Part shown: positions 1 through 64,000 of the stretch, piece by piece
Layout of the letters: each line of letters opens with the position of its first letter
Position numbering within the stretch: the stretch's first letter is position 1
Assembly (NCBI GenBank): GCA_016932575.1
Contig: JAFGCO010000059.1
Coordinates: 2,975 to 66,974, forward strand
Length of the DNA: 64,000 nucleotides
Source of the DNA: a bacterium
Lineage (GTDB): Bacteria; Zhuqueibacterota; QNDG01; JAFGCO01
Direction: 5' to 3'
Position numbers and translations under genes: made by a program
The notes under the pieces: generated by a model
Database searches by the model: none
Seen by the model: only the letters and a program-made list of their open reading frames with translations
What the model was told of the DNA's origin: nothing

Positions 1-89
1 TTCATGGCTCAGCTCCAGTAATTCATCGGTATTCTTCGGTATATCATACGAGAGTACAGGCGGGTAAGTTGCATGAAAAATAAAATAAC

Positions 90-118
90 TTGACTGATAA
101 TTTTTGTATCGCTATGTT
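90..118 (+). promoter_or_regulatory. possible sigma70-type promoter (TTGACT-N17-TATGTT) upstream of ORF 160..513
   Basis: TTGACT lies at 90-95 and TATGTT at 113-118, separated by a 17-nt spacer. A GGGAGG RBS sits 5 nt before the ATG at 160. This is a motif match only. Confidence 0.25.
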
Positions 119-159
119 AATAATGAACAGCCTCGGATCATCAGGTCAGGGAGGCAGCC

Positions 160-513
160 ATGCGAAATGTTCAACGCAACTTTCTTCGAATACTTGCAAT
201 TGAGATTGATGATTTCAAAGAAGATCTCGAAGTGCTGATTGAAGAATGTGAATCAGCCAGAAAATGCGGACGGCTTTCTGAATCTGTGTTTTGGGAAAAT
301 ATTACTGTGTTTAACAATGAGATATTAGGTGTAAAATCGTTTCATCACATTCTTGAAAAAATAAATCCTGATGATTTTAAAACACTGGACGATTTAATGG
401 AAGAAATCAAGAGTCTTTTCCGTCAGCTGGTCAAAGAATGTGGATTGGTGGAAGCGATTAACATTTATGTAGAGCGAAAAATGGATAAGGTCGCAAGATA
501 TGTACGACAATGA
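160..513 (+). CDS. hypothetical protein (117 aa)
   Basis: Intact ORF with a GGGAGG RBS 5 nt upstream of the ATG. I recognise no family. Confidence 0.5.
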   Translation: MRNVQRNFLRILAIEIDDFKEDLEVLIEECESARKCGRLSESVFWENITVFNNEILGVKSFHHILEKINPDDFKTLDDLMEEIKSLFRQLVKECGLVEAINIYVERKMDKVARYVRQ

Positions 514-588
514 ATCCAGAGCTGTTAAAATAACGACTGAAAATAATGAATATTCAGGCAGATATATTTGTATTCCAGGGAAGAAATA

Positions 589-1125
589 ATGATGAACAGC
601 AATATAAAACTTAAACCACTGATCACTGAAAAAGAGATTAAGCAAAGGGTGGCAGCATTGGCCGAAGAAATAGGCACACAGTTTTCTGGCAATACTTTAA
701 TGATTGTGGGATTACTGAATGGCAGTTTTATATTTTTAGCGGACCTGGTGCGTCAATTGAATTCATATCATCTGCATCTCATCGTTGATTTTATGCGAAT
801 TACCTCCTATGGATCCAACACAGTGACGTCCGGAAAACCGACACTTTGCCAGGATGTCTCCATTAATGTAAAGGAGCGTCATGTTTTGATTGTGGATGAT
901 ATTCTGGATACGGGATACACACTTGAATTTGTGGTTAACTATCTAAAAGCTTTAGACCCTTTTTCGCTGAGTGTCTGTGTTCTTCTGGATAAGTCTGAAC
1001 GACGTCAGATCGACATCCGTGCGGATTATGTTGGATTTACCGTTCCGGATGCTTTTATTGTCGGATATGGGCTCGATTGTGACGGACGGTTTCGGGAAAT
1101 GCCTGATATTGCAGTTTTATCATAA
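589..1125 (+). CDS. hpt: hypoxanthine phosphoribosyltransferase
   Basis: Carries the PRPP-binding motif VLIVDDILDTGYTL, and its size and N-terminus (KPLITEKEIKQRV) are typical of Hpt. I moved the start from the TTG at 568 to the ATG at 589, which follows GGGAAG. Confidence 0.85.
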   Translation: MMNSNIKLKPLITEKEIKQRVAALAEEIGTQFSGNTLMIVGLLNGSFIFLADLVRQLNSYHLHLIVDFMRITSYGSNTVTSGKPTLCQDVSINVKERHVLIVDDILDTGYTLEFVVNYLKALDPFSLSVCVLLDKSERRQIDIRADYVGFTVPDAFIVGYGLDCDGRFREMPDIAVLS

Positions 1126-1275
1126 GCCGACCTGCTTTGAAATAAAATTCGATGCTGGCAGAGCCATGTCAGCAGGGATGTTTTTCCGAACAGTATTTAT
1201 TCAAGATCCGATTATTGCTTGATATGGCATGTTTTTAGCTGCATTTCTTAAAAATTTTTTTTCAGGGAGTGTATT

Positions 1276-2421
1276 ATGAACAAAATGCCATTGTTGATTT
1301 GGATTTTTCTGTTAATCTATATCTGCTTTTTACCGGCACAGGATAATGTTTCAGTATTGCGCAGCGGAGAACGATTATTAATCAGTGCAAAAGGGCAATT
1401 CGGGCTGGGAACAGATATTCTTGAAGAGGATGCAGCACTTCTTGTGCTGGCCAAAGCCAGAGATGCGTCTGTTCAGCATGCAATACAATATTTAATGAGA
1501 AATTCGTCGATCATTCCGTCCCTTAAAAAAGACAGAGAAGGTGTTGCCCTGGCATTGGCATTGATGTCCATTGCAGAAGAAACACCGGATAAAATTTATT
1601 CGAAGGGCCAGCAGCAACTCAGCATCAAATTTGTGATGGAATTAAATTTGAATCTTTTGAGCCAACGACTCAATCAGGTTCAAAAACAACCCTGGCTTTT
1701 CAGATCTTATCAGATGGAGCATGAAAGATTCGAGTCGCTTTACCGGAGATTGATCAAGATTGAATCTCAGAATAATACTTCAGGATTTCAGGAAATTCAG
1801 GCAATTGTAAAAGCGTTGAAAGCTTCAGAATGGGTTCGAAAAGGACTCCTGTCAGAAAATACCGCTGCTCAGGTTCAGCAATTTGACCAGGCAGTTATAC
1901 TGGATCCTGATTATGCGTTTGCCAGGTTTCAGAGGGGCAAAGCCTACAGTTTAATGCAGGCTTATGAAAAAGCCGTGGATGATTATAATGTATTAATCGA
2001 GAAATATCCTGACTGGACCGAAGTATATCACGCGCGCGGTCTTGTATATGGTTATCTTGAAAAATACGATCAAGTGATAGAAGATTATCAAAGGGTGTTA
2101 GGTAAAGATCCTAATTGTATTTCTGCACTGATTAACCAGGGGATCGCCTACAGCAAAACAAACCAGCTGGAAGCTGCACGGGCGGATTATCAGAAAGTAC
2201 TGGAAATTCATCCGGAACATGTAGTGGCAAATTACAATCTGGGGTGCATTTATGCGCTTCAAGGCGACCAGTCAGCTGCTTTGAAATCCATCGAATCGGC
2301 ATTCAGGAACGGATACTCCGATTACGATGCCGTTATGACTGATGAAGATTTGAAATCCCTTCATGCCAATCCGGAATTTAAGACGATGATTGAAGAATAT
2401 AAAAAATCATCACTCAAATGA
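1276..2421 (+). CDS. secreted TPR-repeat protein
   Basis: N-terminal signal peptide (LLIWIFLLIYICFLPAQ). The C-terminal half has several 34-aa TPR-like repeats (AYxxAxxDYxxxLxxxP pattern). GGGAG RBS. Confidence 0.8.
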   Translation: MNKMPLLIWIFLLIYICFLPAQDNVSVLRSGERLLISAKGQFGLGTDILEEDAALLVLAKARDASVQHAIQYLMRNSSIIPSLKKDREGVALALALMSIAEETPDKIYSKGQQQLSIKFVMELNLNLLSQRLNQVQKQPWLFRSYQMEHERFESLYRRLIKIESQNNTSGFQEIQAIVKALKASEWVRKGLLSENTAAQVQQFDQAVILDPDYAFARFQRGKAYSLMQAYEKAVDDYNVLIEKYPDWTEVYHARGLVYGYLEKYDQVIEDYQRVLGKDPNCISALINQGIAYSKTNQLEAARADYQKVLEIHPEHVVANYNLGCIYALQGDQSAALKSIESAFRNGYSDYDAVMTDEDLKSLHANPEFKTMIEEYKKSSLK

Positions 2422-2570
2422 AATCTTCCGGCAAGCGACTGATTTTAAAGATTTATTTCATGCGTGTAACACATTCCAGGCAGCCTGCCATTATCATTTG
2501 CATCAGTTTTGAATATTTGACTGGTACCGCAGGATTAAGGCCAATTTATATTAAAAAAGGAGCTCTGATC

Positions 2571-3929
2571 ATGCACTCCTCTGAAAAGGCAGAGGTAATC
2601 CCGCTTATTGGGGTAGACAAGCCGGTTTTTAAAATATTGTGCTTTGGTTTTATGATTGCCCATCTTTCTCTTTTTACACAAGACTGGCAATCTTATCATA
2701 CAGGAAACAGTGCATTGCCCAGCAATACAGTCCGCGCCGTATGTGTTGAACCCGACGGGGTGAAATGGTTCGGTACGGATGCAGGTCTGGTGCGTTATGA
2801 CGGATCTGAATGGCGTGTGTTTGTTAAAACTGAAGACAGACAAACCCTCGCGGATGATCATATTACTGATATTGCCTTTGAAGTGTCCGGCTACGGTCCT
2901 GAAATCTGGGTGGGAACGCAGAATGGTCTGACCATTCTGGATGTGGACGGATTTACTTTTGCCACACCGTATCGGAGTGATAATCGTCCTCTTTTGGGCA
3001 ATCGAATCAATGCTGTGGCTGTAGACAGCAATCATGTGAAATGGTTTGCCACGAACAACGGAGTGTCTATTTTTAACGGCAGTAACTGGTGGGCACTGAC
3101 GGAGGAGAATGACAAGCTGATCCATAATGAAGTTCTATGCATAGGCGTGGACAACGAATGCGACAGCCTGTGGCGGTATTTCGGTACATCTGAAAAGGGT
3201 GTCTCCCGGATTTATTATCAGGACCTGGATGCTGTTACGACAGCGTCTCCATACAACACAAACTGGACGATCATGATGTCAGATTCCGTTTTTGCCTTTC
3301 ATGTCACATATACTCAAAAGCATTGGATCGGTACCAGCTTCGGTGTCTGTGAGCACGATTCCACAGAGACCAAGCGAAATTGGAACATCTATACGACTTA
3401 TGAAGGTCTGGTTCAGGACAATGTGCTTTCCATTGCCGAAGCACAGGACGGCAGTATGTGGTTTGGTACACGTGGCGGAGTATCTCATTATTATCATGGT
3501 AAAATTATCAACTACACAATCGATGACGGACTTGCAGGTAATGTCGTGTATGATATAGCGATTGATAAGGACGGTTCACTCTGGTTTGCCACCAATGGTG
3601 GTGTGACCCGTCTTTCAAATATCAAGTCAATCGGTGAGATGCCTCATGAAAGCGGACTGGTCATGAATTATCCGAATCCTTTCAATCCGTCGACCACGGT
3701 TCAATATGAAGTGACTCGCAGCGGTTTTGTCCGGCTTGTTATTTACGATCTTACAGGAAGAGAAGTCGACCGGCTGGTAAATGCAATTCAGGGACCGGGA
3801 ACTTATCGAGTTGTGTGGAATGGCACGGATCGTCTGGGGCGTTCCGTTCCGGCGGGTGTTTATATTGCCGGGTTAACGATTAAAGGATTGGGTATGGTAA
3901 ACAGCATAAAAATGATTATAATGAAATAA
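2571..3929 (+). CDS. beta-propeller (two-component-regulator propeller-like repeats) protein with T9SS type A C-terminal sorting domain
   Basis: Repeated WFGTDAGL / WVGTQNGL / WFATNNGV / WFGTRGGV / WFATNGGV blades. The C-terminus reads NYPNPFNPSTTVQYEV...GVYIAGL...K. A strong AAGGAG sits 7 nt before the ATG at 2571, and a hydrophobic signal-like segment follows that start. Confidence 0.7.
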   Translation: MHSSEKAEVIPLIGVDKPVFKILCFGFMIAHLSLFTQDWQSYHTGNSALPSNTVRAVCVEPDGVKWFGTDAGLVRYDGSEWRVFVKTEDRQTLADDHITDIAFEVSGYGPEIWVGTQNGLTILDVDGFTFATPYRSDNRPLLGNRINAVAVDSNHVKWFATNNGVSIFNGSNWWALTEENDKLIHNEVLCIGVDNECDSLWRYFGTSEKGVSRIYYQDLDAVTTASPYNTNWTIMMSDSVFAFHVTYTQKHWIGTSFGVCEHDSTETKRNWNIYTTYEGLVQDNVLSIAEAQDGSMWFGTRGGVSHYYHGKIINYTIDDGLAGNVVYDIAIDKDGSLWFATNGGVTRLSNIKSIGEMPHESGLVMNYPNPFNPSTTVQYEVTRSGFVRLVIYDLTGREVDRLVNAIQGPGTYRVVWNGTDRLGRSVPAGVYIAGLTIKGLGMVNSIKMIIMK

Positions 3930-4039
3930 CAGGTTGGGGAACATGTATCTCCGGGATGCCTTATGCACCTCTCCTGAAGGAAAGCCGTTTATATGTCTAT
4001 ACAATTGAGAACAGCATTTTTGGCAAAGGAGATGATTTG

Positions 4040-6019
4040 ATGAATTTTTGTAATAAACGATTTTTCAGCAGTCGGCCCGAAAAAAAACTTTCGATCCCGG
4101 CACAGCTTTTTCTTCCGATTACCGGTCTGCTTTCCGCCCTGTGGATGCTGCTGCGGATTATCCCCAAGCCCACGCGAGCCACCTATCCCTGCATGAAAGT
4201 CGCGGCTCCGCTGGCGAGCACGTTCATTGCGTATTCTGTGGGTATTCTCGTGTCCGCTTTTTCCATCAAAAAAGCCAGATCCGCCTTTCGGCGGAAACGG
4301 TTTCAACTGATGTTCGTGTGTTTGCTTGCGGTTGTGATATCAATCGGATGGATGACGCTCCAGCCGACTCAGGATATTCTGGCCGGTCATCAGGATACCG
4401 GATACTTTGAAGATCCCCTGGGGCCGAATCAGCCCATTGGCGAAGCCAGGGGAATTTATCCGGGCCGGGTAGTCTGGGTATACAATCCCGATGCGACCAA
4501 TGAACACTGTACTAATGCAAACCATGATGACGCCTATTTTCAGAAGCATAATACCGATCAGGCGGTTGTGGATCAGATGTTTTCCAGGGGCATTCTTGAA
4601 TTGACCGGCAAAGAAACACATGCCGAAGCCTGGAATGCCATATTCCGCTATTTTAATATAAATCAAGGAAAAGGGGACACTGGTTATCAGCCGGATGAAA
4701 CACTGTTCATTAAAATCAATGCAGTCACCGCCTATAATGGAGCAGAACCAGACGGAAAAATGTCCAGATATGTCTCCATTGAATTTGACACGTCTCCGCA
4801 AACCATACTGGCCATGCTGAGACAGCTGGTCAATGAAGCCGGTGTTCCCGAAGATAAAATTTATATCGGCGATCCCATGTGTGATATCTGGAATACGCTG
4901 TACGATAAATTTTATGCTGAATTTCCGAATATCAAGTATGTGTCACAGGGAAATGTAACCGGCAGATACAAGTTAAAACCCGATACCGATCCGGGTATTT
5001 ATTATTCGGATCAGGGAACCGTCATGGATCAAATCAAGAGCCACAATTTCTTTGTTGAAATGATGAATGCGGATTATCTGGTGAACATTCCTTCTATGAA
5101 GGGGCATCGCTGGGCGGGAGTCACATTTTTTGCCAAGAATCATTTCGGATCGAATACGGCCGACCATTCATGGGAATTGCATAAAGGCCTGATGAAACCG
5201 GATGATGATCCTTTAAGGTCCGGTTACCGTTTATATCGGGTTCTTGTGGATATTATGGCGGATAAAAATCTTGGAGGCAATACTCTGCTTTATTTTATGG
5301 ACGGCCTCTGGGCGACTTCTTATGAGCACCAAAAGCCCCAGAAATTTAAGTCTGCTCCGTTTAATAATGACTGGTGTTCGTCTCTTTTCTTTTCTCTGGA
5401 TCCTGTGGCTATTGAATCAGTCTGCCTGGATATTATGCAAAAGGAGTTTAAAGAAGAGGATATGTCTGTCAAACCGCCGCGTTACACATATGTTCAGTGG
5501 GAAGGGATTGATGATTATCTTCATCAGGCCGCAAGTGCCGAATGGTGGCCGGAGGGGATTATTTATGATCCTGATAAGACGGGTTCATCCATCGCGAGTC
5601 TGGGTACACATGAGCACTGGAACAATGAAACAGATATGCAGTATTCCCGGAATCTTGGTTCAGGTAATGGCATTGAACTGGTGAAACTTTTTCAAGCCAC
5701 GGTTGTGGAAAAACCACCGAAAATCGTGGACCATTACCGGTTGTCGGGAGCTTATCCCAATCCGTTTAATCCTCAAACGAACATTCGTTTTAAGCTGACT
5801 GAAAATGCTTTTGTGAGTTTGGCGATTTACAATATTCATGGCAGGAAAGTGCGTACCCTGGTGCAGGCAGAACAATCGGCCGGGACCCATGTGGCTGTAT
5901 GGAACGGTTGTGATGCAGGGGGACGATCATTGCCTTCCGGTGTATATCTGTACCGGTTTCAGATCCGGACGGGGGAAGTTACGGATATGAAATACGGGCA
6001 GATGGTGCTGATGAAGTAG
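4040..6019 (+). CDS. DUF362-like domain protein with N-terminal TM segment and T9SS type A C-terminal sorting domain
   Basis: DUF362-like blocks are present (LFIKINAVTA, PEDKIYIGDPM, IPSMKGHRWAGVTFFAKNHFGS). The C-terminus reads AYPNPFNPQTNIRFKL...GVYLYRF. AAGGAG lies 8 nt before the ATG at 4040. Confidence 0.6.
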   Translation: MNFCNKRFFSSRPEKKLSIPAQLFLPITGLLSALWMLLRIIPKPTRATYPCMKVAAPLASTFIAYSVGILVSAFSIKKARSAFRRKRFQLMFVCLLAVVISIGWMTLQPTQDILAGHQDTGYFEDPLGPNQPIGEARGIYPGRVVWVYNPDATNEHCTNANHDDAYFQKHNTDQAVVDQMFSRGILELTGKETHAEAWNAIFRYFNINQGKGDTGYQPDETLFIKINAVTAYNGAEPDGKMSRYVSIEFDTSPQTILAMLRQLVNEAGVPEDKIYIGDPMCDIWNTLYDKFYAEFPNIKYVSQGNVTGRYKLKPDTDPGIYYSDQGTVMDQIKSHNFFVEMMNADYLVNIPSMKGHRWAGVTFFAKNHFGSNTADHSWELHKGLMKPDDDPLRSGYRLYRVLVDIMADKNLGGNTLLYFMDGLWATSYEHQKPQKFKSAPFNNDWCSSLFFSLDPVAIESVCLDIMQKEFKEEDMSVKPPRYTYVQWEGIDDYLHQAASAEWWPEGIIYDPDKTGSSIASLGTHEHWNNETDMQYSRNLGSGNGIELVKLFQATVVEKPPKIVDHYRLSGAYPNPFNPQTNIRFKLTENAFVSLAIYNIHGRKVRTLVQAEQSAGTHVAVWNGCDAGGRSLPSGVYLYRFQIRTGEVTDMKYGQMVLMK

Positions 6020-6222
6020 CTTTTTGATTGAACTGGATCGTTGGTAGGCATGAAAAGAAAAAAAGGATTCCACACCTCCGAGAGGACAAAAAATATTATA
6101 CAGATTTTTGCCTTGACAGGTCTGAATCATCTATTGGTAACCAGAATTCCGGATGAATATCCTCGCGAGTGGTGTCGATCATTCAATTCACACCTGCAAG
6201 AATTAACTATCAGAAACAGAAT

Positions 6223-8061
6223 TTACTCCCGATAATTAATCTCAATCCGTGAAATCTGTGTTTGTTCCAGGAATTCAATTTTGATGTATTGTACGGATTT
6301 ATCCGAAGGATTGGATTCATAACATACGGGACGCCAATACGCATAGTCTCCTGTGCCGCTGAAATAACTGGTTCGCTGGATATTTATTGCTGAATAGGCA
6401 TGATTGTCTTTTGCGGCGGTGATTGAGAGTGTCGGATTTTCTGATTCGGCAAATGCAAAGATTTTAATCCGGGTGATCGATCCAGGCGTCTGATAAATCA
6501 GACAACTTCCCTTTTCCCCCTGAAGCCTGACCATGTCCTCTTTGAATTTACGGTCGTCATTGCTCTGAAAAGTCAGATCTCCATTCATATGATAGGCAAC
6601 CATCCGGTTTTCCATTTCATCGATGATACTCTGCTCCTGTACCCGGACAGGCCCTGCAATATTCGATGGCATGGATTTACCTGATTGGTTTCTGGCAATC
6701 ACCCTGTAGTAATAAACCGAACCCAGCTCGGCGGATGCATCATGGAATATCGGATGGTACTGAACAGCTGCATCCGAAATATTATATCCGACGATTTTCC
6801 ATGGCCCATCAGGTGATTCGGCGCGTTCTACGTCATAGCCGCCCGCTCCCACAGATCCCTGCCAGGAGATAGACGCAACATGAGAAACCGGCAATAGGAG
6901 CGGTGATTCCGGTACAGGCACCGGAGGTGCGGGGTTGCCCTGAATGGCAAAGGCATTTTGTCTTATTACAGCCAGAAGATTTTTTTCATCGTATTCATTG
7001 CCTGAGTCAAATCCCGGCCAATGATAAGCTTTGTACAAACCATATCCCAGCGGTTCCGAGTGCCAGTAAAATCCACCGTCATGCCGGTGGTACCGCAGGC
7101 TCCAGATCAATCCTCCGGCCACATCTTTTTTTTTAATGATGTAATCAATAATATGTGTGAGGGCCGTGGTGCTTAGAAAACCGAATTCGCCTATAATATA
7201 GGGCTTGCGCTTTTGTACGACTTTAAGGTTCGATTCAATATTGACCAAAACATCCGCGGGATTGGTCTCGTAATGGTGAGATGTAACAATGTCGATGCCG
7301 GATTCGGTCAGGGCTTCTTCCCGGACCGTGCGTTGATTGATGGCATTGTATCCGTCCATAACCAGATGATTGGCATCCAATGTTTTGATATAAGTGGTGA
7401 TTATTTTTGTCCATGAATGGGGGCAGGGGAGTTCATTGCCGGTTTCCCAGCACAGGATGGATTTATCCTCGCTGTATGGAATACCGGTGACAGTGTTTGT
7501 CCGTGTGATCACAAAGCGGATTGTTTTTTTAAAATCATCGATTAATTGCGGATCCGTCCAGAAATCTTCTGCGGTTTTTCCCCTGAATGCCGCATATTGC
7601 GGTCGCCCGCCCATCCATTTCCAGGCATTCAACAGTGGCAGGATCAAACGGACTCCTGTCTCGTTGGCAAGAGCAAGCATGGTATCCATAGTAACAAAAG
7701 CCCGTTCACAGAACTCTCCAGGAGCCAGTACGTAGCGGGGGACATCATATGTGTCTGTTTTTCGACGGACCGGAATGGTATATATACGGATTACATTTCC
7801 GCCCGTTTGCCGGACTGATTCCATGGCATCGCGCATTTCAAAAGCTGTTGGTAATGCAAAAGGATGAGATCGTTCAAAATCCATTGCATCCTCGATAAAG
7901 TTCAGATTTGGAATATTGTATGACAGAAAACGGAAATTCTGGTCACCATCCATCAACCGGTATCCTTCCGTCGTGATGAAATGGTCGAATCCGGCGGCGT
8001 TGATCGAAGAGGACAGTATCATTAGAACAATGATGATTTGTGCTAAGATCCTGAAACGCAT
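6223..8061 (-). CDS. glycoside hydrolase family 5 (cellulase/mannanase-type) with Fn3-like and C-terminal beta-sandwich modules
   Basis: Signal peptide present. WETGNEL matches the acid/base motif and YIIGEFGF the nucleophile motif. The downstream module (GGYDVERAESPDGPWKIVG...YYYRVIARN) looks Fn3-like. AAGGAG precedes the ATG at 8061. Confidence 0.75.
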   Translation of the reverse strand: MRFRILAQIIIVLMILSSSINAAGFDHFITTEGYRLMDGDQNFRFLSYNIPNLNFIEDAMDFERSHPFALPTAFEMRDAMESVRQTGGNVIRIYTIPVRRKTDTYDVPRYVLAPGEFCERAFVTMDTMLALANETGVRLILPLLNAWKWMGGRPQYAAFRGKTAEDFWTDPQLIDDFKKTIRFVITRTNTVTGIPYSEDKSILCWETGNELPCPHSWTKIITTYIKTLDANHLVMDGYNAINQRTVREEALTESGIDIVTSHHYETNPADVLVNIESNLKVVQKRKPYIIGEFGFLSTTALTHIIDYIIKKKDVAGGLIWSLRYHRHDGGFYWHSEPLGYGLYKAYHWPGFDSGNEYDEKNLLAVIRQNAFAIQGNPAPPVPVPESPLLLPVSHVASISWQGSVGAGGYDVERAESPDGPWKIVGYNISDAAVQYHPIFHDASAELGSVYYYRVIARNQSGKSMPSNIAGPVRVQEQSIIDEMENRMVAYHMNGDLTFQSNDDRKFKEDMVRLQGEKGSCLIYQTPGSITRIKIFAFAESENPTLSITAAKDNHAYSAINIQRTSYFSGTGDYAYWRPVCYESNPSDKSVQYIKIEFLEQTQISRIEINYRE

Positions 8062-8304
8062 AGTCACGACTCCTTCCGCTGAAAAATAATATAACCGGTT
8101 ATCCCCGGGATAAATCACTTTTTAGACATGGATTTGGAACATCGATTGAATATTTCGTTATCAGAATTTTACCGAATTTTCCTGCTGTTGAAAGGCCTGT
8201 ATCCCTGTGATCAATGATGCTTCTATATAAGTTGATATCGGGAGCAATTTAAAGAAGTCAATTATGTATGAGAGACAAAGCCTATTTTTAAATGACAGAT
8301 TGTA

Positions 8305-8339
8305 ATAAAAAAAACTGGCAGGTTTTATAAACCTGCCAG
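8305..8339 (-). terminator. rho-independent terminator after serC
   Basis: An 11-bp stem pairs ctggcaggttt (8315-8325) with aaacctgccag (8329-8339) around a 3-nt loop. On the minus strand it is followed by a run of 8 T (A-run 8307-8314 on plus), 25 nt past the serC stop. Confidence 0.65.
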
Positions 8340-8363
8340 TTTTGAAAAACAATTTAAAAATAT

Positions 8364-9452
8364 TTATCCGTTTTTTTCAGCGAACTTTTTCATAAACGCC
8401 GTTAATTCTTTGATGCCCTGCGGTTCCATGGCATTGTACATGGATACGCGAATTCCACCCACAGAACGGTGGCCTTTCAGCCCGCCAAAACCGGCTGCCA
8501 GTGCGTCGGCCACAAATTTGGCTTCCAGTTCTTCTGTGGGAAGCCGGAATGTCGCATTCATCGATGAACGGTTTTCTTTTTCAACAGTGCCTCTGAAAAA
8601 ATCACTCATTTCGTCAATTATTCCATAGAGCATATTTGCTTTTTCCTGATTGCGTTTTTCCACGCCCTGCAGTCCGCCCACACTTTTCACCCAGTCCAGC
8701 ACCAGTTTCATAAGATAGATAGAATAGGTGGGTGGCGTATTGTAGAGCGAGTCTTTATCCGCCTGTGTCCGGTATTGCAGGATGATTGGAATGTCTTCCC
8801 TGCCAGCCTCAATGAAATCTTCCCGAATAATGACGACAGTGATTCCGGAGGGCCCCAGGTTTTTCTGAGCGCCGGCATAGATGATTCCAAATTTTGAAAA
8901 ATCAACTTTCCGGGATAAAATATCGCTTGACATATCTGCCACAAGCGGGATGCCATTTGTATCCGGAAATGTTTGAAACTGCGTTCCCGCGATTGTATTA
9001 TTTGATGTGATATGACAGTAAACAGCATCCTGACTGAGATTGAGTTCGTCCTGTGCGGGAATCCGATTAAAATTGGTTTCTTCCGATGAGGCAGCAACAT
9101 TGACCGTTCCCTGTATTTTTGCTTCTTTCAATGCTTTCTTTGACCAACTGCCTGTAATGATGTAATCCGCTGATTTACCTTCACCAAGAAGATTCATTGG
9201 GATCTGGGCAAATTGCAGACTTGCACCCCCCTGGAGAAAGAGTATCTTGAAATTATCAGGAACACCAAACAGATCACGCATCAAAGTCATGGCGTCTTTA
9301 TGAACAGCATCATATTGTTTGGACCGATGGCTGAGCTCCATGACAGCCATACCCGAGTTATCGTAATCCGGCAGATCGGCCTTTGCTTTTTCCAGTGCGG
9401 ATAATGGCAGTGTCGCCGGTCCGGGATTGAAATTCCAAATTCTGTTTGCCAT
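8364..9452 (-). CDS. serC: phosphoserine aminotransferase
   Basis: N-terminus reads MANRIWNFNPGPATLP, and the C-terminus has GGIRVSMYNAM. GGAG RBS. I moved the start to the ATG at 9452. Confidence 0.9.
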   Translation of the reverse strand: MANRIWNFNPGPATLPLSALEKAKADLPDYDNSGMAVMELSHRSKQYDAVHKDAMTLMRDLFGVPDNFKILFLQGGASLQFAQIPMNLLGEGKSADYIITGSWSKKALKEAKIQGTVNVAASSEETNFNRIPAQDELNLSQDAVYCHITSNNTIAGTQFQTFPDTNGIPLVADMSSDILSRKVDFSKFGIIYAGAQKNLGPSGITVVIIREDFIEAGREDIPIILQYRTQADKDSLYNTPPTYSIYLMKLVLDWVKSVGGLQGVEKRNQEKANMLYGIIDEMSDFFRGTVEKENRSSMNATFRLPTEELEAKFVADALAAGFGGLKGHRSVGGIRVSMYNAMEPQGIKELTAFMKKFAEKNG

Positions 9453-9462
9453 TGTATTCTCC

Positions 9463-10335
9463 TTATCCTTTGAAATTTTCAATAATTTCAACAACCTGGT
9501 CTCCAATACGGAGCAGATTTTCCTTTGTTGAAGCACCTATATGGGGTGTCATTGTTACATTTGGTGCAGATAAAACAGAATAGTCGTCGGGGGGTGGATC
9601 GCTGGGCCAGACGTCTGTGGCATAACGGGCGACCTTGCCTGATTTCAAGGCATCAACCATATCTGCTGCATTCACGCATAAACCACGGCCGGTATTGATA
9701 ACCACGACACCGTCTTTCATTTTTCCTATGGTTTCCTTATTGATCAAACCTTCCGTGTCGCTGTTCAGAGGGACATGCAAAGAAATGTAATCAGCTGCTT
9801 CCAGTACTTCGTCCAGTGTTTTTAATTCCACCAGATCCGAATAAGTCACGAATTTATCATAACCGACCACATGCATTCCAAAAGCACGGGCGCGGTTTGC
9901 CAGCACGGTCCCGATTCGGCCGACACCAATCAATCCCAGTGTTTTTCCCATAAGTTCTGTCCGTTTAAGGGCCTTTTTCTCCCAACGTCCTTCTTTCATG
10001 GTACTGTGAGCCTCAATCAATCGATTGGGTACGGATATCATTAATGCAAACGCCAATTCTGCAACCGCCACACTGGAAGCTTCTGGTGTGTTATGCACTT
10101 CGATTCCTTTTTCTTTGGCATAGTCCTGATCGACATTGTCCAATCCAACCCCACCACGGATAATCAGCTTTAAATTCGGCGCTGAGTCGATGTATTCCTT
10201 GTTGGCTTTGGTCTTGCTCCGGATCAGGACAACATTCGCATCTGCGAGCTGGGATTTATCGTCGGTGACATCACCAAATTTTTTCAACCGATCCGGCAGA
10301 GAAGCATCGAATGCATCCGAGATTAATATTTTCAT
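9463..10335 (-). CDS. serA: D-3-phosphoglycerate dehydrogenase (short form, no ACT domain visible)
   Basis: 2-hydroxyacid dehydrogenase motifs are present (GVGLDNVD, GLIGVGRIG, TPHIGAST). It lies adjacent to serC. AGGAGG precedes the ATG at 10335. Confidence 0.8.
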   Translation of the reverse strand: MKILISDAFDASLPDRLKKFGDVTDDKSQLADANVVLIRSKTKANKEYIDSAPNLKLIIRGGVGLDNVDQDYAKEKGIEVHNTPEASSVAVAELAFALMISVPNRLIEAHSTMKEGRWEKKALKRTELMGKTLGLIGVGRIGTVLANRARAFGMHVVGYDKFVTYSDLVELKTLDEVLEAADYISLHVPLNSDTEGLINKETIGKMKDGVVVINTGRGLCVNAADMVDALKSGKVARYATDVWPSDPPPDDYSVLSAPNVTMTPHIGASTKENLLRIGDQVVEIIENFKG

Positions 10336-10393
10336 TGTATTGCACCTCCTGATCAAATTGTATGAATATGGTTTTTTTCATTATCGAAATGTA

Positions 10394-10417
10394 GTTGATT
10401 CTATGAGGAGAATCAAC
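10394..10417 (-). other. 9-bp hairpin between the DUF1015 gene and serA
   Basis: gttgattct pairs with agaatcaac around the loop atgagg. No clear U-tract on either strand, so the function is unknown. Confidence 0.3.
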
Positions 10418-10447
10418 TAAAACTTGATAAATGTCAAGAATAATAAA

Positions 10448-11713
10448 TCAATCCATGGTATGAATAATTAAACCGCTTCTAAGTTTGGGTTCGAACCAGG
10501 TTGATTTTGGTGGCATCACCCGATTTGCATCTGCAACTGCCATAATTTGACTGATGCCTGTGGGGTGCATAGAAAATGCCACACGATATTGTCCGCTGTC
10601 TACCAGACGTTCCAATTCACCCAGTCCCCGAATGCCGCCAATAAAGTGGATACGATCATCATTGCGGGGATCCTGAATGCCCAGAATTGGCCCGAGTAAA
10701 TGATTTTGAAGGATAGATACATCCAATATAGCAACGGGATCCCCAGAATGTTTAACTGCATCTGTGGTTGTTACTTTGTACCACTGACCATCAATGTACA
10801 TACCGAACATGTGTTCTTTTTCAGGACGATACGCCTTCTCAAGCTTTCCATTGGGAGCAATGTATGGCGAGACAAGAAACTTTTCTGAAATTTTATTAAA
10901 AAATGTTTCTTTCGAGAATCCGTTCAGATCTTTGACGGCCCGGTTGTAATCCAGCACTTTCATATGGCTGTCAGGAAAAAGAACGGCCAGAAAGAAATTA
11001 TAGGATTCTTCTCCTGAATGGTCCGGATTGCGATTGCGATGAAAACGCATAACACGGGTTGCTGCCGCAGATCGGTGATGTCCATCAGCAATATACAAGG
11101 CGTCTACATTTTTAAATACTTCGATGATTTTTTGAATGAGTTCCGGATCAGAAATACGGTACAGTGTATGCTGAATGTTGTAATCGCATATCAGGTCATA
11201 GAGAGGATCACTGATACGCATGCCTTCTGCAATTAACCGATCAATGGCTTCGCGGGCATGGTACATAAAAATGACAGGACCGCAGTGTGCATTCATATAA
11301 AGAATGTGATGTGCCCGGTCGGATTCTTTGGCAGGCTTGGTGTGCTCATGTTTTTTAATTTTATGCTGAATGTAATCTTCCGATGATGTGGCTGCGACCA
11401 GACCGGCTTGTTCATGGTTTCCCATTTTCATCCGGTATATGTAGAAACAGGGTTTGTCTTCCTGAATCAATATGCCCTGCTTTACCAATTTTTGAAGATT
11501 ATTAACACCCTGATTGTAAACTGTTTTATCATAAACACTGGTACCCGGGGGCAGGTCGATTTCTGATTTAATAATATGTAAAAAACTAATGGGATTATTT
11601 TTTGCTTTTTCTTTCGCTTCTTCAGAATCAAGAACATCATAAGGAGGAGATGCTACTTGTGCCGCTTTTTCCGGTATGGGTCGCAATCCCCTGAATGGAC
11701 GTACAGTAATCAT
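10448..11713 (-). CDS. DUF1015 family protein
   Basis: The N-terminus MITVRPFRGLRPIPEKAAQVASPPYDVLDSEEAKE...NPISFLHI matches the characteristic DUF1015 N-terminal block, and the size (about 420 aa) fits. Confidence 0.8.
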   Translation of the reverse strand: MITVRPFRGLRPIPEKAAQVASPPYDVLDSEEAKEKAKNNPISFLHIIKSEIDLPPGTSVYDKTVYNQGVNNLQKLVKQGILIQEDKPCFYIYRMKMGNHEQAGLVAATSSEDYIQHKIKKHEHTKPAKESDRAHHILYMNAHCGPVIFMYHAREAIDRLIAEGMRISDPLYDLICDYNIQHTLYRISDPELIQKIIEVFKNVDALYIADGHHRSAAATRVMRFHRNRNPDHSGEESYNFFLAVLFPDSHMKVLDYNRAVKDLNGFSKETFFNKISEKFLVSPYIAPNGKLEKAYRPEKEHMFGMYIDGQWYKVTTTDAVKHSGDPVAILDVSILQNHLLGPILGIQDPRNDDRIHFIGGIRGLGELERLVDSGQYRVAFSMHPTGISQIMAVADANRVMPPKSTWFEPKLRSGLIIHTMD

Positions 11714-11823
11714 TAGATTTACTCCGATTGTCGTTGGTATAATCAGATCCGGTGGTCACTTTTTCGTTATGGGAAAACATTTTCCGATCAATTAGGTCGA
11801 TTGCCGGAGGATGATTTACGTTT

Positions 11824-12585
11824 TCAATTTGGAATCAGCTTATAGACATGAATGTCAGTTAAGTTCACTGAAAAACGTCCGGGTTTACCGTTAAACCAAA
11901 ATCCGATTTTCCCTCTGTTATACAGGGTCTGTCTGTCTCCTTTATCTCGAAAATCGTGATATCGTTCCCCGTCCACGAACAACTGCAGACGGTTTCCGAT
12001 TTTTAAAAAGTCTATGGTATATTGCCGATTTGTTTGACATGGATCTTCCGGAATGTGAGAGAGCAGGATTTTTCCCGGATTTTTTCTCAGACGGCTGTGT
12101 GGGTGATGCATGCCCTGCGGATCGTAGCAATGCATGGAAAACTGATAATTCTGTATATTGGAATCAGCATAGGCTTCATAAGCACCTGGTTGATTTTTTA
12201 CAAGACTCAGCACATTTTCATTCTGCAGGCCGGCTGCACTTATAAAAAGGAGATGCATCCCCAGAGTGTCATGCAGATCCAGCCGGTATTCTAGCTGATA
12301 ACTGCCTTCAAAGTCTTTATCCAGCCAGATAATAACTCCAAGACTGTCTGTTGCCGGCTCTATAATCAGTCCGGAGTCCGGGGATGTTCGGGCAGTGCCT
12401 GTGCCTGCCATCTGCCAATGGGGTTCCATGCCATCGAAATTTTCTATAAAAATACATCGTGATTTATAACCGGGGTATTGGAATCTTGGGGGAATGTCCG
12501 GGATTTTATTGCATTTGAGAATGATTCCCATGACGCATAAAATAATAATGCCTTTTATACCGATTATGCTAATTTCCCGTTTCAT
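11824..12585 (-). CDS. hypothetical exported protein, possibly ConA-like/DUF1961-like fold
   Basis: N-terminal hydrophobic anchor, and the ORF is intact. The fold guess rests on weak pattern memory only (GKIGFWFNG...V near the C-terminus). Confidence 0.45.
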   Translation of the reverse strand: MKREISIIGIKGIIILCVMGIILKCNKIPDIPPRFQYPGYKSRCIFIENFDGMEPHWQMAGTGTARTSPDSGLIIEPATDSLGVIIWLDKDFEGSYQLEYRLDLHDTLGMHLLFISAAGLQNENVLSLVKNQPGAYEAYADSNIQNYQFSMHCYDPQGMHHPHSRLRKNPGKILLSHIPEDPCQTNRQYTIDFLKIGNRLQLFVDGERYHDFRDKGDRQTLYNRGKIGFWFNGKPGRFSVNLTDIHVYKLIPN

Positions 12586-12628
12586 TTCTGATACATCTCG
12601 ATCTTGCGCTGTTTTATTTTTAGTTAGA

Positions 12629-12745
12629 TTATCTGACCAATGTTTTGGATTTCATTAATTTTTCTTTTTTACGTTTTTCCCATTTTTTACGTTTACGCTT
12701 AAGTGAAATATGTTTTCGTTTTTGCTTGCTTTTACTTCTTGCCAT
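12629..12745 (-). CDS. unannotated 38-aa highly basic small ORF (MARSKSKQKRKHISLKRKRKKWEKRKKEKLMKSKTLVR)
   Basis: Below the ORF-track size cut-off. A perfect AAGGAG (12754-12759) lies 8 nt upstream of the ATG at 12745, and the stop is TAA at 12629-12631. It is co-directional with and 43 nt upstream of gene 11824..12585. Confidence 0.35.
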   Translation of the reverse strand: MARSKSKQKRKHISLKRKRKKWEKRKKEKLMKSKTLVR

Positions 12746-12925
12746 GCAATATGCTCCTTGCTTGTATCATTCGGTAGTTTTAAAACAGATTAGATCAATG
12801 TAATCAATTCAGCCTGAAAAATCAACAATTATGTCAGAGAATTTTAGGATAAATCCGGGGTATTTTTATATTGAAAATATGATGGGATTCTTTGGTTATT
12901 CTTTATGCTGATTGACTGTAGACCA

Positions 12926-13221
12926 TTGGAAAATCACAAATAACAAACGACAAATATCAAGCAATATCCAAATCACAAATGATATTTCAAATTCCAAACA
13001 TACTGATCTTTGTTTGTGATTTTGATCATTGGAATTTGTTATTTGGAATTTTTTCACCGTAATCCATACATTTTCTTTGTCTTAAATCCTTGCCATCTTT
13101 TTTTGGGTTCTTTTTCTGTTTTTTTACTTCTTGTTTCTCGATTCTTGATTCTTTTTATCTCCGTTTCCCCCATGCTCCGCTTCTCCGTCTCAGTCTCTCA
13201 ACCAACGACTCTATGACTCAA
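12926..13221 (-). repeat. intergenic repeat element, copy 1 (full length)
   Basis: Shares its ends (TTGGAAAATCACAAAT ... CTCTCAACCNACGACTCTANGACTCAA) and internal blocks with 22232..22561, and its right half with 62844..63017. Strand is given for the GA-rich orientation. Confidence 0.8.
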
Positions 13222-13245
13222 TGACCCAATAAACTCCGTGCTGCA

Positions 13246-15414
13246 TTAAATTTTTCCCTGCAGTCCGATCACGTAGGTTCTGGGCGGCATAAGGTTGCTT
13301 TCCATGGGAGCGTAATTGTAGTTAAAGAGGTTGCGGACGCCGGTTTTCAGAATAAGTTTGCTGATTTTTATATTCAGCCGCACGTCCCAGAATTTCATGG
13401 GTACTCTTTGATTGATGGGGTAAATTTTTACAGCCTCAATACGACTGGCATACCGATAATCCACCTGCAAGTTGATTATTCCCACCTGAAAGGCGGTTTT
13501 CAGGGTGGCCAGGGTGTTGGGCCGGTAGGTGAGAGGCGCGTTCCATTTCAGGTCCCTGTGATCCATGGCGGTAAGACTCACATCCACACTGGGCGTGAAA
13601 CGAAGGCCCGTAATGAAGAGCGGCTGGCTCCATTTTGTGGTGATTTCGAGACCCTGAACCCGGGCACGGCCCACATTGCGAAACTGGATCAGACCGCGAA
13701 ACAGGTCCAGATGCGCCTCGATCAGATTTTTATAATCGTTTCTGAATACTGAGAGATCCAGGTTCCAGTTTTCCGTAAAGTGATGCCTGAGTCCGGCGTC
13801 ATACGCCCAGCAGGATTCCGCCTGCAGATCCGGATTGGACTGAACCTTCAAGTTCATGACCGAGACTTCAAGGAAACGCTCAACGATGGTGGCCGCACGA
13901 AATCCGCTGCCTACGGATCCTCTGAGACTGGTCGTAGGCCAGGGCTGCCAGTTTACACCAAACCTGGGACTGAAAAGATCTTCCCTGAGCCCGTCTATCA
14001 GCTGATACCGGTCGTACCGCAGACCCAGTGTGGCTCTTAAATTTTTAAGAACGGACCATTCATCCTGTATATAGGGGCCCAGGAAATATCCGATATGGTT
14101 TCCGAAATATTTTGCACTTCCGGCGTCATGCTGAAAATTGATACCGCCGGTGATTGTGTGCGATGTATGGGGAATCCAGTCAGCCTGGATTTCGGCACCC
14201 TGCCCAAGCGAGGGATTGATATCGGATGTTTCACCGAACTGGTCTCCCAGAATGCTTCGGACCATGGATACCCTGAACCGCAGTCCGAAACCGGGAGACA
14301 GGGGAATGGCCAGTTTTGTATACAGATTGAGCTGATTGGTTCTTCCGTAATTGTCCAGGTTGGTTTCATCGACTTCATAGGGATCGTTGGGACCCTTCCA
14401 TTGAATGAAGAATCCTCTGTGAATGTAGCTGAAAGCCGCATATGATGTCCATTTCAATCCGTTTTGGAAGTGAACGTCGAATTTACCGGTCACATTGTAT
14501 TTGTTGAAGTCTCCGACTTCTGTGTAACCGGTTGATGTGAACCGGCCGGCTGAAACGCGCATGCCCAGTTTTCCCATTTGCTGGCTGTAACTGACATCTC
14601 CACGCGTATAATAGAGTTTGTCATGATCTGTCCATTCCCATGCCTTGTATTGGGGATATCCGTATTTTCCGCCAGTGTATGCAAAACGTAACTGGCCATC
14701 ACGAGAAGGCGGCCGAGTGATAATATTCACGACACCGCCAAGCGCGGATGTGCCCCATAATGTCGATCCAGCCCCTTTCAGCACTTCGATCTGCTGAATA
14801 TCTAGTGGCGGCAGCATATCCCAGTTAAATTCACCCGTATCGCTGGCATACACCGGCACACCGTCCAGAAGCAGCAGTACTTTGTTTCCCGCGCCGAATG
14901 TATAGCCGGTAGAGCCCCGGATATTAATCTGATTCCCGATAAAATTCACACCGGGCGCAGATTCCAGTGCCACAATCAGATCCGTGGCGCTTTTATTCTC
15001 GATTTCACGGGCAGATACCACAGAAAGAGAGGCATTGGCCTGATCCAGCCGCTGCTGAACTTTTCCGCCCAGTACCACAATCGGATCGAATTCTATGGGT
15101 GTTTCCTGCAATTCGACATGCACTTCCGTGGTCTGATTCTCCCCGATTTTAATATCCACTGTCTTTGCTCGGTAACTGATCATGGATACACGGATTTGAT
15201 ACTTGCCCGGATAAATATTTCTGATTTGAAAGTGCCCTTTTGCATCCGCGCTGCTGCCGAGCACAGTCCCCAGCACCTGGATATTGGCACCAGGGAGGGG
15301 CTGACCGCTTTGTGCATCTGCTACAGTGCCATTAATTTGCCCGAATGACCACAATGCAGAATGAAAAGAATGAAACAATATCAGGATCAGGATTTGCGCG
15401 CCTCTTTTTTTCAT
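13246..15414 (-). CDS. TonB-dependent receptor with N-terminal CarboxypepD_reg domain
   Basis: Signal peptide, then a CarboxypepD_reg-like block (GTVADAQSGQPLPGANIQV...GKYQIRVSMISY), a plug region (INIRGSTG, LLLDGVPV) and a long beta-barrel. The ATG at 15414 overlaps the upstream stop (ATGA). Confidence 0.85.
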   Translation of the reverse strand: MKKRGAQILILILFHSFHSALWSFGQINGTVADAQSGQPLPGANIQVLGTVLGSSADAKGHFQIRNIYPGKYQIRVSMISYRAKTVDIKIGENQTTEVHVELQETPIEFDPIVVLGGKVQQRLDQANASLSVVSAREIENKSATDLIVALESAPGVNFIGNQINIRGSTGYTFGAGNKVLLLLDGVPVYASDTGEFNWDMLPPLDIQQIEVLKGAGSTLWGTSALGGVVNIITRPPSRDGQLRFAYTGGKYGYPQYKAWEWTDHDKLYYTRGDVSYSQQMGKLGMRVSAGRFTSTGYTEVGDFNKYNVTGKFDVHFQNGLKWTSYAAFSYIHRGFFIQWKGPNDPYEVDETNLDNYGRTNQLNLYTKLAIPLSPGFGLRFRVSMVRSILGDQFGETSDINPSLGQGAEIQADWIPHTSHTITGGINFQHDAGSAKYFGNHIGYFLGPYIQDEWSVLKNLRATLGLRYDRYQLIDGLREDLFSPRFGVNWQPWPTTSLRGSVGSGFRAATIVERFLEVSVMNLKVQSNPDLQAESCWAYDAGLRHHFTENWNLDLSVFRNDYKNLIEAHLDLFRGLIQFRNVGRARVQGLEITTKWSQPLFITGLRFTPSVDVSLTAMDHRDLKWNAPLTYRPNTLATLKTAFQVGIINLQVDYRYASRIEAVKIYPINQRVPMKFWDVRLNIKISKLILKTGVRNLFNYNYAPMESNLMPPRTYVIGLQGKI

Positions 15415-16238
15415 AGCATCTCCTCGGGAAGCGCTGGTTTCACCTGCTCCCAATCCACAAAAATCTCGACACCGGACAAGGTTGAATCCGGCTTTACGGC
15501 TTTTTTCCAGAGTTCGCCGGGACGGTCTGGATCCATGGCTTCCCCGATGATCTGTACATCATAGAGAGGGGCGTTTTCAGCGAGCCAGAAAATGGCAATG
15601 TAACCCACATAACCACTTTTTATCGGCAGAATAAAATTGTGCTGTTTGACTCCTTTTTCCACTGTCATATCGATTGATTTCAGCCAGACCAGGTAAAATA
15701 CAACGCTCAGAGGTTTCTGGTTGAATGCCGCGACAGCAGTCACAGCAGTATTTTCGGGAAATTCGCCTTCAAAATAGACAGTGCCCCGTATGGCGGCATC
15801 CCGGTTCATATTTTCCCAATTGGCGTTTAAATGTCTTTCAACAAAAGGTTCTTCCTTTGAGATTGTGAAACCAAGCGGCTCAAATGTCATACCGTCAAAT
15901 GGCATGGCCAGTATATCGGCCAGATTGGATCGTGTGTCTTTGCTGTACCACCAGAGGCCGTACGCTTCATAGTGACCGTAGGGAAGGTCAATTTCGGTCC
16001 ATACCGTATCCTGATTTAAAGGCAGGCTGTTGGGGCTTTGAAAAAGCTCATTGATGGCATGGGGTGGAAATTCCGGCGCGACAATCAGATAAACGCCCTG
16101 GGTATCTTCAGGCGGATTACCCCGGAATGCCACCTGGGCTCTCAGCCTGCCCGGTACTGGGGCCAGACCGTGATCCACTTCACAGGCGGACTGGGATAGA
16201 ATGAAAAAAATGATGATTCCTAAAAAGCATCGTTTCAT
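15411..16238 (-). CDS. hypothetical lipoprotein
   Basis: Signal peptide with a lipobox-like LSQSAC. Translationally coupled (ATGA) to the TonB-dependent receptor gene. I recognise no family. Confidence 0.6.
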   Translation of the reverse strand: MKRCFLGIIIFFILSQSACEVDHGLAPVPGRLRAQVAFRGNPPEDTQGVYLIVAPEFPPHAINELFQSPNSLPLNQDTVWTEIDLPYGHYEAYGLWWYSKDTRSNLADILAMPFDGMTFEPLGFTISKEEPFVERHLNANWENMNRDAAIRGTVYFEGEFPENTAVTAVAAFNQKPLSVVFYLVWLKSIDMTVEKGVKQHNFILPIKSGYVGYIAIFWLAENAPLYDVQIIGEAMDPDRPGELWKKAVKPDSTLSGVEIFVDWEQVKPALPEEML

Positions 16239-16285
16239 GGCGCTTTCCCGTGTTTATAAAAATCCCCCGGTCAGGGGGATTGAAA

Positions 16286-18064
16286 TTATTTAAGCAGAAG
16301 GATTTTTTTCTGATCCTGCCAGTGTTCGGTTTCCAGACGGACAAGATAAAGACCGGATTGTAGACGCTTGCCCAGATCGTCTGCTGCTTTCCAGATAACC
16401 GTATGATGCCCGGCCTCAACGGAATATTGATCGATGCGTCCTACCCGGCGGCCCGCTGCGTCGAATACGGTGAGTCGGATATCCGATGGCCGGTCCAGAA
16501 TAAATTGAATGCGTGTGGTGCTGTTGAACGGATTTGGATAATTTTGTGAGAGCCCGAATTGCTCTGGTGATGCGATTTCATTAATTTTTGACAGGTCGAT
16601 TTCTTCTGAACGGGCTGTAAGGTTGACTGAAGACAAGAGCTGACCATAGAGTGTTTCCGCGAAAGTCTGATTCTGGTTGGCCCCCAATAAATATGAGGTA
16701 AAGCTGAAATCCAGATTGACCGGTTTGTCATGCCGGGTATTAAAAAAGCGAAGCCCGCTGTCACCATATGAAATGTAATCTCCGGAATCATCGGCTATCA
16801 GAATATCCTGATCGGCCTGTCCGCCGTCCTGATTATCAAAATAATACAAAGACACATCATCCCAGTTGGATTCGGCAAAATCGAACAGGTTAAACATGGT
16901 TCCCTGGTTTCCTGTGGCCATGGTCCAGACCCGAAGGCGCTCTCCTGTTGTTATATCAACTTCTGTATTTATCTGATCTGTCTGACCATCGATGGATACC
17001 TCGCTGTTATGCGGATTGAAAAATTTCATTCCCGTTGCGTTCTCATTGAAATCCCATGATTGCCGTAAATAGTCGACTTCGATCACCAGCTGCATGGACG
17101 GTTCATCCAGGGCTTCCCGGATACTGTCCGGATCGAGTACTGTTCCGCCTTCAGATGTCCCGGAGAATGGATAATTTTTCGTGGTAATATAAAATTCTGC
17201 TCCTTCCAGAGGGGCACCGAGCCCAATGCCCATCCGCACTTCACGAATGATTCTGACCACAGGCTGGTCCGTGTAGGCGAGGTAGGTGTCATTATCAAAC
17301 TGCATTAAAATCTGTTCTGTGGCACTGTTGGCATCATCCCGGCCCCATGTCAACTGAAGGCCCGACCAGTCAACATACCCATTTAATCGTAATTTCTGTG
17401 TATCAAAAATATCCTGGCCGGATCCATAAGGGGGCCTGATCAGAATATCTGATATGAGTCCGTCTTGCTGATTGATTGTCATGGAATAGGCCAGGCTTTG
17501 AACGGTATGGGTTCCCGGATCGAATTGCATGGCGTACCTGTCGGCCACATCCGCGGGCATAACCAGCGTGCCCGACCTGTAGATATAGGCGTAAGCGCTT
17601 TCACCACTCAGCGGATCCGTGATTTCAAGCTCACACCTGTGGTTTGCCCTGGCTTCCGCATTATCGATCCAATCATGATCAGGGGCCTTGTCCCCCAAAT
17701 CCCGGATCATAAATACCAGTTCATCATCGCCGTCGAAGCCCGGCAGTGTATCAGGCTGGACATAATCCGGATTTATATTGGCGATGATATAAAAATGGCG
17801 CTCCCGTTCATTTTCGCCTTTTGCCAGGTCCGGGTCGGGTAATTTGGCCCGTTCGTCGATCTGGAACGGGATCATGGCCCAGGCGCCTTCCCGGTATGCG
17901 TAGACAAATATTTCATTCACCGGAATGCCCTTCACAGGCTGGATGTCCGAACCGAGAATAACCATTGGTTCATATGGCCGGTCTTCATAAGGTTTACCGC
18001 TGTATAAGATTCCTGCCGTCAGGAACAGAAGCAGGCTCTGACAGATTCGGATGGATACTTTCAT
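16286..18064 (-). CDS. hypothetical secreted protein with T9SS type A C-terminal sorting domain
   Basis: Signal peptide present. The C-terminus reads QNYPNPFNSTTRIQFIL...GLYLVRLE...K. First gene of a three-gene co-directional set. Confidence 0.65.
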   Translation of the reverse strand: MKVSIRICQSLLLFLTAGILYSGKPYEDRPYEPMVILGSDIQPVKGIPVNEIFVYAYREGAWAMIPFQIDERAKLPDPDLAKGENERERHFYIIANINPDYVQPDTLPGFDGDDELVFMIRDLGDKAPDHDWIDNAEARANHRCELEITDPLSGESAYAYIYRSGTLVMPADVADRYAMQFDPGTHTVQSLAYSMTINQQDGLISDILIRPPYGSGQDIFDTQKLRLNGYVDWSGLQLTWGRDDANSATEQILMQFDNDTYLAYTDQPVVRIIREVRMGIGLGAPLEGAEFYITTKNYPFSGTSEGGTVLDPDSIREALDEPSMQLVIEVDYLRQSWDFNENATGMKFFNPHNSEVSIDGQTDQINTEVDITTGERLRVWTMATGNQGTMFNLFDFAESNWDDVSLYYFDNQDGGQADQDILIADDSGDYISYGDSGLRFFNTRHDKPVNLDFSFTSYLLGANQNQTFAETLYGQLLSSVNLTARSEEIDLSKINEIASPEQFGLSQNYPNPFNSTTRIQFILDRPSDIRLTVFDAAGRRVGRIDQYSVEAGHHTVIWKAADDLGKRLQSGLYLVRLETEHWQDQKKILLLK

Positions 18065-18423
18065 TTTTACCCCCTGGTTGGTTTTTTTTTATACCATCAG
18101 TTATACGAAAGGGCATCCGGATGGTTTCTCGGTCCAATCAGTTTGTGTGTAAACAGAGAATGGCGCCATAGTATATGTCACTTCTAATGATGTGAGAAAT
18201 CCTGTTCACATCATATTTTAAACCAAGATGAAAAGATTTTTCTCCCCGCTACGCGGTGTTCTAAATGATAAAAACAACTGTGTTTTCACTCAGTCTCCGA
18301 TGGGTGATTTCAGAGAATAAACCGCTGTCCGGATTTTTGTATTATTCAGCCAGTGATTAATCTCCGCTCTATTTGCCACAAAATCATTTGACAGACCGGC
18401 AGCCTTTGTATTCAGGATCCCTT

Positions 18424-19605
18424 TCAAACCCCGCCGTAGACTTTGGCGGCTTCTAAAATGAGTTTCGGATGCTTTAATAAAGCCGTCTTGAAAATCTGCA
18501 TGATTGACCGGTTTTTTAATGGTATGCCGTTGACTGTTTGCGCGATTTTATTCAAGTCCTTGTCAGAGAATTTATTTACCACCTGCTGTATACGATAACT
18601 TCTTTCGTTATTTTTACCTTCGGTTTTGTGCCATTCTTTAACATATGGACTCAGCTGTTTTTCAGAAACATCTCCTTTCCGGATCGCATCAGCGGCGACC
18701 CGGCCTGCAATTTTTCCGGCGATCATACCGTTCAAAATGCCCCCGCCAGTCATGGGATTCACCTGATGGGCCGCATCTCCCACGAGCATGAGCCCGTCTG
18801 CCACGATATGTTTTAAAGTGTCCACACAGGGAACACCGCCGGCAACCAGGGTTAATATTTTTGCACCGGGGAAATGCTTGTCCACGAATTGATGCAGATA
18901 GGCAATCGGTTTCATCTCGGCCGAATATTTGCCTGAAACCCCCAGACCGACATTTGCCATTCGCGGACCTTTGGGAAAAACCCAGGCATATCCGCCCGGT
19001 GCCACTTGATTCCCGAAATAGATCACAATGGTTTCGGGATCGATATCGATATCCGCCAGTGTCATTTGAGCGCAGGTATCCATGTCTTTTGGTTTTGTAC
19101 GGGTTTTTAATCCTGCCCGGCGGCCGAGCCGTGATTCAACTCCGTCTGCTCCGATAACCAGGCGGCTCCTGAATTCAATTTTTCTGTCCAGATGTTCGGC
19201 CCTGACACCTGCGATATTGCCGCTTTCCCGAATGATATCGTACACGTATGCCCGAGTCAGAATATTCACGCCCGCTTCTCCAGCCATGGAAGCCAGATCA
19301 TAATCAAAGAGTTTTCGATGCAATATGTATCCGACCTGTCCTGCAGTACCGACATCGACTGCAGTACCATCCGGGGCAATAAGTTGGGCCTTTGTTATTT
19401 TCTGAGAGATCCATCCCGGCTTCACAAATCCCATGACCAGTTTTAATCCGGCTTGAGACACGCCCTCGGCGCATCGCACAGGTACGCCGATTTCCCGGTC
19501 TTTTTCAAGCATAATCACAGACGCGCCGCCTTTTGCGGCTTCCAGGGCAGCCATGGATCCGGCGGGTCCTCCTCCGACGACAATTATATCATAAGCGGTG
19601 TTCAT
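18424..19605 (-). CDS. FAD-dependent oxidoreductase of the geranylgeranyl reductase family
   Basis: Contains DIIVVGGGPAGS (GxGxxG), VRCAEGVS and LVGDAAHQVNPMTGGGI, and is about 393 aa. The ATG at 19605 overlaps the ferredoxin stop codon (ATGA). Confidence 0.75.
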   Translation of the reverse strand: MNTAYDIIVVGGGPAGSMAALEAAKGGASVIMLEKDREIGVPVRCAEGVSQAGLKLVMGFVKPGWISQKITKAQLIAPDGTAVDVGTAGQVGYILHRKLFDYDLASMAGEAGVNILTRAYVYDIIRESGNIAGVRAEHLDRKIEFRSRLVIGADGVESRLGRRAGLKTRTKPKDMDTCAQMTLADIDIDPETIVIYFGNQVAPGGYAWVFPKGPRMANVGLGVSGKYSAEMKPIAYLHQFVDKHFPGAKILTLVAGGVPCVDTLKHIVADGLMLVGDAAHQVNPMTGGGILNGMIAGKIAGRVAADAIRKGDVSEKQLSPYVKEWHKTEGKNNERSYRIQQVVNKFSDKDLNKIAQTVNGIPLKNRSIMQIFKTALLKHPKLILEAAKVYGGV

Positions 19606-19787
19606 GAGTGCACCTCCGGAACACCCAGCGGGCAGATATTCACACAATGGTAACATAAAGTACAGGCCTCTTTATCCACCCGAATTGTGGATTCTTTCAG
19701 CTCAATTGCGTCCGCGGGGCAGACAGCCACACAAGTTCCGCAAAAATCACATCGCTCGCTATCGATGGTAATGGTTGTTTCAGCCAT
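19602..19787 (-). CDS. 2x[4Fe-4S] ferredoxin (61 aa)
   Basis: Two CxxCxxCxxxCP motifs are present: CDFCGTCVAVCP and CTLCYHCVNICP. Confidence 0.85.
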   Translation of the reverse strand: MAETTITIDSERCDFCGTCVAVCPADAIELKESTIRVDKEACTLCYHCVNICPLGVPEVHS

Positions 19788-19889
19788 TTATATTCCTTTA
19801 TGTTAATTCAATTGCCGAATATGGATAAGTCATGTGGAAAGGTACAAATATTTTTAACTTAAAATCAATATTTTGTTGTACATTTTTAA

Positions 19890-20939
19890 TCAGGTAACCT
19901 TTTGAACTTTTTTTATATTTTGCATCATTTCTCTGAAAGATCTCGGATGGATCAGCAAATAACGCTGTGTATAGCAAGTGGTCCAGCATCCCCGGCATGT
20001 TTTATATTCATTGAGACGATTTTTGTATTTATCTGAAGAGAATATTTCATCCAATGTCTGATCGAAAATATTGCCGATCGGATCCCCGTAGCACAGATGC
20101 ACGGCACCGTCTTCCATTATGGTCACGCGTGTGGCCAGTACAGGGGCATCCAGAAAGGCACAGTAATCAGAAGTCCGGGAAGCCACGAAAGAGGGCACGC
20201 CTGCCAGATAGGATTTCAGGTTCAGAATCTGCGGATGCTTCATCAGATAAGCTGTTATTTTATCGATGCGCTCTCCCGGCTCCAGACGCAATTCGTCATC
20301 CTGACGTGTTGTCGCTGTTAATGAATGGTACATGCCCACTGTGGTCTTCCATCCCAGATCATTGGCCCGCCGGATCAGCTCGGGCACCTGATTCAGGTTG
20401 AGATTGTTCATGACAATATTGGCGTACAGCAGTGATCTGGAATTGCCGCGGTGTTTGGAAATCCATGCCATGTGATTGAGCACTGTATCTGCAAAATGAC
20501 TGACGCCCCGCAGATTGTCCCCCAGATTTCCGAGTCCGTCCAGTGATGTCTGAATGTGGATATCATGATCCAATGCCACCCGTGCGATTTTCCGAATGAT
20601 TTCAGATTTATTGTATAATCCGGTAACCAAAGTTGTGGCCAGAATAAACGTCTTTTTCGCTTCGATCAGCATTTGATCCAGGTCAGGAACCAATGTGGCT
20701 TCTCCGCCGGAGATAAATCCGATAAAAGCCCCGTAATCCTTCAATCTTGCCATCATTTCCCTGAATTGGATCAGATTCAGGGACGGGGGATCCGTTGTTT
20801 TCTCGTATACGCTGCACTGCCGGCAACGTTGTGTGCACAAACGTGTCAGACGGATTTCAGTGCTTGAATTGAGCGGTTTTCGGGTGAGTCCCCGACAGAT
20901 GAGTCGTTTGGTTAAATAGGCAGTCTGTGAAAGATTCAC
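19890..20939 (-). CDS. radical SAM protein with C-terminal SPASM/twitch-like Cys cluster
   Basis: CTQRCRQC gives the CxxxCxxC motif about 35 aa from the proposed start. The C-terminus reads HLCYGDPIGNIFDQTL...CRGCWTTC. The proposed GTG start at 20939 overlaps the upstream GT2 stop (GTGA). The ORF-track ATG at 21104 would overlap that gene by 169 nt. Confidence 0.75.
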   Translation of the reverse strand: MNLSQTAYLTKRLICRGLTRKPLNSSTEIRLTRLCTQRCRQCSVYEKTTDPPSLNLIQFREMMARLKDYGAFIGFISGGEATLVPDLDQMLIEAKKTFILATTLVTGLYNKSEIIRKIARVALDHDIHIQTSLDGLGNLGDNLRGVSHFADTVLNHMAWISKHRGNSRSLLYANIVMNNLNLNQVPELIRRANDLGWKTTVGMYHSLTATTRQDDELRLEPGERIDKITAYLMKHPQILNLKSYLAGVPSFVASRTSDYCAFLDAPVLATRVTIMEDGAVHLCYGDPIGNIFDQTLDEIFSSDKYKNRLNEYKTCRGCWTTCYTQRYLLIHPRSFREMMQNIKKVQKVT

Positions 20940-22087
20940 TTTTGCTCCGATGAAAGATGAATTCGATTTTTCCAATGAAATCCGCCCAGCGTGCCGAAAA
21001 TTCCAACATATACCACATAAGGAATCTGAACGAAAAACCATACCGGAAATACGGATAGCAGATCCGTCCGTCCGAACAGGCGGCATCCCCGAATCAAAAG
21101 CCATGCCTCAGCCAGCAATTTCAACCCCCAGGCGATGAGAAGACAGCAAAGCAGATTCGGCAGTATCAATGCCAGGGGAAGAGAAAGGCATAAGATCAAA
21201 TTGGTCAGGAAAGTGATAATCACATATCCGAAAAATGGTTTGTTGAGCTTCCATTGATAAGCGCCATTGGATGCCCATCGTTTCCGCTGATTGATGAAGG
21301 CAGAGAATGTGGATTCTGCCTGTGTATGATTATAAGCGTTTTCTGATGATGCGAAACGTATTTTCCAGTCGGTTTTTTTCCGAATCAGCTGCAGAAGAAG
21401 CACATCATCACCGGAGATCCTGCGGCCGATTTGTGTAAATCCGCCCACTTCGTGGTAGACAGATTTTCGATACGCCAGATTCTGCCCGGAAGCCGCCCAT
21501 GCCCATCCCAGTCTGGCAGTTCCAAGGGCTGCTGCCATCAGCATTAAAAAATCCACGGCCTGCAGTTTTTGAAAATATATGCAACCGGTATTTGGAATGC
21601 ACAATTGAGAAAATCCCACCACCATTCCCGTATCTTTGGTAAAATATGAAACCATGGTTTCCGCCCAGCCGGGCAATACACGGCAATCTGCGTCGGTAGT
21701 CAGAATGATTTCGCCCGTGGCATGATGCAATGCCTGTGCGAGGGCGTTCTTTTTTGCTGTGAAGCCCGACTCAGCGGATTTGATGGATATTAATCTGAAT
21801 CTCGAATCCTTCCGGGAATAAGCACGGACGATTTCGGCTGTCCCGTCTTCGGAATGATCGTCTGCAATTAAAATTTCCATCAAATCCTCAGAATAAGTCT
21901 GAATTTTCAAATCATCCAGCAAGTTGCGAATGTTTTTTTCTTCATTCCTTGCCGCAATCACAACAGAGATCCGCGGACAGTTTTGTGACCTTGGATTATC
22001 TTTTTTTTGTAAGCCCGCCTGAAAAACCAGCAATACGCCGGTGTAGATTAACACGGGAAGAAGAAGGACGGCAACAACGAATTCCAC
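20936..22087 (-). CDS. integral-membrane family 2 glycosyltransferase (synthase-like, D,D,D,QxxRW)
   Basis: N-terminal TM segment, then ADDHSEDGT, TTDADC, SGDDVLL and QRKRWA, followed by about 4 C-terminal TM segments. Confidence 0.8.
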   Translation of the reverse strand: MEFVVAVLLLPVLIYTGVLLVFQAGLQKKDNPRSQNCPRISVVIAARNEEKNIRNLLDDLKIQTYSEDLMEILIADDHSEDGTAEIVRAYSRKDSRFRLISIKSAESGFTAKKNALAQALHHATGEIILTTDADCRVLPGWAETMVSYFTKDTGMVVGFSQLCIPNTGCIYFQKLQAVDFLMLMAAALGTARLGWAWAASGQNLAYRKSVYHEVGGFTQIGRRISGDDVLLLQLIRKKTDWKIRFASSENAYNHTQAESTFSAFINQRKRWASNGAYQWKLNKPFFGYVIITFLTNLILCLSLPLALILPNLLCCLLIAWGLKLLAEAWLLIRGCRLFGRTDLLSVFPVWFFVQIPYVVYVGIFGTLGGFHWKNRIHLSSEQK

Positions 22088-22231
22088 AATGATGATCCTT
22101 TAATATTTTTTATATTATTATACGCATCGAATCCCGGATGCCAAAGCGGAAATTAAATTACTATTTCATCTGTCTGCAGATCAACATCCGATGATTTTTA
22201 TACTCCTGTTATACATATCAACTGCTGAACG

Positions 22232-22561
22232 TTGGAAAATCACAAATTACAAATCACAAATAACAAACAATATCGAAATTACAAATGACAAATTCCAAAC
22301 ACACTTTTCTTTGTTTGTGATTTTTATTATTGGAATTTGGAATTTGAAATTTGTTTTTTTTTACACCAGCCATCAATATGTTCTCTTTGCCTTTAATCCC
22401 TTCCTTAATTCTTTGGTTTTATTCTTTTCTCGTATTTCTAATTATTTTATCTCTCGTTTATTTTCCTGATTCCTGTCTCTTGTTTCTTGATTCTTTTTCT
22501 CCGTTTTTCCTCTTCTCCGTTTCACCGTTCCAGCCTCTCAACCCACGACTCTAAGACTCAA
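22232..22561 (-). repeat. intergenic repeat element, copy 2 (full length)
   Basis: Same ends and internal blocks as copy 1. Tandem heptamers are cacaaat/tacaaat/cacaaat/aacaaac and ggaattt/ggaattt/gaaattt. Lies between the two GT2 paralogues. Confidence 0.8.
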
Positions 22562-22611
22562 CATTTCCTCTATTTTCCGTATATCCCTTATTTCCGCATT
22601 TCTTCTTATTT

Positions 22612-23745
22612 TTATCCCCCGGTCATCGTTTTTGAATACCGGGTTTCCTTCCATTTAAACTTTCCAAATTGTCCCCACAATCCAAAAATTACCACATAAG
22701 GAATATGGATAAACATGGCAACGGGAAAAAACCTGAGTAAACGCACTTGTGAAAATATTCTGGCCGTACGATATACGAGCAAAAATTCCGTACACGCCTT
22801 CAATCCGAATACAAGCAGCATCCACGGATAAAGGGTTGGAAAAAATAATGCGCTCAATAAAGACAGATTGAACAGATAGACGCCGATGAGACTCCATTTT
22901 AATCCTGTGCGGTAATGCAGCCCCTTGGATGCATGTCGGATTCGCTGATTAGAGAATTCTCCAAAGCTGCCTGCCGGTCGTGCCGGTACCACAGAATGAG
23001 GGTCAATTGAAAACCGAACCTGATAATTTGTATTTTCCGTGATTAAATGAAGCAGAAGGTCGTCATCTCCTGAAATAAACTGGCCAGTCGCCCTGAAGCC
23101 GCCGATTGATTGAAAAACAGATTTGCGATAGGCCAGATTGCGGCCGGCACAGGTCAAAGGCAATCCGGCTCCGAAACTGCCGGCCATGACACTGGCCAGT
23201 CCCAATGCTTCCAGAGCGATAAACGAACTCAGGGCAGAGGCAGGCGCCGCGGCTGTCAGAGGAGAATATCCGGCCACCAGGGCCACATTGTCCTCAAAAT
23301 AGGCAACCATCGAAGAAATCCATCCGGATTGCGGCCTGCAGTCCGCGTCTGTGGTGAGTATAATATCACCTTTTGCCGATGCGATGCCCTGTTGAAGCGC
23401 ATATTTTTTTGGTGCCATTTTCGGATAAAGAACATTAATGTCTATACATTGTAAATTAGATGAACTGTGCATCATCGTACGCACAATGTCTCCTGTATGG
23501 TCCTCAGAGCGGTCATTGACTACAATGATTTCAAATTTTGTCTGCGGATAAGTTTGATGAATTACGGCATTCAGACAAGATCCGATATTGCTTTCTTCAT
23601 TTCGCGCGGGAATAATGACCGATACAAAGGGACGAATAGCTGCGTTTCCGGTTGAAAGGGCAGTTGTTCCCAGAATCAGCCGGATACAGATGCTTATATA
23701 AAACAGACCGAATAAGAGAATAGATGCGAGAATGATCCAATTCAC
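22612..23745 (-). CDS. integral-membrane family 2 glycosyltransferase, paralogue with QxxRH in place of QxxRW
   Basis: Same architecture as 20936..22087: NDRSEDHT, TTDADC and SGDDDLL, but QRIRHA replaces QRKRWA. Confidence 0.8.
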   Translation of the reverse strand: MNWIILASILLFGLFYISICIRLILGTTALSTGNAAIRPFVSVIIPARNEESNIGSCLNAVIHQTYPQTKFEIIVVNDRSEDHTGDIVRTMMHSSSNLQCIDINVLYPKMAPKKYALQQGIASAKGDIILTTDADCRPQSGWISSMVAYFEDNVALVAGYSPLTAAAPASALSSFIALEALGLASVMAGSFGAGLPLTCAGRNLAYRKSVFQSIGGFRATGQFISGDDDLLLHLITENTNYQVRFSIDPHSVVPARPAGSFGEFSNQRIRHASKGLHYRTGLKWSLIGVYLFNLSLLSALFFPTLYPWMLLVFGLKACTEFLLVYRTARIFSQVRLLRFFPVAMFIHIPYVVIFGLWGQFGKFKWKETRYSKTMTGG

Positions 23746-24006
23746 AGAATCGCCGTTGTTTTTATCAATGATTCATGGCTAATGATCATGACAGATTCCA
23801 AAAAGGCCGGTTTGAAGGTATGCATCGTTTTGTATGGTATACATGGAAAAGATATTCAAACCAGCCTTACGAAAATACAAAAAAGCTTGAAATATTTCAA
23901 CCGGTTTTCTTGGATTTCGATTATTATTTATTGAATAATGCAGAAAAAATGGATCCGCTTTATAAAAAGCCAGGCCCAGGCTTTCAGAAGAGCTGTCGAA
24001 TGTTAA

Positions 24007-25557
24007 TTAATAATTCAACTGAAAATGCAATTGTATCTGATTGTAATTCTTATTTTTATCCCGTTCTCCGAGAACATTCGAAACCCGATGATAGGAATAG
24101 CCTGATTTGAGGTAACAGTCTTTCAGGAGCTGGTACTCCATTTCAAATCCAATGATTTCATGGGACTCCACCACTCCTGACAGGAATTTTTTTCGGGTGC
24201 TTTCGGTTCTATTGGCGGGTGTATATAAATCGCCCTCGCCGTGGCGCGTGCGGTTTATATAGAATGTACTGTTGAAAATCCGGGACACCCAATATCCAAT
24301 TTGTATATGTACATTATCGCTGTTCGGGCCCAGCCAGTGCCCGATGGATCGGCCATATTGCTGATAGATATTCAAAGAATCCTGATGGGTATACACATAG
24401 GGTTCGATTCGGGCGTATTCCATTTGAAGATCCCATCCACGGAATCCGAATAAATCCAGCCAGCGCCAGCCGACAAGCAGCGCCCATTTGTTACCGTAAT
24501 AGGTCAACGGATTTTCAGAAGAGGTATAATCATCCAGAAAGAGTTCCAGGTACAGTTTATGATTTTTCCACGGAAATAAATTCGCATCAAACGCCATGGT
24601 GTTGTTATCCCGGTCGCCCAGATGATGCTCGGCCACATGGTATGGCATAAGCGGGTTTAAATACATGGGTTCAATGTCCCGGTTACCATAGATAACAAGT
24701 TCGCTTCCGGCAACAGACAGCCAGGGAGAAATACGAAATTCCAGGCGGTGTGCGGCCAAATATTTTGGAGCCTGCGTGTAATTGAGCTTGCCATGGATAC
24801 TTGTGAATTGAAACCGTGTAAAGAAGACCTGAAGACGGAGCATGTCAAAGTAGGCGTCATGGTTTGACAGCATAAGGTTTCCCTGTTGACCCGGACCCCA
24901 TCGGGCTTCGTCTCTGCCAAATTCAATATTGACGTGTGGCAGATGAAATAAAAAGTAAGCGGAAGCGTTGTCAGTAAAAGTGTTTTTCCCTGATATGATA
25001 ATTGGTGCGCCCCGTGAGGGATCGAATTGTTCTTCTTCAAATGCTTCCCCCTTTCGCAGTGTGTTGTAAGCATGAAGAAAATATCCCAATTGATCGGTGA
25101 GCTGTCCACGTAAATAGCCGCCTCCTGTGGTATGCGAGATCGTGCTTCCGCGATCGCCGCTCTGTCGGATGATTTGCTGATCAAGAAGCAGATCGGCATC
25201 GGCTCTGTACCGGCCGTCTGATTCTGACCAGGTTAAAAGATGCCTTTCATGAAATTTGGATTGTATTTTTATGTCATGGGAAATGAGATCACCCACAAAT
25301 TCACCTTTGAATTGTTCAAACAGGCTGATTTCGGATTCAGTAAGCCTCTCTGTATGAATCGATTTTTGGATTTCGATAAAGGCTTTTACGATTTCCTTGC
25401 GTGTAAAAGGATAACTGCCATATTGAGAAGACAATATGCCTTTGCACTGCATGCGGTCCAAAAAATCATAGACGCGGTGATTGAGCGGCACAAATACTGG
25501 CTGGGCAATCAGGAAACTTGCGCCCAAAAGAATAAAAATGAAACAAAGTTTCTTCAA
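24007..25557 (-). CDS. outer-membrane protein, probable capsule-assembly Wzi-like family
   Basis: Signal peptide, then PLNHRVYDFLDRMQCKGIL...PFTRKEI, which resembles the Wzi N-terminal helical block. A beta-barrel-like aromatic-rich sequence follows. The assignment is from memory of the family pattern. Confidence 0.5.
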   Translation of the reverse strand: MKKLCFIFILLGASFLIAQPVFVPLNHRVYDFLDRMQCKGILSSQYGSYPFTRKEIVKAFIEIQKSIHTERLTESEISLFEQFKGEFVGDLISHDIKIQSKFHERHLLTWSESDGRYRADADLLLDQQIIRQSGDRGSTISHTTGGGYLRGQLTDQLGYFLHAYNTLRKGEAFEEEQFDPSRGAPIIISGKNTFTDNASAYFLFHLPHVNIEFGRDEARWGPGQQGNLMLSNHDAYFDMLRLQVFFTRFQFTSIHGKLNYTQAPKYLAAHRLEFRISPWLSVAGSELVIYGNRDIEPMYLNPLMPYHVAEHHLGDRDNNTMAFDANLFPWKNHKLYLELFLDDYTSSENPLTYYGNKWALLVGWRWLDLFGFRGWDLQMEYARIEPYVYTHQDSLNIYQQYGRSIGHWLGPNSDNVHIQIGYWVSRIFNSTFYINRTRHGEGDLYTPANRTESTRKKFLSGVVESHEIIGFEMEYQLLKDCYLKSGYSYHRVSNVLGERDKNKNYNQIQLHFQLNY

Positions 25558-25729
25558 CTGGCGTTACTCCAGTGGGATTTTTTGGGAGCAAAAGATACAA
25601 TTCTTCAGTAAGCCTGATTATCTTAACGTTTATTTCAATGAATGTCAAGAAAAAAAGTGCCTTGATTATCGATCGAGGATTTTCTATGTTTTATAGAAGG
25701 ATGAATTGACCCTGTCTGAGGAGGATCGT

Positions 25730-26566
25730 ATGTTTTTTAAAAAAATCAGCTTGATTTGTTTCTGGGGGACGATATTATTTTGCTTTTCAACATATTCACA
25801 AAGTCTGGAATCCGGTGTGACTTTAACCTTGGAATTACTGCCTATGGAAAAGCAGGAAAAACTCAGGGAGTTTCACGAAGCCATTGAAAGATATATCGAT
25901 GAGCATGACTGGACGGGCCATGGCTCCGAAGAACCGCTGACCATTACCATTAATCTTCAACTCCAGGAAGCAAGCAGCAGTTTTGAGGACAGGTATTCGG
26001 GAATTTTTATGATATCCAATAATTCCGATATGCAATATTATGATAAATACTGGCGTTTTCCTTATTCTCCTGAGACGATGCTGGAACACAGCAGTGTGTA
26101 TCATCCGTTTACGGGTTTTATTGATTTTTATATTTATGTGATTTTGGGGGGGGAATTTGACAAGCTGGGCCCGATGCTGGGGACACCGTTTTATGAAAAA
26201 GCCAGACAGGTAGCCGATCAGGCTTTATTTGATGCACAGTTCAGTACCGGCTGGAAAGAACGTTCAGAGTTTATCGACCGGCTCATGGGCGAGGAAAACA
26301 AACTCTTCAGAAAGATGAAAGACCAATACTATCTTGGATTGTCTTATGTCGAAGATGATGATGCCATGGTTAAGAAATATTGCCGGGAGGCTGTCGATCT
26401 AATGGAAAAAATATTTAAAAAAGATTCGGAGCATAAGGACGCCATAAATTTTTTAAAAGCGCATCATCTTGAGATCATTGAAATTTTTCAGGATGAACCG
26501 GATGTGCTAAGAAAGATGATCCGGATCGATCCGGATCGGTCAGATACATATAAGAAGTATTTGTAG
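25730..26566 (+). CDS. DUF4835 family protein (PorD-like T9SS-associated protein)
   Basis: Contains DKYWRFPY, FIDFYIYVILGGEFDK, GWKERSEFIDRLM and FLKAHHLEIIEIF blocks, as in DUF4835. GAGGAGGA lies 5 nt before the ATG at 25730, and a signal peptide is present. Confidence 0.6.
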   Translation: MFFKKISLICFWGTILFCFSTYSQSLESGVTLTLELLPMEKQEKLREFHEAIERYIDEHDWTGHGSEEPLTITINLQLQEASSSFEDRYSGIFMISNNSDMQYYDKYWRFPYSPETMLEHSSVYHPFTGFIDFYIYVILGGEFDKLGPMLGTPFYEKARQVADQALFDAQFSTGWKERSEFIDRLMGEENKLFRKMKDQYYLGLSYVEDDDAMVKKYCREAVDLMEKIFKKDSEHKDAINFLKAHHLEIIEIFQDEPDVLRKMIRIDPDRSDTYKKYL

Positions 26567-26675
26567 CAGTGAAATAAATTTTCATGCAAATCCAGAATCT
26601 TTGTATCCGTGCTTTGGATTTTTCAACTATCGTTACAATAAAATGATTTTTCGTTCCCGCCGGCTTCAGTTACGG

Positions 26676-28073
26676 TTAAATTTGATATTTTTCTCCGCGG
26701 GAAGGCACATGAACATTTTGTACAATATCAGATTGAATCATTTCCGCCAGTGTTTCCGCGGATTCGGTTTCACCGTGAACCACAAAGACTTCCTGCAATC
26801 GATTTTTATTCATCCCGCGATAATAGGACATTAATTCATTTTGATCTGCATGGGCACTGAATCCATTCATGACTTCCACATGTGCGCGGAGCGGAACTTC
26901 ATCCCCGAATATTTTAATTTTCGGCTGACGGTCCACGATTTTCCGACCCAGTGTGTTTTCGGCCATAAAACCAATCGTCAAAATGGTGTTTTTGGAATCC
27001 GGGGCATTATTTTTAAGATGATGCAGAATCCTGCCCGCTTCACACATACCGGATGCAGAAATAATCATGCAGGGTTCATTGACTGTATTCAGTTTTTTCG
27101 AATCCTCAACGTGACGGATGTATTTTAACCGATAAAAACCAAAGGGGTCTTCATGATTCGATAAAAAGAGATCACGGGTCTCTTTATCAAAACATTCGGT
27201 GTGAAGTCGAAAAATCTCGGTCACGTTGACAGAAAGCGGACTGTCCACATAGATAGGGATTTCCGGCAGGTTTCCTTCACTTTGCAGCTCGTGAAGAAAG
27301 TAGACCAGTTCCTGCGTCCGCCCCACAGAAAATGACGGCACAATGATTTTACCTCCCCGCTGTACCGTGTCCTGTACTGTTTTTTGCACACAGCTTTTCA
27401 TGTCTTCAATCGGGTCATGAAACCGGTTTCCGTAAGTGGATTCTGTTATCAGGATATCGGTTTCTTTCACTTGGATCGGATCTTTAATGATGGGCAGATT
27501 TTTGCGTCCGAGATCACCGGTAAAGGTGACTCTGCGGTTTTTCCCGTTTTCCTCAATGTCGATGACAACAATTGCGGATCCCAGAATGTGACCCGCGTCA
27601 AAAAATGTAACCTGAACATCGGGCAGAACAGAGAACGGACGCTCGTATCCAAGGCCTATAAAATGAGATATACAGTTTTCTGCATCTTCCATGACATATA
27701 GAGGCTGAACCGGAGGCAGCCCTTTTTTTTCATGTTTTTTATTGATATATTCGGCATCTTTCTGCTGAATGTGCGCGGAATCGCGGAGCATAATATTGGC
27801 AAGGTCCTGAGTGGCGTGTGTACAAAAAACCGGACCGCTAAATCCTTGTTTTACCAGTTGGGGAATGTTGCCGCTGTGATCAATATGAGCATGAGACAGT
27901 ATCATGACGTCAACAGATGCAGGATCAAAAGGAAATTGACTGTTTTTTTCAAAGGCTTCCTTCCGATGACCCTGAAAAAGGCCGCAATCCAGAAGAATTT
28001 TTTTCTCGGATACCGTAAGCATATGCATTGATCCTGTGACTTCCCGTGCTGCTCCATAAAATTGCAATTCCAT
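26676..28073 (-). CDS. MBL-fold beta-CASP ribonuclease (RNA-metabolising metallo-beta-lactamase)
   Basis: N-terminus MELQFYGAAREVTGS, HxHxDH motif (SHAHIDHSG), and a beta-CASP C-terminal His block (GFSAHADQNEL). GAGGTGA RBS before the ATG at 28073. Confidence 0.8.
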   Translation of the reverse strand: MELQFYGAAREVTGSMHMLTVSEKKILLDCGLFQGHRKEAFEKNSQFPFDPASVDVMILSHAHIDHSGNIPQLVKQGFSGPVFCTHATQDLANIMLRDSAHIQQKDAEYINKKHEKKGLPPVQPLYVMEDAENCISHFIGLGYERPFSVLPDVQVTFFDAGHILGSAIVVIDIEENGKNRRVTFTGDLGRKNLPIIKDPIQVKETDILITESTYGNRFHDPIEDMKSCVQKTVQDTVQRGGKIIVPSFSVGRTQELVYFLHELQSEGNLPEIPIYVDSPLSVNVTEIFRLHTECFDKETRDLFLSNHEDPFGFYRLKYIRHVEDSKKLNTVNEPCMIISASGMCEAGRILHHLKNNAPDSKNTILTIGFMAENTLGRKIVDRQPKIKIFGDEVPLRAHVEVMNGFSAHADQNELMSYYRGMNKNRLQEVFVVHGETESAETLAEMIQSDIVQNVHVPSRGEKYQI

Positions 28074-28237
28074 ATTCACCTCAATAGTTAAATCCTCAGA
28101 TTCATTAAAATTAAGAAATGGCTTTTTCTCAAACAAGAGAAAATTCAAATAATTGTTATTCAAGTTTCGGAGCGCAGGTTGACTGAGAAGGGAAAAGAGG
28201 CTTTACTTTAATTTATGAATTTTATATATTTTTTAAA

Positions 28238-29320
28238 ATGCAGGTATTTCAAACACATGCCTTTTTTTGGGGATTCATCGGCTGTATCTTTCTGTGGGGA
28301 GGGCAGGGTGTTTCATCTGCCGATATATCCTCGAATACGAATATTTCAGATTCTTTGACGGTTCAGAATTCATTGAAGGTACTGGAATCTTACGAAGATA
28401 CACTGAAATCCGTTCAAATGCCCGCAGATACGACAGCATCCTTGTCTGCCGGGAATACAGAAATGATACGGTCCGGTTATTCATACAGCACTAACTGGTC
28501 CTGGCTTGCAATGGGAGAGATCAGCTTTGCAGATTCTGTTCTGCTTTACGATCCTGGTGCTCCTGGAATCGGAACCGGAGATGAACCGGATTCTGTATTT
28601 CAAAATAGCCGTTACTGTCTGGGTCCGCCGGATCACAAAGATAGTACAAATGGATTTCTTTCTCTGGGATCCGGGGGAACATTGATTCTTGAATTTACAG
28701 ACAATGTTTTTTTTGACAATTCCGGCCCGGATCTTTATTTTTGGATTCCCGATACGGTCCCGGAAGAAGCTCAGGTCTGGATCAGTCAGGACGGAATTGT
28801 GTACCAGAAAGCCGGAACCGTATCGTCTGAATCTCCATTCCTGGATATTTCAGGAATCGTCAAACCAGGAGAATTTTATACAATTTTAAAAATTCGGGAT
28901 AATTCTTTACAGGGAAGAAGAGCCTGGCCTTCCTCCGGGACCGATATTGACGCAGTAGCGGCCATTCATACAGCCATTGTCGAAGTACTTCCTGTGAAAG
29001 CACTTTTCGACCCGATGCAGACAATGTTAAAAACGGAGGCATCGGATTACCTGACTCCTGTCGCTGATTTGATCCGCGGGTATCCGGGCGGACAAGTACT
29101 CATTGAAGTTTATACAGACAATGTCGGTACACAGGATTATAATTTACTGCTGTCTCAGAGATGGGCCAAAGAGATCCGGGATTTTTATTTTCGGGATGCC
29201 AATATCAGAAATGTCCGGTACATACCCGTTGGCGTGGGAAATTCCAGACAATTTATCGATCCGCACCGCAGATATAATAATTCAGGCGGCATGGTGATGA
29301 TTATCATATTTAAAGGATAG
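28238..29320 (+). CDS. secreted protein with C-terminal OmpA-like domain
   Basis: Signal peptide present. The C-terminal IEVYTDNVGTQDYNLLLSQRWAKEI resembles the OmpA/MotB peptidoglycan-binding motif. The N-terminal part is unassigned. Confidence 0.55.
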   Translation: MQVFQTHAFFWGFIGCIFLWGGQGVSSADISSNTNISDSLTVQNSLKVLESYEDTLKSVQMPADTTASLSAGNTEMIRSGYSYSTNWSWLAMGEISFADSVLLYDPGAPGIGTGDEPDSVFQNSRYCLGPPDHKDSTNGFLSLGSGGTLILEFTDNVFFDNSGPDLYFWIPDTVPEEAQVWISQDGIVYQKAGTVSSESPFLDISGIVKPGEFYTILKIRDNSLQGRRAWPSSGTDIDAVAAIHTAIVEVLPVKALFDPMQTMLKTEASDYLTPVADLIRGYPGGQVLIEVYTDNVGTQDYNLLLSQRWAKEIRDFYFRDANIRNVRYIPVGVGNSRQFIDPHRRYNNSGGMVMIIIFKG

Positions 29321-29332
29321 ACAGGGGTTTTT

Positions 29333-30427
29333 TTGAAAAATCCGCTTCCAAATACCTTATATCATTCCAGACTGAAACCGCGGCGTCCGGATATTCGCGG
29401 GGATTATTTTCGTGATCAGACAGCGATCATTCACTCATCTCCGTTTCGCCGGTTAAAACATAAAACCCAGGTATTTTTTTCTCCGAAAAACGATCATATC
29501 TGCACACGTATTGAACATGTATTGCATGTCTCTACAATTGCAACGACCCTCTGTAAAGGGCTCGGACTGGATGTTGAGCTCGCTCAGGCGATTGCATTGG
29601 GACATGATCTGGGGCATGCTCCCTTCGGCCATATCGGAGAGCTGGTCTTGAATCAACTGTCTCGATCCATTGGCGGATTCATTCATGAAGTGCACGGGCT
29701 TCGGGTCGTGGACAAGATAACAAGGAACGGTCATGGCCTGAATCTGACATATGCAGTCCGTGACGGGATTGTGTCACATTGCGGCGAGCATTTTCAGAAA
29801 TCAATCGCGCCTCAGAAAAAAGAAAAAACGCTTGAATCCATCAGTGCCCGTCAGACTGCGCCGCTGACATACGAGGGTTGCGCGGTCCGTGTGGCGGATA
29901 AAGTCGCTTATTTAGGCCGGGATATTGAGGACGCCATAACCGCCGGAATGATCAGGTCCAGAGACGTGCCCGATGTAATACGTAAGAGTCTGGGAAACAC
30001 CAATGGTGAAATTATCGATACACTGGTTATGGATGTGATCCGTACATCCGCCGGCACCGATGCCGTTTCATTTTCAGATGAAAAGTATGATTTGATCTGC
30101 CAGTTGAAGAAGTTTAATTATAAAAGAATCTACAACCACGAGCAGATCAAAAAGAGCGATAAATCTGTCCGCTCACTAATTGAAGTTTTATATGGGCATC
30201 TCCTGATGGGTTATCAGAACTTAGAATATGATTATCATGCATATAAAAATTCCGATTATCAGGTCGACCGAGATTTTGGAAAATTTATCAGCAATCGTAC
30301 CGGCTTTTATCAAAAGGAGCGATATCCGGAACGATGTGTGGTGGATTTTGTGGCTGGTATGACGGATATCTATGCGCTTGAATCGGCCAATGAACTGCTC
30401 TTTCCGCGCCCGGTGGATCGGCGGTGA
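29333..30427 (+). CDS. dGTPase-like HD-domain triphosphohydrolase
   Basis: Contains DYFRDQTAIIHSSPFRRLKHKTQVF, TRIEHVLHVS and LGHDLGHAPFGH. TTG start in the ORF track. Confidence 0.85.
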   Translation: MKNPLPNTLYHSRLKPRRPDIRGDYFRDQTAIIHSSPFRRLKHKTQVFFSPKNDHICTRIEHVLHVSTIATTLCKGLGLDVELAQAIALGHDLGHAPFGHIGELVLNQLSRSIGGFIHEVHGLRVVDKITRNGHGLNLTYAVRDGIVSHCGEHFQKSIAPQKKEKTLESISARQTAPLTYEGCAVRVADKVAYLGRDIEDAITAGMIRSRDVPDVIRKSLGNTNGEIIDTLVMDVIRTSAGTDAVSFSDEKYDLICQLKKFNYKRIYNHEQIKKSDKSVRSLIEVLYGHLLMGYQNLEYDYHAYKNSDYQVDRDFGKFISNRTGFYQKERYPERCVVDFVAGMTDIYALESANELLFPRPVDRR

Positions 30428-30485
30428 GTTCGTATAAGCATACTTCAGGACTTATTTTTTCAATTGAGCCGGAAGAACGATTGAT

Positions 30486-32918
30486 TTATTTCTGGATCAC
30501 CGTAAATTTTTGCTGAATCAACTGTCCCTGTTCATCAATCAATGTGAGAATATGGTCTCCGGGTTTTGGTGCCAGTTCCATCTGATGTATTTCCCTCGTC
30601 TCTCCGAGATAATGTCCATCGATATGCCAGAAAATTTTCATCTGCGGATGGCGATGTGCTGCTTCGAACACTGTACGTCCGCGCTGTCCGCTGAGTTCAA
30701 CTGGCACATATATCACACCTCTGTTGTCCGGATATATCAGGGACAGGGAATGATACGCAAGTCGCTTCAATGCGGACGCTTCCAGCTGCTTATAAGGTGG
30801 AAGGGAGGAATAATCGGAATGATGCCGCTTGTAGTACCATTCCATTACGGGCGGCAGCACAAACTGCTTTTTCGACTTGATATTTGTAATTTTTTCGGTT
30901 CGCGTATCGACCTGCCAGCTTTCCGTGGGGTCGTAGTGAATCCATTGGCAATAGGGGCAAGGCGCCGTATGCATTCCGGCGGGCATGGCGAAAACAGATG
31001 TGGTATAAATACATTGCGGTCCTTTTCTGTGGCCGCTCTTTCCGCAGATTTCAATTTCCACCAGATCGGATTCCGGACATTGAAACCAGGACGTAGCGGG
31101 AAGAATGTTGAATAAATCGAACAGGATTGGTGCTGCAGCATGCAGTCCGGTGAGTTCGGGACGACCCTGACCGTCTGCGTTGCCCACCCAGACACCTACA
31201 GCATATTCCGGAGTGACACCCACGGCCCATGCATCTCTGAAACCATAACTGGTTCCGGTTTTCCAGGCGACACGCCGTGAGGAAACAAATTCTTTCCAGA
31301 CGGCTTCATTTCCCGGCCGAATCACTTCCAGCATGGCTTTCAGGGTCAGCCAGCATGCGCCAGCCGAAAGAGGGGGATCGCCGGCATATGCACGCTCATG
31401 GATGTTTTGACAGGTTGGCATAAAGAATGAACTTTGATGCGGTATTGATTGATTAAAGTCATATTGAAGCGTTCGTGCCAGGCAAGCATATATACCGGTA
31501 ATTTCCCACAAGGTCCCCTCTGCGCCTCCGAGAATCAGCGAAAGACCATAGCTCCTGGCCGGACGGGACAGTGTGGTAAATCCGCATTGTTTTAAAAAAT
31601 GATAGAACCGGTCGACGCCATAATCCTGCAGCATGCGGACTGCCGGCACATTCAGGGATCTTGCAAGTGCCATGGATGCCGGTACAGCCCCCTGATAGGA
31701 GTGGTCGAAATTTTGCGGTGCAAATCCTCCCAGGCGTGTTGGTATGTCCGGTATCAGTGTATGGGGCAGTAAATCACCGGATTGCATCATAGCCGCATAG
31801 AGTAACGGTTTAAGAATGCTGCCCGTGCTTCTCGGGGCCATGATGATATCCACCCAGTTTCCATGGATTCCGGTCGAATCAGAAATATTCCCTATATAGG
31901 CCAGTACATGGCCGGACTGAACGTCCAAAATCAAAGCACAGGCATTGTGTATTTCATTGGCAGCCAACCGGTGGCAGTGGCTTCGTACAATCCGGGCACT
32001 GCGCATCTGCAGTTGTTTTTGCAGTGTTGTTTTAATTCTTGATCCGGATGCCGTTTTCTTCTGTGAAATATGCTGAACAACCTGCTTTTCGCGTTGCAAA
32101 AGATGGGGAGCCAGACGGGGAAGCGGAAGAGGTTCCGGCGGCAGGGGTTCGTGTTGAGCAAGACGGCAGGTTAAAGAGTCTATCACATGGTTTGCGCACA
32201 ATTTGCTGAGCAGGTCGTTGCGTTTTCTTTTCAGAATCATTCGATTTTTACCGGGATGGATCAATGCCGGGCTGTTGGGAAGCACGGCGAGCATAGCGGT
32301 TTCGGCCCATGAAAGCTGCTCAGGACCGCATCCAAAATAACGCCAGGATGCGGCTTCAAGCCCAACAACATTGCCGCCGAAAGGGGCATGGGCCGCATAA
32401 AGGATAAGGATCTCCTCCTTGTTCAGGGTTAATTCCAGCCGGATTGATAAAATAATTTCAATACATTTTTCCCAAACGGTACGGGACTTTTCTTTTCTCG
32501 CAAGTCGGATGACCTGCATGGTGAGTGTACTCCCTCCGCTGATGATTTTACCTGCCCGGATATTTTGCCAGGCAGCACGCATGATCGCCTTCAGATCAAC
32601 ACCGGGATGCCGGAAGAACCGTTTGTCTTCATATTGGGTAATGGCCTGAATGAAGGATTCAGGAACCGAGTCCATTGCCGGAAATCGCCACTGCTCATCC
32701 TGAGATATCGTAGCTCCCAGTAAATGATTGTCCCGATCCAGTAAAATTACAGAATAGGGATCTTTAAATAGCGGAGAAGGCAGACTCAAATAGAAAGCGA
32801 CAGAAAAAACAAACATTCCGGCAAAAACAGACAGCCACCGTTTCAGAGGATATTTGATATTATTCAGAGAAGACAGAAAACAATGCTTTTGAATCGGATT
32901 CATATCAAATATCCTCAA
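30486..32918 (-). CDS. pbpC: penicillin-binding protein 1C
   Basis: Transglycosylase motifs (QYEDKRFFRHPGVD, GGSTLTMQ), transpeptidase SxxK (STGSILKP), and a long PBP1C-type C-terminal domain. Lies immediately downstream of the alpha-2-macroglobulin gene. Confidence 0.85.
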   Translation of the reverse strand: MRIFDMNPIQKHCFLSSLNNIKYPLKRWLSVFAGMFVFSVAFYLSLPSPLFKDPYSVILLDRDNHLLGATISQDEQWRFPAMDSVPESFIQAITQYEDKRFFRHPGVDLKAIMRAAWQNIRAGKIISGGSTLTMQVIRLARKEKSRTVWEKCIEIILSIRLELTLNKEEILILYAAHAPFGGNVVGLEAASWRYFGCGPEQLSWAETAMLAVLPNSPALIHPGKNRMILKRKRNDLLSKLCANHVIDSLTCRLAQHEPLPPEPLPLPRLAPHLLQREKQVVQHISQKKTASGSRIKTTLQKQLQMRSARIVRSHCHRLAANEIHNACALILDVQSGHVLAYIGNISDSTGIHGNWVDIIMAPRSTGSILKPLLYAAMMQSGDLLPHTLIPDIPTRLGGFAPQNFDHSYQGAVPASMALARSLNVPAVRMLQDYGVDRFYHFLKQCGFTTLSRPARSYGLSLILGGAEGTLWEITGIYACLARTLQYDFNQSIPHQSSFFMPTCQNIHERAYAGDPPLSAGACWLTLKAMLEVIRPGNEAVWKEFVSSRRVAWKTGTSYGFRDAWAVGVTPEYAVGVWVGNADGQGRPELTGLHAAAPILFDLFNILPATSWFQCPESDLVEIEICGKSGHRKGPQCIYTTSVFAMPAGMHTAPCPYCQWIHYDPTESWQVDTRTEKITNIKSKKQFVLPPVMEWYYKRHHSDYSSLPPYKQLEASALKRLAYHSLSLIYPDNRGVIYVPVELSGQRGRTVFEAAHRHPQMKIFWHIDGHYLGETREIHQMELAPKPGDHILTLIDEQGQLIQQKFTVIQK

Positions 32919-32924
32919 ACGGGA

Positions 32925-35900
32925 CTATTCCGCAGAAATAACTTCGATCCGGCGGCCCTGAATCCGCCCGTAGATGGTGGCGTCGTACATGGCTTCACAG
33001 GAAACGGGGGGCAGATAAAATTCTCCAAGATACGCTGCTGTCAGCAAAATTCTGAATGTTTTGCTTTTTTTATGACCGAGGTCAAAATATGTGTAAATAC
33101 GGTCATCACGGATGTCCTGATATTTAAATACGGACTGTTTCCTCCGGATGATGGGATCCATACGTTCATTATGAATTTCCCATCCGGAGGGGATGAGATG
33201 GGACAGGGCGATTTCATTATAATCACCCCGATGGCCTGTATTTGTAACGGTGACTTCGGCGATAAAATCTGTTCCCTGTTTGAGATGATCAATGGATAAT
33301 GGCTTGTCATCCAGAGCGGAATAGTCAACGCTTAATTTGAGCCCATGTTCAGCTTCGGTTTCCTGCCCCGGTTCCGGACGGCCGTCCATAATAATTCTTG
33401 GATAAAGGCTGCCTTTTCCCCGATTTCTGATGTTCAGATTTGCTTCGGTTTCCTGTTCCAATGGCAAGGGGATTTGCAGTATGGGTTTGGATGAAGTTGC
33501 CCGGGTTTCACGGCCGTTGTTCCATGACCAGATGATGTCTATGGAGCCGCCGGGAGGAGCCAGTTTTATCGTTTTTGCAAGGGCCAGCAGTGCATATGCC
33601 GTTGTTTGTGTGCTCATCCATTTTTGATCGCTCAGCGCCTCTGAGATCTCTCTGACCAGATCTGCGGTTTCATTCAGTTGCTGCATCAGAACCAGAGTTT
33701 CCAGAATCATGGCCTGATCGCGTGTCGTTGATCCATAGGTGTATGACAGTTCCTGATAGTCGTCCACAAGGACCGGTCCCCTGATTAACTGCTTTGCAGC
33801 CTCCTGTTGTCCGGCCAGCTCATAGGCAGCTGCCAGCCGGTAACGTGCGGCTGTGGAGAGGTGATCGCATTGCTTCAGGCGGTTCATGGCGCCCAATTCA
33901 GGATGATCCGATAATGCCAGTGTGAAGAGGCGATAGGCCTGGATCAGGTCGGCGTGTTTTCTTGTATCAGCCCAGTACCGTGACTGCTGCACCTGATATT
34001 TTCGCCACTGCTTCATGACATGTGAAGATACATAATAACCAAGATGATCCGCTTCAATCAGAAAATGTCCGGCATAGTTGGTTCCCCAGGGCTGAGAATC
34101 CGGATTGCCCGGCCAGTAACTGAATCCGCCGTCATATGTCTGAAATTTTATCAGCCGTTCGATTCCTGCTGTGATGTTGCCTTGAATCTCTTCCTCCTGT
34201 CTGCCGTCAAGATCCACGAGATGTGAAAGATAGAGCTGAGGAAAAACGGATGACGTGGTCTGCTCAATGCACCCATGGGGGTATCTGATTAAAAATTTCA
34301 GCCGTTTTTCCAGATGGACAGGTGGGATCCTGGACAATTCCAGAAGCGCATGATTGGTCCCGGGCAATCCCGGCAGAGACACTGTCCGGCTCCAGAGATC
34401 CTCTGCCAGCAGCAATGTGTCCAGCACCTGGGTTATCCGGCTGGAAGGAATACGAACGTCAATTTCAATGGACTGCGAGATCGACACCTTACCGCTGGCT
34501 GCAGTCATATTGACCCGGGCGATTCCCGGCAACCTGTCGGTTTTTAATTTGAAATTGATCAGGCGATCACCGACATTTGAGAATCGGATTGATTTACGCG
34601 TGTCTCCCACAGGGGAGACCGGCCCTGCAGTACTGATACTGATCTGGACATCTCTGATATTTTTTTCAAGAGCGAACACTGTAATAGGCAAGTTCACGGA
34701 TTCAGCCACGCTGAGTATCCGGGGTAACGTACCCAGAAGCATTAACGGTTTTTTCACCTGCACCGATTTTTCTGCGACACCAAAAGCCCGGCGTTCGCCT
34801 CCGACGAGCATGACGCGTACTGCACCTATATATTGCGGAATATCGATGCGGTGTTTCGCCTTTTTCTTTTTACCCAGTAAAAAGGGTCCGTAAAAACGTA
34901 CCATCGGTGGAAACCGGTTTGCCCGCTCCTCTCCTTTGATCTCGCCTTCTTCACCGCCTCCAATCGCCAGGAGCCGTTCCAGCTCTCCGGAAAAAGCGCC
35001 TGCAACCTGATCGTAGATATCCCAGGTTTGAATGCCCAGGGCTTCTTTCTGGTAAAAATAATCCCAGGGATCGGGTGTGGAAAACCGCGTCAGGCCGAGC
35101 AATCCTTCATCTACGACGGCCAGCGTGTATGTCATCGGCCTGCCGCTGGTTTCACTTACAGTCACTGTGGGACTGGACATGGGTTCAAAAACATCAGGGG
35201 TGTTCAGTTTTGGCTTGAGCCGTGATTTAGGATCTGTCACTTTGATTGGAATGACACCGTACATACGAATCGGGAGATCGTTGCCTGTTTTAAGATGCGG
35301 TTGCAGAAGCGTAACATGTGCATATATATTGGGTGTCATCGATGATGTGATTTTAATCCTGTATTGAATTCTCTCATTGACTGCTTCAAGCCATTCGGCA
35401 TGAAGCACACGGGTTCCCGATTCAAAAGTGAGCAGAATCCGGCCACTTTCACTGGCAGGGATACTCAGAACCGCTGTTTCGCCAGATTGATATTCTGTTT
35501 TATCTGTGGTCAGCGTCAGTACATTGGCGCCTCCTGCCCTGTCTTTCTGCGCCCGGCCCGCCCAACCCGGCCAATCAATATATTTAATGATACCGGTTGT
35601 ATGTCCCCCCTCAGAATCTCTCGCACGGATTAAATAGCGTCCCCAGCTTGGATAATCAATTTTTAAATTCCAGGTGCCATGGCCATTGATAATAGGAACC
35701 GTACCTTTTTGAATCGTATTGTAGGCATGCTTTCCCAGATAATCGGCAATTTGTTCCGAACCCTTTTCCCACCACCACCGCCACTTGATTTTATATACCT
35801 CAATCTCCACTTGCCCCGAGGATACCGGATTGCCCCCGGCATCCAGAAGTACAAGATGAACAGTATGGGTGGTGTCTGTAAGCAGCATACCCCGGGCTTT

Positions 35901-38474
35901 GTCACCTTGAGGCGCCTTGATTCCCACATACTGTTCATAGGGGTGAAAAGGCATGCTGATCCGGTCCACACTGAACGCACCGCCGGGTTCGAATACACGG
36001 GTTTTAAAATGGGCGGTCAGCATACCAGGCGCCACGGTCCTGGCATCTATTTTGGCATTCAATATGGCTTCGCCCTGCGTGTCAAGTTTTCCATCGAATA
36101 TAAAATTGGATTCGGGATGGTAGATTCTTGCCGGATCGTCAAATGTATAATCCGTATAAGTTTGGAATGCTGTTTTTTTCGAAGTAAATCCCAATTCCAC
36201 ATCTGCATTTAACTGGCTTGCCGGAGCCCCATGGAGCCATTCTGATGTCAGTCGTATGGATTGGGTGCCTTCTTTCAGAACTGACACATCTTTCCCGAAA
36301 TCCAGCTGCATCTTTAAGCGATTGGGCATGATGGTCTCAATTTTCAGGCTTTTTTCAAAGGTTGTTCCGCCGATGATGGCCCTGGCTTTCCAGCTGCCTG
36401 TCATCGCGTCCGGATCTGTGCGGGTATGAAAGCTGTAAAATCCATTTAAAGATTCAGAGACAGTCCTGGTTTCAACCACATGGCCCCGGGGATTCTGCAA
36501 TTCAAATTTTACAGGATGATCTTTTGGCAGTTTTCCGGATTCATCCATTAAGATAAACGTCAGATAAATATGATCTCCGGGTCGCCAAATCCCGCGTTCC
36601 CCGTAGAAAAATCCCTTGATTCCTCTGTTGATTATAGCGCCTCCGGCATCAAAATGGCTGACAGACAGGGCATTTCCGTTTTTTATTTTCAAATAGCTTG
36701 TCTGGTTTTTGTGCTGCGCTTTGATCAGAAAAGGAGTCCTGTCACTGGTGAAAAAGGCGAATCCTTCGCTGTCGGTTCGACCGCGCGCGATGATCTGCTG
36801 CTGAAAATCCAATAAAGTTAATTGCACATCCTTTATCGGCTCAGTGGTCCTCATATCGTTTGCCACTACAAGAATAGAATCATTGGCACCTTGTTTGGCC
36901 ATGAGTCCGATATCTGTAATAAGGATATTTCTTGCAACAGTGATGTTATGGTCGTAATACTTGCGGTAGAATGCCGGATGGCATGGATTCTTGCGGTTAC
37001 GATAATAATCATTGTAATTATAATTATCGTCCCAGTAATTCCAGTAGCTGCTTTCTCTTTCCTGTTCGTTGGTCCATTCATCAAGAAAACGTTTTACGGA
37101 TTCCAGTTGATTTGCGTCTGTATCTTTGCAGTCATAAATAATATGTGGGACAAGAAAGGTGAGCTCAAGCCTGTAAAAACCCGGTTGATGTATGTCAATC
37201 AGCGGGCTGAGATCCAATCCATAACGAACCCATTGATTCACTTTTTGAGGCGGCAGTTCCAAATCCAGAATATCTTTCCATATGACACGACCCACACGAT
37301 ATAGTTCCCGCTCCCCGTCAATGTCATTGACCTGAAGAAACTGAGTCATATTTTGATCAAAAATGCGAGTTGCCTTGACCATGACAGATTTAAGATTGAC
37401 TGTCTCAATGGGAATGGTGAGCCCCTGTGTCGTGGGAACAATGACGCCGTTACCTGCAAAACGTACCTCCGGCAGCAGGGTTTCGAACACAACCACGGCC
37501 AGATGCGGTTTATTTAAGGAAGCACCCAGTTGGTTACGGATTCCGGTTTCTATATGAATCCGTGTTTCCTGCAGCCAGCGTGAAGTGCTGTATACACGTA
37601 CCGTGTTGTTTTCAATGGTGAAATGCAGAGCGGATTGATCATCTGCCCAGACAAGTCCTTCAAGATTCTGATCTTTCTTTAATGGATCCGAAAAAGTAAT
37701 TTCCACATAACTTTCGAACGCCTGAACCGCTTTGACTTCGGTTACTTCAAATTTGGATAAGGGCGGGACTTCTATGGTTTTCCCGTCTTTTTCATTCACA
37801 CCAATGACCCGTCCGTTCCATTCAATGCGGACAGAGGATGGTTTATTTGTTCGCTGAATGTTTTTTATAACGAACGTATGGGTTTTCTTGTCCTCAGATT
37901 GAGTCCAGATTATTTCAAGTTTTTTACCGTTCTGCCTGGCTTCCATCAGATGATTTATTTTGTCCGGTGTCGTAATATCTGCGGTGCTGACAATGCCTTT
38001 CAGTTCCTGCATATGGTAACGTTCAGAAGAGGGGGTTTTCAATCCCAGCCAATTGATTTCAAACGCCTGTCTGATCGTTGAAAATGTAAACGCATATTGC
38101 TGATCAGAGGCTGTTGAATCCGCTTTTACTGATAAAGTGACCGTTGCTCTGTAGGTTTGACCCTCGGGAAGCGTTCTGTCCGGATAAAATTCCAATGTTT
38201 TAACATCTGTCCATACAGCCCGTCCCTGAATTGAAGGATTAAATTTCAGAGGTGATGGATGAAGAGGAACACCTGTCTCATCCGAGGGCACCATCTCCCC
38301 GGCGAATTGAATCCGTATGGTGCTGGTTGTCGAAATCTCACCCGAAGTATGTGCTGAAATCAGCAGTTTTTCCGCGGATTTCAGACCTTCACGGGAATCT
38401 TTACGGCCTGTACAGGTGATAACAGATAAGCATAATATCAAGGCAGGTAAGCACTGAAGCTTTGTCCATCGCAT
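32925..38474 (-). CDS. bacterial alpha-2-macroglobulin family lipoprotein (YfhM-like, 1849 aa)
   Basis: Lipoprotein signal (LSVITC), giant multi-MG-domain size, thioester motif YPHGCIEQ, and pairing with pbpC. Confidence 0.85.
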   Translation of the reverse strand: MRWTKLQCLPALILCLSVITCTGRKDSREGLKSAEKLLISAHTSGEISTTSTIRIQFAGEMVPSDETGVPLHPSPLKFNPSIQGRAVWTDVKTLEFYPDRTLPEGQTYRATVTLSVKADSTASDQQYAFTFSTIRQAFEINWLGLKTPSSERYHMQELKGIVSTADITTPDKINHLMEARQNGKKLEIIWTQSEDKKTHTFVIKNIQRTNKPSSVRIEWNGRVIGVNEKDGKTIEVPPLSKFEVTEVKAVQAFESYVEITFSDPLKKDQNLEGLVWADDQSALHFTIENNTVRVYSTSRWLQETRIHIETGIRNQLGASLNKPHLAVVVFETLLPEVRFAGNGVIVPTTQGLTIPIETVNLKSVMVKATRIFDQNMTQFLQVNDIDGERELYRVGRVIWKDILDLELPPQKVNQWVRYGLDLSPLIDIHQPGFYRLELTFLVPHIIYDCKDTDANQLESVKRFLDEWTNEQERESSYWNYWDDNYNYNDYYRNRKNPCHPAFYRKYYDHNITVARNILITDIGLMAKQGANDSILVVANDMRTTEPIKDVQLTLLDFQQQIIARGRTDSEGFAFFTSDRTPFLIKAQHKNQTSYLKIKNGNALSVSHFDAGGAIINRGIKGFFYGERGIWRPGDHIYLTFILMDESGKLPKDHPVKFELQNPRGHVVETRTVSESLNGFYSFHTRTDPDAMTGSWKARAIIGGTTFEKSLKIETIMPNRLKMQLDFGKDVSVLKEGTQSIRLTSEWLHGAPASQLNADVELGFTSKKTAFQTYTDYTFDDPARIYHPESNFIFDGKLDTQGEAILNAKIDARTVAPGMLTAHFKTRVFEPGGAFSVDRISMPFHPYEQYVGIKAPQGDKARGMLLTDTTHTVHLVLLDAGGNPVSSGQVEIEVYKIKWRWWWEKGSEQIADYLGKHAYNTIQKGTVPIINGHGTWNLKIDYPSWGRYLIRARDSEGGHTTGIIKYIDWPGWAGRAQKDRAGGANVLTLTTDKTEYQSGETAVLSIPASESGRILLTFESGTRVLHAEWLEAVNERIQYRIKITSSMTPNIYAHVTLLQPHLKTGNDLPIRMYGVIPIKVTDPKSRLKPKLNTPDVFEPMSSPTVTVSETSGRPMTYTLAVVDEGLLGLTRFSTPDPWDYFYQKEALGIQTWDIYDQVAGAFSGELERLLAIGGGEEGEIKGEERANRFPPMVRFYGPFLLGKKKKAKHRIDIPQYIGAVRVMLVGGERRAFGVAEKSVQVKKPLMLLGTLPRILSVAESVNLPITVFALEKNIRDVQISISTAGPVSPVGDTRKSIRFSNVGDRLINFKLKTDRLPGIARVNMTAASGKVSISQSIEIDVRIPSSRITQVLDTLLLAEDLWSRTVSLPGLPGTNHALLELSRIPPVHLEKRLKFLIRYPHGCIEQTTSSVFPQLYLSHLVDLDGRQEEEIQGNITAGIERLIKFQTYDGGFSYWPGNPDSQPWGTNYAGHFLIEADHLGYYVSSHVMKQWRKYQVQQSRYWADTRKHADLIQAYRLFTLALSDHPELGAMNRLKQCDHLSTAARYRLAAAYELAGQQEAAKQLIRGPVLVDDYQELSYTYGSTTRDQAMILETLVLMQQLNETADLVREISEALSDQKWMSTQTTAYALLALAKTIKLAPPGGSIDIIWSWNNGRETRATSSKPILQIPLPLEQETEANLNIRNRGKGSLYPRIIMDGRPEPGQETEAEHGLKLSVDYSALDDKPLSIDHLKQGTDFIAEVTVTNTGHRGDYNEIALSHLIPSGWEIHNERMDPIIRRKQSVFKYQDIRDDRIYTYFDLGHKKSKTFRILLTAAYLGEFYLPPVSCEAMYDATIYGRIQGRRIEVISAE
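34261..34275 (-). other. thioester motif GCIEQ of the alpha-2-macroglobulin
   Basis: Plus-strand ctgctcaatgcaccc reverse-translates to G-C-I-E-Q. Confidence 0.8.
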
Positions 38475-38580
38475 GGATCTCTCCTTTCTCTCCCGGAACC
38501 GATTTGTGATTTTTTATGTGGCGCGATAAATGTCAGTTCATTACGATGGAAGTATATATATCAGAAATGATAAAATCAAT

Positions 38581-38604
38581 AAAAAAAGGGCGCTAAAAGC
38601 GCCC
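38581..38604 (-). terminator. rho-independent terminator after the TPR lipoprotein gene
   Basis: gggcgct/agcgccc stem with a short A-rich loop, followed on the minus strand by 7 T. A second hairpin (gggtg-N7-caccc) lies at 38609-38625. Confidence 0.6.
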
Positions 38605-38653
38605 TTTCGGGTGTTTCTGACACCCTTATAATTTGCAGAGACTGATAAATGCT

Positions 38654-39769
38654 TTAATTGCCTTGAGCCCGAAGTTCATCGGATTTGGCAAACGCTTCTT
38701 CCCCTTTTTTTGTTTCGCCCAGTCTGACGTAAACTGTCCCGAGCTGCTGCCATGCTGAAGAATTGTCAGGTTTCAGTTCAACTGCTTTTTCAAAGTGAGG
38801 GAGCGCTTTTTTAAAGTTCATTTCCATTTCCTCTTTGTGTTCCTTGGCTTCGGATTTGCTCATTTCATCCACTTTTTGGTTGAAGATATCGATCAATTCA
38901 TTATTGATTTGCAAATAGGCAGTACCGATGGCAAAGTTGGCGTCGTAATCATCGGGACTTACAGCCAGAACCTTTTCCAGCACTTCGATTGCCTTTTCAT
39001 ATTTTTCCTGAAGCAGAAGCATTCTTCCCATGTTAAAGAGAATCATGGTATTTTCGGGATCATTTTTCAACGCCTGTTCATAAATTTCCAGCGCTTTGTC
39101 TTCCTGCTTCAACATGGCGTATGCATTGGCCATGTTGAATAATGATTCAAAATAGAGCTTAGAGGATGACTCAGACTTTTCTACTACCTGACTGAACGCT
39201 TTAACGGCCTGTTCATAATCCGCATTATTGTAATGGGTGAGTCCCAGATTGTAAGCAAACCTTAAACTGTCGGGCATTTCATTTAAAGCCCGCAGATAGG
39301 TTTGGATGGCCATGGAATCATTCTCAGCCTGTAGATAGGTGACTGCCAGGTTCAGGTACGCCTCGTGGCGATCGGGCAGGATTTCAGTGGCCAGTTCATA
39401 TTTTTCGGCAGCTTCATCATACTTCTGGTTTTCAGATAGTTGAGAAGCACTGTTAAATAGATCGCGATAGGACTGTGCCCGGAAGTAATCGATTTCATTC
39501 GCATTTTTTGGATCGATTTCAAGGGATTTCTTAAAAGCCTCGTTCATTTGCCGATGATCGCCTTTTTCATAATACGCCTTTCCAAGTACAAAGTATGCAT
39601 CCGGATTGGACGGACTTTGCGAAATGGCTGTTTCACACATTTCGATGGCTTTGTCGTATTGTCTCTGCTGCATATACACTTTGGCTGACGTGATGTATGT
39701 ATTTTCGCATCCTAACATAATCAACACGATAAATGCAACCATAATCATCAGTAGCATCTGTCTTTTCAT
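38654..39769 (-). CDS. TPR-repeat lipoprotein
   Basis: Signal peptide with lipobox (IMLGC) and about 8 TPR-like repeats throughout. Confidence 0.75.
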   Translation of the reverse strand: MKRQMLLMIMVAFIVLIMLGCENTYITSAKVYMQQRQYDKAIEMCETAISQSPSNPDAYFVLGKAYYEKGDHRQMNEAFKKSLEIDPKNANEIDYFRAQSYRDLFNSASQLSENQKYDEAAEKYELATEILPDRHEAYLNLAVTYLQAENDSMAIQTYLRALNEMPDSLRFAYNLGLTHYNNADYEQAVKAFSQVVEKSESSSKLYFESLFNMANAYAMLKQEDKALEIYEQALKNDPENTMILFNMGRMLLLQEKYEKAIEVLEKVLAVSPDDYDANFAIGTAYLQINNELIDIFNQKVDEMSKSEAKEHKEEMEMNFKKALPHFEKAVELKPDNSSAWQQLGTVYVRLGETKKGEEAFAKSDELRAQGN

Positions 39770-39960
39770 TGAAAAAACCCTCCTTAAAATAAAATTTATA
39801 TTATTATATTAAAATCTAATAAATATACTTCAAATCCATCAATAAGTCAAGCATAACCTTGCCCTCATCCATTGGCTGGAAGCCTGTGCCTGTCAAGTAC
39901 AGACCGGATACCTGAATTTATTAGAATATGTCAACAAACTTATTCTGCAATAACGACTGA

Positions 39961-40680
39961 TTATCCCGCCACTGCATGAACGCCCTGCTTTAGAATATTT
40001 AATCCGTCGTCCGTATTATTCCACGGGTAAATTGCCCGTTCGGGATGCGGCATCAATCCCAGAATACGACCGGATGGATCACAGATACCCGCCCGATTGG
40101 CAGGAGAACCGTTTGGATTGCGGGGGTAGGCACTGTGGTCATATCGAAACACAGTCAGCTCGTCAGAAAATTCCGGAGATAATCGCAGACGCCCTTCACC
40201 ATGCGCCACTGGAATGTGCACTGTCTGCCCGGCCAATCCGCGGGTCCAGATACAGGGTGACTTTTCAATGGTCAGTGTTACCCATCGGCTCTCGAAAACG
40301 GCTGAGGCGTTGCGGTCAAGAATAGCCGTGGGCTGACCGATATCTTTGGTTCCGGGCAATAATCCTGTATTGACCAGCACTTGAAATCCGTTACAAATAC
40401 CAATAATCAGTATCTTCTTTTCCCGTACTTCCATAAGCGCTTCTTTAAGCCGGAATACCAGATCCAGGGCAAAAATACGCCCTGCGGCCAGATGATCACC
40501 AAAGGCAAAACCACCCGGAATTGCCAGAATATCACAATCTGACATTGACTTTTTTCGGGCAATGAGGTCGTCTGTTAAATGAACAATTTGAGGCTGAGCC
40601 CCCGCCATTTCAAAAGCCTTGGCGGTTTCATGGTGACAATTGTTCCCGGGAGCGTACAGAATAAACACTTTGGGCTTCAT
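39961..40680 (-). CDS. purQ: phosphoribosylformylglycinamidine synthase, glutaminase subunit
   Basis: GICNGFQ supplies the nucleophile Cys and LMPHPERA the His/Glu pair. The ATG at 40680 overlaps the purL stop (ATGA). Confidence 0.85.
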   Translation of the reverse strand: MKPKVFILYAPGNNCHHETAKAFEMAGAQPQIVHLTDDLIARKKSMSDCDILAIPGGFAFGDHLAAGRIFALDLVFRLKEALMEVREKKILIIGICNGFQVLVNTGLLPGTKDIGQPTAILDRNASAVFESRWVTLTIEKSPCIWTRGLAGQTVHIPVAHGEGRLRLSPEFSDELTVFRYDHSAYPRNPNGSPANRAGICDPSGRILGLMPHPERAIYPWNNTDDGLNILKQGVHAVAG

Positions 40681-43550
40681 CGGATCACCTCCCGGAAAGG
40701 CATTTCCCAAATTTTAATCAGGTCGGACATGTTCAGCATCAATTGCTCTTTTCTCCATTGTAAACTGAGATGATGATCCGTGACCACCGTTCCCAGTGAA
40801 ACGGCTGGCAGCGTTGTCTCGATTTCGTCTTTAAAATTGGGGTCAACTTCAATAATCCACGCACCGATCATTTCGGCGAAAAGCGCTGCATCCAGTCTCT
40901 GGGCTGCAGGTTGGGCGATCAGCGGATTTAAATTGATCCTGCATCCCATTCCGCTTCCCAGTGCCATCTCAAAGAGACGAACCATTAATCCTCCTCCGCC
41001 AACGGGAGCAATGGAGCGGATGATGCGGCGGTTTTGATATTCCGGTATTTTTTGCCATAGAGCAACAAGCCCGTCTGCGGGCGGATCGGGCAAATGCGTG
41101 CCGCGATGTCCCAGTGTGTCCAGATAAACAGAACCGCCAAGACGACCGGTTATCGGTCCAATAACATACAAATGGTTTCCGTTTTTTTTGAATGGTTTGG
41201 TAATCAATCGGCCGACATCGGGCAGGCGACCCATGGCCATGACACAAAGCGTAGGCGGTACATCAATGCGCTGATTTTCACGATTGATAAATGTACCGCT
41301 CGAACTGTCTTTACCACTGATAAAGGGCGTCCCAAATTGAACGGAAAGACCGGCACAGGTTTTCACCATTTGCATCAAACGGCCAGCCACTTCAGGGGTC
41401 ACCTGCGGAGTATAAAAATTGTCACATAACACAATATCCCGGCAGGATACACCGGCGCCCACCAGTTTTGAGATGGCGTCGACCATCATCAGTCCTGCCA
41501 TTCCGGAAGCATCCACATCCCCGTAAAAAGGATGAAAAGCGACTGAAGCAGCTGCTCCGAAAGGTCTGCCTCGAATTGGTGCGGATACCCAGAGATCATT
41601 CGGCATGCGACCGTCTATTCCGCCATAGGGTCCCAGGACCGTATTGCCCTGAACTGTACTGTCAAACTGGGCGCCGGCGGATGATTGATCACAGCAGTTC
41701 AGATGAGTCAGCACATTCCGGATGGCCAAACGAACCTGATCGGCTCTTTCAAGATCTTCCGGCAGAAATTCATCTGTCGTTTTTTCAGGTTCCCGAATGT
41801 CGATTTCAGGAAGCGGGCACCCTTTTCGCAGATCCTGAAAATCCAAATCAACCACATGTTCGCCCGTCATTTCCGGGGAAACCGGTAATTTCAGAATATC
41901 CTTCTTGAAATCGGGATCGAAAACAACCTGACATCGGTATGATTCGGTAAATTTGCCAATGATGGCCGCGGGTACTTCGAACCGGTTCAGGATATTCAGA
42001 CAAACCGGAATTTTTTCGGGGGGTACACAGAGGAGCATCCTCTCCTGGCTTTCGGATATCCAGATTTCCCAGGGATGCATGCCTTCGGTTTTCAGGGGCA
42101 CATTGGCCAAATTAATCCAGATACCGGTTTCAGCACCCATCTCACCGGCAGCCGATGAGAGACCGGCTGCTCCGAGATCCGTGATGGCTCTCAGACAATT
42201 TTGTTCGCGGAGCTTCGGAATGGCTTCCATGAATTTTCTTTCCTGAATGGGATGACCGATTTGCACATGCGCTGCATCGACGGTTGCAGTGTCGCTTGTC
42301 ATGGAAGATGAGCTTACAGTGGCACCATGAAGACCATCCCGGCCGGTATTACCGCCAATTAATATCATCATATCACCCGGCCGGGGCCGGCCTTTGGCCG
42401 CCCGTTTTGAAGGCACCAGGCCGATAGAATGGCCCAAAGCAAAACATTTTCCTGTATATCCCGGGTGAAACCGATAGACCGGAAACATCATGGGAATCCC
42501 CATGGGATTGCAATAATCGGCTGTTCCGCGAATGGCATCCAGCAGGATAGTTTTGGGATGAAGCGCACCTTCAGGAACCTTTTCCCAGGGTATCCGCGGG
42601 TCTCCAAGGCCCATCACTGTGCTTCCTCCAATCGGCCAGGCTCCCTGTCCGCAGCCCAATGTATCCCGAATAACCCCGCCGTGCTTTGTCATAATCCCGC
42701 CGTACGGACTGACCGCACTGGGTGAATTATGGGTCTCTCCTTTGATGGTCAGGGCCCAGCCCTCATAAAAATCCATCACGCCTGCGTTGTCTTCAAACAT
42801 GGATAAAATGAGCGGGTGGTTTATTCTTGTTGTTGCCTGTTGCAGCATCTTCAGTAAATTCAAGCTTTTCCATGTTGTATGAAAGCAGTGATCAGACCAG
42901 GTCTGTGCAAACATTTCGACTTCCGCATCTGTTAAATCCCGGTTTAACTCATCTGCGATTTTCTGAAGGGCTTTCATTTGAGGCAGGTTCAGAAACAGCC
43001 GTCGGTTTTCACTGAGTTGTATCAGCGCTTCATTCTTTAATCCGTGTAAATGAATATGTTCCACAGGTCCGGTTTCACCCCGGGGGCGCAGAGAATCCCA
43101 GGTTTCTTCAGGTTGAATCAGCACTTGTACCTGGGGATTGTACAGGTAATGGATCACGATTTCTCTGGCTTTTTGTTCGGTCAATCCAATGAATTGATAT
43201 CGATGGGAGATTCTCGCCCATGCGAGCGAATCCACATTCAAGGATTCAGCACCCCTGATAATCGACGGGAGCTCGGGATCGGTTACTGCCCGCTGATATC
43301 CCACCTCGAATACGGGTCCGTCTTTCATGTTTAAAAATGAATTTTTTGAAATTTGCTCAGCCACCGGATTGCAGAGCAACGGAAACAAATCTTCAGCCTG
43401 GTCTTCTGATATATTCTCAAGGCGGTAAACACGCTCGATGATAATATTTTGAAGTTGATGATACCCTTCCTCCTGGAGCCGTTGACATAGCATCTGTGCT
43501 TCCGGATCATCGTCTATTCTACGTAAATAACGACGGCAAATCAATGACAT
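40677..43550 (-). CDS. purL: phosphoribosylformylglycinamidine synthase subunit PurL with N-terminal PurS-like extension
   Basis: Contains TWSDHCFHTTW, GETHNSPSAVSPYGG and two AIR-synthase-like repeats. The roughly 160-200 aa N-terminal extension resembles PurS (VTDPELPSI...LYNPQVQ). No separate purS gene is nearby. Confidence 0.85.
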   Translation of the reverse strand: MSLICRRYLRRIDDDPEAQMLCQRLQEEGYHQLQNIIIERVYRLENISEDQAEDLFPLLCNPVAEQISKNSFLNMKDGPVFEVGYQRAVTDPELPSIIRGAESLNVDSLAWARISHRYQFIGLTEQKAREIVIHYLYNPQVQVLIQPEETWDSLRPRGETGPVEHIHLHGLKNEALIQLSENRRLFLNLPQMKALQKIADELNRDLTDAEVEMFAQTWSDHCFHTTWKSLNLLKMLQQATTRINHPLILSMFEDNAGVMDFYEGWALTIKGETHNSPSAVSPYGGIMTKHGGVIRDTLGCGQGAWPIGGSTVMGLGDPRIPWEKVPEGALHPKTILLDAIRGTADYCNPMGIPMMFPVYRFHPGYTGKCFALGHSIGLVPSKRAAKGRPRPGDMMILIGGNTGRDGLHGATVSSSSMTSDTATVDAAHVQIGHPIQERKFMEAIPKLREQNCLRAITDLGAAGLSSAAGEMGAETGIWINLANVPLKTEGMHPWEIWISESQERMLLCVPPEKIPVCLNILNRFEVPAAIIGKFTESYRCQVVFDPDFKKDILKLPVSPEMTGEHVVDLDFQDLRKGCPLPEIDIREPEKTTDEFLPEDLERADQVRLAIRNVLTHLNCCDQSSAGAQFDSTVQGNTVLGPYGGIDGRMPNDLWVSAPIRGRPFGAAASVAFHPFYGDVDASGMAGLMMVDAISKLVGAGVSCRDIVLCDNFYTPQVTPEVAGRLMQMVKTCAGLSVQFGTPFISGKDSSSGTFINRENQRIDVPPTLCVMAMGRLPDVGRLITKPFKKNGNHLYVIGPITGRLGGSVYLDTLGHRGTHLPDPPADGLVALWQKIPEYQNRRIIRSIAPVGGGGLMVRLFEMALGSGMGCRINLNPLIAQPAAQRLDAALFAEMIGAWIIEVDPNFKDEIETTLPAVSLGTVVTDHHLSLQWRKEQLMLNMSDLIKIWEMPFREVIR

Positions 43551-43714
43551 CTCCTTATGAATAATTTTTAAGTTCTTAAAGTCTACATTTCAAAATGTAA
43601 AATGTCAAGCAGAAAATTATCTATTTCAGGCATATATTGACTTATGGCATGATTGTTGTTAAATATATATCAGTTCATGGCTTAAGGTCATTATTTCAAT
43701 TGATGGGAGCTCGT

Positions 43715-45109
43715 ATGGGAGAGAAAAAAAAATTCCCAAAGCCGATTATTCAAAATTGTATTGTCGCGGGTTCCACGGTTGCCCTCTTCGCGATCAGTTT
43801 TCATTACATTCCATTATATGATTTCAGCTGGCGGATTGTGTTTATTTTTATTGGTCTGGGTGTCCTTTTTGGCTTCTTGAGCGGGTTGGAACGTATGCGA
43901 TATTACAGGCTGCAATCGGAAAAAGATGCCATGCAGGCTTCTTTTGGGCAGATGCAATTTTCGCTTAAGCGATCGGCGCATCAATACAGACGCTTAATCG
44001 ATAATTTAAGCGATGCGATTTTTCAGACCAATGAACATGGCCGGTTTGTATATTTTAATCAGGCTTTAATGCTTATGACAGGATACTCGGCGGTTGAACT
44101 GAAACAGATGCGTCTTTCGAATATTCAACTGAGAAATCCGGATCAATCCAATGCGGAAACGTCAATTTTGGATAATAATATTCATCGCCATACAGAATCC
44201 TGGAAAAATAAATCCGGTGTTGTATTTACTGTTGAAATAAATACGCGCACCATTCAATCAGCAAATCGGATTTATGAGCTGCATGTGGCCCGAGATGTCA
44301 GTGAGCGGAGAGAATCCGAGCAAAGCAATGTCTTGTTAAAGGAAATACAACATTGGCATTATGGCAGAATTCGCGAGGAGAGTGAATTCAGGCATCGATT
44401 TTACAGGCAGGTTCAAAACACATTAAATGGTTTTTCCACTCTGTTGTCTCAATATATGAAAGAATACCCAAGAAAAGATGATCAGGCGAACCAGGTGCTT
44501 ACAGACTGGAAAAAAACCCGGAATCTTCTACAATTATTTATCTCGAAAAACAACCGGGACATGGTCGCGCGGATGACCTTTTGGGACGTTAATGAAATAC
44601 TGCTGCAGGAATTAAGTTATTTGAAATCATCGATGGATACTGGGAATGTCTCCATTCAAGTTCAATTCGGGGCGAATTTATTAAAAACGAGAATGTCCGG
44701 TAATGATTTGACACTGGCTTTCGGATTACTTTTACGTTCTGTTTGTTATGCAATTATTGACGCCGGCGGCGGGCAGTTGCGGGTGATTTCAAATATGACA
44801 GCCGATTCATTATATGTGGAGTTTGTCGCTTCCAAGGCGAAAAATTATCATTTGCATTTTGTCAAAACTCTGCAGATGGCTGCTGACGAACCGATTATTC
44901 AGCTTCCCAAACCCGATGAATTGCCCAGGATCCTTTTTTCATACATGAATCTTTATTATGATTCTGCCGTGGATAAGGGTAAGTTGATGATTAAAGTCCG
45001 TCTCCCGTTTGAAAGAAAAATTCTTGAACAACAACCCCCTGTTCAGCCGGAAAAGGAAACAAAGGCAAAACCGCCGCCTAACAAGTCAAATGATTATGTG
45101 GTTCTTTGA
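43715..45109 (+). CDS. membrane PAS-domain sensor with degenerate histidine-kinase-like C-terminus
   Basis: Two TM segments and a PAS block (LIDNLSDAIFQTNEHGRFVYFNQALMLMTGY). The C-terminal region has kinase-like spacing, but I see no N, G1 or G2 box. GGGAG RBS before the ATG at 43715. Confidence 0.6.
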   Translation: MGEKKKFPKPIIQNCIVAGSTVALFAISFHYIPLYDFSWRIVFIFIGLGVLFGFLSGLERMRYYRLQSEKDAMQASFGQMQFSLKRSAHQYRRLIDNLSDAIFQTNEHGRFVYFNQALMLMTGYSAVELKQMRLSNIQLRNPDQSNAETSILDNNIHRHTESWKNKSGVVFTVEINTRTIQSANRIYELHVARDVSERRESEQSNVLLKEIQHWHYGRIREESEFRHRFYRQVQNTLNGFSTLLSQYMKEYPRKDDQANQVLTDWKKTRNLLQLFISKNNRDMVARMTFWDVNEILLQELSYLKSSMDTGNVSIQVQFGANLLKTRMSGNDLTLAFGLLLRSVCYAIIDAGGGQLRVISNMTADSLYVEFVASKAKNYHLHFVKTLQMAADEPIIQLPKPDELPRILFSYMNLYYDSAVDKGKLMIKVRLPFERKILEQQPPVQPEKETKAKPPPNKSNDYVVL

Positions 45110-45156
45110 TTGGGCAGATAAAGTTTTTGTGTGGCAGCCCGAACAGGCTGCACGTG

Positions 45157-46404
45157 TTATTCATAGCGCAGTGCATCAATAGGATTCACATTGGCTGCCT
45201 TTCGGGCAGGGAAGAAACCGGCGAGTAATCCGATCAGGGTGAGTATAAGAACGGATGTAACCATCACACTGTGAGAGATCAGGGGACGGCCCAGAAACTG
45301 CATGGCCCCATCTCCAGAAACAGGCATCATCCACATCATTTTTACAATACCCAGCGATATCATGATTCCAAAGAATCCCCCGATGGCTGCGATGAGCAGA
45401 GATTCGAAAATAAATTGAAATAATATATGATTCCGTTTGGCACCGACTGCCCGTTTGATACCGATTTCGCGGGTGCGTTCTTTGGCGACAACATACATAA
45501 TATTGGCCACGCCAACGCCCGCGATTAACAGGCTCATTGCTCCGATCGTCCCCAGAAAAATATTGATCCCGATAAATACTTTTTCACCCTGTTTTTGATT
45601 TTCAATAAAATTCCACATAGGTACAGCCCGGTCATCTTCGGGATCGAACTGATATTTTCTCGAAAGCACACGACGGATTTCTTTTTCCACCAGCATGCCA
45701 TCGGTAACACGGGCGGGTTTTACAATCAGCTCATTTAGGTATTTATGTCCGTAAATGCTTTGAAATGTTGTGAAAGGAATGATGGCCCGTCTGTCATCCG
45801 GTCCGTTATTCATGGATGTCTGCAGTTTTTTCGGCATGGTTCCCACGATGGTAAAGGGCAGTGCATCAATATAGACAGTTTGACCGATGACTTCTGTGGA
45901 TCCAAATAATTCTTTTGCGATCTCACCCCCCAAAAACACAACCCGGCGCCGTTCTTTCAGATCCTGACCGTTCAGGAACCGTCCTCCGTCAGCGGGATAC
46001 ATACGGCGCAGGAATTCAAATTCAGGATACACGCCTTCCATATGGGTGCCGGCGATCGTATCTCCGTTTCTCATTCGTACCCACCGCCCGAATCCCGGGG
46101 CTACTGCAGATACCTGCGGGATGGCTTTTTTCAATAAATCTGCGTCGTCTTCGATCAGCCGGATGTTCCGGCCGACAGGAAGCCCCTGGTATTTGATGGT
46201 CGTTTGTCCGCCATATACCCGAATGATCATATCTCCGGCATTGAGCAAGCCTTCCTGCATGCGAAACGAGAGCCCTTCGCCAAAGGCCATCAATAAGATA
46301 ACCGCCAGTGTTCCCCATGTAATCGCAACAATCGTGAGAAACGCCCGCAATTTTTGGGTTCGAATATCCTGAATAAAGTCTTTAAGAAGAATCCAAAGCT
46401 GCAT
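45157..46404 (-). CDS. ABC transporter permease, MacB/FtsX-like
   Basis: One N-terminal TM segment, a large periplasmic domain, and a C-terminal FtsX-type 3-TM block (REIGIKRAVGAKRNHIL). Confidence 0.8.
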   Translation of the reverse strand: MQLWILLKDFIQDIRTQKLRAFLTIVAITWGTLAVILLMAFGEGLSFRMQEGLLNAGDMIIRVYGGQTTIKYQGLPVGRNIRLIEDDADLLKKAIPQVSAVAPGFGRWVRMRNGDTIAGTHMEGVYPEFEFLRRMYPADGGRFLNGQDLKERRRVVFLGGEIAKELFGSTEVIGQTVYIDALPFTIVGTMPKKLQTSMNNGPDDRRAIIPFTTFQSIYGHKYLNELIVKPARVTDGMLVEKEIRRVLSRKYQFDPEDDRAVPMWNFIENQKQGEKVFIGINIFLGTIGAMSLLIAGVGVANIMYVVAKERTREIGIKRAVGAKRNHILFQFIFESLLIAAIGGFFGIMISLGIVKMMWMMPVSGDGAMQFLGRPLISHSVMVTSVLILTLIGLLAGFFPARKAANVNPIDALRYE

Positions 46405-46418
46405 ATATTACCATCCTT

Positions 46419-47657
46419 CTATTGACGTAAACAATCCACCACGTTAAGGCGAGAGGCTTTTCGTGCCGGAAAGAAGCCGGATAAAAATCCGATGGATCCG
46501 AGAATGAGAATCGTAAAAAAGGCCACATTCAAATTCAGCTCGGGATGGCCTACATAGTCTTCTATAGGCATAAGTGATATTATTTTAATGAGTATGAGTG
46601 CCTGAATGAGACCGATAAACGCGCCGATTCCAATAATGATAAAAGCTTCAAGTATGAATTCACCCAGAATGCTTCTCCTTCTGGCACCTACCGATCGTTT
46701 GATTCCAATTTCCCGTGTTCGTTCCTGAACCACCACGTACATAATATTGGCCAGGCCGATGCCGCCCACAATGAGTGTGATGGTTCCGATTGCCCCGAGA
46801 AAGATATTGAATCCTGTTGTAAAATCTGCAATAAATTTATCCGAATAGGTGGTATCCCAGATTCCCAGGGTTTCCGTGTCTTTGGGATCAAATTTAAATT
46901 TCTTTGCCATCACACGATAAAGCTTGTCCCTGACGGGCTCTCCCATTTGCGGATTGGCAACCTGATACACAAATGTACTCACGTACCGGTATCCAAAAAT
47001 CGATCGGAATGTGGATGCGGGAATAAAAACGCGATCCTTGTCCCGTGCAGCATAGGAAGAAGGCTGTGTTTTTTCTTTGAGAACACCGATCACCTGGAAC
47101 GGGATTTCACCGATATAAATATATTTTCCAATAGCTTCTTTGCCTTCACCAAACAGAAAGTTTTTTAAATCATAACCCAGAAATGCCACGCGGCGCTGAT
47201 CGGCTTCATCCTTTTCATTCAGCCAGCGGCCTCCGGCTTCAGGCCAGTTGTTCCTCATTGGACCATATTCCGGAAGGCATCCGGTAATATTCGGACGCTG
47301 GATTTTATCTTTTAACCGGACAGTCAGGTCCCATTTATGATATTCCGGACTGATACGGAGAATCTCGGGCACTTCCCTGCGCGCATACTCACAATCCTCA
47401 TGGGTGATCCGGATCGGTCGGCCCCGTCCGTATCCTTCAAAGGGAATACTTGTCGCGCCCGGCCATACAATGGCTATGCCTTCGCCCATACCATGCATAT
47501 TTTTACTCATGGATTTACGCACACCGACACCAAAAGCAAGCAGGAGGATGACGGTTTGAGTACCCCAGATGATTCCGAACAGGGTCATAGCCGTACGGGA
47601 TTTGTACTTGCGCAGGTATTTCAGAATTTCCAGGATTCTATCAAAAAATAATCTCAT
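46419..47657 (-). CDS. ABC transporter permease, MacB/FtsX-like (paralogue)
   Basis: Same architecture as the neighbouring permease (REIGIKRSVGARRRSIL). Confidence 0.8.
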   Translation of the reverse strand: MRLFFDRILEILKYLRKYKSRTAMTLFGIIWGTQTVILLLAFGVGVRKSMSKNMHGMGEGIAIVWPGATSIPFEGYGRGRPIRITHEDCEYARREVPEILRISPEYHKWDLTVRLKDKIQRPNITGCLPEYGPMRNNWPEAGGRWLNEKDEADQRRVAFLGYDLKNFLFGEGKEAIGKYIYIGEIPFQVIGVLKEKTQPSSYAARDKDRVFIPASTFRSIFGYRYVSTFVYQVANPQMGEPVRDKLYRVMAKKFKFDPKDTETLGIWDTTYSDKFIADFTTGFNIFLGAIGTITLIVGGIGLANIMYVVVQERTREIGIKRSVGARRRSILGEFILEAFIIIGIGAFIGLIQALILIKIISLMPIEDYVGHPELNLNVAFFTILILGSIGFLSGFFPARKASRLNVVDCLRQ

Positions 47658-47862
47658 TGCAGAATTCTCATTTTTAAATCGTTCCGGATTTTACAAAGGT
47701 CATTCATGAATCGATTAAGCACCATAACAAAAACAGACTTCGAAGGCGGATTTACCTTGCTGCAGAAATCATGTTCGATAATCATATTCGTTATTACAGC
47801 ACTTACATACGGAAGAGCGGGTTATTGAGGCATGATTTCTTCTGCATTAAACATCAGTTATT

Positions 47863-48960
47863 TTAGGTGATTTCATGCAGTTCTTTTTCAAGCACTTTCT
47901 GACCTTCTTCCAGGCCTTCGATGACTTCAATCGTGATTGCATCGCTGAGACCGGTTTTGATATAGCGTTCTTCTGAATTCTGTTCATCTACAGGAATTCG
48001 CACAAATGCGGAATCGTTCCGGAAAGTCACCACCCGTTCGGGAATGGATAAGACACTGTCTTCCCTTGCGATAATGATATTCGCATTTGCTGAGAAGCCT
48101 GCACGCAGCACAGCGCCTCCGGTTTCATCAATGGTGATTTCCACCGGAAAGACCGTGGTATTATCTTCTTTCTGCGCTTTCAGAGATATCAGGCTGACGT
48201 GACCTTTGACCTCTTTCCCTGGAAGGGCTCCTATCTGCAGTTCGGCAGTCATGCTTTCTTTAATTTTTCCGACGTCAATCTCATCCACTGTGCCCTTAAA
48301 AATCAAATCGGTCATGTCCGCCATTTTCATGAGTTCTGTTCCGGCCTGATATGATGTCAGCGGTACTACAGGATCGCCCACATTGACAGATTTTTCGAGA
48401 ATAAAGCCAGTGATTGGCGCCTTGATGACGGTTTCGATATTGGCATCGGCAATTCTCACTTTCCCTTTTTCCAAAAGATCCAGACGTTCCTTGGCAATCT
48501 GATGATTTAAAACGGCCTGATCGTATTCTCTCCTTTTCTCTTCAAAATCCTGATCAGCGATCAGGCCCTTATTTTTGAGACCTTCATTTCGGTTCAATTC
48601 ACGCCGGATATTGTCCAGTTCTATTTGTGCCCGTTCCAGATTTCTTTTGGTTTCCACAATTTCCAGAGGCGTCGGATCCGGGCGCACCTCAAGTAAAGGA
48701 TCACCGGCACGGACAAAATCTCCCACGTTGATATACAATTGTCCGACGACGCCCGAAATTTTTGATTTTACGGCGATTTCATTTAGCGGCTCAATGTTCC
48801 CGACAGCGAGTGCCTTATCGACGATAGTGGCTTTTTCTACGGTCACTGTTCGCTGTTCCGTCTTTTTATTCTTATTCTTTAAGGATGCCACAATGATAAC
48901 ACAGACAACAATAAATAAAATAACTGAAATGACAATCCATTTTTTCGGTCGTTTTGCCAT
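47863..48960 (-). CDS. efflux periplasmic adaptor subunit (MacA/HlyD family)
   Basis: N-terminal TM anchor, a lipoyl-like block (GDFVRAGDPLLEV), a coiled-coil hairpin and a beta-barrel domain. Confidence 0.8.
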   Translation of the reverse strand: MAKRPKKWIVISVILFIVVCVIIVASLKNKNKKTEQRTVTVEKATIVDKALAVGNIEPLNEIAVKSKISGVVGQLYINVGDFVRAGDPLLEVRPDPTPLEIVETKRNLERAQIELDNIRRELNRNEGLKNKGLIADQDFEEKRREYDQAVLNHQIAKERLDLLEKGKVRIADANIETVIKAPITGFILEKSVNVGDPVVPLTSYQAGTELMKMADMTDLIFKGTVDEIDVGKIKESMTAELQIGALPGKEVKGHVSLISLKAQKEDNTTVFPVEITIDETGGAVLRAGFSANANIIIAREDSVLSIPERVVTFRNDSAFVRIPVDEQNSEERYIKTGLSDAITIEVIEGLEEGQKVLEKELHEIT

Positions 48961-49087
48961 AAATACACTCCTCCACTTTAAATCAGCCTTGAATGGTCCA
49001 TGAATCTACAACATATACGAACAGTGTCGGGTAAATGTTACAACATTTTATTTGGATATTTCTATTTTTCATTTTACTTTATATAAA

Positions 49088-49621
49088 ATGGGTGAGAAGC
49101 ACGGCAATAAAAGCTCAGAGATCGACCTGCTTTTAATGGCACAAGCCAATGATGTGAAGAGTATCGACCGGTTTTTCAAGCAGGATGACGAGCATGAAAT
49201 CTCCAAACAGGTGAATATCGCAGATCCTGACGGGGTCCGGCCGGTTATGTATGCTGCTTTCTATGGAAATTTGATGTTTGTCCAGTTGTTAATCCAGGCC
49301 GGCGCTGAGATCAACTGTGTGGAGAAAAGGAAATGGACCCCTCTGATGTATGCGGTACGCTACGGACGTCTGGATGTCACTCAGGAATTGGTATTGAATG
49401 ATGCCGAACTGGAAATGCGAAATGATGAAGGCCTTACGGCCTTGATGATTGCAGCCAAATATGGTCAGATTGATATCCTCAATTTTTTAATGAATCATGG
49501 TGCAGATCCCGAAAAAAAAGATCAGGAAGGCCATACAGCCATGCAATTGGCCCAGGATAAAGGGTACAAGATCATTGTGGAAACTTTAAAAGACAGAATG
49601 AATGAGAGGAAAAAGGCATGA
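49088..49621 (+). CDS. ankyrin-repeat protein
   Basis: About four ANK repeats are visible (RPVMYAAFYGNLMFVQLLIQAGAE, TPLMYAVRYGRLDV, TALMIAAKYGQIDILNFLMNHGAD, TAMQLA). Confidence 0.75.
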   Translation: MGEKHGNKSSEIDLLLMAQANDVKSIDRFFKQDDEHEISKQVNIADPDGVRPVMYAAFYGNLMFVQLLIQAGAEINCVEKRKWTPLMYAVRYGRLDVTQELVLNDAELEMRNDEGLTALMIAAKYGQIDILNFLMNHGADPEKKDQEGHTAMQLAQDKGYKIIVETLKDRMNERKKA

Positions 49622-50604
49622 CGTCGGTTCGAATTCTGAATGAAAAATCGATTCCCAATTTGCCCTGGCAGAACCGGCCGGCCGGTTCTGCGGATGTTGT
49701 ATGGCGATATGATCAAAATCCGGTGATTCCGCGGGATATTCTGCCCAATTCCAACAGTGTGTTCAACAGTGCGGTGATTCCCTATCGGAGTGAGTTTGCC
49801 GGCGTTTTCCGGATTGACGACACCACCCGGAAAATGCAGCTGCACCGGGGGTTCAGCAAAGACGGGCTGGATTGGGATATCGATTCAAATCCGATTCGAT
49901 TTCAATGTGATGATCCGGAAATCGGAAATTTTATTTATGGCTATGATCCGCGTGTCGTTGAAATTGAGGGGCGGTATTATGTGATGTGGTGCAATTATTA
50001 TCATGGGGCAACAATCGGCATGGCCTGGACAGATGATTTCCAAACATTTCATCAGATTGAAAACGCATTATTGCCTTTTAACCGAAACGGGGTTCTTTTT
50101 CCCCGGAAAATCAATGGCAATTTTGTCATGCTCAGCCGTCCTTCCGACAGCGGCCACACGCCTTTCGGAGATGTTTATCTCAGCCACAGTCCCGATCTGG
50201 TGCATTGGGGCAAACATCGATGGGTCATGGGACCTGTAGGGAATTCCTGGCAATACACCAAGGTCGGGGGAGGACCATCACCCATTGAAACCTCTGAGGG
50301 CTGGCTGATGATTTATCATGGCGTGCTGCAGTCCTGCAATGGATTTGTATACAGTGCGGGTGCCGCTCTGCTTGATCCGGATGAGCCCTGGAAAGTGATC
50401 GGCCGGGCCAGACCCTATATTTTGAATCCGCGCGAACTTTATGAATGCGTCGGCGATGTGCCCAATGTCGTGTTCCCCTGCGCATCGGTTTGTGATGCGG
50501 ATACGGGGCGCATCGCGATTTACTACGGCGCCGCGGATACAGTGGTGGCCCTGGCGTTCGCCAAAGTGGATGAACTGGTGGATTTTGTCAGGGAGAACTC
50601 ATAA
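49618..50604 (+). CDS. glycoside hydrolase family 130 (beta-mannoside phosphorylase-like)
   Basis: Contains FNSAVIPY, YGYDPRV.EIEGRYYVMW, LFPRKING and MIYHGV blocks typical of GH130. The ATG at 49618 overlaps the ankyrin gene stop (ATGA). Confidence 0.8.
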   Translation: MTSVRILNEKSIPNLPWQNRPAGSADVVWRYDQNPVIPRDILPNSNSVFNSAVIPYRSEFAGVFRIDDTTRKMQLHRGFSKDGLDWDIDSNPIRFQCDDPEIGNFIYGYDPRVVEIEGRYYVMWCNYYHGATIGMAWTDDFQTFHQIENALLPFNRNGVLFPRKINGNFVMLSRPSDSGHTPFGDVYLSHSPDLVHWGKHRWVMGPVGNSWQYTKVGGGPSPIETSEGWLMIYHGVLQSCNGFVYSAGAALLDPDEPWKVIGRARPYILNPRELYECVGDVPNVVFPCASVCDADTGRIAIYYGAADTVVALAFAKVDELVDFVRENS

Positions 50605-50664
50605 AATAGCACGTGTGCTTTGATGCGCATGTGATCAACATTATCTGAATCGATTGATCATAGT

Positions 50665-50724
50665 AACCTCCGGAATAATTGTCCCGAATATTGAACGGGA
50701 TGATCGGGATCCGGAGGTTTTTTT
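50665..50724 (+). terminator. rho-independent terminator after the GH130 gene
   Basis: The outer stem pairs aacctccgga with tccggaggtt and encloses an inner tcccg/cggga hairpin. It is followed by 7 T. Confidence 0.55.
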
Positions 50725-50851
50725 ATTATCAGTGAAAACCACAACTTCAGTTTGTGGTCTGATTAAGCGTTAACCTGGTTGAAGAATTGTTAAATTGATA
50801 TTAATATAGGATCCCACTTTCCCCGGATAGCTTTGCTTCCGGGGAAAGTGA

Positions 50852-51920
50852 GAAAGAAAATGCCTGGCTACCGAAAAATCTCCTGAACTGCAATACGGCA
50901 CAGATGAACGAACCATTGTCGGATGTGTGGCAACGGCCATGGCGATGACCATGTACTATTGGAAGTGGCCCGAGTCGGGAACCGGAAATGCATGCACAAC
51001 CTGCCATTTCAGAAGAGGAATCGGCTGGGTTGAAAAAGTATGCGGAACAGATCCGAAAATTCCTGCTGATTATCCCTGGGTGGTAAGCAGCGTCACCCGA
51101 CTTGAATGGATCCCGAAGGACGGCGGTATTTTAAGAATGCGGGGGTACTGGGATGAAAGCCTCTATGAAGAAGCTCAGGAGATCAGTAACAACAGCGATT
51201 TTCTGTCGGCCCTGGGAGACTGCTGGAACAGTCTGACCATCGGATCATCCCCGGAGGATGTCACCTTTGGTGAAACCTATGAATGGGATCAGATGACAGA
51301 AACCCGGGATACTCCCGGCGGAGACGACATGGCCAAAATCAGTTATCATGCGGCTGTTGCAGCGAATATGAATTTTGGAGTCAAAGCTTCAGGTGCCAGT
51401 ATGTTGGAATGCCGGAATGCTCTGGTGAATCATTTTCGATCATTCGAATGCGAATTGGGATGCATCCGTGAATTTCGAGATCATGCGTGAAGAGATTCAG
51501 TGGCTGCGTCCTGTGATCATTAGCCGGGAAAGACCCGACGGAGCCGGACAGGCCTGGATCATTCATGGATATAAAGAAGGCAGTGATCAGTTTCTGATGA
51601 ATTTCGGGCACACAGGAGATGGTGACGGCTGATACACTTATGATAATATTACCTTTGTGAATAAGGAATTTAATGACGAACAGGAGTATGTTCATAAAAT
51701 TGCTCCTGAAGAAACAATCGGTTTTTTCGGAGGATCGTCGGGCGGAACCGGCTCGCCCGACAATCCCGACTGGAATATTGAAAAAGCCATTGACAAAGCA
51801 GACGAGGGAGAAACCCTGATTTTCAGGGCCGGATCCGTCAATACCTTTTCTTCCGATTATCCTGAAATTTTAAAATTGCTGACACTCAAAGGCTGCAATG
51901 TCACCATTCAAAAGGAATAG
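50852..51920 (+). pseudogene. decayed peptidase C10 (streptopain-like) gene remnant
   Basis: A catalytic-Cys block GCVATAMA lies only about 25 codons after the frame opens, with no signal or pro-region. The frame shifts from 2 to 0 near the T-run at 51433-51436. An in-frame TGA at 51630-51632 sits where family members have Trp (DG*YTYDNI). The catalytic-His position reads GQAWIIHGY. Confidence 0.55.
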
Positions 51921-51950
51921 TCATTCATATTTGAATCAGGAGAAGCAATC

Positions 51951-52518
51951 ATGTTAAAATATAAAAACATAGCGACCGTTTGTAGTGTGATATTGGTCAA
52001 TTTGTCGCTGTCCGCTCATTTGAACAGCCAGACTTACTGTATCAGATCATCGGTGATCAGCTGCGGCGGGATTCATAAGACATCTTTAAACTATCAAAGT
52101 AGCAACTCATTGGGAGTTACAGCAGCCATTGGTTTGTCACAGGATCCTTCCACGACCCTTCTGGCAGGCTTTCAGGAAACCTGCATTCTCCTTCTGACCA
52201 CGTCGTTTCATGAATCCGGTTATCAGATTGGGGATAATATGCCGACGGAATTCAGGCCAGAATTTTCCAAATCCTTTTAATCCGCTGACACAAATACAAT
52301 ATGCGATTTCGGAGCCGGTTCATGTGATACTCACTGTTTACAACGCCCTGGGCCGGGAGATAGGCAAACTTGTGGATGAAAAACAAATTCCGGGATTCTA
52401 TACGGTCAACTGGGATGGAAATGGTCAGGGCAGTCGACATTTTGACAGCAGCCTCTATTTCTATCGTTTGCAGGCGGGTCAATTTGCTGCCATTCGGAAG
52501 ATGATATTGATCAAGTAA
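51951..52518 (+). pseudogene. small T9SS type A cargo gene interrupted by a +1 frameshift
   Basis: ORF 51951..52280 (signal peptide) reads ...PTEFR and then runs out of frame. QNFPNPFNPLTQIQYAI... continues in the +1 frame from 52258 to 52518. A single extra nucleotide near 52257 explains the break. Confidence 0.5.
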
Positions 52519-52956
52519 TCATTGGAGGCGGTTGCAATTAGATCGGTGTCCCTGATTATCGGATTGCTCCTGCTGATCAGTATGGTCTGGGCATTCATTG
52601 CAGTACGAGTATCCATGAGAGATCAGCTGCTCGAAGGGTTGAGGGAGGTGTCAATCAAGAATTAAGAAAAAAGAAATAAGATGAAATATCAGAAATGTTA
52701 TACATGATTTTTATTAAATTTTAGTAATATTATTCATACAGGACCAAAATTTGCTTGTTCACTCTATTTGAAAGGATGGATATTTGAAATTTACATACAA
52801 CTGACTATGAATAAACAAGATAGGGGAATATTTTAAAATAACTTTATGTTTTGTATTTTGAAAATGATGTTTATATTTGAATTGTGTAATAACTCGATCG
52901 AAATGATTTTATATATTTTTATTGATAGGTTTTGATTATACCAAGGAGCGGATACG

Positions 52957-55407
52957 ATGAAAAGAATAACTCTGTTTTTTATACCGCTTCTTCTACTACT
53001 ATTTATTCTTGTGCTTGCTCAGGTCGTTCCGGTTCCCACAACATTAAATGATTTTTTTCTGCCAGGATCCCAGCCAGGCCAGTCCGGCAATACGGAACTG
53101 CCGGACAAATGCGACAATTGTCATGGCGGATATGATCTCTCAGTCGAACCCTCTTTCAACTGGCGCGGCGGCATGATGTCCCAGGCAGCCCGCGATCCCT
53201 TCTATTATGCCTGCATGGCCATTGCCAATCAGGACGCGCCCGAAAGCGGAGATCTCTGTATCCGGTGTCACTCACCGCGTGGCTGGCTTGACGGGCGTTC
53301 CACGCCTACAGACGGATCCGCGTTAACCAGCGGTGACCGTGAAGGGGTTCACTGCGGCTTCTGCCATAAAATGGTGATGACATCCCCCCTGGGTGAAAAT
53401 CCTTTTCCTGAAGATTCGGTGTATACAGCAGATACCTATTCTGAGGATCAGGCCTATCTGGCAGATTTGAGCCATATTCCGGGCACAACGGCAAACGGTA
53501 TGTTTATCAATTCTGATGAGGGAGCGAAAAGAGGTCCGTTTGTTGATGCGGTTGCCAGGCATCAGATGTATTATTCCCCGCTGCATCAAACGTCGGATCT
53601 TTGCGGTACCTGTCACGATGTCAGCAATCCGGTGTATGAGCGGACGGTCTTAAATACCTATGTGCCGAATGATTTTGACAGCATGGCTTCTAATTTTGAT
53701 CCTTACACAATGTTTCCGGTCGAGAGAACCTACAGTGAATGGCTGAAGAGTGCCTACAATTCTCCAGAGGGTGTGTATGCTCCGCAGTTCGGCGGAAATA
53801 AAGCTTATGTTTCCACCTGCCAGGACTGCCATTTAAGGGATGTAACCGGAGCAGGCGCCAATAAAAAGGATGTGCCGATCCGGAACGATCTGCCTCTGCA
53901 TGATATGACAGGCGGCAATACATTTATTGCAAAATTGATCGATCAGCTCTATCCCGGTGAAAGTGATACGGCCGCATTAAATCAGGGAATCGGGCGGGCC
54001 CGTTCCATGCTGGAGCTGGCCGCTTTTATGGAAGTCAACATGGATGGCAAGGTTGTGACTGTGAAGGTGACCAATCAGACGGGGCACAAACTGCCTTCAG
54101 GATATCCAGAGGGCCGCAGAATATGGATCCATCTGACGGCGTTGAACAACAGCGGTGTTTTTTACGAATCAGGCGCATATAACTTTCTGACTGCGGATTT
54201 GATTCACGACCCGGATATCAAGATTTATGAAATCAAGCCGGGGATATCGAAATCCCTGTCTCCTGTTGTTAATTTTCCAGCCGGGCCGTCGTTTCATTTT
54301 GTTTTGAACGATACGATTTATAAAGACAACCGTATTCCCCCCCGTGGGTTCAGCAATACAAGTTTTGAAGATATCCAGTCTCCGCCCGTCGGTTATGCCT
54401 ATGCGGACGGTCAATATTGGGATGAAACCGTCTATATCCTGGATCAGGTGCCCACCAAAGTGGAAGCCACACTTTATTATCAGACGACAAGCAAAGAATA
54501 TGTGGAATTTTTAAGAGATGAGAATCATACAAATGACTGGGGGCTCACATTTTACGGATTGTGGGAAGACCATGGAATGTCTGAGCCTGTCATCATGCAA
54601 AGTGCCAGTCAGACTTTGAATGGATTTATTGACACGGAAGCGGCTGTCGGCGGCAGCCTGGTTTTATTCAACGAAGGCGATGTGGATCCCGGAGACGGAC
54701 ACACTGTTGAAATGACGTTTAACAGTCTTTCCGGCAGCGGCGATATCACGGTGCTGCAGCTCAATCAGGCACCGGCAAATCCACCTGAACTCCCTTATAT
54801 CGAAGTCGCCTGGAATATTTCAAAATCCGCAGGTATCGATGCGTTTTCATCCGATGCCGTTTTTCATTACACGGATGAAGATATTTCAGGGATGAATGAA
54901 AGCAAGCTCAGGGTTTATTTCTGGAATGGTACGGCCTGGCAATATATGGGGGGGACTGTAAATCAGGCCGATAATGAGGTTGCTGTTTCCCTGTCTCTGA
55001 CCGGTGATTTTGCTTTATTTGAAACGGATGAAGTGCTGCTGGCCTGCAAAGTGTTTATGGAAGGTCCTTATCAGGCAGGGACTGGGATGCGAACCCTTTT
55101 ACAGGAGGCAGGCTGGATACCCATAACATCTCCCTATTCAGACAACAGGGTGGTGGCCCGCGTTCCCAGTCAAATCACAGACTGGGTATTTGTGGAACTC
55201 AGAAGCACAGCCAATGGCACCCTGGTGGCGGGCCGATCATTTTTCCTGAGAAATGACGGGATCGTTACGGATGACAATGGTATAACGACCGATTTATCCA
55301 TCCCCGGCGTTTCAGACGGATATTATTATATTGTGATGCATCACCGGAACCACCTGTCCCTGATGAGTGCTTCATCACGGTACCTGACTGGCATCAGCTC
55401 ACCCTGA
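52957..55407 (+). CDS. secreted penta-haem c-type cytochrome with large non-haem region and unclassified C-terminal domain
   Basis: Signal peptide present. There are five CxxCH motifs: CDNCH at 53110, CIRCH at 53257, CGFCH at 53353, CGTCH at 53602 and CQDCH at 53818. AGGAG RBS. Confidence 0.8.
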   Translation: MKRITLFFIPLLLLLFILVLAQVVPVPTTLNDFFLPGSQPGQSGNTELPDKCDNCHGGYDLSVEPSFNWRGGMMSQAARDPFYYACMAIANQDAPESGDLCIRCHSPRGWLDGRSTPTDGSALTSGDREGVHCGFCHKMVMTSPLGENPFPEDSVYTADTYSEDQAYLADLSHIPGTTANGMFINSDEGAKRGPFVDAVARHQMYYSPLHQTSDLCGTCHDVSNPVYERTVLNTYVPNDFDSMASNFDPYTMFPVERTYSEWLKSAYNSPEGVYAPQFGGNKAYVSTCQDCHLRDVTGAGANKKDVPIRNDLPLHDMTGGNTFIAKLIDQLYPGESDTAALNQGIGRARSMLELAAFMEVNMDGKVVTVKVTNQTGHKLPSGYPEGRRIWIHLTALNNSGVFYESGAYNFLTADLIHDPDIKIYEIKPGISKSLSPVVNFPAGPSFHFVLNDTIYKDNRIPPRGFSNTSFEDIQSPPVGYAYADGQYWDETVYILDQVPTKVEATLYYQTTSKEYVEFLRDENHTNDWGLTFYGLWEDHGMSEPVIMQSASQTLNGFIDTEAAVGGSLVLFNEGDVDPGDGHTVEMTFNSLSGSGDITVLQLNQAPANPPELPYIEVAWNISKSAGIDAFSSDAVFHYTDEDISGMNESKLRVYFWNGTAWQYMGGTVNQADNEVAVSLSLTGDFALFETDEVLLACKVFMEGPYQAGTGMRTLLQEAGWIPITSPYSDNRVVARVPSQITDWVFVELRSTANGTLVAGRSFFLRNDGIVTDDNGITTDLSIPGVSDGYYYIVMHHRNHLSLMSASSRYLTGISSP
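55036..55404 (+). other. shared C-terminal domain, copy A (EGPY...DWVFVELR...YYIVMHHRNHLSLMS)
   Basis: Last 123 aa of the cytochrome. Aligns with copies B and C. Confidence 0.8.
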
Positions 55408-55587
55408 CCAGATTGTCCGATTCTCAGTTCATTGATGTAGATATAGCCCCCGCCTCCCCATCAACATCAAAGATGTGGGAAGAAAGTTGAGGGCGATGTT
55501 TTGCATAAATGTGATTATATATTGAACCGTTCGATCCATCCGAATTTTTTTGCGAAGATTTCTCGAATGCCAGGAATATAATCTCCA

Positions 55588-55623
55588 CCAAAAAGAGAGG
55601 CCCGCCAGAATGACTGGCGGGCC
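55588..55623 (-). terminator. GC-rich hairpin terminator between the convergent cytochrome and OM-barrel genes
   Basis: ggcccgccag pairs with ctggcgggcc around the loop aatga. On the minus strand it is followed by CTCTCTTTTTGG. Confidence 0.5.
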
Positions 55624-55768
55624 TGCCTATAAAAAAATTAATCGATAATTTGAAATAGTGATACTGAAAATTGCACACCTTTTAGGGCAATGACTCTAAA
55701 TCACTGCCCCTGACGGTGGTTCTTGATTAAATAGAAATCCTCGCATGATTCAACATTTCGATAAAATT

Positions 55769-56431
55769 TTACAGCGCGATTTGAATGCCGATTTTGGGTT
55801 CAAAACAGAAAATAAGATCCGTTTCATCGGCTTCATCTTTATCAGCAATGAACGTGGCATTCAACTGACAGTCAAGTAACAACATGTCGGTGATTGAAAT
55901 CAAGCCTCCCCATCCGGTATAAAAGGCTACGCACGGATCCCATTCTTTTGTTGCAACAGATTCTTTTTCCACGGTGATTTCAGTATCCCCTTGGGAGAGC
56001 CGGTATCCTGCTCCTGCACGAATGTAATATTTATTTAATGCGTCAGGCGTCAGAACGAACCGACCGCCAATCATAATCATCTGAGAACTTCCGGCATCGA
56101 AATTAATGTCTTTTTGACTTTCCTTTGGCACCCCTTTATTGACTGAGAATTTTATATTGCGCTCAAGATCATTGTCGATTCTCAATATTGAGTATCGATA
56201 CTCCAATTCAATTTGAATGCTGTTTAAAGCACTGTATATCAAGTTGGCCCCAAGACCGAAACTCGGATCAAAGTATGCGTTTTGGGTTGTTTCATATTCC
56301 GGAACCAGATATGAAACGCTCAGACCGGTGATGATTTTGGGCATTTCCGATGAAAATAATTGTGTGCTCATACCCAGAAAAATTAGCAGACATACAATAA
56401 TCATCAATCCGGATAATGATTTTTTTTTCAT
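55769..56431 (-). CDS. small outer-membrane beta-barrel protein (220 aa)
   Basis: Signal peptide and alternating hydrophobic/aromatic beta-strand pattern (YRYS, YIRAGAGYRL, FYTGWGG). The family is not resolved. Confidence 0.5.
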   Translation of the reverse strand: MKKKSLSGLMIIVCLLIFLGMSTQLFSSEMPKIITGLSVSYLVPEYETTQNAYFDPSFGLGANLIYSALNSIQIELEYRYSILRIDNDLERNIKFSVNKGVPKESQKDINFDAGSSQMIMIGGRFVLTPDALNKYYIRAGAGYRLSQGDTEITVEKESVATKEWDPCVAFYTGWGGLISITDMLLLDCQLNATFIADKDEADETDLIFCFEPKIGIQIAL

Positions 56432-56647
56432 TTCTCTGCTCCTTGTATTTTAATTTTATTGAATGAAAAGTTTTATAAAATTAATTATTCTTGATTTTAA
56501 TGTCAAGCCAAATATCAATGATTCGATGCGGCAAATATTTCCCGTATGGAGGATAGGCTTGTATTTTAATGGCTGGCTGATTTTGGTATTTTTTTTGCTC
56601 AGTTATCAATATTTGTATGATGCGTTTAATTTTTCGGTTTTTTTTCA

Positions 56648-59600
56648 ATGAAAACAAGATGTTTCTGTGTGTCTGTTTTAATTGTCTTTTTCAATGCACG
56701 GACGGTTATTGCCCGGGGAACCCTGACTTTTGACCATTCCGAAGTGGCTGATTTATGCGCGCAGGGAAAGGCGCTGGGAGATATCAACGGAGACGGCATG
56801 CCGGATGTCATTATTGCCGAAGGAGAATTCAGCCCGGGAGCGTTCGCCTGGTACAAGTATCCCAACTGGGAAAAATATGATATCCATGCGGTCGCATTTT
56901 CCGAAATGGATTATGTGCCGGACTGCCAGGTGGCGGATATGGACAATGACGGGGATCTCGATATCATTGTGCCCAACAGCCACAACAGCGCGAACAAGAG
57001 CCTGTGGTGGTTTGAAAATCCCCTGAATGACGGCGGCAACCCTGAAACGGACGGATTTACCCGGCATGTGGTCTGGTCCGCATCGGACAGCCATATCAAG
57101 GATGTGTCCGTGGCCGATTTTGACCAAGACGGCAAACCGGATATTGTGCTTCGTTTTACCTCCAAAGCGGCGGTGTTTTTTCAGAATTCAGCGGACAACT
57201 GGACCCAGGTCTCCTGGAGCATCGGGGGATCCGAAGGTATGGGAACCGGGGATATCGACTGGGACGGAGATACGGATGTGATTACCAATGGTGTGTTCTA
57301 TCAGAATCCCGGGAACCGGGTCGATTCATGGACGCAGAAAACCATCGGTTCATACGCGCAGAGCACCGCCTGCCGTGTGCAGGCGGCAGACATTAACGGA
57401 GACGGGCATGAGGAACCGGTTTTCAGCAGTTCCGAATACGCCGGATATGCAGTTTCGTGGTATTCCGCAGCGGATCCTGAAAACGGTCCCTGGACCGAGC
57501 ATGTGATCGGATATGTTGACTATTGTCATACCCTGCAAACCGGGGATGTGGACCGGGACGGAGATATCGATGTCGTGGGCGGTTCCATGCCTTCGGCGAG
57601 CACGGATGAAGTGGTTCTTTTTGAAAACACAGGAAACGGCAATACGTGGACACGTCATACGGTGGATTCCAAGTCAACCTATATTGCCAAGATGGCAGAT
57701 ATGGGCGCTGACGGCGATCTGGACATAGTGGGGAGCCGGAGCTATGATGTCGCGCCGATTGATTTTTTTGAGAATCAGCTCGACCCGGTTCTGCCGCTGG
57801 ATCAGTGGCAATATATTCAGGCGGATAACACCAGAATGGCCCAGGCTTTCGGGCTGGATATGGATGACGTGACCGGTGATGATTTTCTGGATATCGCATC
57901 CGGTCCCTATTTCTACCGGAATCCGGGCGGAAATATGACGTCGGCGTGGACCCGCATGAATCTGCCGAACAGTGTGGATGCGGTACTGATCACGGATCTG
58001 GACGATGACGCCTTTGGCGATATTGTCGCTCAAAAGACTGTGGATGACGCGCTGCATTTCTATTGGCTTGAAGCCGGAGATGCGCAGGGAAGCAGCTGGA
58101 CACAGATGGCTGATATCGGTTCCGTGCCCCAGGCCAGTCATACGCTTGGATCCCAGGGGCATCGCATGGTACAGATCGAATCCGGGGGAAAATATGAAAT
58201 TGTGGTCACCAGCGGCAACGGTCTGTATTATTTTGAAATTCCGGCAAGTCCGGAGGCCGGTTCCTGGCCCTTGACCCATGTCCACAGCAATCCCACGGAC
58301 GAGGGATTTGGTGCAGGTGATATCGACGGTGACGGAGATCAGGATCTGGCCTGCGGCACCGGATCCACCAAACGCGTGGAATGGTATGAAAATCCCGGAG
58401 ACGGCTCCCCGTCATGGACCGCCTATCATATTGGCGACATGACGGAATCGGTATGGACCGACCGGTTTGCTGTCGCAGATATGAACGGGGACAATAAGCC
58501 GGACATTATCGGCACGGAGGAGAACGGAGCCAGCACAGGCGCGGAAACCTACTGGTGGGAACAGCCGGAAGATCCCACGTCGGGCGGCTGGACACGGCAT
58601 CTGGTCGTGTCGCAGGCGACAACCAATTCCATGGATGCAGCGGATATGGATCATGACGGGGACACGGATATCATTTTGGGAGAGCATCGCGGTACGGAAA
58701 AGCTGTCTGTCTGGGAAAATGACGGAACGGGATCATTTACTGAAAATGGAGTGGATGATGGCAAGGAAAGCCATCTGGGCGCAAAAACCGCTGATCTTGA
58801 CAGTGATGGCGATCCGGATATTGTCAGCATTGCCTGGGATGATTATTCTTATCTTCATATATGGCGGAACGATGCGATCCAGAGCGGCATGCAGACGGTT
58901 GCTGCTCCGGATATCTCTCCAGACGGCGGGTCTTTTACCGGCTCCGTTTCAGTCACGCTTTCCACTGCCACCTCCGGTGCAGCGATTTATTATACCACAG
59001 ACGGGACAGATCCGGAAGATTTCTCAACCGAATATTCAGGCGCGTTCACTGTATCCCAGAGTCTGACAGTCAAAGCCAGGGCCTATAAAAGCGGAATGAA
59101 TGCGAGCAGCATTACGTCTGCCGCATTTACTATTGAACAGGATGCGACACCGCCCGAAATCAATTCAGTGTCCGCGAGCGGAAATCCCAATCGTGTTCAA
59201 ATCGGTTTCAATGAAGATCTGGATGCATCCACCTCAGAAACAGCCGCCAATTACACTATTGATTCGGGCATCTCTGTTACCCTGGCCGAATTATCCGTGG
59301 ATAAAAGGAATGTTTTTCTGGCAACATCCATACTTTCTCCGGATATCACATATACACTTACCGTGAATGATGTGGAAGATAGTCATGGCAATCCCATCTC
59401 GCCGGATACGCAGGAGACCTTTCAGTATATCCCTGTAAATCTGGGAGAGGGCCTTGCTGCCTGTTATTCTTTGGATGAGATTTCGGGAACAGCGGTCCAT
59501 GACCAGTCCGGCAATGGTCATGACGGTACCCTGCATGGCGGTCAGTGGTCCTCCGGACATATTGATAATGCTGTTGATTTCGACGGCACCGATGACTACA

Positions 59601-60451
59601 TTGATTTAGCCACGCTTGATATCAGCGGCGGTGCGCTGACCCTGGTCTGCTGGTTTTATGCAGATGATTTTGGCAACGAAGATGCACGATTCGTCTCCAA
59701 AGCCACAGGCGTCTATGAAAATGACCATTACTGGATGCTGAGCACCACAGGCAGCAGCGGACAGTACAGGCTGCGGTTCCGGTTAAAAACGGAAGGGTCC
59801 ACCTCGACTCTGATCGCATCGTCCGGCAATCTGCCTCTCCAAACCTGGACGCACGCGGCTGCTGTTTATAACGGTTCTGAAATGATACTTTATATGAACG
59901 GCTCTGAAGTGGGATCCCTGGGAAAGACAGGCGCATTGAGTACGGATTCTGAAGTGTCCGCCTGGATCGGCAGTAATCCGCCGGCTGTGGGAAGCAATGC
60001 ATTCGACGGCAGGATCGACGAGGTCCGGATTTACAACCGCGCACTGTCAGAGACCGAGATTACGGCTTTGAGCACCTGCCCGGTCAAGGTCAATCTCAAA
60101 CTTTACCTGGAAGGCCCTTATCAGCCGGGTGAAGGCCAGATGTCCGCTTCCCTGAACACCGGAGAGCATTTGCCTTTGACATCGCCTTATCCGGAAAATC
60201 AGCGCTCTGTTTTATCCATACCCGGGACCATCGTGGACTGGGTGCTGGTTCAGCTTCGAACCGGTGAGGAGGGCCCGACGGTTGTATCCAAAAGCGTATT
60301 GCTTCGAATGGACGGATGTATTGTCTCTGACAACGGCACAACCGAATCCGTCACTTTGAATGTACCGGAGGGTTCTTATTATATCGTGGTCAATCACCGG
60401 AATCATCTGTCTGTGATGAGCGATGAGACAGTAGAATTAAGCGCTGATTGA
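56648..60451 (+). CDS. giant secreted FG-GAP/VCBS-repeat protein with chitobiase-C-like, Ig-like and LamG modules and the shared C-terminal domain
   Basis: More than 10 DxDxDGxxD FG-GAP-type loops are present (DINGDGMPDV, DMDNDGDLDI, DFDQDGKPDI and others). AIYYTTDGTDP marks the chitobiase-C-like module. The LamG-like module reads GNGHDGTL...VDFDGTDDYI...FDGRIDEVRIYNRALS. Confidence 0.8.
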   Translation: MKTRCFCVSVLIVFFNARTVIARGTLTFDHSEVADLCAQGKALGDINGDGMPDVIIAEGEFSPGAFAWYKYPNWEKYDIHAVAFSEMDYVPDCQVADMDNDGDLDIIVPNSHNSANKSLWWFENPLNDGGNPETDGFTRHVVWSASDSHIKDVSVADFDQDGKPDIVLRFTSKAAVFFQNSADNWTQVSWSIGGSEGMGTGDIDWDGDTDVITNGVFYQNPGNRVDSWTQKTIGSYAQSTACRVQAADINGDGHEEPVFSSSEYAGYAVSWYSAADPENGPWTEHVIGYVDYCHTLQTGDVDRDGDIDVVGGSMPSASTDEVVLFENTGNGNTWTRHTVDSKSTYIAKMADMGADGDLDIVGSRSYDVAPIDFFENQLDPVLPLDQWQYIQADNTRMAQAFGLDMDDVTGDDFLDIASGPYFYRNPGGNMTSAWTRMNLPNSVDAVLITDLDDDAFGDIVAQKTVDDALHFYWLEAGDAQGSSWTQMADIGSVPQASHTLGSQGHRMVQIESGGKYEIVVTSGNGLYYFEIPASPEAGSWPLTHVHSNPTDEGFGAGDIDGDGDQDLACGTGSTKRVEWYENPGDGSPSWTAYHIGDMTESVWTDRFAVADMNGDNKPDIIGTEENGASTGAETYWWEQPEDPTSGGWTRHLVVSQATTNSMDAADMDHDGDTDIILGEHRGTEKLSVWENDGTGSFTENGVDDGKESHLGAKTADLDSDGDPDIVSIAWDDYSYLHIWRNDAIQSGMQTVAAPDISPDGGSFTGSVSVTLSTATSGAAIYYTTDGTDPEDFSTEYSGAFTVSQSLTVKARAYKSGMNASSITSAAFTIEQDATPPEINSVSASGNPNRVQIGFNEDLDASTSETAANYTIDSGISVTLAELSVDKRNVFLATSILSPDITYTLTVNDVEDSHGNPISPDTQETFQYIPVNLGEGLAACYSLDEISGTAVHDQSGNGHDGTLHGGQWSSGHIDNAVDFDGTDDYIDLATLDISGGALTLVCWFYADDFGNEDARFVSKATGVYENDHYWMLSTTGSSGQYRLRFRLKTEGSTSTLIASSGNLPLQTWTHAAAVYNGSEMILYMNGSEVGSLGKTGALSTDSEVSAWIGSNPPAVGSNAFDGRIDEVRIYNRALSETEITALSTCPVKVNLKLYLEGPYQPGEGQMSASLNTGEHLPLTSPYPENQRSVLSIPGTIVDWVLVQLRTGEEGPTVVSKSVLLRMDGCIVSDNGTTESVTLNVPEGSYYIVVNHRNHLSVMSDETVELSAD
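60083..60448 (+). other. shared C-terminal domain, copy B (EGPY...DWVLVQLR...YYIVVNHRNHLSVMS)
   Basis: Last 122 aa of the FG-GAP/LamG protein. Confidence 0.8.
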
Positions 60452-60548
60452 GGAATTTTCTGTATCGGTCAGGTTTTTTTTTAAACAATGGAATTCTGGA
60501 TGGGGAATATGTTGTCCAAATTTAAATCATCGATATGAGAACGTCACA

Positions 60549-62843
60549 ATGATCCGATTATGCTGGTTCCAAATTTTCTTGTTTGGCATGGCAGTCACGA
60601 TTTACCCGCAAAGCGTGAAAACCATTGAACAGCCTGAAATCAATCCGGATTTTATAGAGTGGCTGGATAAAGATGCAGAAAGCCTTTCAGACGAAGGGCT
60701 AGGTCTGGGGTATCTGCCGCATCCCTGCCAATTGCATAGAGAATTGCCGGGGCCTCTCATGAGCCGGACATTCGGTCTGGAATCCCTGCCATCTGTTTTC
60801 GATCTGCGAATCACAGGGGACATCACCTCAGTCAAGAATCAGGGCAGCTGCGGTTCATGCTGGGCGTTTGCCACCATGTCGGCGGTTGAATCTCACTGGA
60901 AAATGAACGACCGGGGGATCTTTGATCTTTCAGAAGACAATCTGAATACCTGTCATCCGCCCTTTGTATGGCTCCCCTGTCAGGGAGGGAATGATTTAAT
61001 ATCACTGGCTTATTTTGCGAGGGGATCGGGTCCGATGTCTGAGAGCGACGATCCTTACAGTCCGAATCACAAAAAGGTGGACTGTCCATCCGGTTTATAC
61101 CCGGCGGGTTTTGTTACCTCGGGCTGGTTTATTCCCACAAACGATCCCGCGCTTATTAAAAGTCTCATTATGCAATACGGCGCGTTATTTACTTCGATGT
61201 ACTGGTCGTCCTCTTATTTTAATTATTCCAGCAAGACCTATTATTACAGCGGGACTGCTTCTCCCAACCATGGCGTCGCGCTTGCGGGCTGGGATGACAA
61301 CAAAATTACGGCCGGGGGCACCGGCGCCTGGATCGTGAAGAACAGCTGGGGAGCCGGCTGGGGGGAAGGCGGTTATTTTTATATTGCCTACCAGGACAGC
61401 CGGGTGAATTCGGATGTGACTTTGTTCAGCGGTTATATGGAAGAAGATCCGATGAATGCGGTTGATACCTATTCTGAATCGGGCTGGTCAGGCTATAATA
61501 TGGGATACGGCAGCAATGCGGCGGACGGTCTTGTGAAGTTTGTTGCTTCCGGAAACCTTCAATTAACAAAAATAGGAACATGGACCGGGTATCCCGGGGC
61601 TGTGGTCTCGATCGATATTTATGATGACTTTAACGGCACAGATTTATTGACCGGATTTTTGTGCTCCCTGTCTCCCCAGACGTGCACCTATGCGGGATAC
61701 CATACGTTTGAACTTCCCTCACCCGTCACTATTGCAGACGGGAACGATTATTATATTAAAATCCGATATGAAACAGCAGGGTACAATTATCCGGTGCCCA
61801 TTGAAGTGGTGATCGGCGGCTATTGCACTCCCTCCATCGAAACCGGTATATTCTGGTCAAAAACCACAGGATCCGCATACTGGAATTCAGAAGATTTAAG
61901 TGATAATGATCCGTGTGTCTATACATACACAAGTGCTGTTCTGGGCACAGTGGCAACGCCTTCGTTCGATCCGGAACCGGGAACCTACATGACTCCTCAA
62001 CTGGTGACGATTCAGTGTGTCACGCCTGATGCAGCCGTCTATTATACAACAAATGGCACGGATCCCACCGAAAGCGACAGCCTGTATGAAAATCCCGTTG
62101 TTGTCGATTCGACCCTGACATTAAAAGCCAGATCATTTAAGTCCCATTACCTTCCGAGCGAAACAGCTGCAGGCACATACACGATACCACCGCCGGTAAT
62201 CACAGTCACTTCACCCAACGGGGATGAAGAGTGGGAAACAGGGAGCCCTTACGATGTCCTGTGGACATCGACCGGAACCAGTGGAAATGTGCGCATTGAA
62301 TATTCTGCGAACAGCGGATCAGACTGGTCGGATGTGATATCGGGCACACCAGATGACGGCATCTATTCATGGATGGTCCCGGATACATCCTCGGGCAATT
62401 GCCTGGTGAGGATTTCCGATACAGAAGGAAGCCCGGTCGATACGAGCGATGGGGTGTTTACAATTTCAAACATTCCGTCGGTTCTGGTGCAAATCAAAAT
62501 CTGGATAGAAGGTCCTTATTCTTCGTCCGGAGACAGCATGACCACATCGCTTCAGACCGGAACCATCATTCCGAAAATATCTCCGTACAGCGACGGCCGT
62601 GAGGTGGACAGTATTCCGTCCGATATCACGGACTGGGTTTTTGTGGAGCTCAGAAGCACGGTAGAGGGTGACGCCGTGGTATCCGGATCGTTTTTCTTAA
62701 GGAAGGACGGATGGATCACAGAGATTGACGGTTTTAACACGAATCTGGAATTTGACAACGTTGAAGACGGACTGTATTATATTGTTGTCCGCCACCGCAA
62801 TCATCTCTCACTGATGAGCAGCGAACCGGTGCAGATGGAGTGA
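60549..62843 (+). CDS. secreted papain-family (C1) cysteine peptidase with chitobiase-C-like and beta-sandwich modules and the shared C-terminal domain
   Basis: Catalytic motifs are NQGSCGSCWAF (Cys), NHGVALAGWDD (His) and WIVKNSWGAGWGEGGYFYIAY (Asn). AVYYTTNGTDP marks the chitobiase-C-like module. Confidence 0.85.
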   Translation: MIRLCWFQIFLFGMAVTIYPQSVKTIEQPEINPDFIEWLDKDAESLSDEGLGLGYLPHPCQLHRELPGPLMSRTFGLESLPSVFDLRITGDITSVKNQGSCGSCWAFATMSAVESHWKMNDRGIFDLSEDNLNTCHPPFVWLPCQGGNDLISLAYFARGSGPMSESDDPYSPNHKKVDCPSGLYPAGFVTSGWFIPTNDPALIKSLIMQYGALFTSMYWSSSYFNYSSKTYYYSGTASPNHGVALAGWDDNKITAGGTGAWIVKNSWGAGWGEGGYFYIAYQDSRVNSDVTLFSGYMEEDPMNAVDTYSESGWSGYNMGYGSNAADGLVKFVASGNLQLTKIGTWTGYPGAVVSIDIYDDFNGTDLLTGFLCSLSPQTCTYAGYHTFELPSPVTIADGNDYYIKIRYETAGYNYPVPIEVVIGGYCTPSIETGIFWSKTTGSAYWNSEDLSDNDPCVYTYTSAVLGTVATPSFDPEPGTYMTPQLVTIQCVTPDAAVYYTTNGTDPTESDSLYENPVVVDSTLTLKARSFKSHYLPSETAAGTYTIPPPVITVTSPNGDEEWETGSPYDVLWTSTGTSGNVRIEYSANSGSDWSDVISGTPDDGIYSWMVPDTSSGNCLVRISDTEGSPVDTSDGVFTISNIPSVLVQIKIWIEGPYSSSGDSMTTSLQTGTIIPKISPYSDGREVDSIPSDITDWVFVELRSTVEGDAVVSGSFFLRKDGWITEIDGFNTNLEFDNVEDGLYYIVVRHRNHLSLMSSEPVQME
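62481..62840 (+). other. shared C-terminal domain, copy C (EGPY...DWVFVELR...YYIVVRHRNHLSLMS)
   Basis: Last 120 aa of the C1 peptidase. Confidence 0.8.
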
Positions 62844-63017
62844 GGGAAAAGAAAGAAACGGAGCATGGGAGAGACGGAGAAACGGAGTAAAAGAATCAAG
62901 AAACAGGAAACAAGAAATAATAATTAAAGACAAAGAGAATGTACGGATGGGTGGTGAAAAAATTCCAAATAACAAAATCCAAATAAATTCCAAATTCAAA
63001 TAATCAAAATCAAAAAT
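62844..63017 (+). repeat. intergenic repeat element, copy 3 (truncated, lacks the A/C-rich arm)
   Basis: Starts directly after the TGA of the protease gene. Its reverse complement matches copy 1 over gttatttggaattttttcacc (21/21), tccRtacattYtctttgtctt and ttcttgattctttt..ctccgtt...cccatgctccg. Confidence 0.75.
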
Positions 63018-63386
63018 GAAGATTAAGAAATGAAAGTCGGATTGATGAATATAAATGGCTGTTTGTTGCCATTCTGAGCGGAGCGAAGAATCTTATCCTG
63101 CGATTCGATGAGTTACAAAATAGCCTGCATTAAATCATGTCAGAGCATGATGTCATTGAGTTTATCAATCGCCACTCTATAAAACCATATATTGCTTCCA
63201 TTAAATTCTCATTGCTTTTCATTTAAATAATTTTTATATATACAATAATTATATAATCGATCTTATTCCTTGATTATTTTTCCTTATGTAATATGTGGTG
63301 GATCAAGAAAGATGTGCCATGATATACATACTTATCCTCGTTTAAAGCAAGAAGAAAAAAAACAGATTGATTTCCGGAGGTTTTTT

Positions 63387-64000
63387 ATGAATCAAAAGAT
63401 AAAATATTTGTGTTTGCCGATGTCTTTACTGTTTTGCCTGACACACATTTTCGCGCAGGGCGGCAATGATTTGGTTAAAAGTAAAGAGGCAACGGATGTT
63501 GAAAGACTTTGTGAATTATACAATCAATCAATCGAAGAAGAATTTAAAACGGGCAGTCCGGGCGATTCCGCGAAATACACGAAAATTGAACAATTTCAAT
63601 TACAGGAAAAATGGGGGTATTATACAGCAAAAGGCAGACTGTTTCAATCGAAGACTCAGGCGCAATTATCAAGAATGGGCAGTACTTTCATTGAGTATAC
63701 CCTGTTTTCATTGGGTGTCGGTGGTGTGGCCTGTCTTTTTTCAAAAAACAAAGGTGAGACATTCAAAAACTGGTCAATTGGAACGTTTTGTATTGCTTAT
63801 CCCATTGATTTAATTGTCTTTAATGTATCGCCCATCAGGAAAGTGAAAATCATCAGGTATCAGGGGAAATGGCAGGATCCCCACGCTTCCGGATTTGAAT
63901 ATTATCATGATTACTGGTACCGGTCAAATGATCTGGATTATTTAATGGACTGGCAAAACGTTCGAAAAAGCAATGATATTGAGGAATGGAGACATTTTTT
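63387..64000 (+). CDS. hypothetical exported protein, 3'-partial (open to the window end, not in the ORF track)
   Basis: GGAGG lies 7 nt before the ATG at 63387. The signal-peptide-like N-terminus is MNQKIKYLCLPMSLLFCLTHIFAQG. My manual translation shows no stop codon through position 64000. Confidence 0.5.
   Translation, partial: MNQKIKYLCLPMSLLFCLTHIFAQGGNDLVKSKEATDVERLCELYNQSIEEEFKTGSPGDSAKYTKIEQFQLQEKWGYYTAKGRLFQSKTQAQLSRMGSTFIEYTLFSLGVGGVACLFSKNKGETFKNWSIGTFCIAYPIDLIVFNVSPIRKVKIIRYQGKWQDPHASGFEYYHDYWYRSNDLDYLMDWQNVRKSNDIEEWRHF

Follow-up and report, generated by a model that had tools for sequence, protein, structure and literature searches.

A conserved ferredoxin–flavoprotein gene pair in a KSB1 bacterium, predicted to encode a ferredoxin-dependent geranylgeranyl reductase of ether lipids

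In a 64,000-nucleotide stretch of a KSB1 (Zhuqueibacterota) genome (contig JAFGCO010000059.1, positions 2,975 to 66,974; 'the window'), we find a conserved two-gene module that consists of a small ferredoxin gene and a gene for a flavoprotein of the geranylgeranyl reductase (GGR) family. Our preferred reading, to which we assign a probability of about 0.62, is that the pair constitutes a coupled, docking ferredoxin-dependent geranylgeranyl (polyprenyl) reductase of glycerol ether lipids, its most likely role being the ferredoxin-driven saturation of geranylgeranyl glycerol-ether lipids. The ferredoxin would be made in step with GGR by translational coupling, would dock on GGR and would supply the FAD with low-potential electrons; the flavin so reduced, together with the conserved Cys45, would then hydrogenate the C=C bonds in geranylgeranyl chains. 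Glycerol ether lipids made by the host's own GGGP synthase (GGGPS) and DGGGP-synthase-like (DGGGPS-like) UbiA prenyltransferase would be the likeliest substrates, and the products would be phytanyl-type (archaeol-like) lipids. We observe the family membership, the conservation of motifs and of the pair, the co-occurrence and adjacency with ether-lipid prenyltransferases and a supportive complex model; as to the actual substrate, the ferredoxin requirement, the ferredoxin's own reductant and the arrival of such lipids in the membrane, we infer.

The TGA stop codon of the ferredoxin gene (19604–19602) shares nucleotides with the ATG start codon of the GGR gene (19605–19603), exactly the overlap between a 61-aa ferredoxin and a 393-aa reductase that the preliminary description of this locus had claimed (Table 1). 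A GGAGG sequence lies inside the ferredoxin coding sequence, 7 nt 5′ of the GGR ATG, and the ATGA overlap suggests translational coupling of the two genes. A longer, 410-aa GGR reading frame starting from the ATG at 19656 finds no support, because all homologues begin at the MxxxYD(V/I)IVVGGGPAG position. Consensus scans for promoters and terminators around the pair performed no better than on shuffled sequences, and no sigma-70-like site was detected by consensus scan in the spacer upstream of the ferredoxin gene; transcription may therefore originate further upstream.

Table 1. Features of the ferredoxin–GGR locus, in window coordinates.
Feature	Position	Strand	Basis
Ferredoxin, 61 aa, clostridial-type 2x[4Fe-4S]	19602..19787	minus	translation; Fer4 and Fer4_7 matches
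GGR, 393 aa, FAD-dependent	18424..19605	minus	TIGR02032, PF22578 and PDB 3oz2 matches
ATGA start/stop overlap	19602..19605	minus	sequence reading
GGAGG, Shine-Dalgarno-like, putatively for GGR	19613..19617	minus	sequence reading; function inferred
Spacer, 102 bp, from upstream radical-SAM gene to ferredoxin start; possible promoter	19788..19889	minus	

Pfam and NCBIfam models assign the smaller protein to the Fer4 dicluster ferredoxins and the flavoprotein to the GGR family. In translation, the ferredoxin carries two canonical CxxCxxCxxxCP motifs (C13/16/19/23 and C42/45/48/52), with all eight cysteines and both CP prolines invariant among 20 homologues. The flavoprotein scores well above the family cut-offs of TIGR02032 (227.4 against 158.8) and PF22578 GGR_cat (97.3 against 27, E 4.9e-28), and among NCBIfam models those of archaeal DGGGPL reductases match it best (255.6 and 183 bits), well ahead of ChlP (77–126), MenJ (66) and FixC (65), which bears out the GGR-family identity proposed earlier. 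The equivalog cut-offs of the archaeal DGGGPL reductase models are nevertheless missed (NF041160, 255.6 against 780; NF041080, 183 against 580; NF041385, 87.5 against 700), and because it reaches only 255.6 of the 780 bits demanded, the protein is no equivalog of the Thermoplasmatales enzyme.

The best solved relative is the Thermoplasma DGGGPL reductase PDB 3oz2 (E 6.7e-70 over residues 4–385), with which the window GGR shares the FAD and catalytic motifs. Using the motif definitions for FAD contacts from PMC10821996 (RxxFD and LxGD(AA)), we found the GxGxxG motif at 11–16 (G11-G-G-P-A-G16), R97/F100/D101 and G276DAA279 to be invariant or nearly so among the 20 homologues. The catalytic cysteine was judged against Cys47 of Sulfolobus GGR, and the cavity motif against PxxYxWxFP: R44-C45 and P203xGYxWxFPK212 are invariant in the same 20 homologues, and C45 and P203-x-G-Y206-x-W208-x-F210-P211 line up with their counterparts in 3oz2 and 4opl. 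Judged by its sequence, the flavoprotein is a true GGR-family enzyme, for which hydrogenation of prenyl C=C bonds is predicted.

Phylogenetic placement, proposed in the preliminary description as the means of separating GGR from FixC and ChlP, was carried out with references drawn from annotated plasmid genes and from E. coli (MA_1484, AF0464, MenJ and plant ChlP are outside the tree). The window GGR falls in a separate FCB clade (SH-aLRT 85), far from both FixC and BchP: E. coli FixC is the outgroup, on a branch of 2–4 substitutions per site, and the annotated BchP proteins of Roseobacter and Novosphingobium form a long, distant branch. The closest representative at the 50% clustering level comes from Cloacimonadota (48% identity), and the Methanosarcinales-type GGR cluster shows 46–47% identity. 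The backbone joining the FCB clade to the methanogen clades is a polytomy and gives no polarity for gene transfer between the archaeal and FCB lineages. The long-branch references (BchP and the haloarchaeal and Streptomyces GGR-family proteins) group together, probably as an artefact.

Other enzyme identities were considered and rejected. Models of BchP/ChlP (TIGR02023, 126 against 343.3; TIGR02028, 77.4 against 505.3), of the menaquinone reductase MenJ (NF045655, 65.9 against 700) and of FixC/ETF-QO (64.7 against 610 and 56.5 against 466) all remain far below their cut-offs. That the pair might be a FixC/ETF-QO-type oxidoreductase, or an aromatic hydroxylase or halogenase, with a FixX-like ferredoxin and no prenyl reductase activity is a reading that we regard as essentially refuted already and to which we give almost no credence. 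It is prompted by the superfamily fold common to GGR and the FixC/hydroxylase flavoproteins, by weak matches to FixC (64.7 bits), PDB 7koe (E 7e-12), hydroxylases and halogenases, and by the E. coli fixC-fixX genes, which likewise overlap by 4 nt; yet FixC models yield a mere 57–65 bits against cut-offs of 466–610, the protein has the GGR-specific catalytic domain together with invariant GGR motifs, EtfAB/FixAB genes are absent among the neighbours flanking the pair, and E. coli FixC and BchP occupy very long branches far from the window GGR in both trees.

The association of the two genes is conserved far beyond chance. Among 44 related bacterial loci with upstream sequence, drawn from at least five FCB lineages (KSB1, Marinimicrobia, Ignavibacteriota/Bacteroidota, Latescibacterota and Calditrichaceae), a same-strand ferredoxin gene lies directly upstream of GGR in 43, in most of them with overlaps of 4, 11, 17 or 25 nt; in the one exception, L019, the 700 nt upstream of GGR contain none. 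A ferredoxin gene also precedes GGR in an Iainarchaeum MAG and in four same-phylum genomes. Three Methanosarcinales-type archaeal contigs (L076-78) and a Cloacimonadota one (L079) share the 4-nt overlap of the window pair. The ferredoxin and GGR genes thus form a conserved two-gene module.

A model of the ferredoxin–GGR complex yields an ipSAE of 0.95, as compared to 0.09 for the best of three controls; 58 of 80 solved complexes attain that mark, as do 2 of 110 mismatched pairs, counts that hold only roughly because own alignments and riding ligands were used. The runs share at least 98% of contacts, and the pLDDT of the partner is at least 93. The modelled interface comprises GGR residues 35–37, 44, 156–179, 225–234 and 253–259 and ferredoxin residues 14–32 and 47–55, and thus takes in R44, the neighbour of Cys45, as well as the two cluster loops of the ferredoxin. 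The model supports docking of the ferredoxin on GGR without amounting to a demonstration of binding, and it may have been influenced by solved complexes of the FixC/EtfC-FixX kind. PDB 7koe, which we take to contain the ferredoxin-like subunit, is a distant relative of GGR, and FixC/EtfC-FixX (7koe; E. coli fixCX) can plausibly be seen as a structural analogue for the predicted heterodimer: in both cases, a flavoprotein of the same superfamily is paired with a small ferredoxin-like partner encoded by an overlapping gene. The differences are the reversed gene order, the lack of EtfAB, the weak similarity (65 bits) and the other catalytic domain.

The search for GGGP and DGGGP synthase homologues suggested by the preliminary description turned up a GGGP synthase gene and a DGGGPS-like candidate elsewhere in the genome. 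GGGPS is present (G000:C69:11338-12087; TIGR01769, 218.4 against 161.55; NF003198, 302.8 against 247), and the best models of a UbiA protein (G000:C71:123882-124754) are of the DGGGPS type, with scores below the equivalog cut-offs (NF009523, 245.8 against 269; NF009521, 229.2 against 296). The genome also encodes two polyprenyl synthases, a MenA-like prenyltransferase and a decaprenyl-phosphate phosphoribosyltransferase-like UbiA, and has a single GGR above the family cut-off. The GGR, GGGPS and UbiA genes are dispersed, with only housekeeping genes in the neighbourhoods of the latter two. At 94.5% completeness, the genome gave no match for CarS/CDP-archaeol synthase (PF01864), and its search for G1P dehydrogenase (PF13685) matched only AroB and Fe-ADH; a lack of both enzymes has been reported for most FCB phyla (PMC6431249, PMC7852524).

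Of 151 genomes from the phylum of the window, 128 have a detected GGR, 143 a GGGPS and 139 a UbiA; since GGGPS and UbiA are near-universal, co-occurrence within KSB1 is uninformative. Two KSB1 families keep GGGPS and UbiA although most of their genomes yielded no GGR; whatever the prenyltransferases make there need not be saturated. In a sample of 121 Bacteroidota genomes, GGR (17 genomes) is strictly nested within UbiA (27), which is nested within GGGPS (54), and a DGGGPS-like UbiA accompanies GGR in 17/17 GGR-bearing as compared to 10/104 GGR-lacking genomes, counts that are inflated by shared ancestry. The presence of GGR does not track MenA, which was detected in 10 of the 17 GGR-bearing and 81 of the 104 GGR-lacking genomes (MqnP-type prenyltransferases of the futalosine pathway are not part of this count). 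GGR-bearing genomes from other lineages have GGGPS above cut-off in 10 cases out of 10. Five loci (L033, L042, L043, L049 and L052) show the same-strand order ferredoxin-GGR-UbiA; elsewhere, the UbiA gene is a divergent neighbour (L084) or lies at a distance of about 10 kb.

These distributions bear on the substrate, for which an ether lipid, a quinone or polyprenol side chain and a carotenoid-like compound had been put forward: the nested phyletic pattern and the gene adjacencies speak for the ether lipid rather than the quinone. It is unlikely, in our estimate, that the pair is a ferredoxin-dependent prenyl reductase whose physiological substrate is another polyprenyl compound, such as a menaquinone side chain (MenJ-like), dolichol-like polyprenyl phosphates, or free GGPP converted to phytyl-type products. 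GGRs are promiscuous, and archaeal paralogues have been proposed to act on quinones and polyprenols (PMC10821996); the window's genome has the MenA-like and decaprenyl-phosphate phosphoribosyltransferase-like enzymes named above, its GGR lies away from GGGPS and UbiA, and some KSB1 families retain these two without a detected GGR. Against this stand the MenJ score (65.9 with a cut-off of 700), the Bacteroidota in which a MenA hit is missing from 7 of 17 GGR genomes and present in most GGR-lacking ones (again with MqnP-type enzymes outside the count), and the DGGGPS-like UbiA found in every one of the 17 GGR genomes and adjacent to GGR in several loci.

More improbable still is the alternative in which GGR does operate in the GGGPS/DGGGPS pathway and is reduced by NAD(P)H, the ferredoxin being no directly bound donor: it would be merely co-transcribed, would serve another enzyme or would form one step in a longer electron-transfer chain. 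Use of NADPH is reported for Thermoplasma GGR, the nearest relative of solved structure (PMC10821996), Sulfolobus GGR worked in E. coli with no ferredoxin supplied (PMC10821996, PMC4244643), and L019 lacks the upstream ferredoxin gene. Ferredoxin–GGR adjacency with overlapping frames is, however, kept across phyla and domains, the complex model stands far above its best control, and the Thermoplasma locus, too, encodes a 4Fe-4S protein, which has been suggested as the in vivo reducer (PMC10821996). Ferredoxin-driven saturation of ether lipids remains our preferred reading.

Among the closest described counterparts is MA_1485/MA_1484 of Methanosarcina acetivorans, to which the preliminary description had likened the pair. 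According to the accounts of this system in PMC4244643 and PMC8941075, a GGR of ~390–400 aa is directly preceded by the gene for a small 2x[4Fe-4S] ferredoxin, and the GGR saturated lipids in E. coli only when co-expressed with that upstream ferredoxin (Isobe 2014). The window pair has the same composition, order and orientation, and the likeness extends to Methanosarcinales-type contigs, with GGRs at 46–47% identity and the same 4-nt overlap (MA_1484 itself is outside this comparison), as well as to the presence of GGGPS and a DGGGPS-type prenyltransferase in the same genome. Unlike M. acetivorans, the host is a KSB1 bacterium in which G1P dehydrogenase and CarS were not detected. The Thermoplasma acidophilum enzyme differs from our prediction in its reported use of NADPH in vitro; its locus nonetheless has a 4Fe-4S protein (PMC10821996).

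That FCB bacteria carry archaeal-type lipid genes, a proposal cited in the preliminary description, is already published for GGR, GGGPS and DGGGPS: FCB phyla were surveyed for GGGPS/DGGGPS (Coleman 2019, PMC6431249), and Candidatus Cloacimonetes has GGGPS, DGGGPS and a GGR 'closely related to Euryarchaeota', and no CarS (Villanueva 2021, PMC7852524). The window genome resembles Cloacimonadota in being an FCB host with GGGPS, a DGGGPS-like enzyme and GGR and without CarS, and the ferredoxin gene of the Cloacimonadota relative overlaps as well; it differs in its phylum, KSB1/Zhuqueibacterota. The locus is thus a further example of a published concept (Isobe 2014, Coleman 2019, Villanueva 2021) and the gain is incremental. 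It adds the candidate phylum KSB1 to the ether-lipid gene record: the paper describing KSB1/Zhuqueibacterota mentions no lipid genes, and in the literature searched we found neither an analysis of ferredoxin coupling to bacterial GGRs nor the near-universal trio in KSB1 or the nested distribution in Bacteroidota.

FCB bacteria are the main natural candidates for mixed bacterial/archaeal lipid membranes, an issue central to the 'lipid divide'. The nesting of GGR within DGGGPS-like enzymes within GGGPS, together with the ferredoxin-GGR-UbiA clusters, offers a concrete, testable pathway assignment. Bacterial GGRs come with a dedicated ferredoxin that is probably translationally coupled, as in Methanosarcina, and heterologous reconstitution of saturated lipids should therefore include it. 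A bolder, tentative proposal, which we consider possible and lean against, is that KSB1 and the GGR-bearing Ignavibacteria and Marinimicrobia make archaeol-like di-ethers constitutively, without G1P dehydrogenase or CarS, via a stable ferredoxin–GGR heterodimer that was exchanged as a two-gene unit with methanogen-like archaea. If true, this would amount to a phylum-wide natural 'mixed membrane' with saturated isoprenoid glycerol di-ethers as a regular component.

Upstream of the pair lie a radical-SAM/SPASM gene and two GT2 genes. A conserved operon of these with ferredoxin-GGR was considered and rejected, the arrangement being missing from 50/50 related loci; the genes are likewise absent from a sister-genus locus, within 1.2 kb upstream of the ferredoxin, and from three further same-phylum loci. 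The radical-SAM protein has no significant match in the PDB except SkfB and falls only in generic radical-SAM clusters of the Atlas; unlike Tes MA_1486, which lies beside the archaeal pair, it has no detectable similarity to the solved tetraether synthase. The radical-SAM and GT2 genes are thus not conserved partners of ferredoxin-GGR: they accompany it only in one very close relative, L092, and the GT2-GT2-radical-SAM module stands without ferredoxin-GGR in another KSB1 genome.

A 61-aa ferredoxin gene directly precedes that of a 393-aa flavoprotein in the window, with the ATGA stop/start overlap that the preliminary description had reported and with a GGAGG, located within the ferredoxin gene, 7 nt 5' of the reductase ATG. 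A longer 410-aa reading frame from ATG 19656 was rejected as unsupported, because all homologues start at the same MxxxYD(V/I)IVVGGGPAG position. As judged by the NCBIfam model TIGR02032 (227.4 bits, cut-off 158.8), the flavoprotein belongs to the geranylgeranyl reductase (GGR) family, and it is the only protein of its genome to exceed that cut-off. Its top-scoring NCBIfam models are archaeal digeranylgeranylglycerophospholipid (DGGGPL) reductases, with 255.6 bits for the Thermoplasmatales model and 183 bits for the general one, both under the strict equivalog cut-offs. Identities as BchP/ChlP, MenJ and FixC were rejected (77–126, 65.9 and 64.7 bits, respectively, against cut-offs of 343–700). 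The closest solved structure is 3oz2, the DGGGPL reductase of Thermoplasma acidophilum, aligned over residues 4–385 at E 6.7e-70. Sulfolobus GGR ranks second, at E about 1e-31, and the match to FixC (7koe) is limited to E 7e-12. The GGR-defining sequence features (taken from PMC10821996) are invariant across 20 aligned homologues.

Features of the ferredoxin–GGR locus and invariant motifs of the reductase
Feature	Position	Strand	Remark
TonB-dependent receptor	13246-15453	minus	downstream of GGR
275-aa protein	15411-16238	minus	downstream of GGR; no family match
T9SS C-terminal-sorting-domain protein	16286-18064	minus	downstream of GGR
Flavoprotein GGR, 393 aa	19605-18424	minus	Pfam: FAD_binding_3 and GGR catalytic domain PF22578 (E 4.9e-28)
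ATGA overlap	19605-19602	minus	ferredoxin TGA 19604-19602, reductase ATG 19605-19603
Ferredoxin, 61 aa	19787-19602	minus	two canonical CxxCxxCxxxCP motifs; Pfam: 4Fe-4S dicluster ferredoxin
Radical-SAM/SPASM gene	19890-20939	minus	GTG start overlaps GT2 stop
Polytopic GT2/GT21-like gene	20936-22087	minus	upstream of ferredoxin
Polytopic GT2/GT21-like gene	22612-23745	minus	upstream of ferredoxin
Wzi-like gene	24007-25557	minus	upstream of ferredoxin
GxGxxG	GGR residues 11-16		invariant, 20 homologues
R44-C45	GGR residues 44-45		invariant, 20 homologues; C45 = catalytic Cys
R97xxF100D101	GGR residues 97-101		invariant, 20 homologues
P203xGYxWxFPK212	GGR residues 203-212		invariant, 20 homologues
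G276DAA279	GGR residues 276-279		invariant, 20 homologues

We built trees with FastTree (163 sequences) and IQ-TREE (LG+C20 PMSF, quick search; 55 sequences). The window GGR pairs with that of locus L014 (SH-aLRT 96) and next with three KSB1-labelled sequences (91), a group nested in an FCB-type bacterial clade (85) of Cloacimonadota, Delongbacteria, Ignavibacteriota/Bacteroidota and Marinimicrobia. A grouping with FixC or hydroxylases, against which the GGR reading of the preliminary description was checked, was not seen, since E. coli FixC and the other references (annotated BchP of Roseobacter and Novosphingobium, a Streptomyces GGR-family protein and haloarchaeal GGRs) are separated from the window GGR by very long branches. 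Clades of Methanosarcinales/Syntrophoarchaeum, Methanobacterium/DPANN and TA06/Zixibacteria arise from an unresolved backbone, and these trees give no direction of transfer between archaea and bacteria.

Ferredoxin and GGR form a conserved module. Scanning one genome per species yielded 51 related GGR loci, with identity to the window GGR of 54–57% in KSB1, 44–57% in Neomarinimicrobiota, Ignavibacteriota/Bacteroidota, Latescibacterota and Calditrichaceae, and ~40% in DPANN archaea. Of the 44 bacterial loci having upstream sequence, 43 show by tblastn and ORF analysis a small, co-oriented ferredoxin gene immediately 5' of the GGR, most of the 43 with stop/start overlaps of 4, 11, 17 or 25 nt; in the sole exception (L019:4028-5182) no recognisable ferredoxin, judged by the CxxCxxCxxxCP motif, was found within 700 nt upstream of the GGR. 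The eight cluster cysteines are all invariant, and a ninth cysteine is present in many of the bacterial ferredoxins (alignment A2). The pair also occurs in four more genomes of the window's phylum, on a Cloacimonadota contig encoding the closest 50%-cluster representative of the window GGR (48% identity), in an Iainarchaeum MAG (DPANN), and on Methanosarcinales/Euryarchaeota-type contigs (GGR 46–47% identical, identical 4-nt overlap), where it is flanked by typically archaeal genes, e.g. Fae-Hps and GatE-like. In a Calditrichaceae MAG the GGR match (L057:8001-9322) is interrupted, with one tblastn segment at 8001-8510 and another at 8612-9322, which suggests a frameshift, insertion or assembly error.

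The likeness to Methanosarcina acetivorans drawn in the preliminary description is borne out by published reports: there too the ferredoxin gene (MA_1485) lies upstream of the GGR gene (MA_1484), and lipid saturation by MA_1484 in E. coli is reported to have required co-expression of MA_1485 (PMC4244643; PMC8941075, citing Isobe 2014). That a methanogen GGR needs a ferredoxin is therefore already published (Isobe 2014).

A complex was predicted from GGR, FAD, ferredoxin and two 4Fe-4S clusters, each protein entered as a 20-row alignment. The model reached an ipSAE of 0.95 (best of three controls 0.09), with at least 98% contact agreement between runs and partner pLDDT of at least 93; among solved complexes 58 of 80 attain this ipSAE mark, and among mismatched pairs 2 of 110, counts that are rough here given our own alignments and the riding ligands. 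The predicted interface comprises the two ferredoxin loops that bind the clusters (residues 14–32 and 47–55) and GGR residues 35–37, R44 beside the catalytic C45, 156–179, 225–234 and 253–259. Part of this confidence may reflect likeness to the distantly related FixC/EtfC–FixX-type flavoprotein–ferredoxin complex, since a structure of such a complex, which we take 7koe to be, is already solved; in the PDB, matches to the ferredoxin profile itself were confined to generic dicluster ferredoxins. The model supports binding of the ferredoxin to GGR but does not show it.

The GGGP and DGGGP synthase homologues sought by the preliminary description were recovered from the window's genome (94.5% complete) to differing degrees: GGGP synthase (GGGPS) exceeds curated cut-offs (TIGR01769, 218.4 vs 161.55; NF003198, 302.8 vs 247), and a UbiA prenyltransferase has DGGGP synthases (DGGGPS) as best models, scoring slightly under cut-off. 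The genome also encodes two polyprenyl synthases and a MenA-like gene; neither a G1P dehydrogenase candidate nor CarS was found in it, gaps likewise reported for most FCB phyla (PMC6431249, PMC7852524). Among 151 KSB1 genomes, 105 of them high-quality, GGR was detected in 128 (87 of the high-quality set), GGGPS in 143 (103) and DGGGPS-like UbiA in 139 (102); three genomes of this sample recur among the related loci (L015 = G013, L020 = G050, L017 = G089), with matching coordinates for GGR and GGGPS. Families f14 and f18, in which GGR is mostly undetected (1/10 and 5/14 genomes), retain GGGPS (10/10, 13/14) and DGGGPS-like UbiA (7/10, 12/14); their ether lipids may stay unsaturated, or another reductase may act in these families.

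More informative than KSB1, because GGR, UbiA and GGGPS are patchy there, is a Bacteroidota sample of 121 genomes (completeness at least 90%) centred on the Ignavibacteriota MAG G151. The 17 GGR genomes are strictly nested within 27 with the UbiA orthologue, and these within 54 with GGGPS (GGR within UbiA, hypergeometric p = 4e-14, a value inflated by shared ancestry); MenA is present in 91/121 genomes, but in only 10/17 of those with GGR. Gene order is direct evidence added for the pathway context: ferredoxin, GGR and UbiA follow on one strand, with gaps of roughly 150–225 bp between tblastn match ends, at L033, L042 (same contig as L083), L043, L049 and L052; UbiA is divergently adjacent to GGR at L084, and in five further genomes (G263, G173, G178, G168 and G187) some 10 kb separate the two. 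UbiA proteins adjacent to GGR have the same DGGGPS-type best matches. GGGPS exceeds its cut-off in 10/10 GGR-bearing genomes of other lineages, and in the Iainarchaeum MAG two tandem GGGPS homologues (L062:951-2368 and 5635-7001) lie ~3 kb upstream of the overlapping pair. In an Ignavibacteria/Bacteroidota subclade of six loci (L033, L042, L043, L049, L050 and L052) a C-terminal extension of 20–25 residues brings the ferredoxin to 83–86 aa; UbiA lies directly 3' of GGR in five of them, the sixth, L050, having no UbiA match. G187 carries two tandem GGR copies (C63:100969-103354), each 50% identical to the window GGR, with the DGGGPS-like UbiA ~10 kb away.

In the mechanism we propose, the ferredoxin would be co-translated with the flavoenzyme, dock on it and pass low-potential electrons to FAD, which together with Cys45 would reduce the double bonds in the geranylgeranyl chains of glycerol ethers formed via GGGPS and DGGGPS; the ferredoxin's reductant, the substrate intermediate, the glycerol stereochemistry and the bulk-membrane status of the products we infer. 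GGGPS and DGGGPS have been reported in all FCB phyla surveyed (Coleman 2019, PMC6431249), and a Euryarchaeota-like GGR together with functional GGGPS and DGGGPS in Cloacimonetes (Villanueva 2021, PMC7852524). The paper describing the phylum KSB1/Zhuqueibacterota does not mention lipid genes, and in the literature searched we found no statement of the near-constant overlapping ferredoxin of bacterial GGRs, of the GGR/GGGPS/UbiA trio in 128–143 of 151 KSB1 genomes, or of the nested phyletic pattern and ferredoxin–GGR–UbiA clusters, additions that are useful but incremental.

Upstream of the pair, the radical-SAM gene and both GT2 genes show high conservation within KSB1 (60–83% identity, the radical-SAM gene across many MAGs), adjoin the pair only in the window and one very close relative (L092), and are treated as a separate feature. 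Another KSB1 genome (L091) has GT2-GT2-radical SAM without the pair, beside Wzi-like, polysaccharide deacetylase and LPG_synthase_TM genes. Comparison of the radical-SAM protein with the solved tetraether synthase gave no significant similarity; speculatively, a glycosyltransferase, a deacetylase and a radical-SAM enzyme encoded together may recall hopanoid HpnI/HpnK/HpnJ or calditol-type head-group chemistry. Downstream, synteny with the sister genus (L087) covers the T9SS and 275-aa proteins, and synteny with L092 covers these two and the TonB-dependent receptor; the T9SS tail is consistent with an FCB-group host, and the window's host belongs to KSB1 (Zhuqueibacterota).

Follow-up and report, generated by a model that had tools for sequence, protein, structure and literature searches.

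The nearest described relatives of the cytochrome analysed here are both periplasmic proteins. MccSep, also known as ExtKL (GSU2937-2936), is a pentahaem selenoprotein polysulfide reductase of Geobacter sulfurreducens whose structure and catalytic residues have been described (bioRxiv 10.1101/2025.11.18.688581). Cytochrome c552 of Thermochromatium tepidum (PDB entry 5ZE8) is a low-potential, soluble protein, the function of which is itself unknown (PMC11976967). On the evidence of profile comparisons and a predicted model, the core of the protein encoded by ORF 52957..55407 (+ strand) of the 64 kb stretch of DNA analysed (hereafter the window) is a member of the pentahaem superfamily (PHC) to which these two proteins belong. 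The reading we favour, with a probability of about 0.6, is that the gene product is an extracellularly targeted pentahaem oxidoreductase built on this c552/MccSep ('PHC') fold.

The ORF starts with an ATG and specifies an exported five-haem cytochrome of 816 aa. A motif scan located exactly five CxxCH motifs, all within the first 292 residues and at the positions given in the original prediction. They are CDNCH (haem 1, aa 52–56, 53110..53124), CIRCH (haem 2, aa 101–105, 53257..53271), which in the alignment falls on the catalytic haem 2 of MccSep, CGFCH (haem 3, aa 133–137, 53353..53367), CGTCH (haem 4, aa 216–220, 53602..53616) and CQDCH (haem 5, aa 288–292, 53818..53832), all on the + strand. 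The same scan found no further CxxCH or variant motif after aa 292, and no CxxCK anywhere in the ORF. Given the amino-acid composition of the window, only 0.0024 CxxCH motifs would be expected by chance in 816 aa; among the remaining window ORFs of 100 aa or more, just one has the motif, and only once. Conservation was assessed in a set of 193 full-length homologues with identities to the query as low as ∼40%. All five motifs are retained in 192–193 of them, and that all ten haem-binding cysteines are so strictly kept in the family is indirect evidence that haem is attached. Genes for cytochrome c maturation (Ccm or CcsBA) were not found within the window. Outside the CxxCH motifs the only cysteines are C86 (58% conserved) and C697 (in the C-terminal tail), and the ORF contains no in-frame TGA. 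A search for the gene among the contigs of the source sediment metagenome and in a metatranscriptome from the same study returned only spurious 20-nt matches.

The N-terminus (MKRITLFFIPLLLLLFILVLAQV) has the n-region, h-region and A-x-A-like arrangement of a Sec signal peptide. Together with the fact that family conservation begins at VPTTLNDFF, directly past this segment, this upholds the predicted Sec-type signal peptide (MKRITLFFIPLLLLLFILVLAQ; aa 1–22, 52957..53022, + strand), which has no lipobox Cys. The conserved pentahaem core, delimited by homologues, Foldseek and hhalign, spans aa 23–547 (53023..54597, + strand) and comprises a haem cap and an Ig-like stem. The ∼400 aa that follow the last haem motif had been taken for a large region fused to the cytochrome. 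They are indeed haem-free, but they are not a single added unit: aa 293–547 are part of the haem unit, so that most of the region is an Ig-like stem belonging to the cytochrome fold itself, and aa 548–696 (54598..55044, + strand) form an orphan middle segment. The latter matched no Pfam or NCBIfam family, and nothing related to it turned up in 285 family proteins, in the window ORFs or in the ORFs of the homologous loci. AlphaFold2 modelled it with a pLDDT of ∼30; it is probably a beta-rich linker domain.

Confidence in the AlphaFold2 model of the core is low (mean pLDDT 61, with 50–75 in the haem cap), although beta strands were predicted at aa 356–553 with pLDDT values of 85–96 in parts. When this model was compared with the PDB using Foldseek, 5ZE8 was the only match at E ≤ 1e-3 (E = 5.1e-9, probability 1.00, TM-score 0.53 on the target). 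A sequence search of the PDB with the whole protein gave no match; 5ZE8 was reached only through the fold search and through the family profile, which also matched it at the sequence level. The relationship to MccSep emerged from profile methods. The NCBIfam model NF040886 (ExtKL) gave an E-value of 2.5e-6 and 26.3 bits, below its 250-bit cut-off. Alignment by hhalign with the MccSep sequence (taken from bioRxiv 10.1101/2025.11.18.688581) yielded a probability of 98.4 in global mode, where the five CxxCH motifs of the two proteins all coincide, and of 93.8–96 in local mode, with E-values of 1.8e-7 to 3.2e-9 over aa 366–449. In a control with 25 shuffled sequences in which the CxxCH positions were kept, scores did not exceed 8.9, as against 76.8 for the real sequence. 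The protein thus has an N-terminal cap with five CxxCH motifs in the conserved order, an Ig-like stem with a GHxxPxGxP loop that aligns with 5ZE8 as well, and structural similarity to a solved member of the superfamily (5ZE8, from the model of mean pLDDT 61).

Comparison with known multihaem folds therefore led to c552 and MccSep, and not to the c554-, NrfA/ONR- or OmcS/MtrC-types that the original prediction had listed. The likeness it drew to the cell-surface cytochromes of Geobacter and Shewanella fails at the level of the fold, since the only significant match is the periplasmic c552. Pfam scores for MtrC/OmcA, c7, c3, c554 and cbb3-type cytochromes were all below gathering and driven by the CxxCH motifs. 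An MtrC/OmcA or porin-cytochrome system for extracellular electron transfer was rejected, PF22113 scoring 20.5 bits against a cut-off of 30 and no adjacent porin or decahaem gene occurring in the window or in loci L001 and L082–L085; neither the MtrC nor the OmcS fold appeared among the Foldseek PDB matches listed. NrfA/ONR/HAO and c554 were likewise discarded (no CxxCK, 12 bits for PF13435 and no such PDB match at E ≤ 1e-3). Kinship with AvECN and PcECN, the archaeal nanowires, was rejected as unsupported, neither being represented among the 50 PDB matches listed.

The residues of MccSep with known roles allowed a putative pocket to be outlined. The stem loop GHKLPSGYPEGRR (aa 376–388, 54082..54120, + strand) was aligned by hhalign with GHSIPDG-U-PTPNR of MccSep, placing Tyr383 (nt 54103–54105) at the position of selenocysteine-325. 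Among the 193 homologues, position 383 is Tyr in 181 (94%), His in eight and never Cys. The loop around it is close to invariant (H377 and G382 in 193/193; E385, G386 and R387 in 192/193 each), the EGRR stretch being kept in 98–99%. R79, which aligns with R83 of MccSep, is kept in 96% and H315 in 100%; K427, usually Lys in the family, aligns with MccSep K372. Met74 (53176..53178, + strand), a candidate axial ligand, aligns with a His in both MccSep (H74) and 5ZE8 (WxxS[IM]H); this position is Met in 190 homologues (98%) and His in the other three. One haem is, from this alignment, probably His/Met-ligated via M74, and six conserved His/Met candidates are available for the five distal positions. 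MccSep proper forms a homotetramer with a substrate channel. It has Sec or Cys at position 325, replaced here by Tyr383, and a Cys as the distal ligand of haem 2 (C239), for which C86 and C697 offer no counterpart; the alignment is unreliable near Cys239. With the NF040886 score also well short of the cut-off, the protein is, judged by its sequence, not an MccSep orthologue.

The core (aa 23–547) shares 60–68% identity with thousands of homologues over exactly that span. The family comprises at least 7,900 sequence clusters without functional annotation, and cluster look-ups of ten divergent homologues returned no functional names. Its carriers include Zixibacteria, Latescibacteria, KSB1, Calditrichia, Rhodothermales and their relatives. 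Of the 119 best homologues (the query itself left out), 48 end in a sorting domain of T9SS type A and 19 carry a dockerin; NCBI names several of these homologues 'T9SS type A sorting domain-containing protein'. Other C-termini in the family have PKD, FN3 or cadherin-like domains. These T9SS type A, dockerin, PKD and FN3 C-termini argue, at the family level, for an extracellular location.

The query itself ends differently, in a beta-sandwich characterized by the residues EGPY...HRNHL (aa 697–816, 55045..55404, + strand; AlphaFold2 pLDDT 93.3), a short form of the module without a dockerin-like extension. As predicted, this tail of ∼120 aa is common to the next two large genes. It is found at the C-termini of an FG-GAP/LamG protein (ORF 56648..60451, tail at 60074..60448, phmmer E = 1e-27) and of a papain-family (C1) protease (ORF 60549..62843, tail at 62466..62840, E = 8e-37), both on the + strand. 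The tail matched no Pfam or NCBIfam family even at E ≤ 10, which includes TIGR04183 and PF18962 at the extreme C-terminus (T9SS type A) and the TIGR04131-type domain (type B). Its model had no structural match in the PDB at E ≤ 1e-3, and its similarity to X-modules and to the Kgp Ig-like domain was not significant (E = 0.06–0.4). At least 581 matches were retrieved from GTDB species genomes, mainly from T9SS-bearing FCB lineages; homologues of the tail were also recovered with a 41-sequence alignment as query. Carriers elsewhere are C10 and S8 proteases, endonuclease I, CotH and FG-GAP proteins, and the module is present on nine other cytochrome homologues. The module is a widespread, unannotated FCB exoprotein domain and merits its own family definition.

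The original prediction regarded this tail as a surface-tag-like domain, and one could go further and propose that it represents a new class of C-terminal signal, for T9SS or outer-membrane export, through which the cytochrome leaves the cell. Consistent with this idea, the module is a beta-sandwich sized like the known T9SS C-terminal domains, it is mainly restricted to T9SS-bearing FCB lineages, its cargo resembles T9SS cargo, and it occupies the extreme C-terminus in the three window genes and at several Ignavibacteria loci. However, in ∼85% of 116 tail-bearing ORFs the module is internal and followed by dockerin-like repeats of 90–130 aa, and no PDB entry offers a significant structural match. 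Two ORFs, L048 and L066, have a genuine type A domain of T9SS further downstream, so the module cannot be the terminal signal there. No frameshifted dockerin remnant was found downstream of any of the three window tails. A role as export signal is unlikely, and the notion of a tag finds no support; it is more likely that the tail serves in the attachment or handling of the secreted protein than that it is the T9SS signal itself.

The host carries hallmarks of T9SS. One protein encoded in the window is PorD-like (87 bits against a cut-off of 170) and one PorZ-like (75 bits against 260), each scoring below its cut-off, and four window proteins carry the TIGR04183 type A sorting domain; the T9SS core genes gldKLMN, sprA and porV do not lie within the 64 kb. 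The description of the protein as a modular, exported cytochrome is upheld, its bacterium being one with such T9SS hallmarks, and surface display is strongly suggested at the family level, though not with the tail acting as the tag. Neither a porin-cytochrome system nor a periplasmic multihaem partner was found near the gene in the window or in four homologous loci, and these four loci share no conserved gene neighbourhood. Isolated neighbours in the homologous loci comprised a Crp-family regulator, an Fe/Mn superoxide dismutase, a T9SS-tagged multicopper oxidase and a rubrerythrin; such occurrences are too sparse for any argument to be built on them. The small adjacent ORF 55769..56431 was considered as a relative of the ORF upstream of the L082 homologue, but the two are unrelated.

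The extracellular oxidoreductase that we favour would be exported by Sec through its signal peptide, and periplasmic cytochrome c maturation would attach five c-type haems to an alpha-helical cap (aa ∼23–330) packed against the Ig-like stem (aa ∼355–547). By homology with MccSep, electrons would be relayed from haem 1, which is exposed, by way of haems 3 and 4 to haem 2, which would face a pocket formed partly by the stem loop. This putative pocket would keep R79 and usually K427, with Y383 in place of the selenocysteine and no haem-ligating Cys; given these two changes, a chemistry unlike Sec/Cys polysulfide reduction is expected. The protein may then act as a redox enzyme, or as an electron-exchange module, on a substrate outside the cell. 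Extracellular targeting is supported by the signal peptide, the T9SS and dockerin C-termini of the family, the occurrence of the tail on exoproteins and the presence of T9SS substrates and of PorD-like and PorZ-like proteins in the host. Against an extracellular enzyme stand the periplasmic location of c552 and MccSep, the lack of a recognised outer-membrane export signal and the lack of an electron partner nearby in the window or in the four homologous loci; the low confidence of the core model and the absence of cytochrome c maturation genes from the 64 kb also count against the favoured reading.

Alternatively, the protein could be a periplasmic enzyme like its two characterized relatives, never exported further, its C-terminal domains serving in oligomerisation or binding. 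The absence of a recognised T9SS type A or B domain and the existence of family members consisting of the core only (e.g. P0087, 539 aa) agree with this. Nevertheless, such a location is very unlikely, as bona fide T9SS type A domains are attached to the same core in 48 of the 119 close homologues, and the tail module is otherwise found on exoproteins (proteases, a nuclease) and on two neighbouring proteins of secreted type. If the protein is indeed extracellular, it might still be a pure electron conduit, an analogue of MtrC/OmcA without a small-molecule site, working at the cell surface as a terminal reductase, or oxidase, that exchanges electrons with insoluble Fe(III)/Mn(IV) oxides, with humics or with partner cells. 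That role would suit a multihaem protein that is targeted outside the cell and occurs in sediment bacteria, and the six His/Met candidates would allow all haems to be six-coordinate. In addition, a connection between the c552 fold and archaeal cytochrome nanowires has been proposed (PMC11976967), as has a part in extracellular electron transfer for secreted multihaem cytochromes of Bacteroidota (PMC11495043). Yet an identity of 60–68% across phyla and an invariant loop at the position of the MccSep active site are more enzyme- than wire-like, MtrC and OmcS are matched below threshold or not at all, and neither an outer-membrane conduit nor a periplasmic partner is encoded nearby in the five loci. 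A conduit is accordingly unlikely, and an extracellular oxidoreductase remains the preferred reading.

Extracellular multihaem cytochromes are the basis of mineral respiration and of electrical interactions between microbes, and with few exceptions those known belong either to porin-cytochrome systems of the Proteobacteria type or to cytochrome nanowires. Organisms of the FCB superphylum, in turn, are usually viewed as polymer degraders. The broader proposal that a very large family of extracellular pentahaem enzymes exists, exported in the FCB group by T9SS or with a dockerin-type module and carrying a haem-plus-tyrosine site instead of a haem-Cys/selenocysteine site, is put forward tentatively. 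If true, abundant sediment heterotrophs would possess an unrecognised extracellular redox chemistry, directed for instance at sulfur species, reactive oxygen species, metals or humics. Should the proteins leave the cell with haems attached, T9SS would constitute a new surface-display route for redox proteins, and current metabolic reconstructions would be missing an extracellular redox capacity in many sediment lineages. A literature search for papers linking T9SS, or its sorting domain, with multihaem cytochromes found none of relevance, in keeping with the earlier suggestion of a route new to such cytochromes; what is unsupported is that the route runs via this tail. For the newly described MccSep active site, the family amounts to a natural experiment in which selenocysteine has given way to Tyr and Cys ligation has been lost, and the gene is a good lead toward an overlooked extracellular redox activity in sediments.

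Set beside known systems, the tail resembles T9SS type A cargo and the cellulosomal type II X-module-dockerin dyads in being a C-terminal beta-sandwich on secreted hydrolases, and its common long form precedes a dockerin-like double repeat, as X-modules do; it differs in lacking TIGR04183, PF18962 and TIGR04131, and in that the dockerin-like part is missing from the three window proteins. For the core, the published descriptions of the PHC family of cable bacteria and Geobacter (sPHC/lPHC, Gsu2801) and of PtdA contain no T9SS, dockerin or PKD fusions and no FCB hosts, and by the same descriptions PtdA lies in a porin-multihaem operon, unlike the present gene. With c552 (5ZE8) the protein shares the two-domain plan, a similar spacing of haems 1–3 and a WxGSM motif after haem 1, although identity is only ∼15%, and c552 has Ala at the Tyr383 position of the stem loop and His where the family has Met74. 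With MccSep it shares an N-terminal cap whose five CxxCH motifs follow one order, an Ig-like C-terminal stem with the loop GH-x-[IL]-P-x-G-X-P, and conserved residues aligned to R83, K372, H319 and H388. It departs from MccSep in having Tyr at the Sec325 position, Met at that of H74 and no haem ligand of the Cys239 type, and its core is ∼100 aa larger owing to insertions between haems 3 and 4, between haems 4 and 5 and in the stem. Finally, MccSep is a periplasmic protein of Desulfobacterota and Nitrospirota, whereas the present core is fused to domains of extracellular type and belongs to phyla of the FCB group.

The ORF at 52957..55407 (+), encoding the 816-aa cytochrome, contains exactly five CxxCH motifs, at aa 52, 101, 133, 216 and 288, in agreement with the original prediction of haem motifs at nt 53110, 53257, 53353, 53602 and 53818; a scan of the whole protein revealed none after the motif at aa 288. 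The number expected by chance in an 816-aa protein, given the window's composition, is 0.0024, and one other window ORF of ≥100 aa contains CxxCH, as a single copy. The N-terminus looks like a Sec signal peptide, as had been proposed, and family conservation begins directly behind it. Since this conservation spans aa 23-547, the conserved family unit, the haems and ∼255 aa of the supposedly fused 'non-haem region' form one unit; that region indeed lacks CxxCH, but is mostly the cytochrome fold's own stem. Some family members, such as P0087 (539 aa), are made of the core only. The segment at aa 548-696 is an orphan, with no relative in any sequence compared. The C-terminal ∼120 aa (EGPY...HRNHLS) do recur, as originally noted, at the ends of the next two large genes, which encode an FG-GAP/LamG protein (56648..60451) and a papain-family protease (60549..62843).

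When the cytochrome was searched against Pfam, matches to c7, MtrC domain II/IV, c3 and c554 were all sub-threshold and motif-driven, while NCBIfam returned a weak match to ExtKL (NF040886; aa 264-400, E 2.5e-6, 26 bits against a cut-off of 250). The core was modelled with AlphaFold2 from 53 sequences; the mean pLDDT of 61 is mediocre, a level to be expected when a haem protein is modelled with the haems left out. Its sole significant PDB match was a low-potential pentahaem cytochrome, c552 of Thermochromatium tepidum (5ZE8; E 5.1e-9, probability 1.00, TM 0.53 on the target), which the family profile also reached by sequence (E 0.018). ExtKL, or MccSep, is a tetrameric pentahaem selenoprotein with a haem cap and an Ig-like stem; it is structurally like 5ZE8 and reduces polysulfide at haem 2 (10.1101/2025.11.18.688581). 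Using the MccSep sequence in the Extended Data of that preprint, local hhalign against the family gave probabilities of 93.8-96 over aa 366-449, and global alignment with a 193-sequence profile gave a probability of 98.4 and a score of 76.8, the five CxxCH motifs all falling in register. In 25 shuffles of MccSep that kept the CxxCH positions, scores reached at most 8.9 (global) and 44.8 (local); the relationship is therefore real and not an artefact of the haem motifs. Comparison with multihaem folds at both profile and structure level thus led to the 5ZE8/MccSep fold, and the cytochrome is a member of the c552/MccSep (PHC) superfamily. The affinity to Geobacter/Shewanella surface cytochromes that had been put forward was not borne out, 5ZE8 being the only significant fold match and that to MtrC falling below threshold.

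In MccSep, haem 2 has His/Cys ligation via C239 and lies beside Sec325 of a D-G-U-P loop, catalysis being aided by R83 and K372 (10.1101/2025.11.18.688581). The stem loop of the cytochrome, GHKLPSGYPEGRR, pairs with GHSIPDG-U-PTPNR of MccSep and PHAMPTGAPFRN of 5ZE8, and Tyr383 therefore occupies the selenocysteine position. Among 193 full-length homologues (identity to the query down to about 40%), this residue is Tyr in 181, His in 8 and Cys in none. R79 and K427, the counterparts of R83 and K372, are conserved in 96% and 69% of these homologues, respectively; H377 (MccSep H319) and H315, the MccSep partner of which is not confidently aligned, are invariant. M74 corresponds to H74 of MccSep, also His in 5ZE8, and is Met in 190 homologues and His in the remaining three, a pattern such as an axial-ligand swap to His/Met would produce. 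The only conserved Cys residues in the 193 sequences are those of the CxxCH motifs, which rules out a His/Cys-ligated haem. The segment opposite C239 is uncertainly aligned; possible counterparts are M252, conserved at 64%, and the almost invariant stretch F253-P254-x-E256-R257-T258.

The homologue search yielded at least 7,928 sequence clusters (90% identity); the best homologues are 60-68% identical, but align only to the N-terminal 64-80% of the cytochrome. When 50%-identity representatives were searched exhaustively with HMMER, 2,615 relatives were returned, 529 of them with E ≤ 1e-30. Source names include Zixibacteria, Latescibacteria, Eiseniibacteriota, Rhodothermales, Calditrichia and Deferrimicrobium, and descriptive protein names are all generic ('T9SS type A sorting domain-containing protein', 'PKD domain-containing protein', 'cytochrome c553'). 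Among the best 119 homologues (excluding the query), precomputed Pfam annotation places a T9SS type A sorting domain (PF18962) on 48 and a dockerin on 19; PKD, FN3, cadherin-like or HYR domains occur on other C-termini. The window itself carries hallmarks of T9SS. TIGR04183 sorting domains lie on the ORFs 2418..3929, 3956..6019, 16286..18064 and 52210..52518. The first belongs to a PorZ-like protein (2418..3929, +), which has Reg_prop repeats in addition to its type A sorting domain. Both this protein and a PorD-like protein (DUF4835; 25706..26566, +) score below the NCBIfam equivalog cut-offs, suggesting that this non-Bacteroidota FCB lineage has a divergent T9SS. The last, a canonical type A domain (27 bits), ends the final fragment (52210..52518, +) of a split peptidase C10-like gene (50927-52518, +) directly upstream of the cytochrome; its at least four ORFs in different frames represent either a pseudogene or assembly frameshifts. 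The host therefore uses canonical type A tags, but not on the cytochrome.

Even with the threshold relaxed to E ≤ 10, the tail of the cytochrome matched nothing in Pfam or NCBIfam; by those curated models it is therefore neither a T9SS type A nor a type B domain, and the surface tag originally envisaged is not a known one. A model from 70 sequences shows a beta-sandwich with high confidence (pLDDT 93.3), and this has no significant PDB neighbour; weak matches were to generic Ig-like domains, including the gingipain Kgp IgSF domain and an X-module of a type II cohesin-dockerin complex. A scan with a single genome for each GTDB species turned up at least 581 copies; their carriers belong to Ignavibacteriales, Melioribacteraceae, KSB1, Calditrichia, Chlorobiota and many Bacteroidota, with Aquimarina, Winogradskyella and Lacinutrix among cultured carriers. 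In about 85% of 116 module-carrying ORFs, the module is followed by a 90-130 aa dockerin-like double repeat (GDxNxDGxIxxxD, twice), typically finishing in QVP or QLP; this conserved Q-V/L-P at the extreme C-terminus might in its own right act as a recognition motif. In two proteins (L048 and L066) a true T9SS type A domain lies further downstream. A minority of the 116, mostly from Ignavibacteria-like genomes, stop right behind HRNHL, as do the three window genes, none of which has a frameshifted dockerin remnant 3′ of it. Cargo elsewhere comprises C10 and S8 proteases, endonuclease I, CotH and FG-GAP proteins, and nine other cytochrome homologues bear the module plus the dockerin-like part. 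Many stand-alone proteins of ∼237 aa (P0286-P0405), all annotated as hypothetical, have nothing but the HRNHL module and the dockerin-like repeat behind a signal peptide. Module genes often occur, as in the window, in tandem clusters of two to four with differing cargo domains (loci L003, L006, L008, L010, L012, L039, L041, L061 and L068). The module is a widespread, undescribed exoprotein module of FCB bacteria.

The cytochrome gene is probably monocistronic, since a 438-bp gap precedes it and convergent genes follow. No cytochrome c maturation, porin-cytochrome or other multihaem genes were found within the 64-kb window, which derives from a sediment metagenome, and no neighbourhood was conserved across four homologous loci, one on a 2.6-Mb Zixibacteria contig. 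At locus L084 (homologue P0036), a Crp/Fnr-type regulator and an Fe/Mn superoxide dismutase precede the cytochrome homologue and a multicopper oxidase with a T9SS sorting domain lies behind it; at L082 the neighbour is a rubrerythrin. These single loci might point to a connection with oxygen or reactive oxygen species. Convergent with the cytochrome, a 220-aa beta-rich ORF with a signal peptide (55769-56431, −) looks like a small outer-membrane beta-barrel; it had no Pfam or NCBIfam match, is unrelated to the homologue-adjacent ORF in L082, and is followed by a strong terminator-like hairpin (55624-55598). Elsewhere in the window, a bacterial alpha-2-macroglobulin (1849 aa) adjoins a PBP1C-type penicillin-binding protein (810 aa) at 30486-38474 (−), a classical pair, and at 49052-50604 (+) an ankyrin-repeat protein gene overlaps the beginning of a gene for a GH130 mannooligosaccharide phosphorylase, an unusual pairing.

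The best-supported reading is that the cytochrome would be a pentahaem oxidoreductase with the c552/MccSep fold, exported and targeted to the cell exterior. Its active site would have been remodelled: Tyr would replace Sec, the Cys ligand would be absent and one haem would probably be His/Met-ligated. It might instead serve purely as an extracellular electron-transfer conduit, but the stem loop and the region around it are very strongly conserved, which favours catalysis. Another alternative is a periplasmic enzyme. Against this stand the sorting domains of its homologues, by which T9SS surface or extracellular display is strongly suggested for the family; for this protein in particular, the tail is no known tag. 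The tail could itself be a new export signal, but it is less like a terminal sorting signal than like an X-module ahead of a dockerin. Overall, the original interpretation holds in part. The display route had been thought undescribed, and literature searches indeed found no paper describing T9SS display of this cytochrome family.

The cytochrome shares the architecture of MccSep but fails its defining features: Tyr at the Sec325 position and the missing Cys ligand rule out its being MccSep proper. The PHC superfamily is already known, whereas the subfamily to which the cytochrome belongs, its active-site substitutions and its extracellular fusions are undescribed.

Follow-up and report, generated by a model that had tools for sequence, protein, structure and literature searches.

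What is the role of a domain that closes three adjacent secreted proteins? In the window, the whole 64-kb stretch of DNA analysed here, the last ~120 residues of three ORFs (A, B and C) can be aligned over their full length, 45 columns being invariant, as a sequence-only reading had described. That reading took the shared region for a modular C-terminal tag that defines a second class of secreted cargo, mutually exclusive with the type A tail of T9SS cargo. The shared region, called the core in the following, is considered here together with its relatives elsewhere and their gene neighbours.

The core domain and its passengers in the window

ORF A (52957..55407, forward strand; 816 aa) starts with a signal peptide, continues with a multihaem c-type cytochrome-like passenger that contains five CXXCH haem motifs and has weak cytochrome matches, and ends with the core (aa 694–812; 55036..55392), stopping 4 aa past the HMM envelope. 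ORF B (56648..60451, forward strand; 1267 aa) comprises a signal peptide, an FG-GAP/VCBS propeller, CHB_HEX_C, Big_5 and LamG domains and the core (aa 1147–1266; 60086..60445). ORF C (60549..62843, forward strand; 764 aa) comprises a signal peptide, a papain-family C1 peptidase, a lectin-like domain, CHB_HEX_C, an Ig-like domain and the core (aa 646–764; 62484..62840), the end of which is the end of the protein. All three cores are of the short form, that is, without a dockerin, and the passengers are mutually unrelated, as had been claimed. Logan contig SRR13394437_369941 encodes a protein identical to ORF A; outside the window, ORF A and the gene at 10448..11713 have matches only on Logan contigs of SRR13394437. 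The best named PurQ relatives include one from KSB1, at 61%.

Identity between the core copies ranges from 42 to 51%, with 42% for A/B and 51% for A/C, the latter in agreement with an earlier estimate of about half. Against a profile derived mainly from homologues outside the window, the three copies reach E values of 2e-47 to 3e-49, and a six-frame HMM scan of the 64 kb finds these three copies only. Every family motif, in the order LEGPY...TSPY...(I/V)(V/T)DWVxVELR...DG...G...YYIVxxHRNHL, is intact in all of them. The tails that follow are short, as had been noted, but rather than 8–13 residues they measure 12 (A), 9 (B) and 7 (C) between HRNHLS.MS and the stop. The near-identical nucleotide block reported for A and C is present as well; its differences are confined to third codon positions, as expected from the conserved ITDWVFVELRST motif. 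Gene conversion between A and C was rejected as its source, since the block simply encodes that motif. Neither downstream of the three stops in any frame, including the 98-nt spacer that follows ORF B, nor across the whole window is there any remnant of the dockerin-like extension that most relatives carry, and the notion that the window genes are truncated long forms is therefore rejected. The 64-kb window also holds no cohesin-like gene.

Four other window proteins provide comparators with type A tails, all of which pass the TIGR04183 cutoff: a Reg_prop/PorZ-like protein outside the core family (2418..3929, forward; tail 3684..3929, 23.9 bits against a cutoff of 23), a DUF362 protein (3956..6019, forward; tail 5774..6019), a protein on the reverse strand (16286..18064; tail 16286..16540) and the final piece of a Peptidase_C10 gene with a broken frame (50927..52518, forward; tail 52210..52518). 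No window protein has both core and type A tail, so that this part of the sequence-only reading stands.

The core matches no known family. Scans against Pfam and NCBIfam return nothing even at E≤1, which bears out the earlier remark that it lies outside known classes, and a PDB sequence search with the core is equally empty; its assignment to a known family is rejected on these grounds. Profiles of T9SS tail types A, B and C give no match to the three proteins at E≤1, in scans that do catch the four true type A tails of the window. For type C (NF033708, ChiA-like), the NCBIfam scan of the C-terminal regions at E≤1 is empty. For type B (TIGR04131/PF13585) there is no profile match, and the only small neighbouring ORF, 220 aa long and lying between A and B on the reverse strand (55769..56431), belongs to no Pfam family. 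With 0 homologues in 80 related loci, that ORF is also rejected as a PorP-like helper. That the core might be a T9SS tail in disguise was rejected after two negative hhalign comparisons with a 28-sequence type A alignment, in which core alignments A3 and A10 reached probabilities of 0.5% and 0.8%, both below 1%.

The AF2 model of core copy A (pLDDT 90) shows a beta-sandwich. Foldseek finds no match to it at E≤1e-3; the top of its list is occupied by Ole e 1, MG-domain and transthyretin-like folds, all weak (E≥0.076, TM≤0.36). A Cna-B-like chain, 2kyw_A, matches weakly at an E value of about 1, and the X-module–dockerin (XDoc) chain 4wi0_B ranks 24th (TM 0.31). Neither Foldseek nor the PDB sequence search reveals a clear resemblance to known X-modules. 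The core is a self-contained beta-sandwich domain, unrelated to the type A, B and C tails of the T9SS.

Family architectures and the dockerin-like extension

The core family comprises 10,961 clusters at 50% identity (E≤1e-3) and is thus very large, so far unnamed in Pfam and NCBIfam, and without a solved relative; full-text literature searches returned no description of the domain or of the two-gene cassette discussed below. Architecture counts rest on the best 150 of the 10,961 family members together with 80 genome loci, and both family profile searches for homologous proteins gave only entries of 300 aa or less. Carriers occur in Ignavibacteria, Bacteroidota, Calditrichia, KSB1, Marinimicrobia and Cloacimonadota, and nearly all labelled ones are of the FCB group. 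Aquimarina sp. RZ0, Winogradskyella psychrotolerans E3R09 and Segetibacter sp. 3557_3 are carriers in culture. By a crude test, about 100 of 122 carriers have a signal peptide, the exceptions resembling truncated gene calls. Their passengers are of extracellular type, with 80 Pfam families in 75 proteins, and the diversity of passengers that the sequence-only reading had proposed to look for is indeed found.

In most members, a ~92-residue extension directly follows the core (154 of 185 proteins and 77 of 93 genome ORFs, ~83%). This extension contains two Ca-loop/helix repeats and typically ends in ...QVP. Its profile retrieves mainly dockerins from the PDB sequences (best E values 1e-4 to 2.6e-4), 2b59_B among them; PF00404 is matched by 8 of 31 extension members (best E 3.4e-7), and the extension of one protein, P0036, passes the Pfam dockerin cutoff. 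These matches show the extension to be a divergent dockerin. Core and extension together form a dyad, and genes that encode both are referred to as long forms.

Other placements of the core exist. It forms tandem arrays of 2–5 units, constitutes secreted stand-alone proteins of 225 aa and, in the single case of P0154, sits at the N terminus directly after the signal peptide. The expectation that it would always be C-terminal, which had been put forward as a check, fails on these cases and on the ~83% of non-terminal copies. The idea of a modular tag marking a second cargo class fares better in part: the domain is modular, unclassified and borne by signal-peptide-bearing, extracellular-type proteins of T9SS-bearing FCB lineages, but a C-terminal tag is not supported, as a dockerin-like module usually follows. 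Mutual exclusivity with the type A tail, complete in the window, has one exception in a sample of 278 proteins and ORFs that bear the core; this is P0043, which combines the dyad, with two core copies, and a type A tail. Peptidase_C10 passengers carry either the core or a type A tail, and 47 of the 80 core loci contain at least one type A cargo gene.

The window copies represent a rarer, recurrent dockerin-less form. Ten genome ORFs have their stop codon 0–5 aa past the domain, and for 19 of 35 short forms the nearest relative is a long form. The orthologue of ORF B, P0175, is 71% identical to it, aligns ungapped and has a dockerin-like extension. Short forms occur in clusters, with three adjacent genes at locus L045, two at L018 and three in the window; no conserved neighbours of short-form genes are seen in seven loci. 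The arrangement typical of XDoc dyads, a beta-sandwich followed directly by a dockerin, is found in the family at large and not in the window copies.

A cohesin-like partner gene and parallels with known systems

Among 69 long-form genes with room downstream, 26 have a cohesin-like gene on the same strand within the next 400 nt; among 13 genes without the extension, short-form or other, the count is 0 (Fisher p=0.007). The remaining 43 long-form genes, which include the ORF B orthologue P0175, have no downstream partner detected by a strict HMM. The partner combines a cohesin-like jelly-roll with an fn3-like domain and a T9SS tail of type A; 25 of 36 cohesin-like ORFs carry such a tail. The pairing of core plus dockerin-like module with a cohesin-like gene is seen again in an independent Marinimicrobia locus, and cohesin-like, core and dockerin-like modules are fused in P0069, P0156, P0096, P0065, P0114, P0149, P0045 and L028. 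The link of the core family to the T9SS is indirect and runs via the type A-tailed cohesin-like protein that adjoins the dyad or is fused to it.

In the AF2 model of the partner's N-domain (pLDDT 87), cohesins and CBM3 top the Foldseek list, the best match being 5lxv_C, the cohesin of a cohesin–dockerin complex, which is marginal (E 1.6e-3, prob 1.0, TM 0.44). There is no Foldseek match at E≤1e-3, TM values stay below 0.5, and a profile search of PDB sequences for cohesins is negative. Taken at these marginal scores, the N-domain is predicted to have a cohesin-like fold.

The nearest parallel is the XDoc of type II/III cellulosomal systems, as in Clostridium thermocellum CipA, where it binds the SdbA cohesin (2b59), and in A. 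cellulolyticus ScaA, where it binds the ScaB cohesin (4wi0). As there, a beta-sandwich directly N-terminal to a dockerin stands at the C terminus of secreted proteins, the partner, whose fold is here predicted to be cohesin-like, would be held on the cell surface, and adaptor-like proteins join cohesin-like, X and dockerin modules. However, the core shows no detectable sequence similarity and no significant structural similarity to X-modules, and it occurs in Gram-negative bacteria of the FCB group. Anchoring of the receptor would rely on a type A T9SS tail instead of SLH domains or sortase, two-gene cassettes often pair one enzyme with one receptor, and the window copies lack the dockerin altogether.

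A T9SS-attached scaffold has a precedent in the Cloacimonadota: the cellulosome-like system inferred for Ca. Stygibacter comprises enzymes with dockerins and a scaffoldin that joins cohesins to a T9SS CTD (Williams et al. 2021, PMC8542988). That system likewise belongs to an FCB host and pairs signal-peptide-bearing enzymes ending in dockerins with a cohesin protein attached to the surface by a T9SS CTD. It uses canonical InterPro dockerins and cohesins and one giant multi-cohesin scaffoldin, and neither the core domain nor two-gene cassettes are reported for it, whereas in the core family Pfam misses most of the dockerin and cohesin-like modules, and one cohesin-like domain per receptor is usual. 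Type B CTD cargo is described as having a cognate PorP/SprF-like protein (Gorasia et al. 2022, PMC9143113). The two arrangements share their logic: downstream of the cargo gene lies a dedicated one, the product of which keeps, or in the core family would keep, the cargo on the surface. In the core family this downstream gene encodes a soluble cohesin-like type A cargo, where type B has a PorP-like barrel in the outer membrane, and the cargo module bears no relation to type B. With the T9SS CTDs themselves (type A TIGR04183/PF18962, type B TIGR04131/PF13585, type C NF033708), the core shares a C-terminal location, a length of ~70–120 aa and beta-sandwich size, diverse secreted passengers in the same phyla, and near-exclusivity with type A within a protein. 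Unlike them, it is usually non-terminal and can be internal, N-terminal, tandem or stand-alone.

Surface tethering, sorting and other roles

We favour, at about an even chance, the reading that the core is the X-module-like half of a cohesin–dockerin-type surface-tethering system, orphaned in the window, and acts as a non-covalent binding or retention module rather than as a translocation signal. The dyad stands at the end of Sec-exported enzymes and adhesins, and its gene often immediately precedes that of a cohesin-like protein or is fused with it. The T9SS would export the cohesin-like protein and fix it on the cell surface, where the dockerin of the enzyme would plug into it in a Ca-dependent manner; physical binding between the two is presumed in this scheme. 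The core might act like the X-modules of cellulosomal type II/III X-dockerin dyads, supporting the dockerin, making a second contact with the receptor or cell surface, or both. The window proteins would then be a recurrent dockerin-less variant in which the core alone has been kept and conserved. Against the tethering model, the window copies come without dockerin, remnant of the extension or cohesin-like gene in the 64 kb, so that the dyad does not directly tell their binding partner. The marginal fold scores of the cohesin-like domain, the lack of a significant structural match between core and X-modules and the 43 long-form genes with no detected downstream partner also count against it. 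The model also leaves unexplained how proteins without a known outer-membrane sorting signal arrive at the surface, and near-exclusivity with type A tails would be expected of a sorting signal too.

The core, alone or with the dockerin-like extension, might instead be a new class of outer-membrane sorting signal, read by the T9SS or another exporter, for a second cargo class. Most carriers do have signal peptides and very diverse extracellular-type passengers, the module lies at or near the C terminus in nearly all members, hosts are nearly all of the FCB group with type A cargo genes at more than half of the loci, only P0043 adds a type A tail, Peptidase_C10 passengers bear either module, and a small beta-sandwich is of CTD-like size; more than one kind of T9SS signal is, moreover, already known, namely types A, B and C (PMC10202324). 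Yet the core itself is non-terminal in ~83% of the members examined, tandem, N-terminal and stand-alone copies exist, P0043 combines the dyad with a type A tail, and neither sequence nor profile relates the core to any of the types A, B and C. None of the T9SS components, PorP/SprF-like proteins included, recurs consistently as a neighbour, and the gene that does is itself T9SS cargo, which points to docking and not to recognition by the translocon. We consider this class of signal unlikely; the evidence favours another role for the core than that of a new translocation signal. Somewhat more doubtful is a proposal with two branches. In one, proteins with dyad or core lack an outer-membrane signal of their own and leave by piggyback: they bind the cohesin-like protein in the periplasm through the dockerin, and perhaps through the core as well, and the type A tail of that protein takes the complex, already folded, across the wide T9SS translocon and anchors it. 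In the other, the core itself adds a fourth class to the outer-membrane sorting signals, one that needs no dockerin and would account for the three dockerin-less window proteins. Either branch, if true, would be a new cargo-selection principle for the T9SS.

There are two further readings. The core could be a CBM-like module that binds carbohydrate or another small ligand and, without involvement of the dockerin system, directs enzymes to a substrate or to glycan on the surface of the cell itself. Its beta-sandwich with weak prealbumin, Cna-B and MG-domain-like similarity, its strictly conserved polar and aromatic residues (D-W, R, H-R-N-H), a set of the kind that binding sites typically have, its attachment to hydrolases and lectin-type passengers and its retention upon loss of the dockerin would fit such a role. 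No CBM family or solved structure matches, however, the core is also found on non-glycan proteins (cytochrome, peptidases, lipases), and its tight, fixed-spacing coupling to the dockerin in ~83% of copies, with the whole dyad repeated in tandem, speaks for a role inside a docking unit; ligand binding of this kind is improbable. Alternatively, the window cores could be structural or spacer domains left over after dockerin loss, devoid of a specific function. The dockerin of P0175, the scatter of short forms among long forms, which is consistent with repeated loss, and the lack of a partner gene near short forms are compatible with a relic, but all family motifs are intact in the three copies, the cores of ORF B and P0175 still align ungapped, and short forms recur in several lineages, often clustered, and always end cleanly past the last strand of the domain. 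We regard a relic as very unlikely.

Placed in a gene network of dockerin, cohesin-like protein and T9SS tail, the core gives a testable role to thousands of 'hypothetical' C termini of environmental hydrolases, peptidases and adhesins. This network suggests that cohesin–dockerin-type surface assembly is widespread in Gram-negative FCB bacteria, wired to the T9SS via the receptor and not via the enzyme. How signal-less enzymes cross the outer membrane bears directly on the definition of T9SS cargo and on the prediction of secretomes from metagenomes, which now uses type A, B and C tails only.

A domain common to three secreted proteins

Three plus-strand genes, ORF A (52957..55407, 816 aa), ORF B (56648..60451, 1267 aa) and ORF C (60549..62843, 764 aa), encode proteins with signal-peptide-like N-termini, whose last ~120 residues (the core) can be aligned over their full length, 45 columns being invariant (identity of 42% for A/B and 51% for A/C). 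Their passengers are mutually unrelated: ORF A contains the CXXCH motif five times and weakly matches multihaem cytochromes, ORF B shows FG-GAP repeats, CHB_HEX_C, Big_5 and LamG, and ORF C contains papain C1, a lectin-like domain and CHB_HEX_C. The alignment bears out the sequence-only reading, which had proposed a common C-terminal domain on unrelated passengers. No further copy turns up when the window is scanned with a profile in six frames. A profile made up mostly of homologs from elsewhere scores the three at E values of 2e-47 to 3e-49, and 12, 9 and 7 residues lie between the HRNHLS.MS motif and the end of ORFs A, B and C, respectively. Between ORFs A and B, the minus-strand ORF 55769-56431 encodes a beta-rich protein of 220 aa with a signal peptide; it is also called on a Logan contig, matches no Pfam family and lacks homologs in 80 related loci.

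The core region has no match in Pfam-A or NCBIfam, even at E<=1, the latter covering type IX secretion system (T9SS) signals of types A, B and C, and when compared profile to profile with 28 aligned type A sequences it reaches probabilities of only 0.5% and 0.8%. The sequence-only reading had likewise not recognised the domain as type A or type B. PDB sequences contain no match to the core with either a 3-sequence or a 32-sequence profile. The AlphaFold2 model is confident (pLDDT 90, 19-sequence alignment) and predicts a six-strand beta-sandwich onto which the N-terminal ~45 residues, largely irregular and containing the LEGPY and TSPY motifs, would wrap. A Foldseek search of the PDB with this model returns no match at E<=1e-3, the closest being generic prealbumin/MG-like sandwiches (TM<=0.36).

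Family architecture and the dockerin-like extension

When 1.84 billion representative proteins are searched exhaustively by HMM, the core is recovered in 10,961 clusters at E<=1e-3, or in 9,692 at the stricter E<=1e-10. Architecture statistics rest on the best 150 of these 10,961 matches and on 80 loci from GTDB species genomes; two other profile searches, which gave only proteins of <=300 aa and missed the window's long proteins, were unfit for architecture conclusions. Among the best 150, ~92 residues follow the core in 108 of 134 single-copy proteins and 18 of the 134 end within 20 residues of it, while 16 further proteins hold 2-5 copies. In a re-annotation with our own HMMs, the core is followed immediately by a conserved extension in 154 of 185 proteins (long forms), 30 being short forms that lack it; in the 80 loci, the extension is present in 77 of 93 core-bearing ORFs and a stop codon falls 0-5 residues after the core in 10. 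These counts do not support the earlier reading of the core as a C-terminal tag. Internal and N-terminal copies, which that reading had named as evidence against it if frequent, also occur: P0037 has three core-extension units in tandem and P0038 has five, and in P0154 the unit directly follows the signal peptide and precedes FGE-sulfatase and Fib_succ_major domains. Stand-alone proteins of ~225 aa consist of a signal peptide and one such unit (P0021, P0024 and P0052).

Passenger diversity is high, with 80 Pfam families among 75 proteins (types include LamG, FG-GAP, GDSL lipases, S8 and C10 peptidases, GH16+CBM96, beta-helices and PKD), and of 122 proteins that look complete, ~100 begin with a signal-peptide-like sequence, the exceptions resembling truncated gene calls. 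Labelled carriers are nearly all bacteria of the FCB group (Ignavibacteria/Melioribacteraceae, Bacteroidota, Calditrichia, KSB1, Cloacimonadota and Marinimicrobia), including the cultured Bacteroidota Aquimarina, Winogradskyella and Segetibacter. Four loci are labelled otherwise: the PVC, Cyanobacteria and Deferribacteres contigs, only 3.3-6.6 kb long, are possibly mis-binned, and the Chlorobiaceae-labelled locus lies on a 154-kb contig.

The extension has the consensus LYDFT..YG...GD.NG.G.I...D...W....GY...D.NL.G.V...D.N..W.N....QVP. Its 31-sequence profile matches mainly dockerins among PDB sequences, led by a double-dockerin protease (E 1e-4) and 2vn5_B (2.6e-4), with 3ul4_B, 1daq, 2mte and the CipA XDoc 2b59_B further down; 8 of the 31 members match Pfam Dockerin_1 singly (best E 3.4e-7), and the P0036 extension lies above the Pfam cutoff. 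Judged by these sequence matches the extension is a divergent dockerin, which makes the common unit a putative beta-sandwich plus dockerin. X-module-dockerin dyads occur in cellulosomal scaffoldins; the family's dyad bears a formal resemblance to them, as distinct from proven homology.

All three window cores are short forms, with no extension remnant downstream in any frame and no cohesin-like gene within the 64-kb window. P0175 (1326 aa), from three other metagenomes (loci L088, L089 and L090), aligns with ORF B without gaps over 1232 residues, core included, at 71% identity, and differs mainly in running on past the core into the ~92-aa extension; dockerin presence therefore varies between orthologs. 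The two proteins form a natural presence/absence pair for the extension, and no cohesin-like gene follows P0175.

A cohesin-like neighbour with a T9SS tail

In many loci, a gene for a 270-410-aa protein lies 3-80 nt downstream of the long-form gene on the same strand, and encodes a signal peptide, a ~170-aa N-domain, an fn3-like 'LPVELTSFSA' domain and a type A T9SS tail. A single family comprises 26 of 29 such neighbours. With a home-made HMM of the N-domain alone, an N-domain gene is found directly after 26 of 69 long-form genes having room downstream and after 0 of 13 short-form or other extension-less genes (Fisher p=0.007); 25 of 36 N-domain ORFs carry the type A tail, and an independent Marinimicrobia locus has the same gene pair. 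The N-domain has no match in Pfam, NCBIfam or PDB sequences. In a Foldseek search with its AlphaFold2 model (pLDDT 87), cohesins rank highest together with CBM3, a structural relative of theirs, all with marginal scores (5lxv_C, E 1.6e-3, prob 1.0, TM 0.44; also 6kgf_C, 4ums, 4uyq_A, 2jh2, 2ccl_A and 5nrm_A), so that 'cohesin-like' is a model-based, supported lead and not a demonstration.

Fusions of ~390 aa join signal peptide, N-domain, core and extension (P0069, P0156, P0096, P0065, P0114 and P0149); P0045 and L028:4458-5849 are further N-domain-core-extension fusions, and L076:3023-3949 joins N-domain and core without dockerin. The small fusions with dockerin-like extension resemble adaptors that, in principle, might link up head to tail. 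Five cohesin-like proteins (P0190, P0198, P0201, P0207 and P0212) have, in place of the type A tail, an unmatched C-terminal region of ~70 aa (…TCPD…SG.YQA…AG.SV.L.P.F…G..F…I.GCQ). In two cultured Flavobacteriia strains, Aquimarina sp. RZ0 and Winogradskyella psychrotolerans, the extension is divergent, longer and ends in QQLP/EQLP, and the T9SS-tailed partner (L043:5783-6595, L061:5834-6661) diverges from those of other phyla; such joint divergence would be expected of an interacting pair.

Possible docking or sorting roles, and T9SS in the host

Four other window proteins carry type A tails above the TIGR04183 cutoff, as read earlier from sequence. These cargo genes and a PorZ-like propeller clearly make the organism a T9SS user. 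Its PurQ is matched at 74-85% identity by proteins labelled just 'bacterium', and the single match assigned to a phylum, KSB1, stands at 61%. The propeller gene (2418-3929, plus strand) encodes a Reg_prop protein with a type A tail just at cutoff and partial PorZ similarity (75 bits, far under the 260-bit cutoff), which may be a PorZ-like T9SS accessory. A Peptidase_C10 (streptopain-like) gene at 50927-52518 (plus strand) is broken into three or more frames (50927..51490, 51951..52280 and 52210..52518), its last fragment supplying one of the four type A tails; identical calls on an independent Logan contig of SRR13394437 (L081) make a genuine pseudogene or a programmed shift more probable than an assembly error. 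At 30486-38474 (minus strand), a bacterial alpha-2-macroglobulin (1849 aa) adjoins a PBP1C-type transglycosylase/transpeptidase (810 aa).

We give roughly even weight to the reading of the core as the X-module-like half of a cohesin-dockerin-type FCB surface-tethering system, present in the window as an orphan non-covalent binding or retention module. The type A tail would then be carried by the receptor, not by the enzyme. There is a published precedent for pairing dockerin enzymes with a T9SS-tailed cohesin: in Cloacimonadota, enzymes with dockerins were inferred to build a cellulosome-like structure together with a cohesin scaffoldin that ends in a T9SS CTD (PMC8542988). That the core is instead a new outer-membrane sorting signal we consider improbable. 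It shares passenger types with type A tails and is nearly exclusive with them, the dyad and a type A tail being combined, among 278 core-bearing proteins and ORFs examined, only in P0043 (2130 aa; two dyads, the tail coming last); a type A cargo gene also occurs in 47 of the 80 loci, each ~10 kb or less. However, the core is usually non-terminal and exists in internal, tandem, N-terminal and stand-alone copies. T9SS reviews name signals of types A, B and C only (PMC10202324), and type B cargo is described as being held by adjacent PorP-like proteins (PMC9143113).

That the core is a CBM-like module which binds a ligand and has no part in docking is likewise rather unlikely, and that it is a functionless remnant is very unlikely. 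Short forms are scattered across the family (a long form is the nearest relative in 19 of 35), cluster (three adjacent in L045, two in L018, three in the window) and keep all family motifs; from this pattern the core seems to be maintained on its own. None of these readings, tethering included, accounts for the crossing of the outer membrane by core proteins. A keyword search of one T9SS review finds nothing on piggyback or hitchhiking export (PMC10202324).

Neither the core domain nor the two-gene cassette seems to have been described before, no account of either having been found in Pfam 2025, NCBIfam 2026, PDB or the literature searched; the underlying principle of dockerin, cohesin, X-module and T9SS anchoring is already known. 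Export of core proteins piggyback on a T9SS-tailed cohesin-like carrier is an attractive, if hypothetical, possibility. Under the tethering reading, the window's orphan core would most likely still act as a non-covalent binding or retention module.
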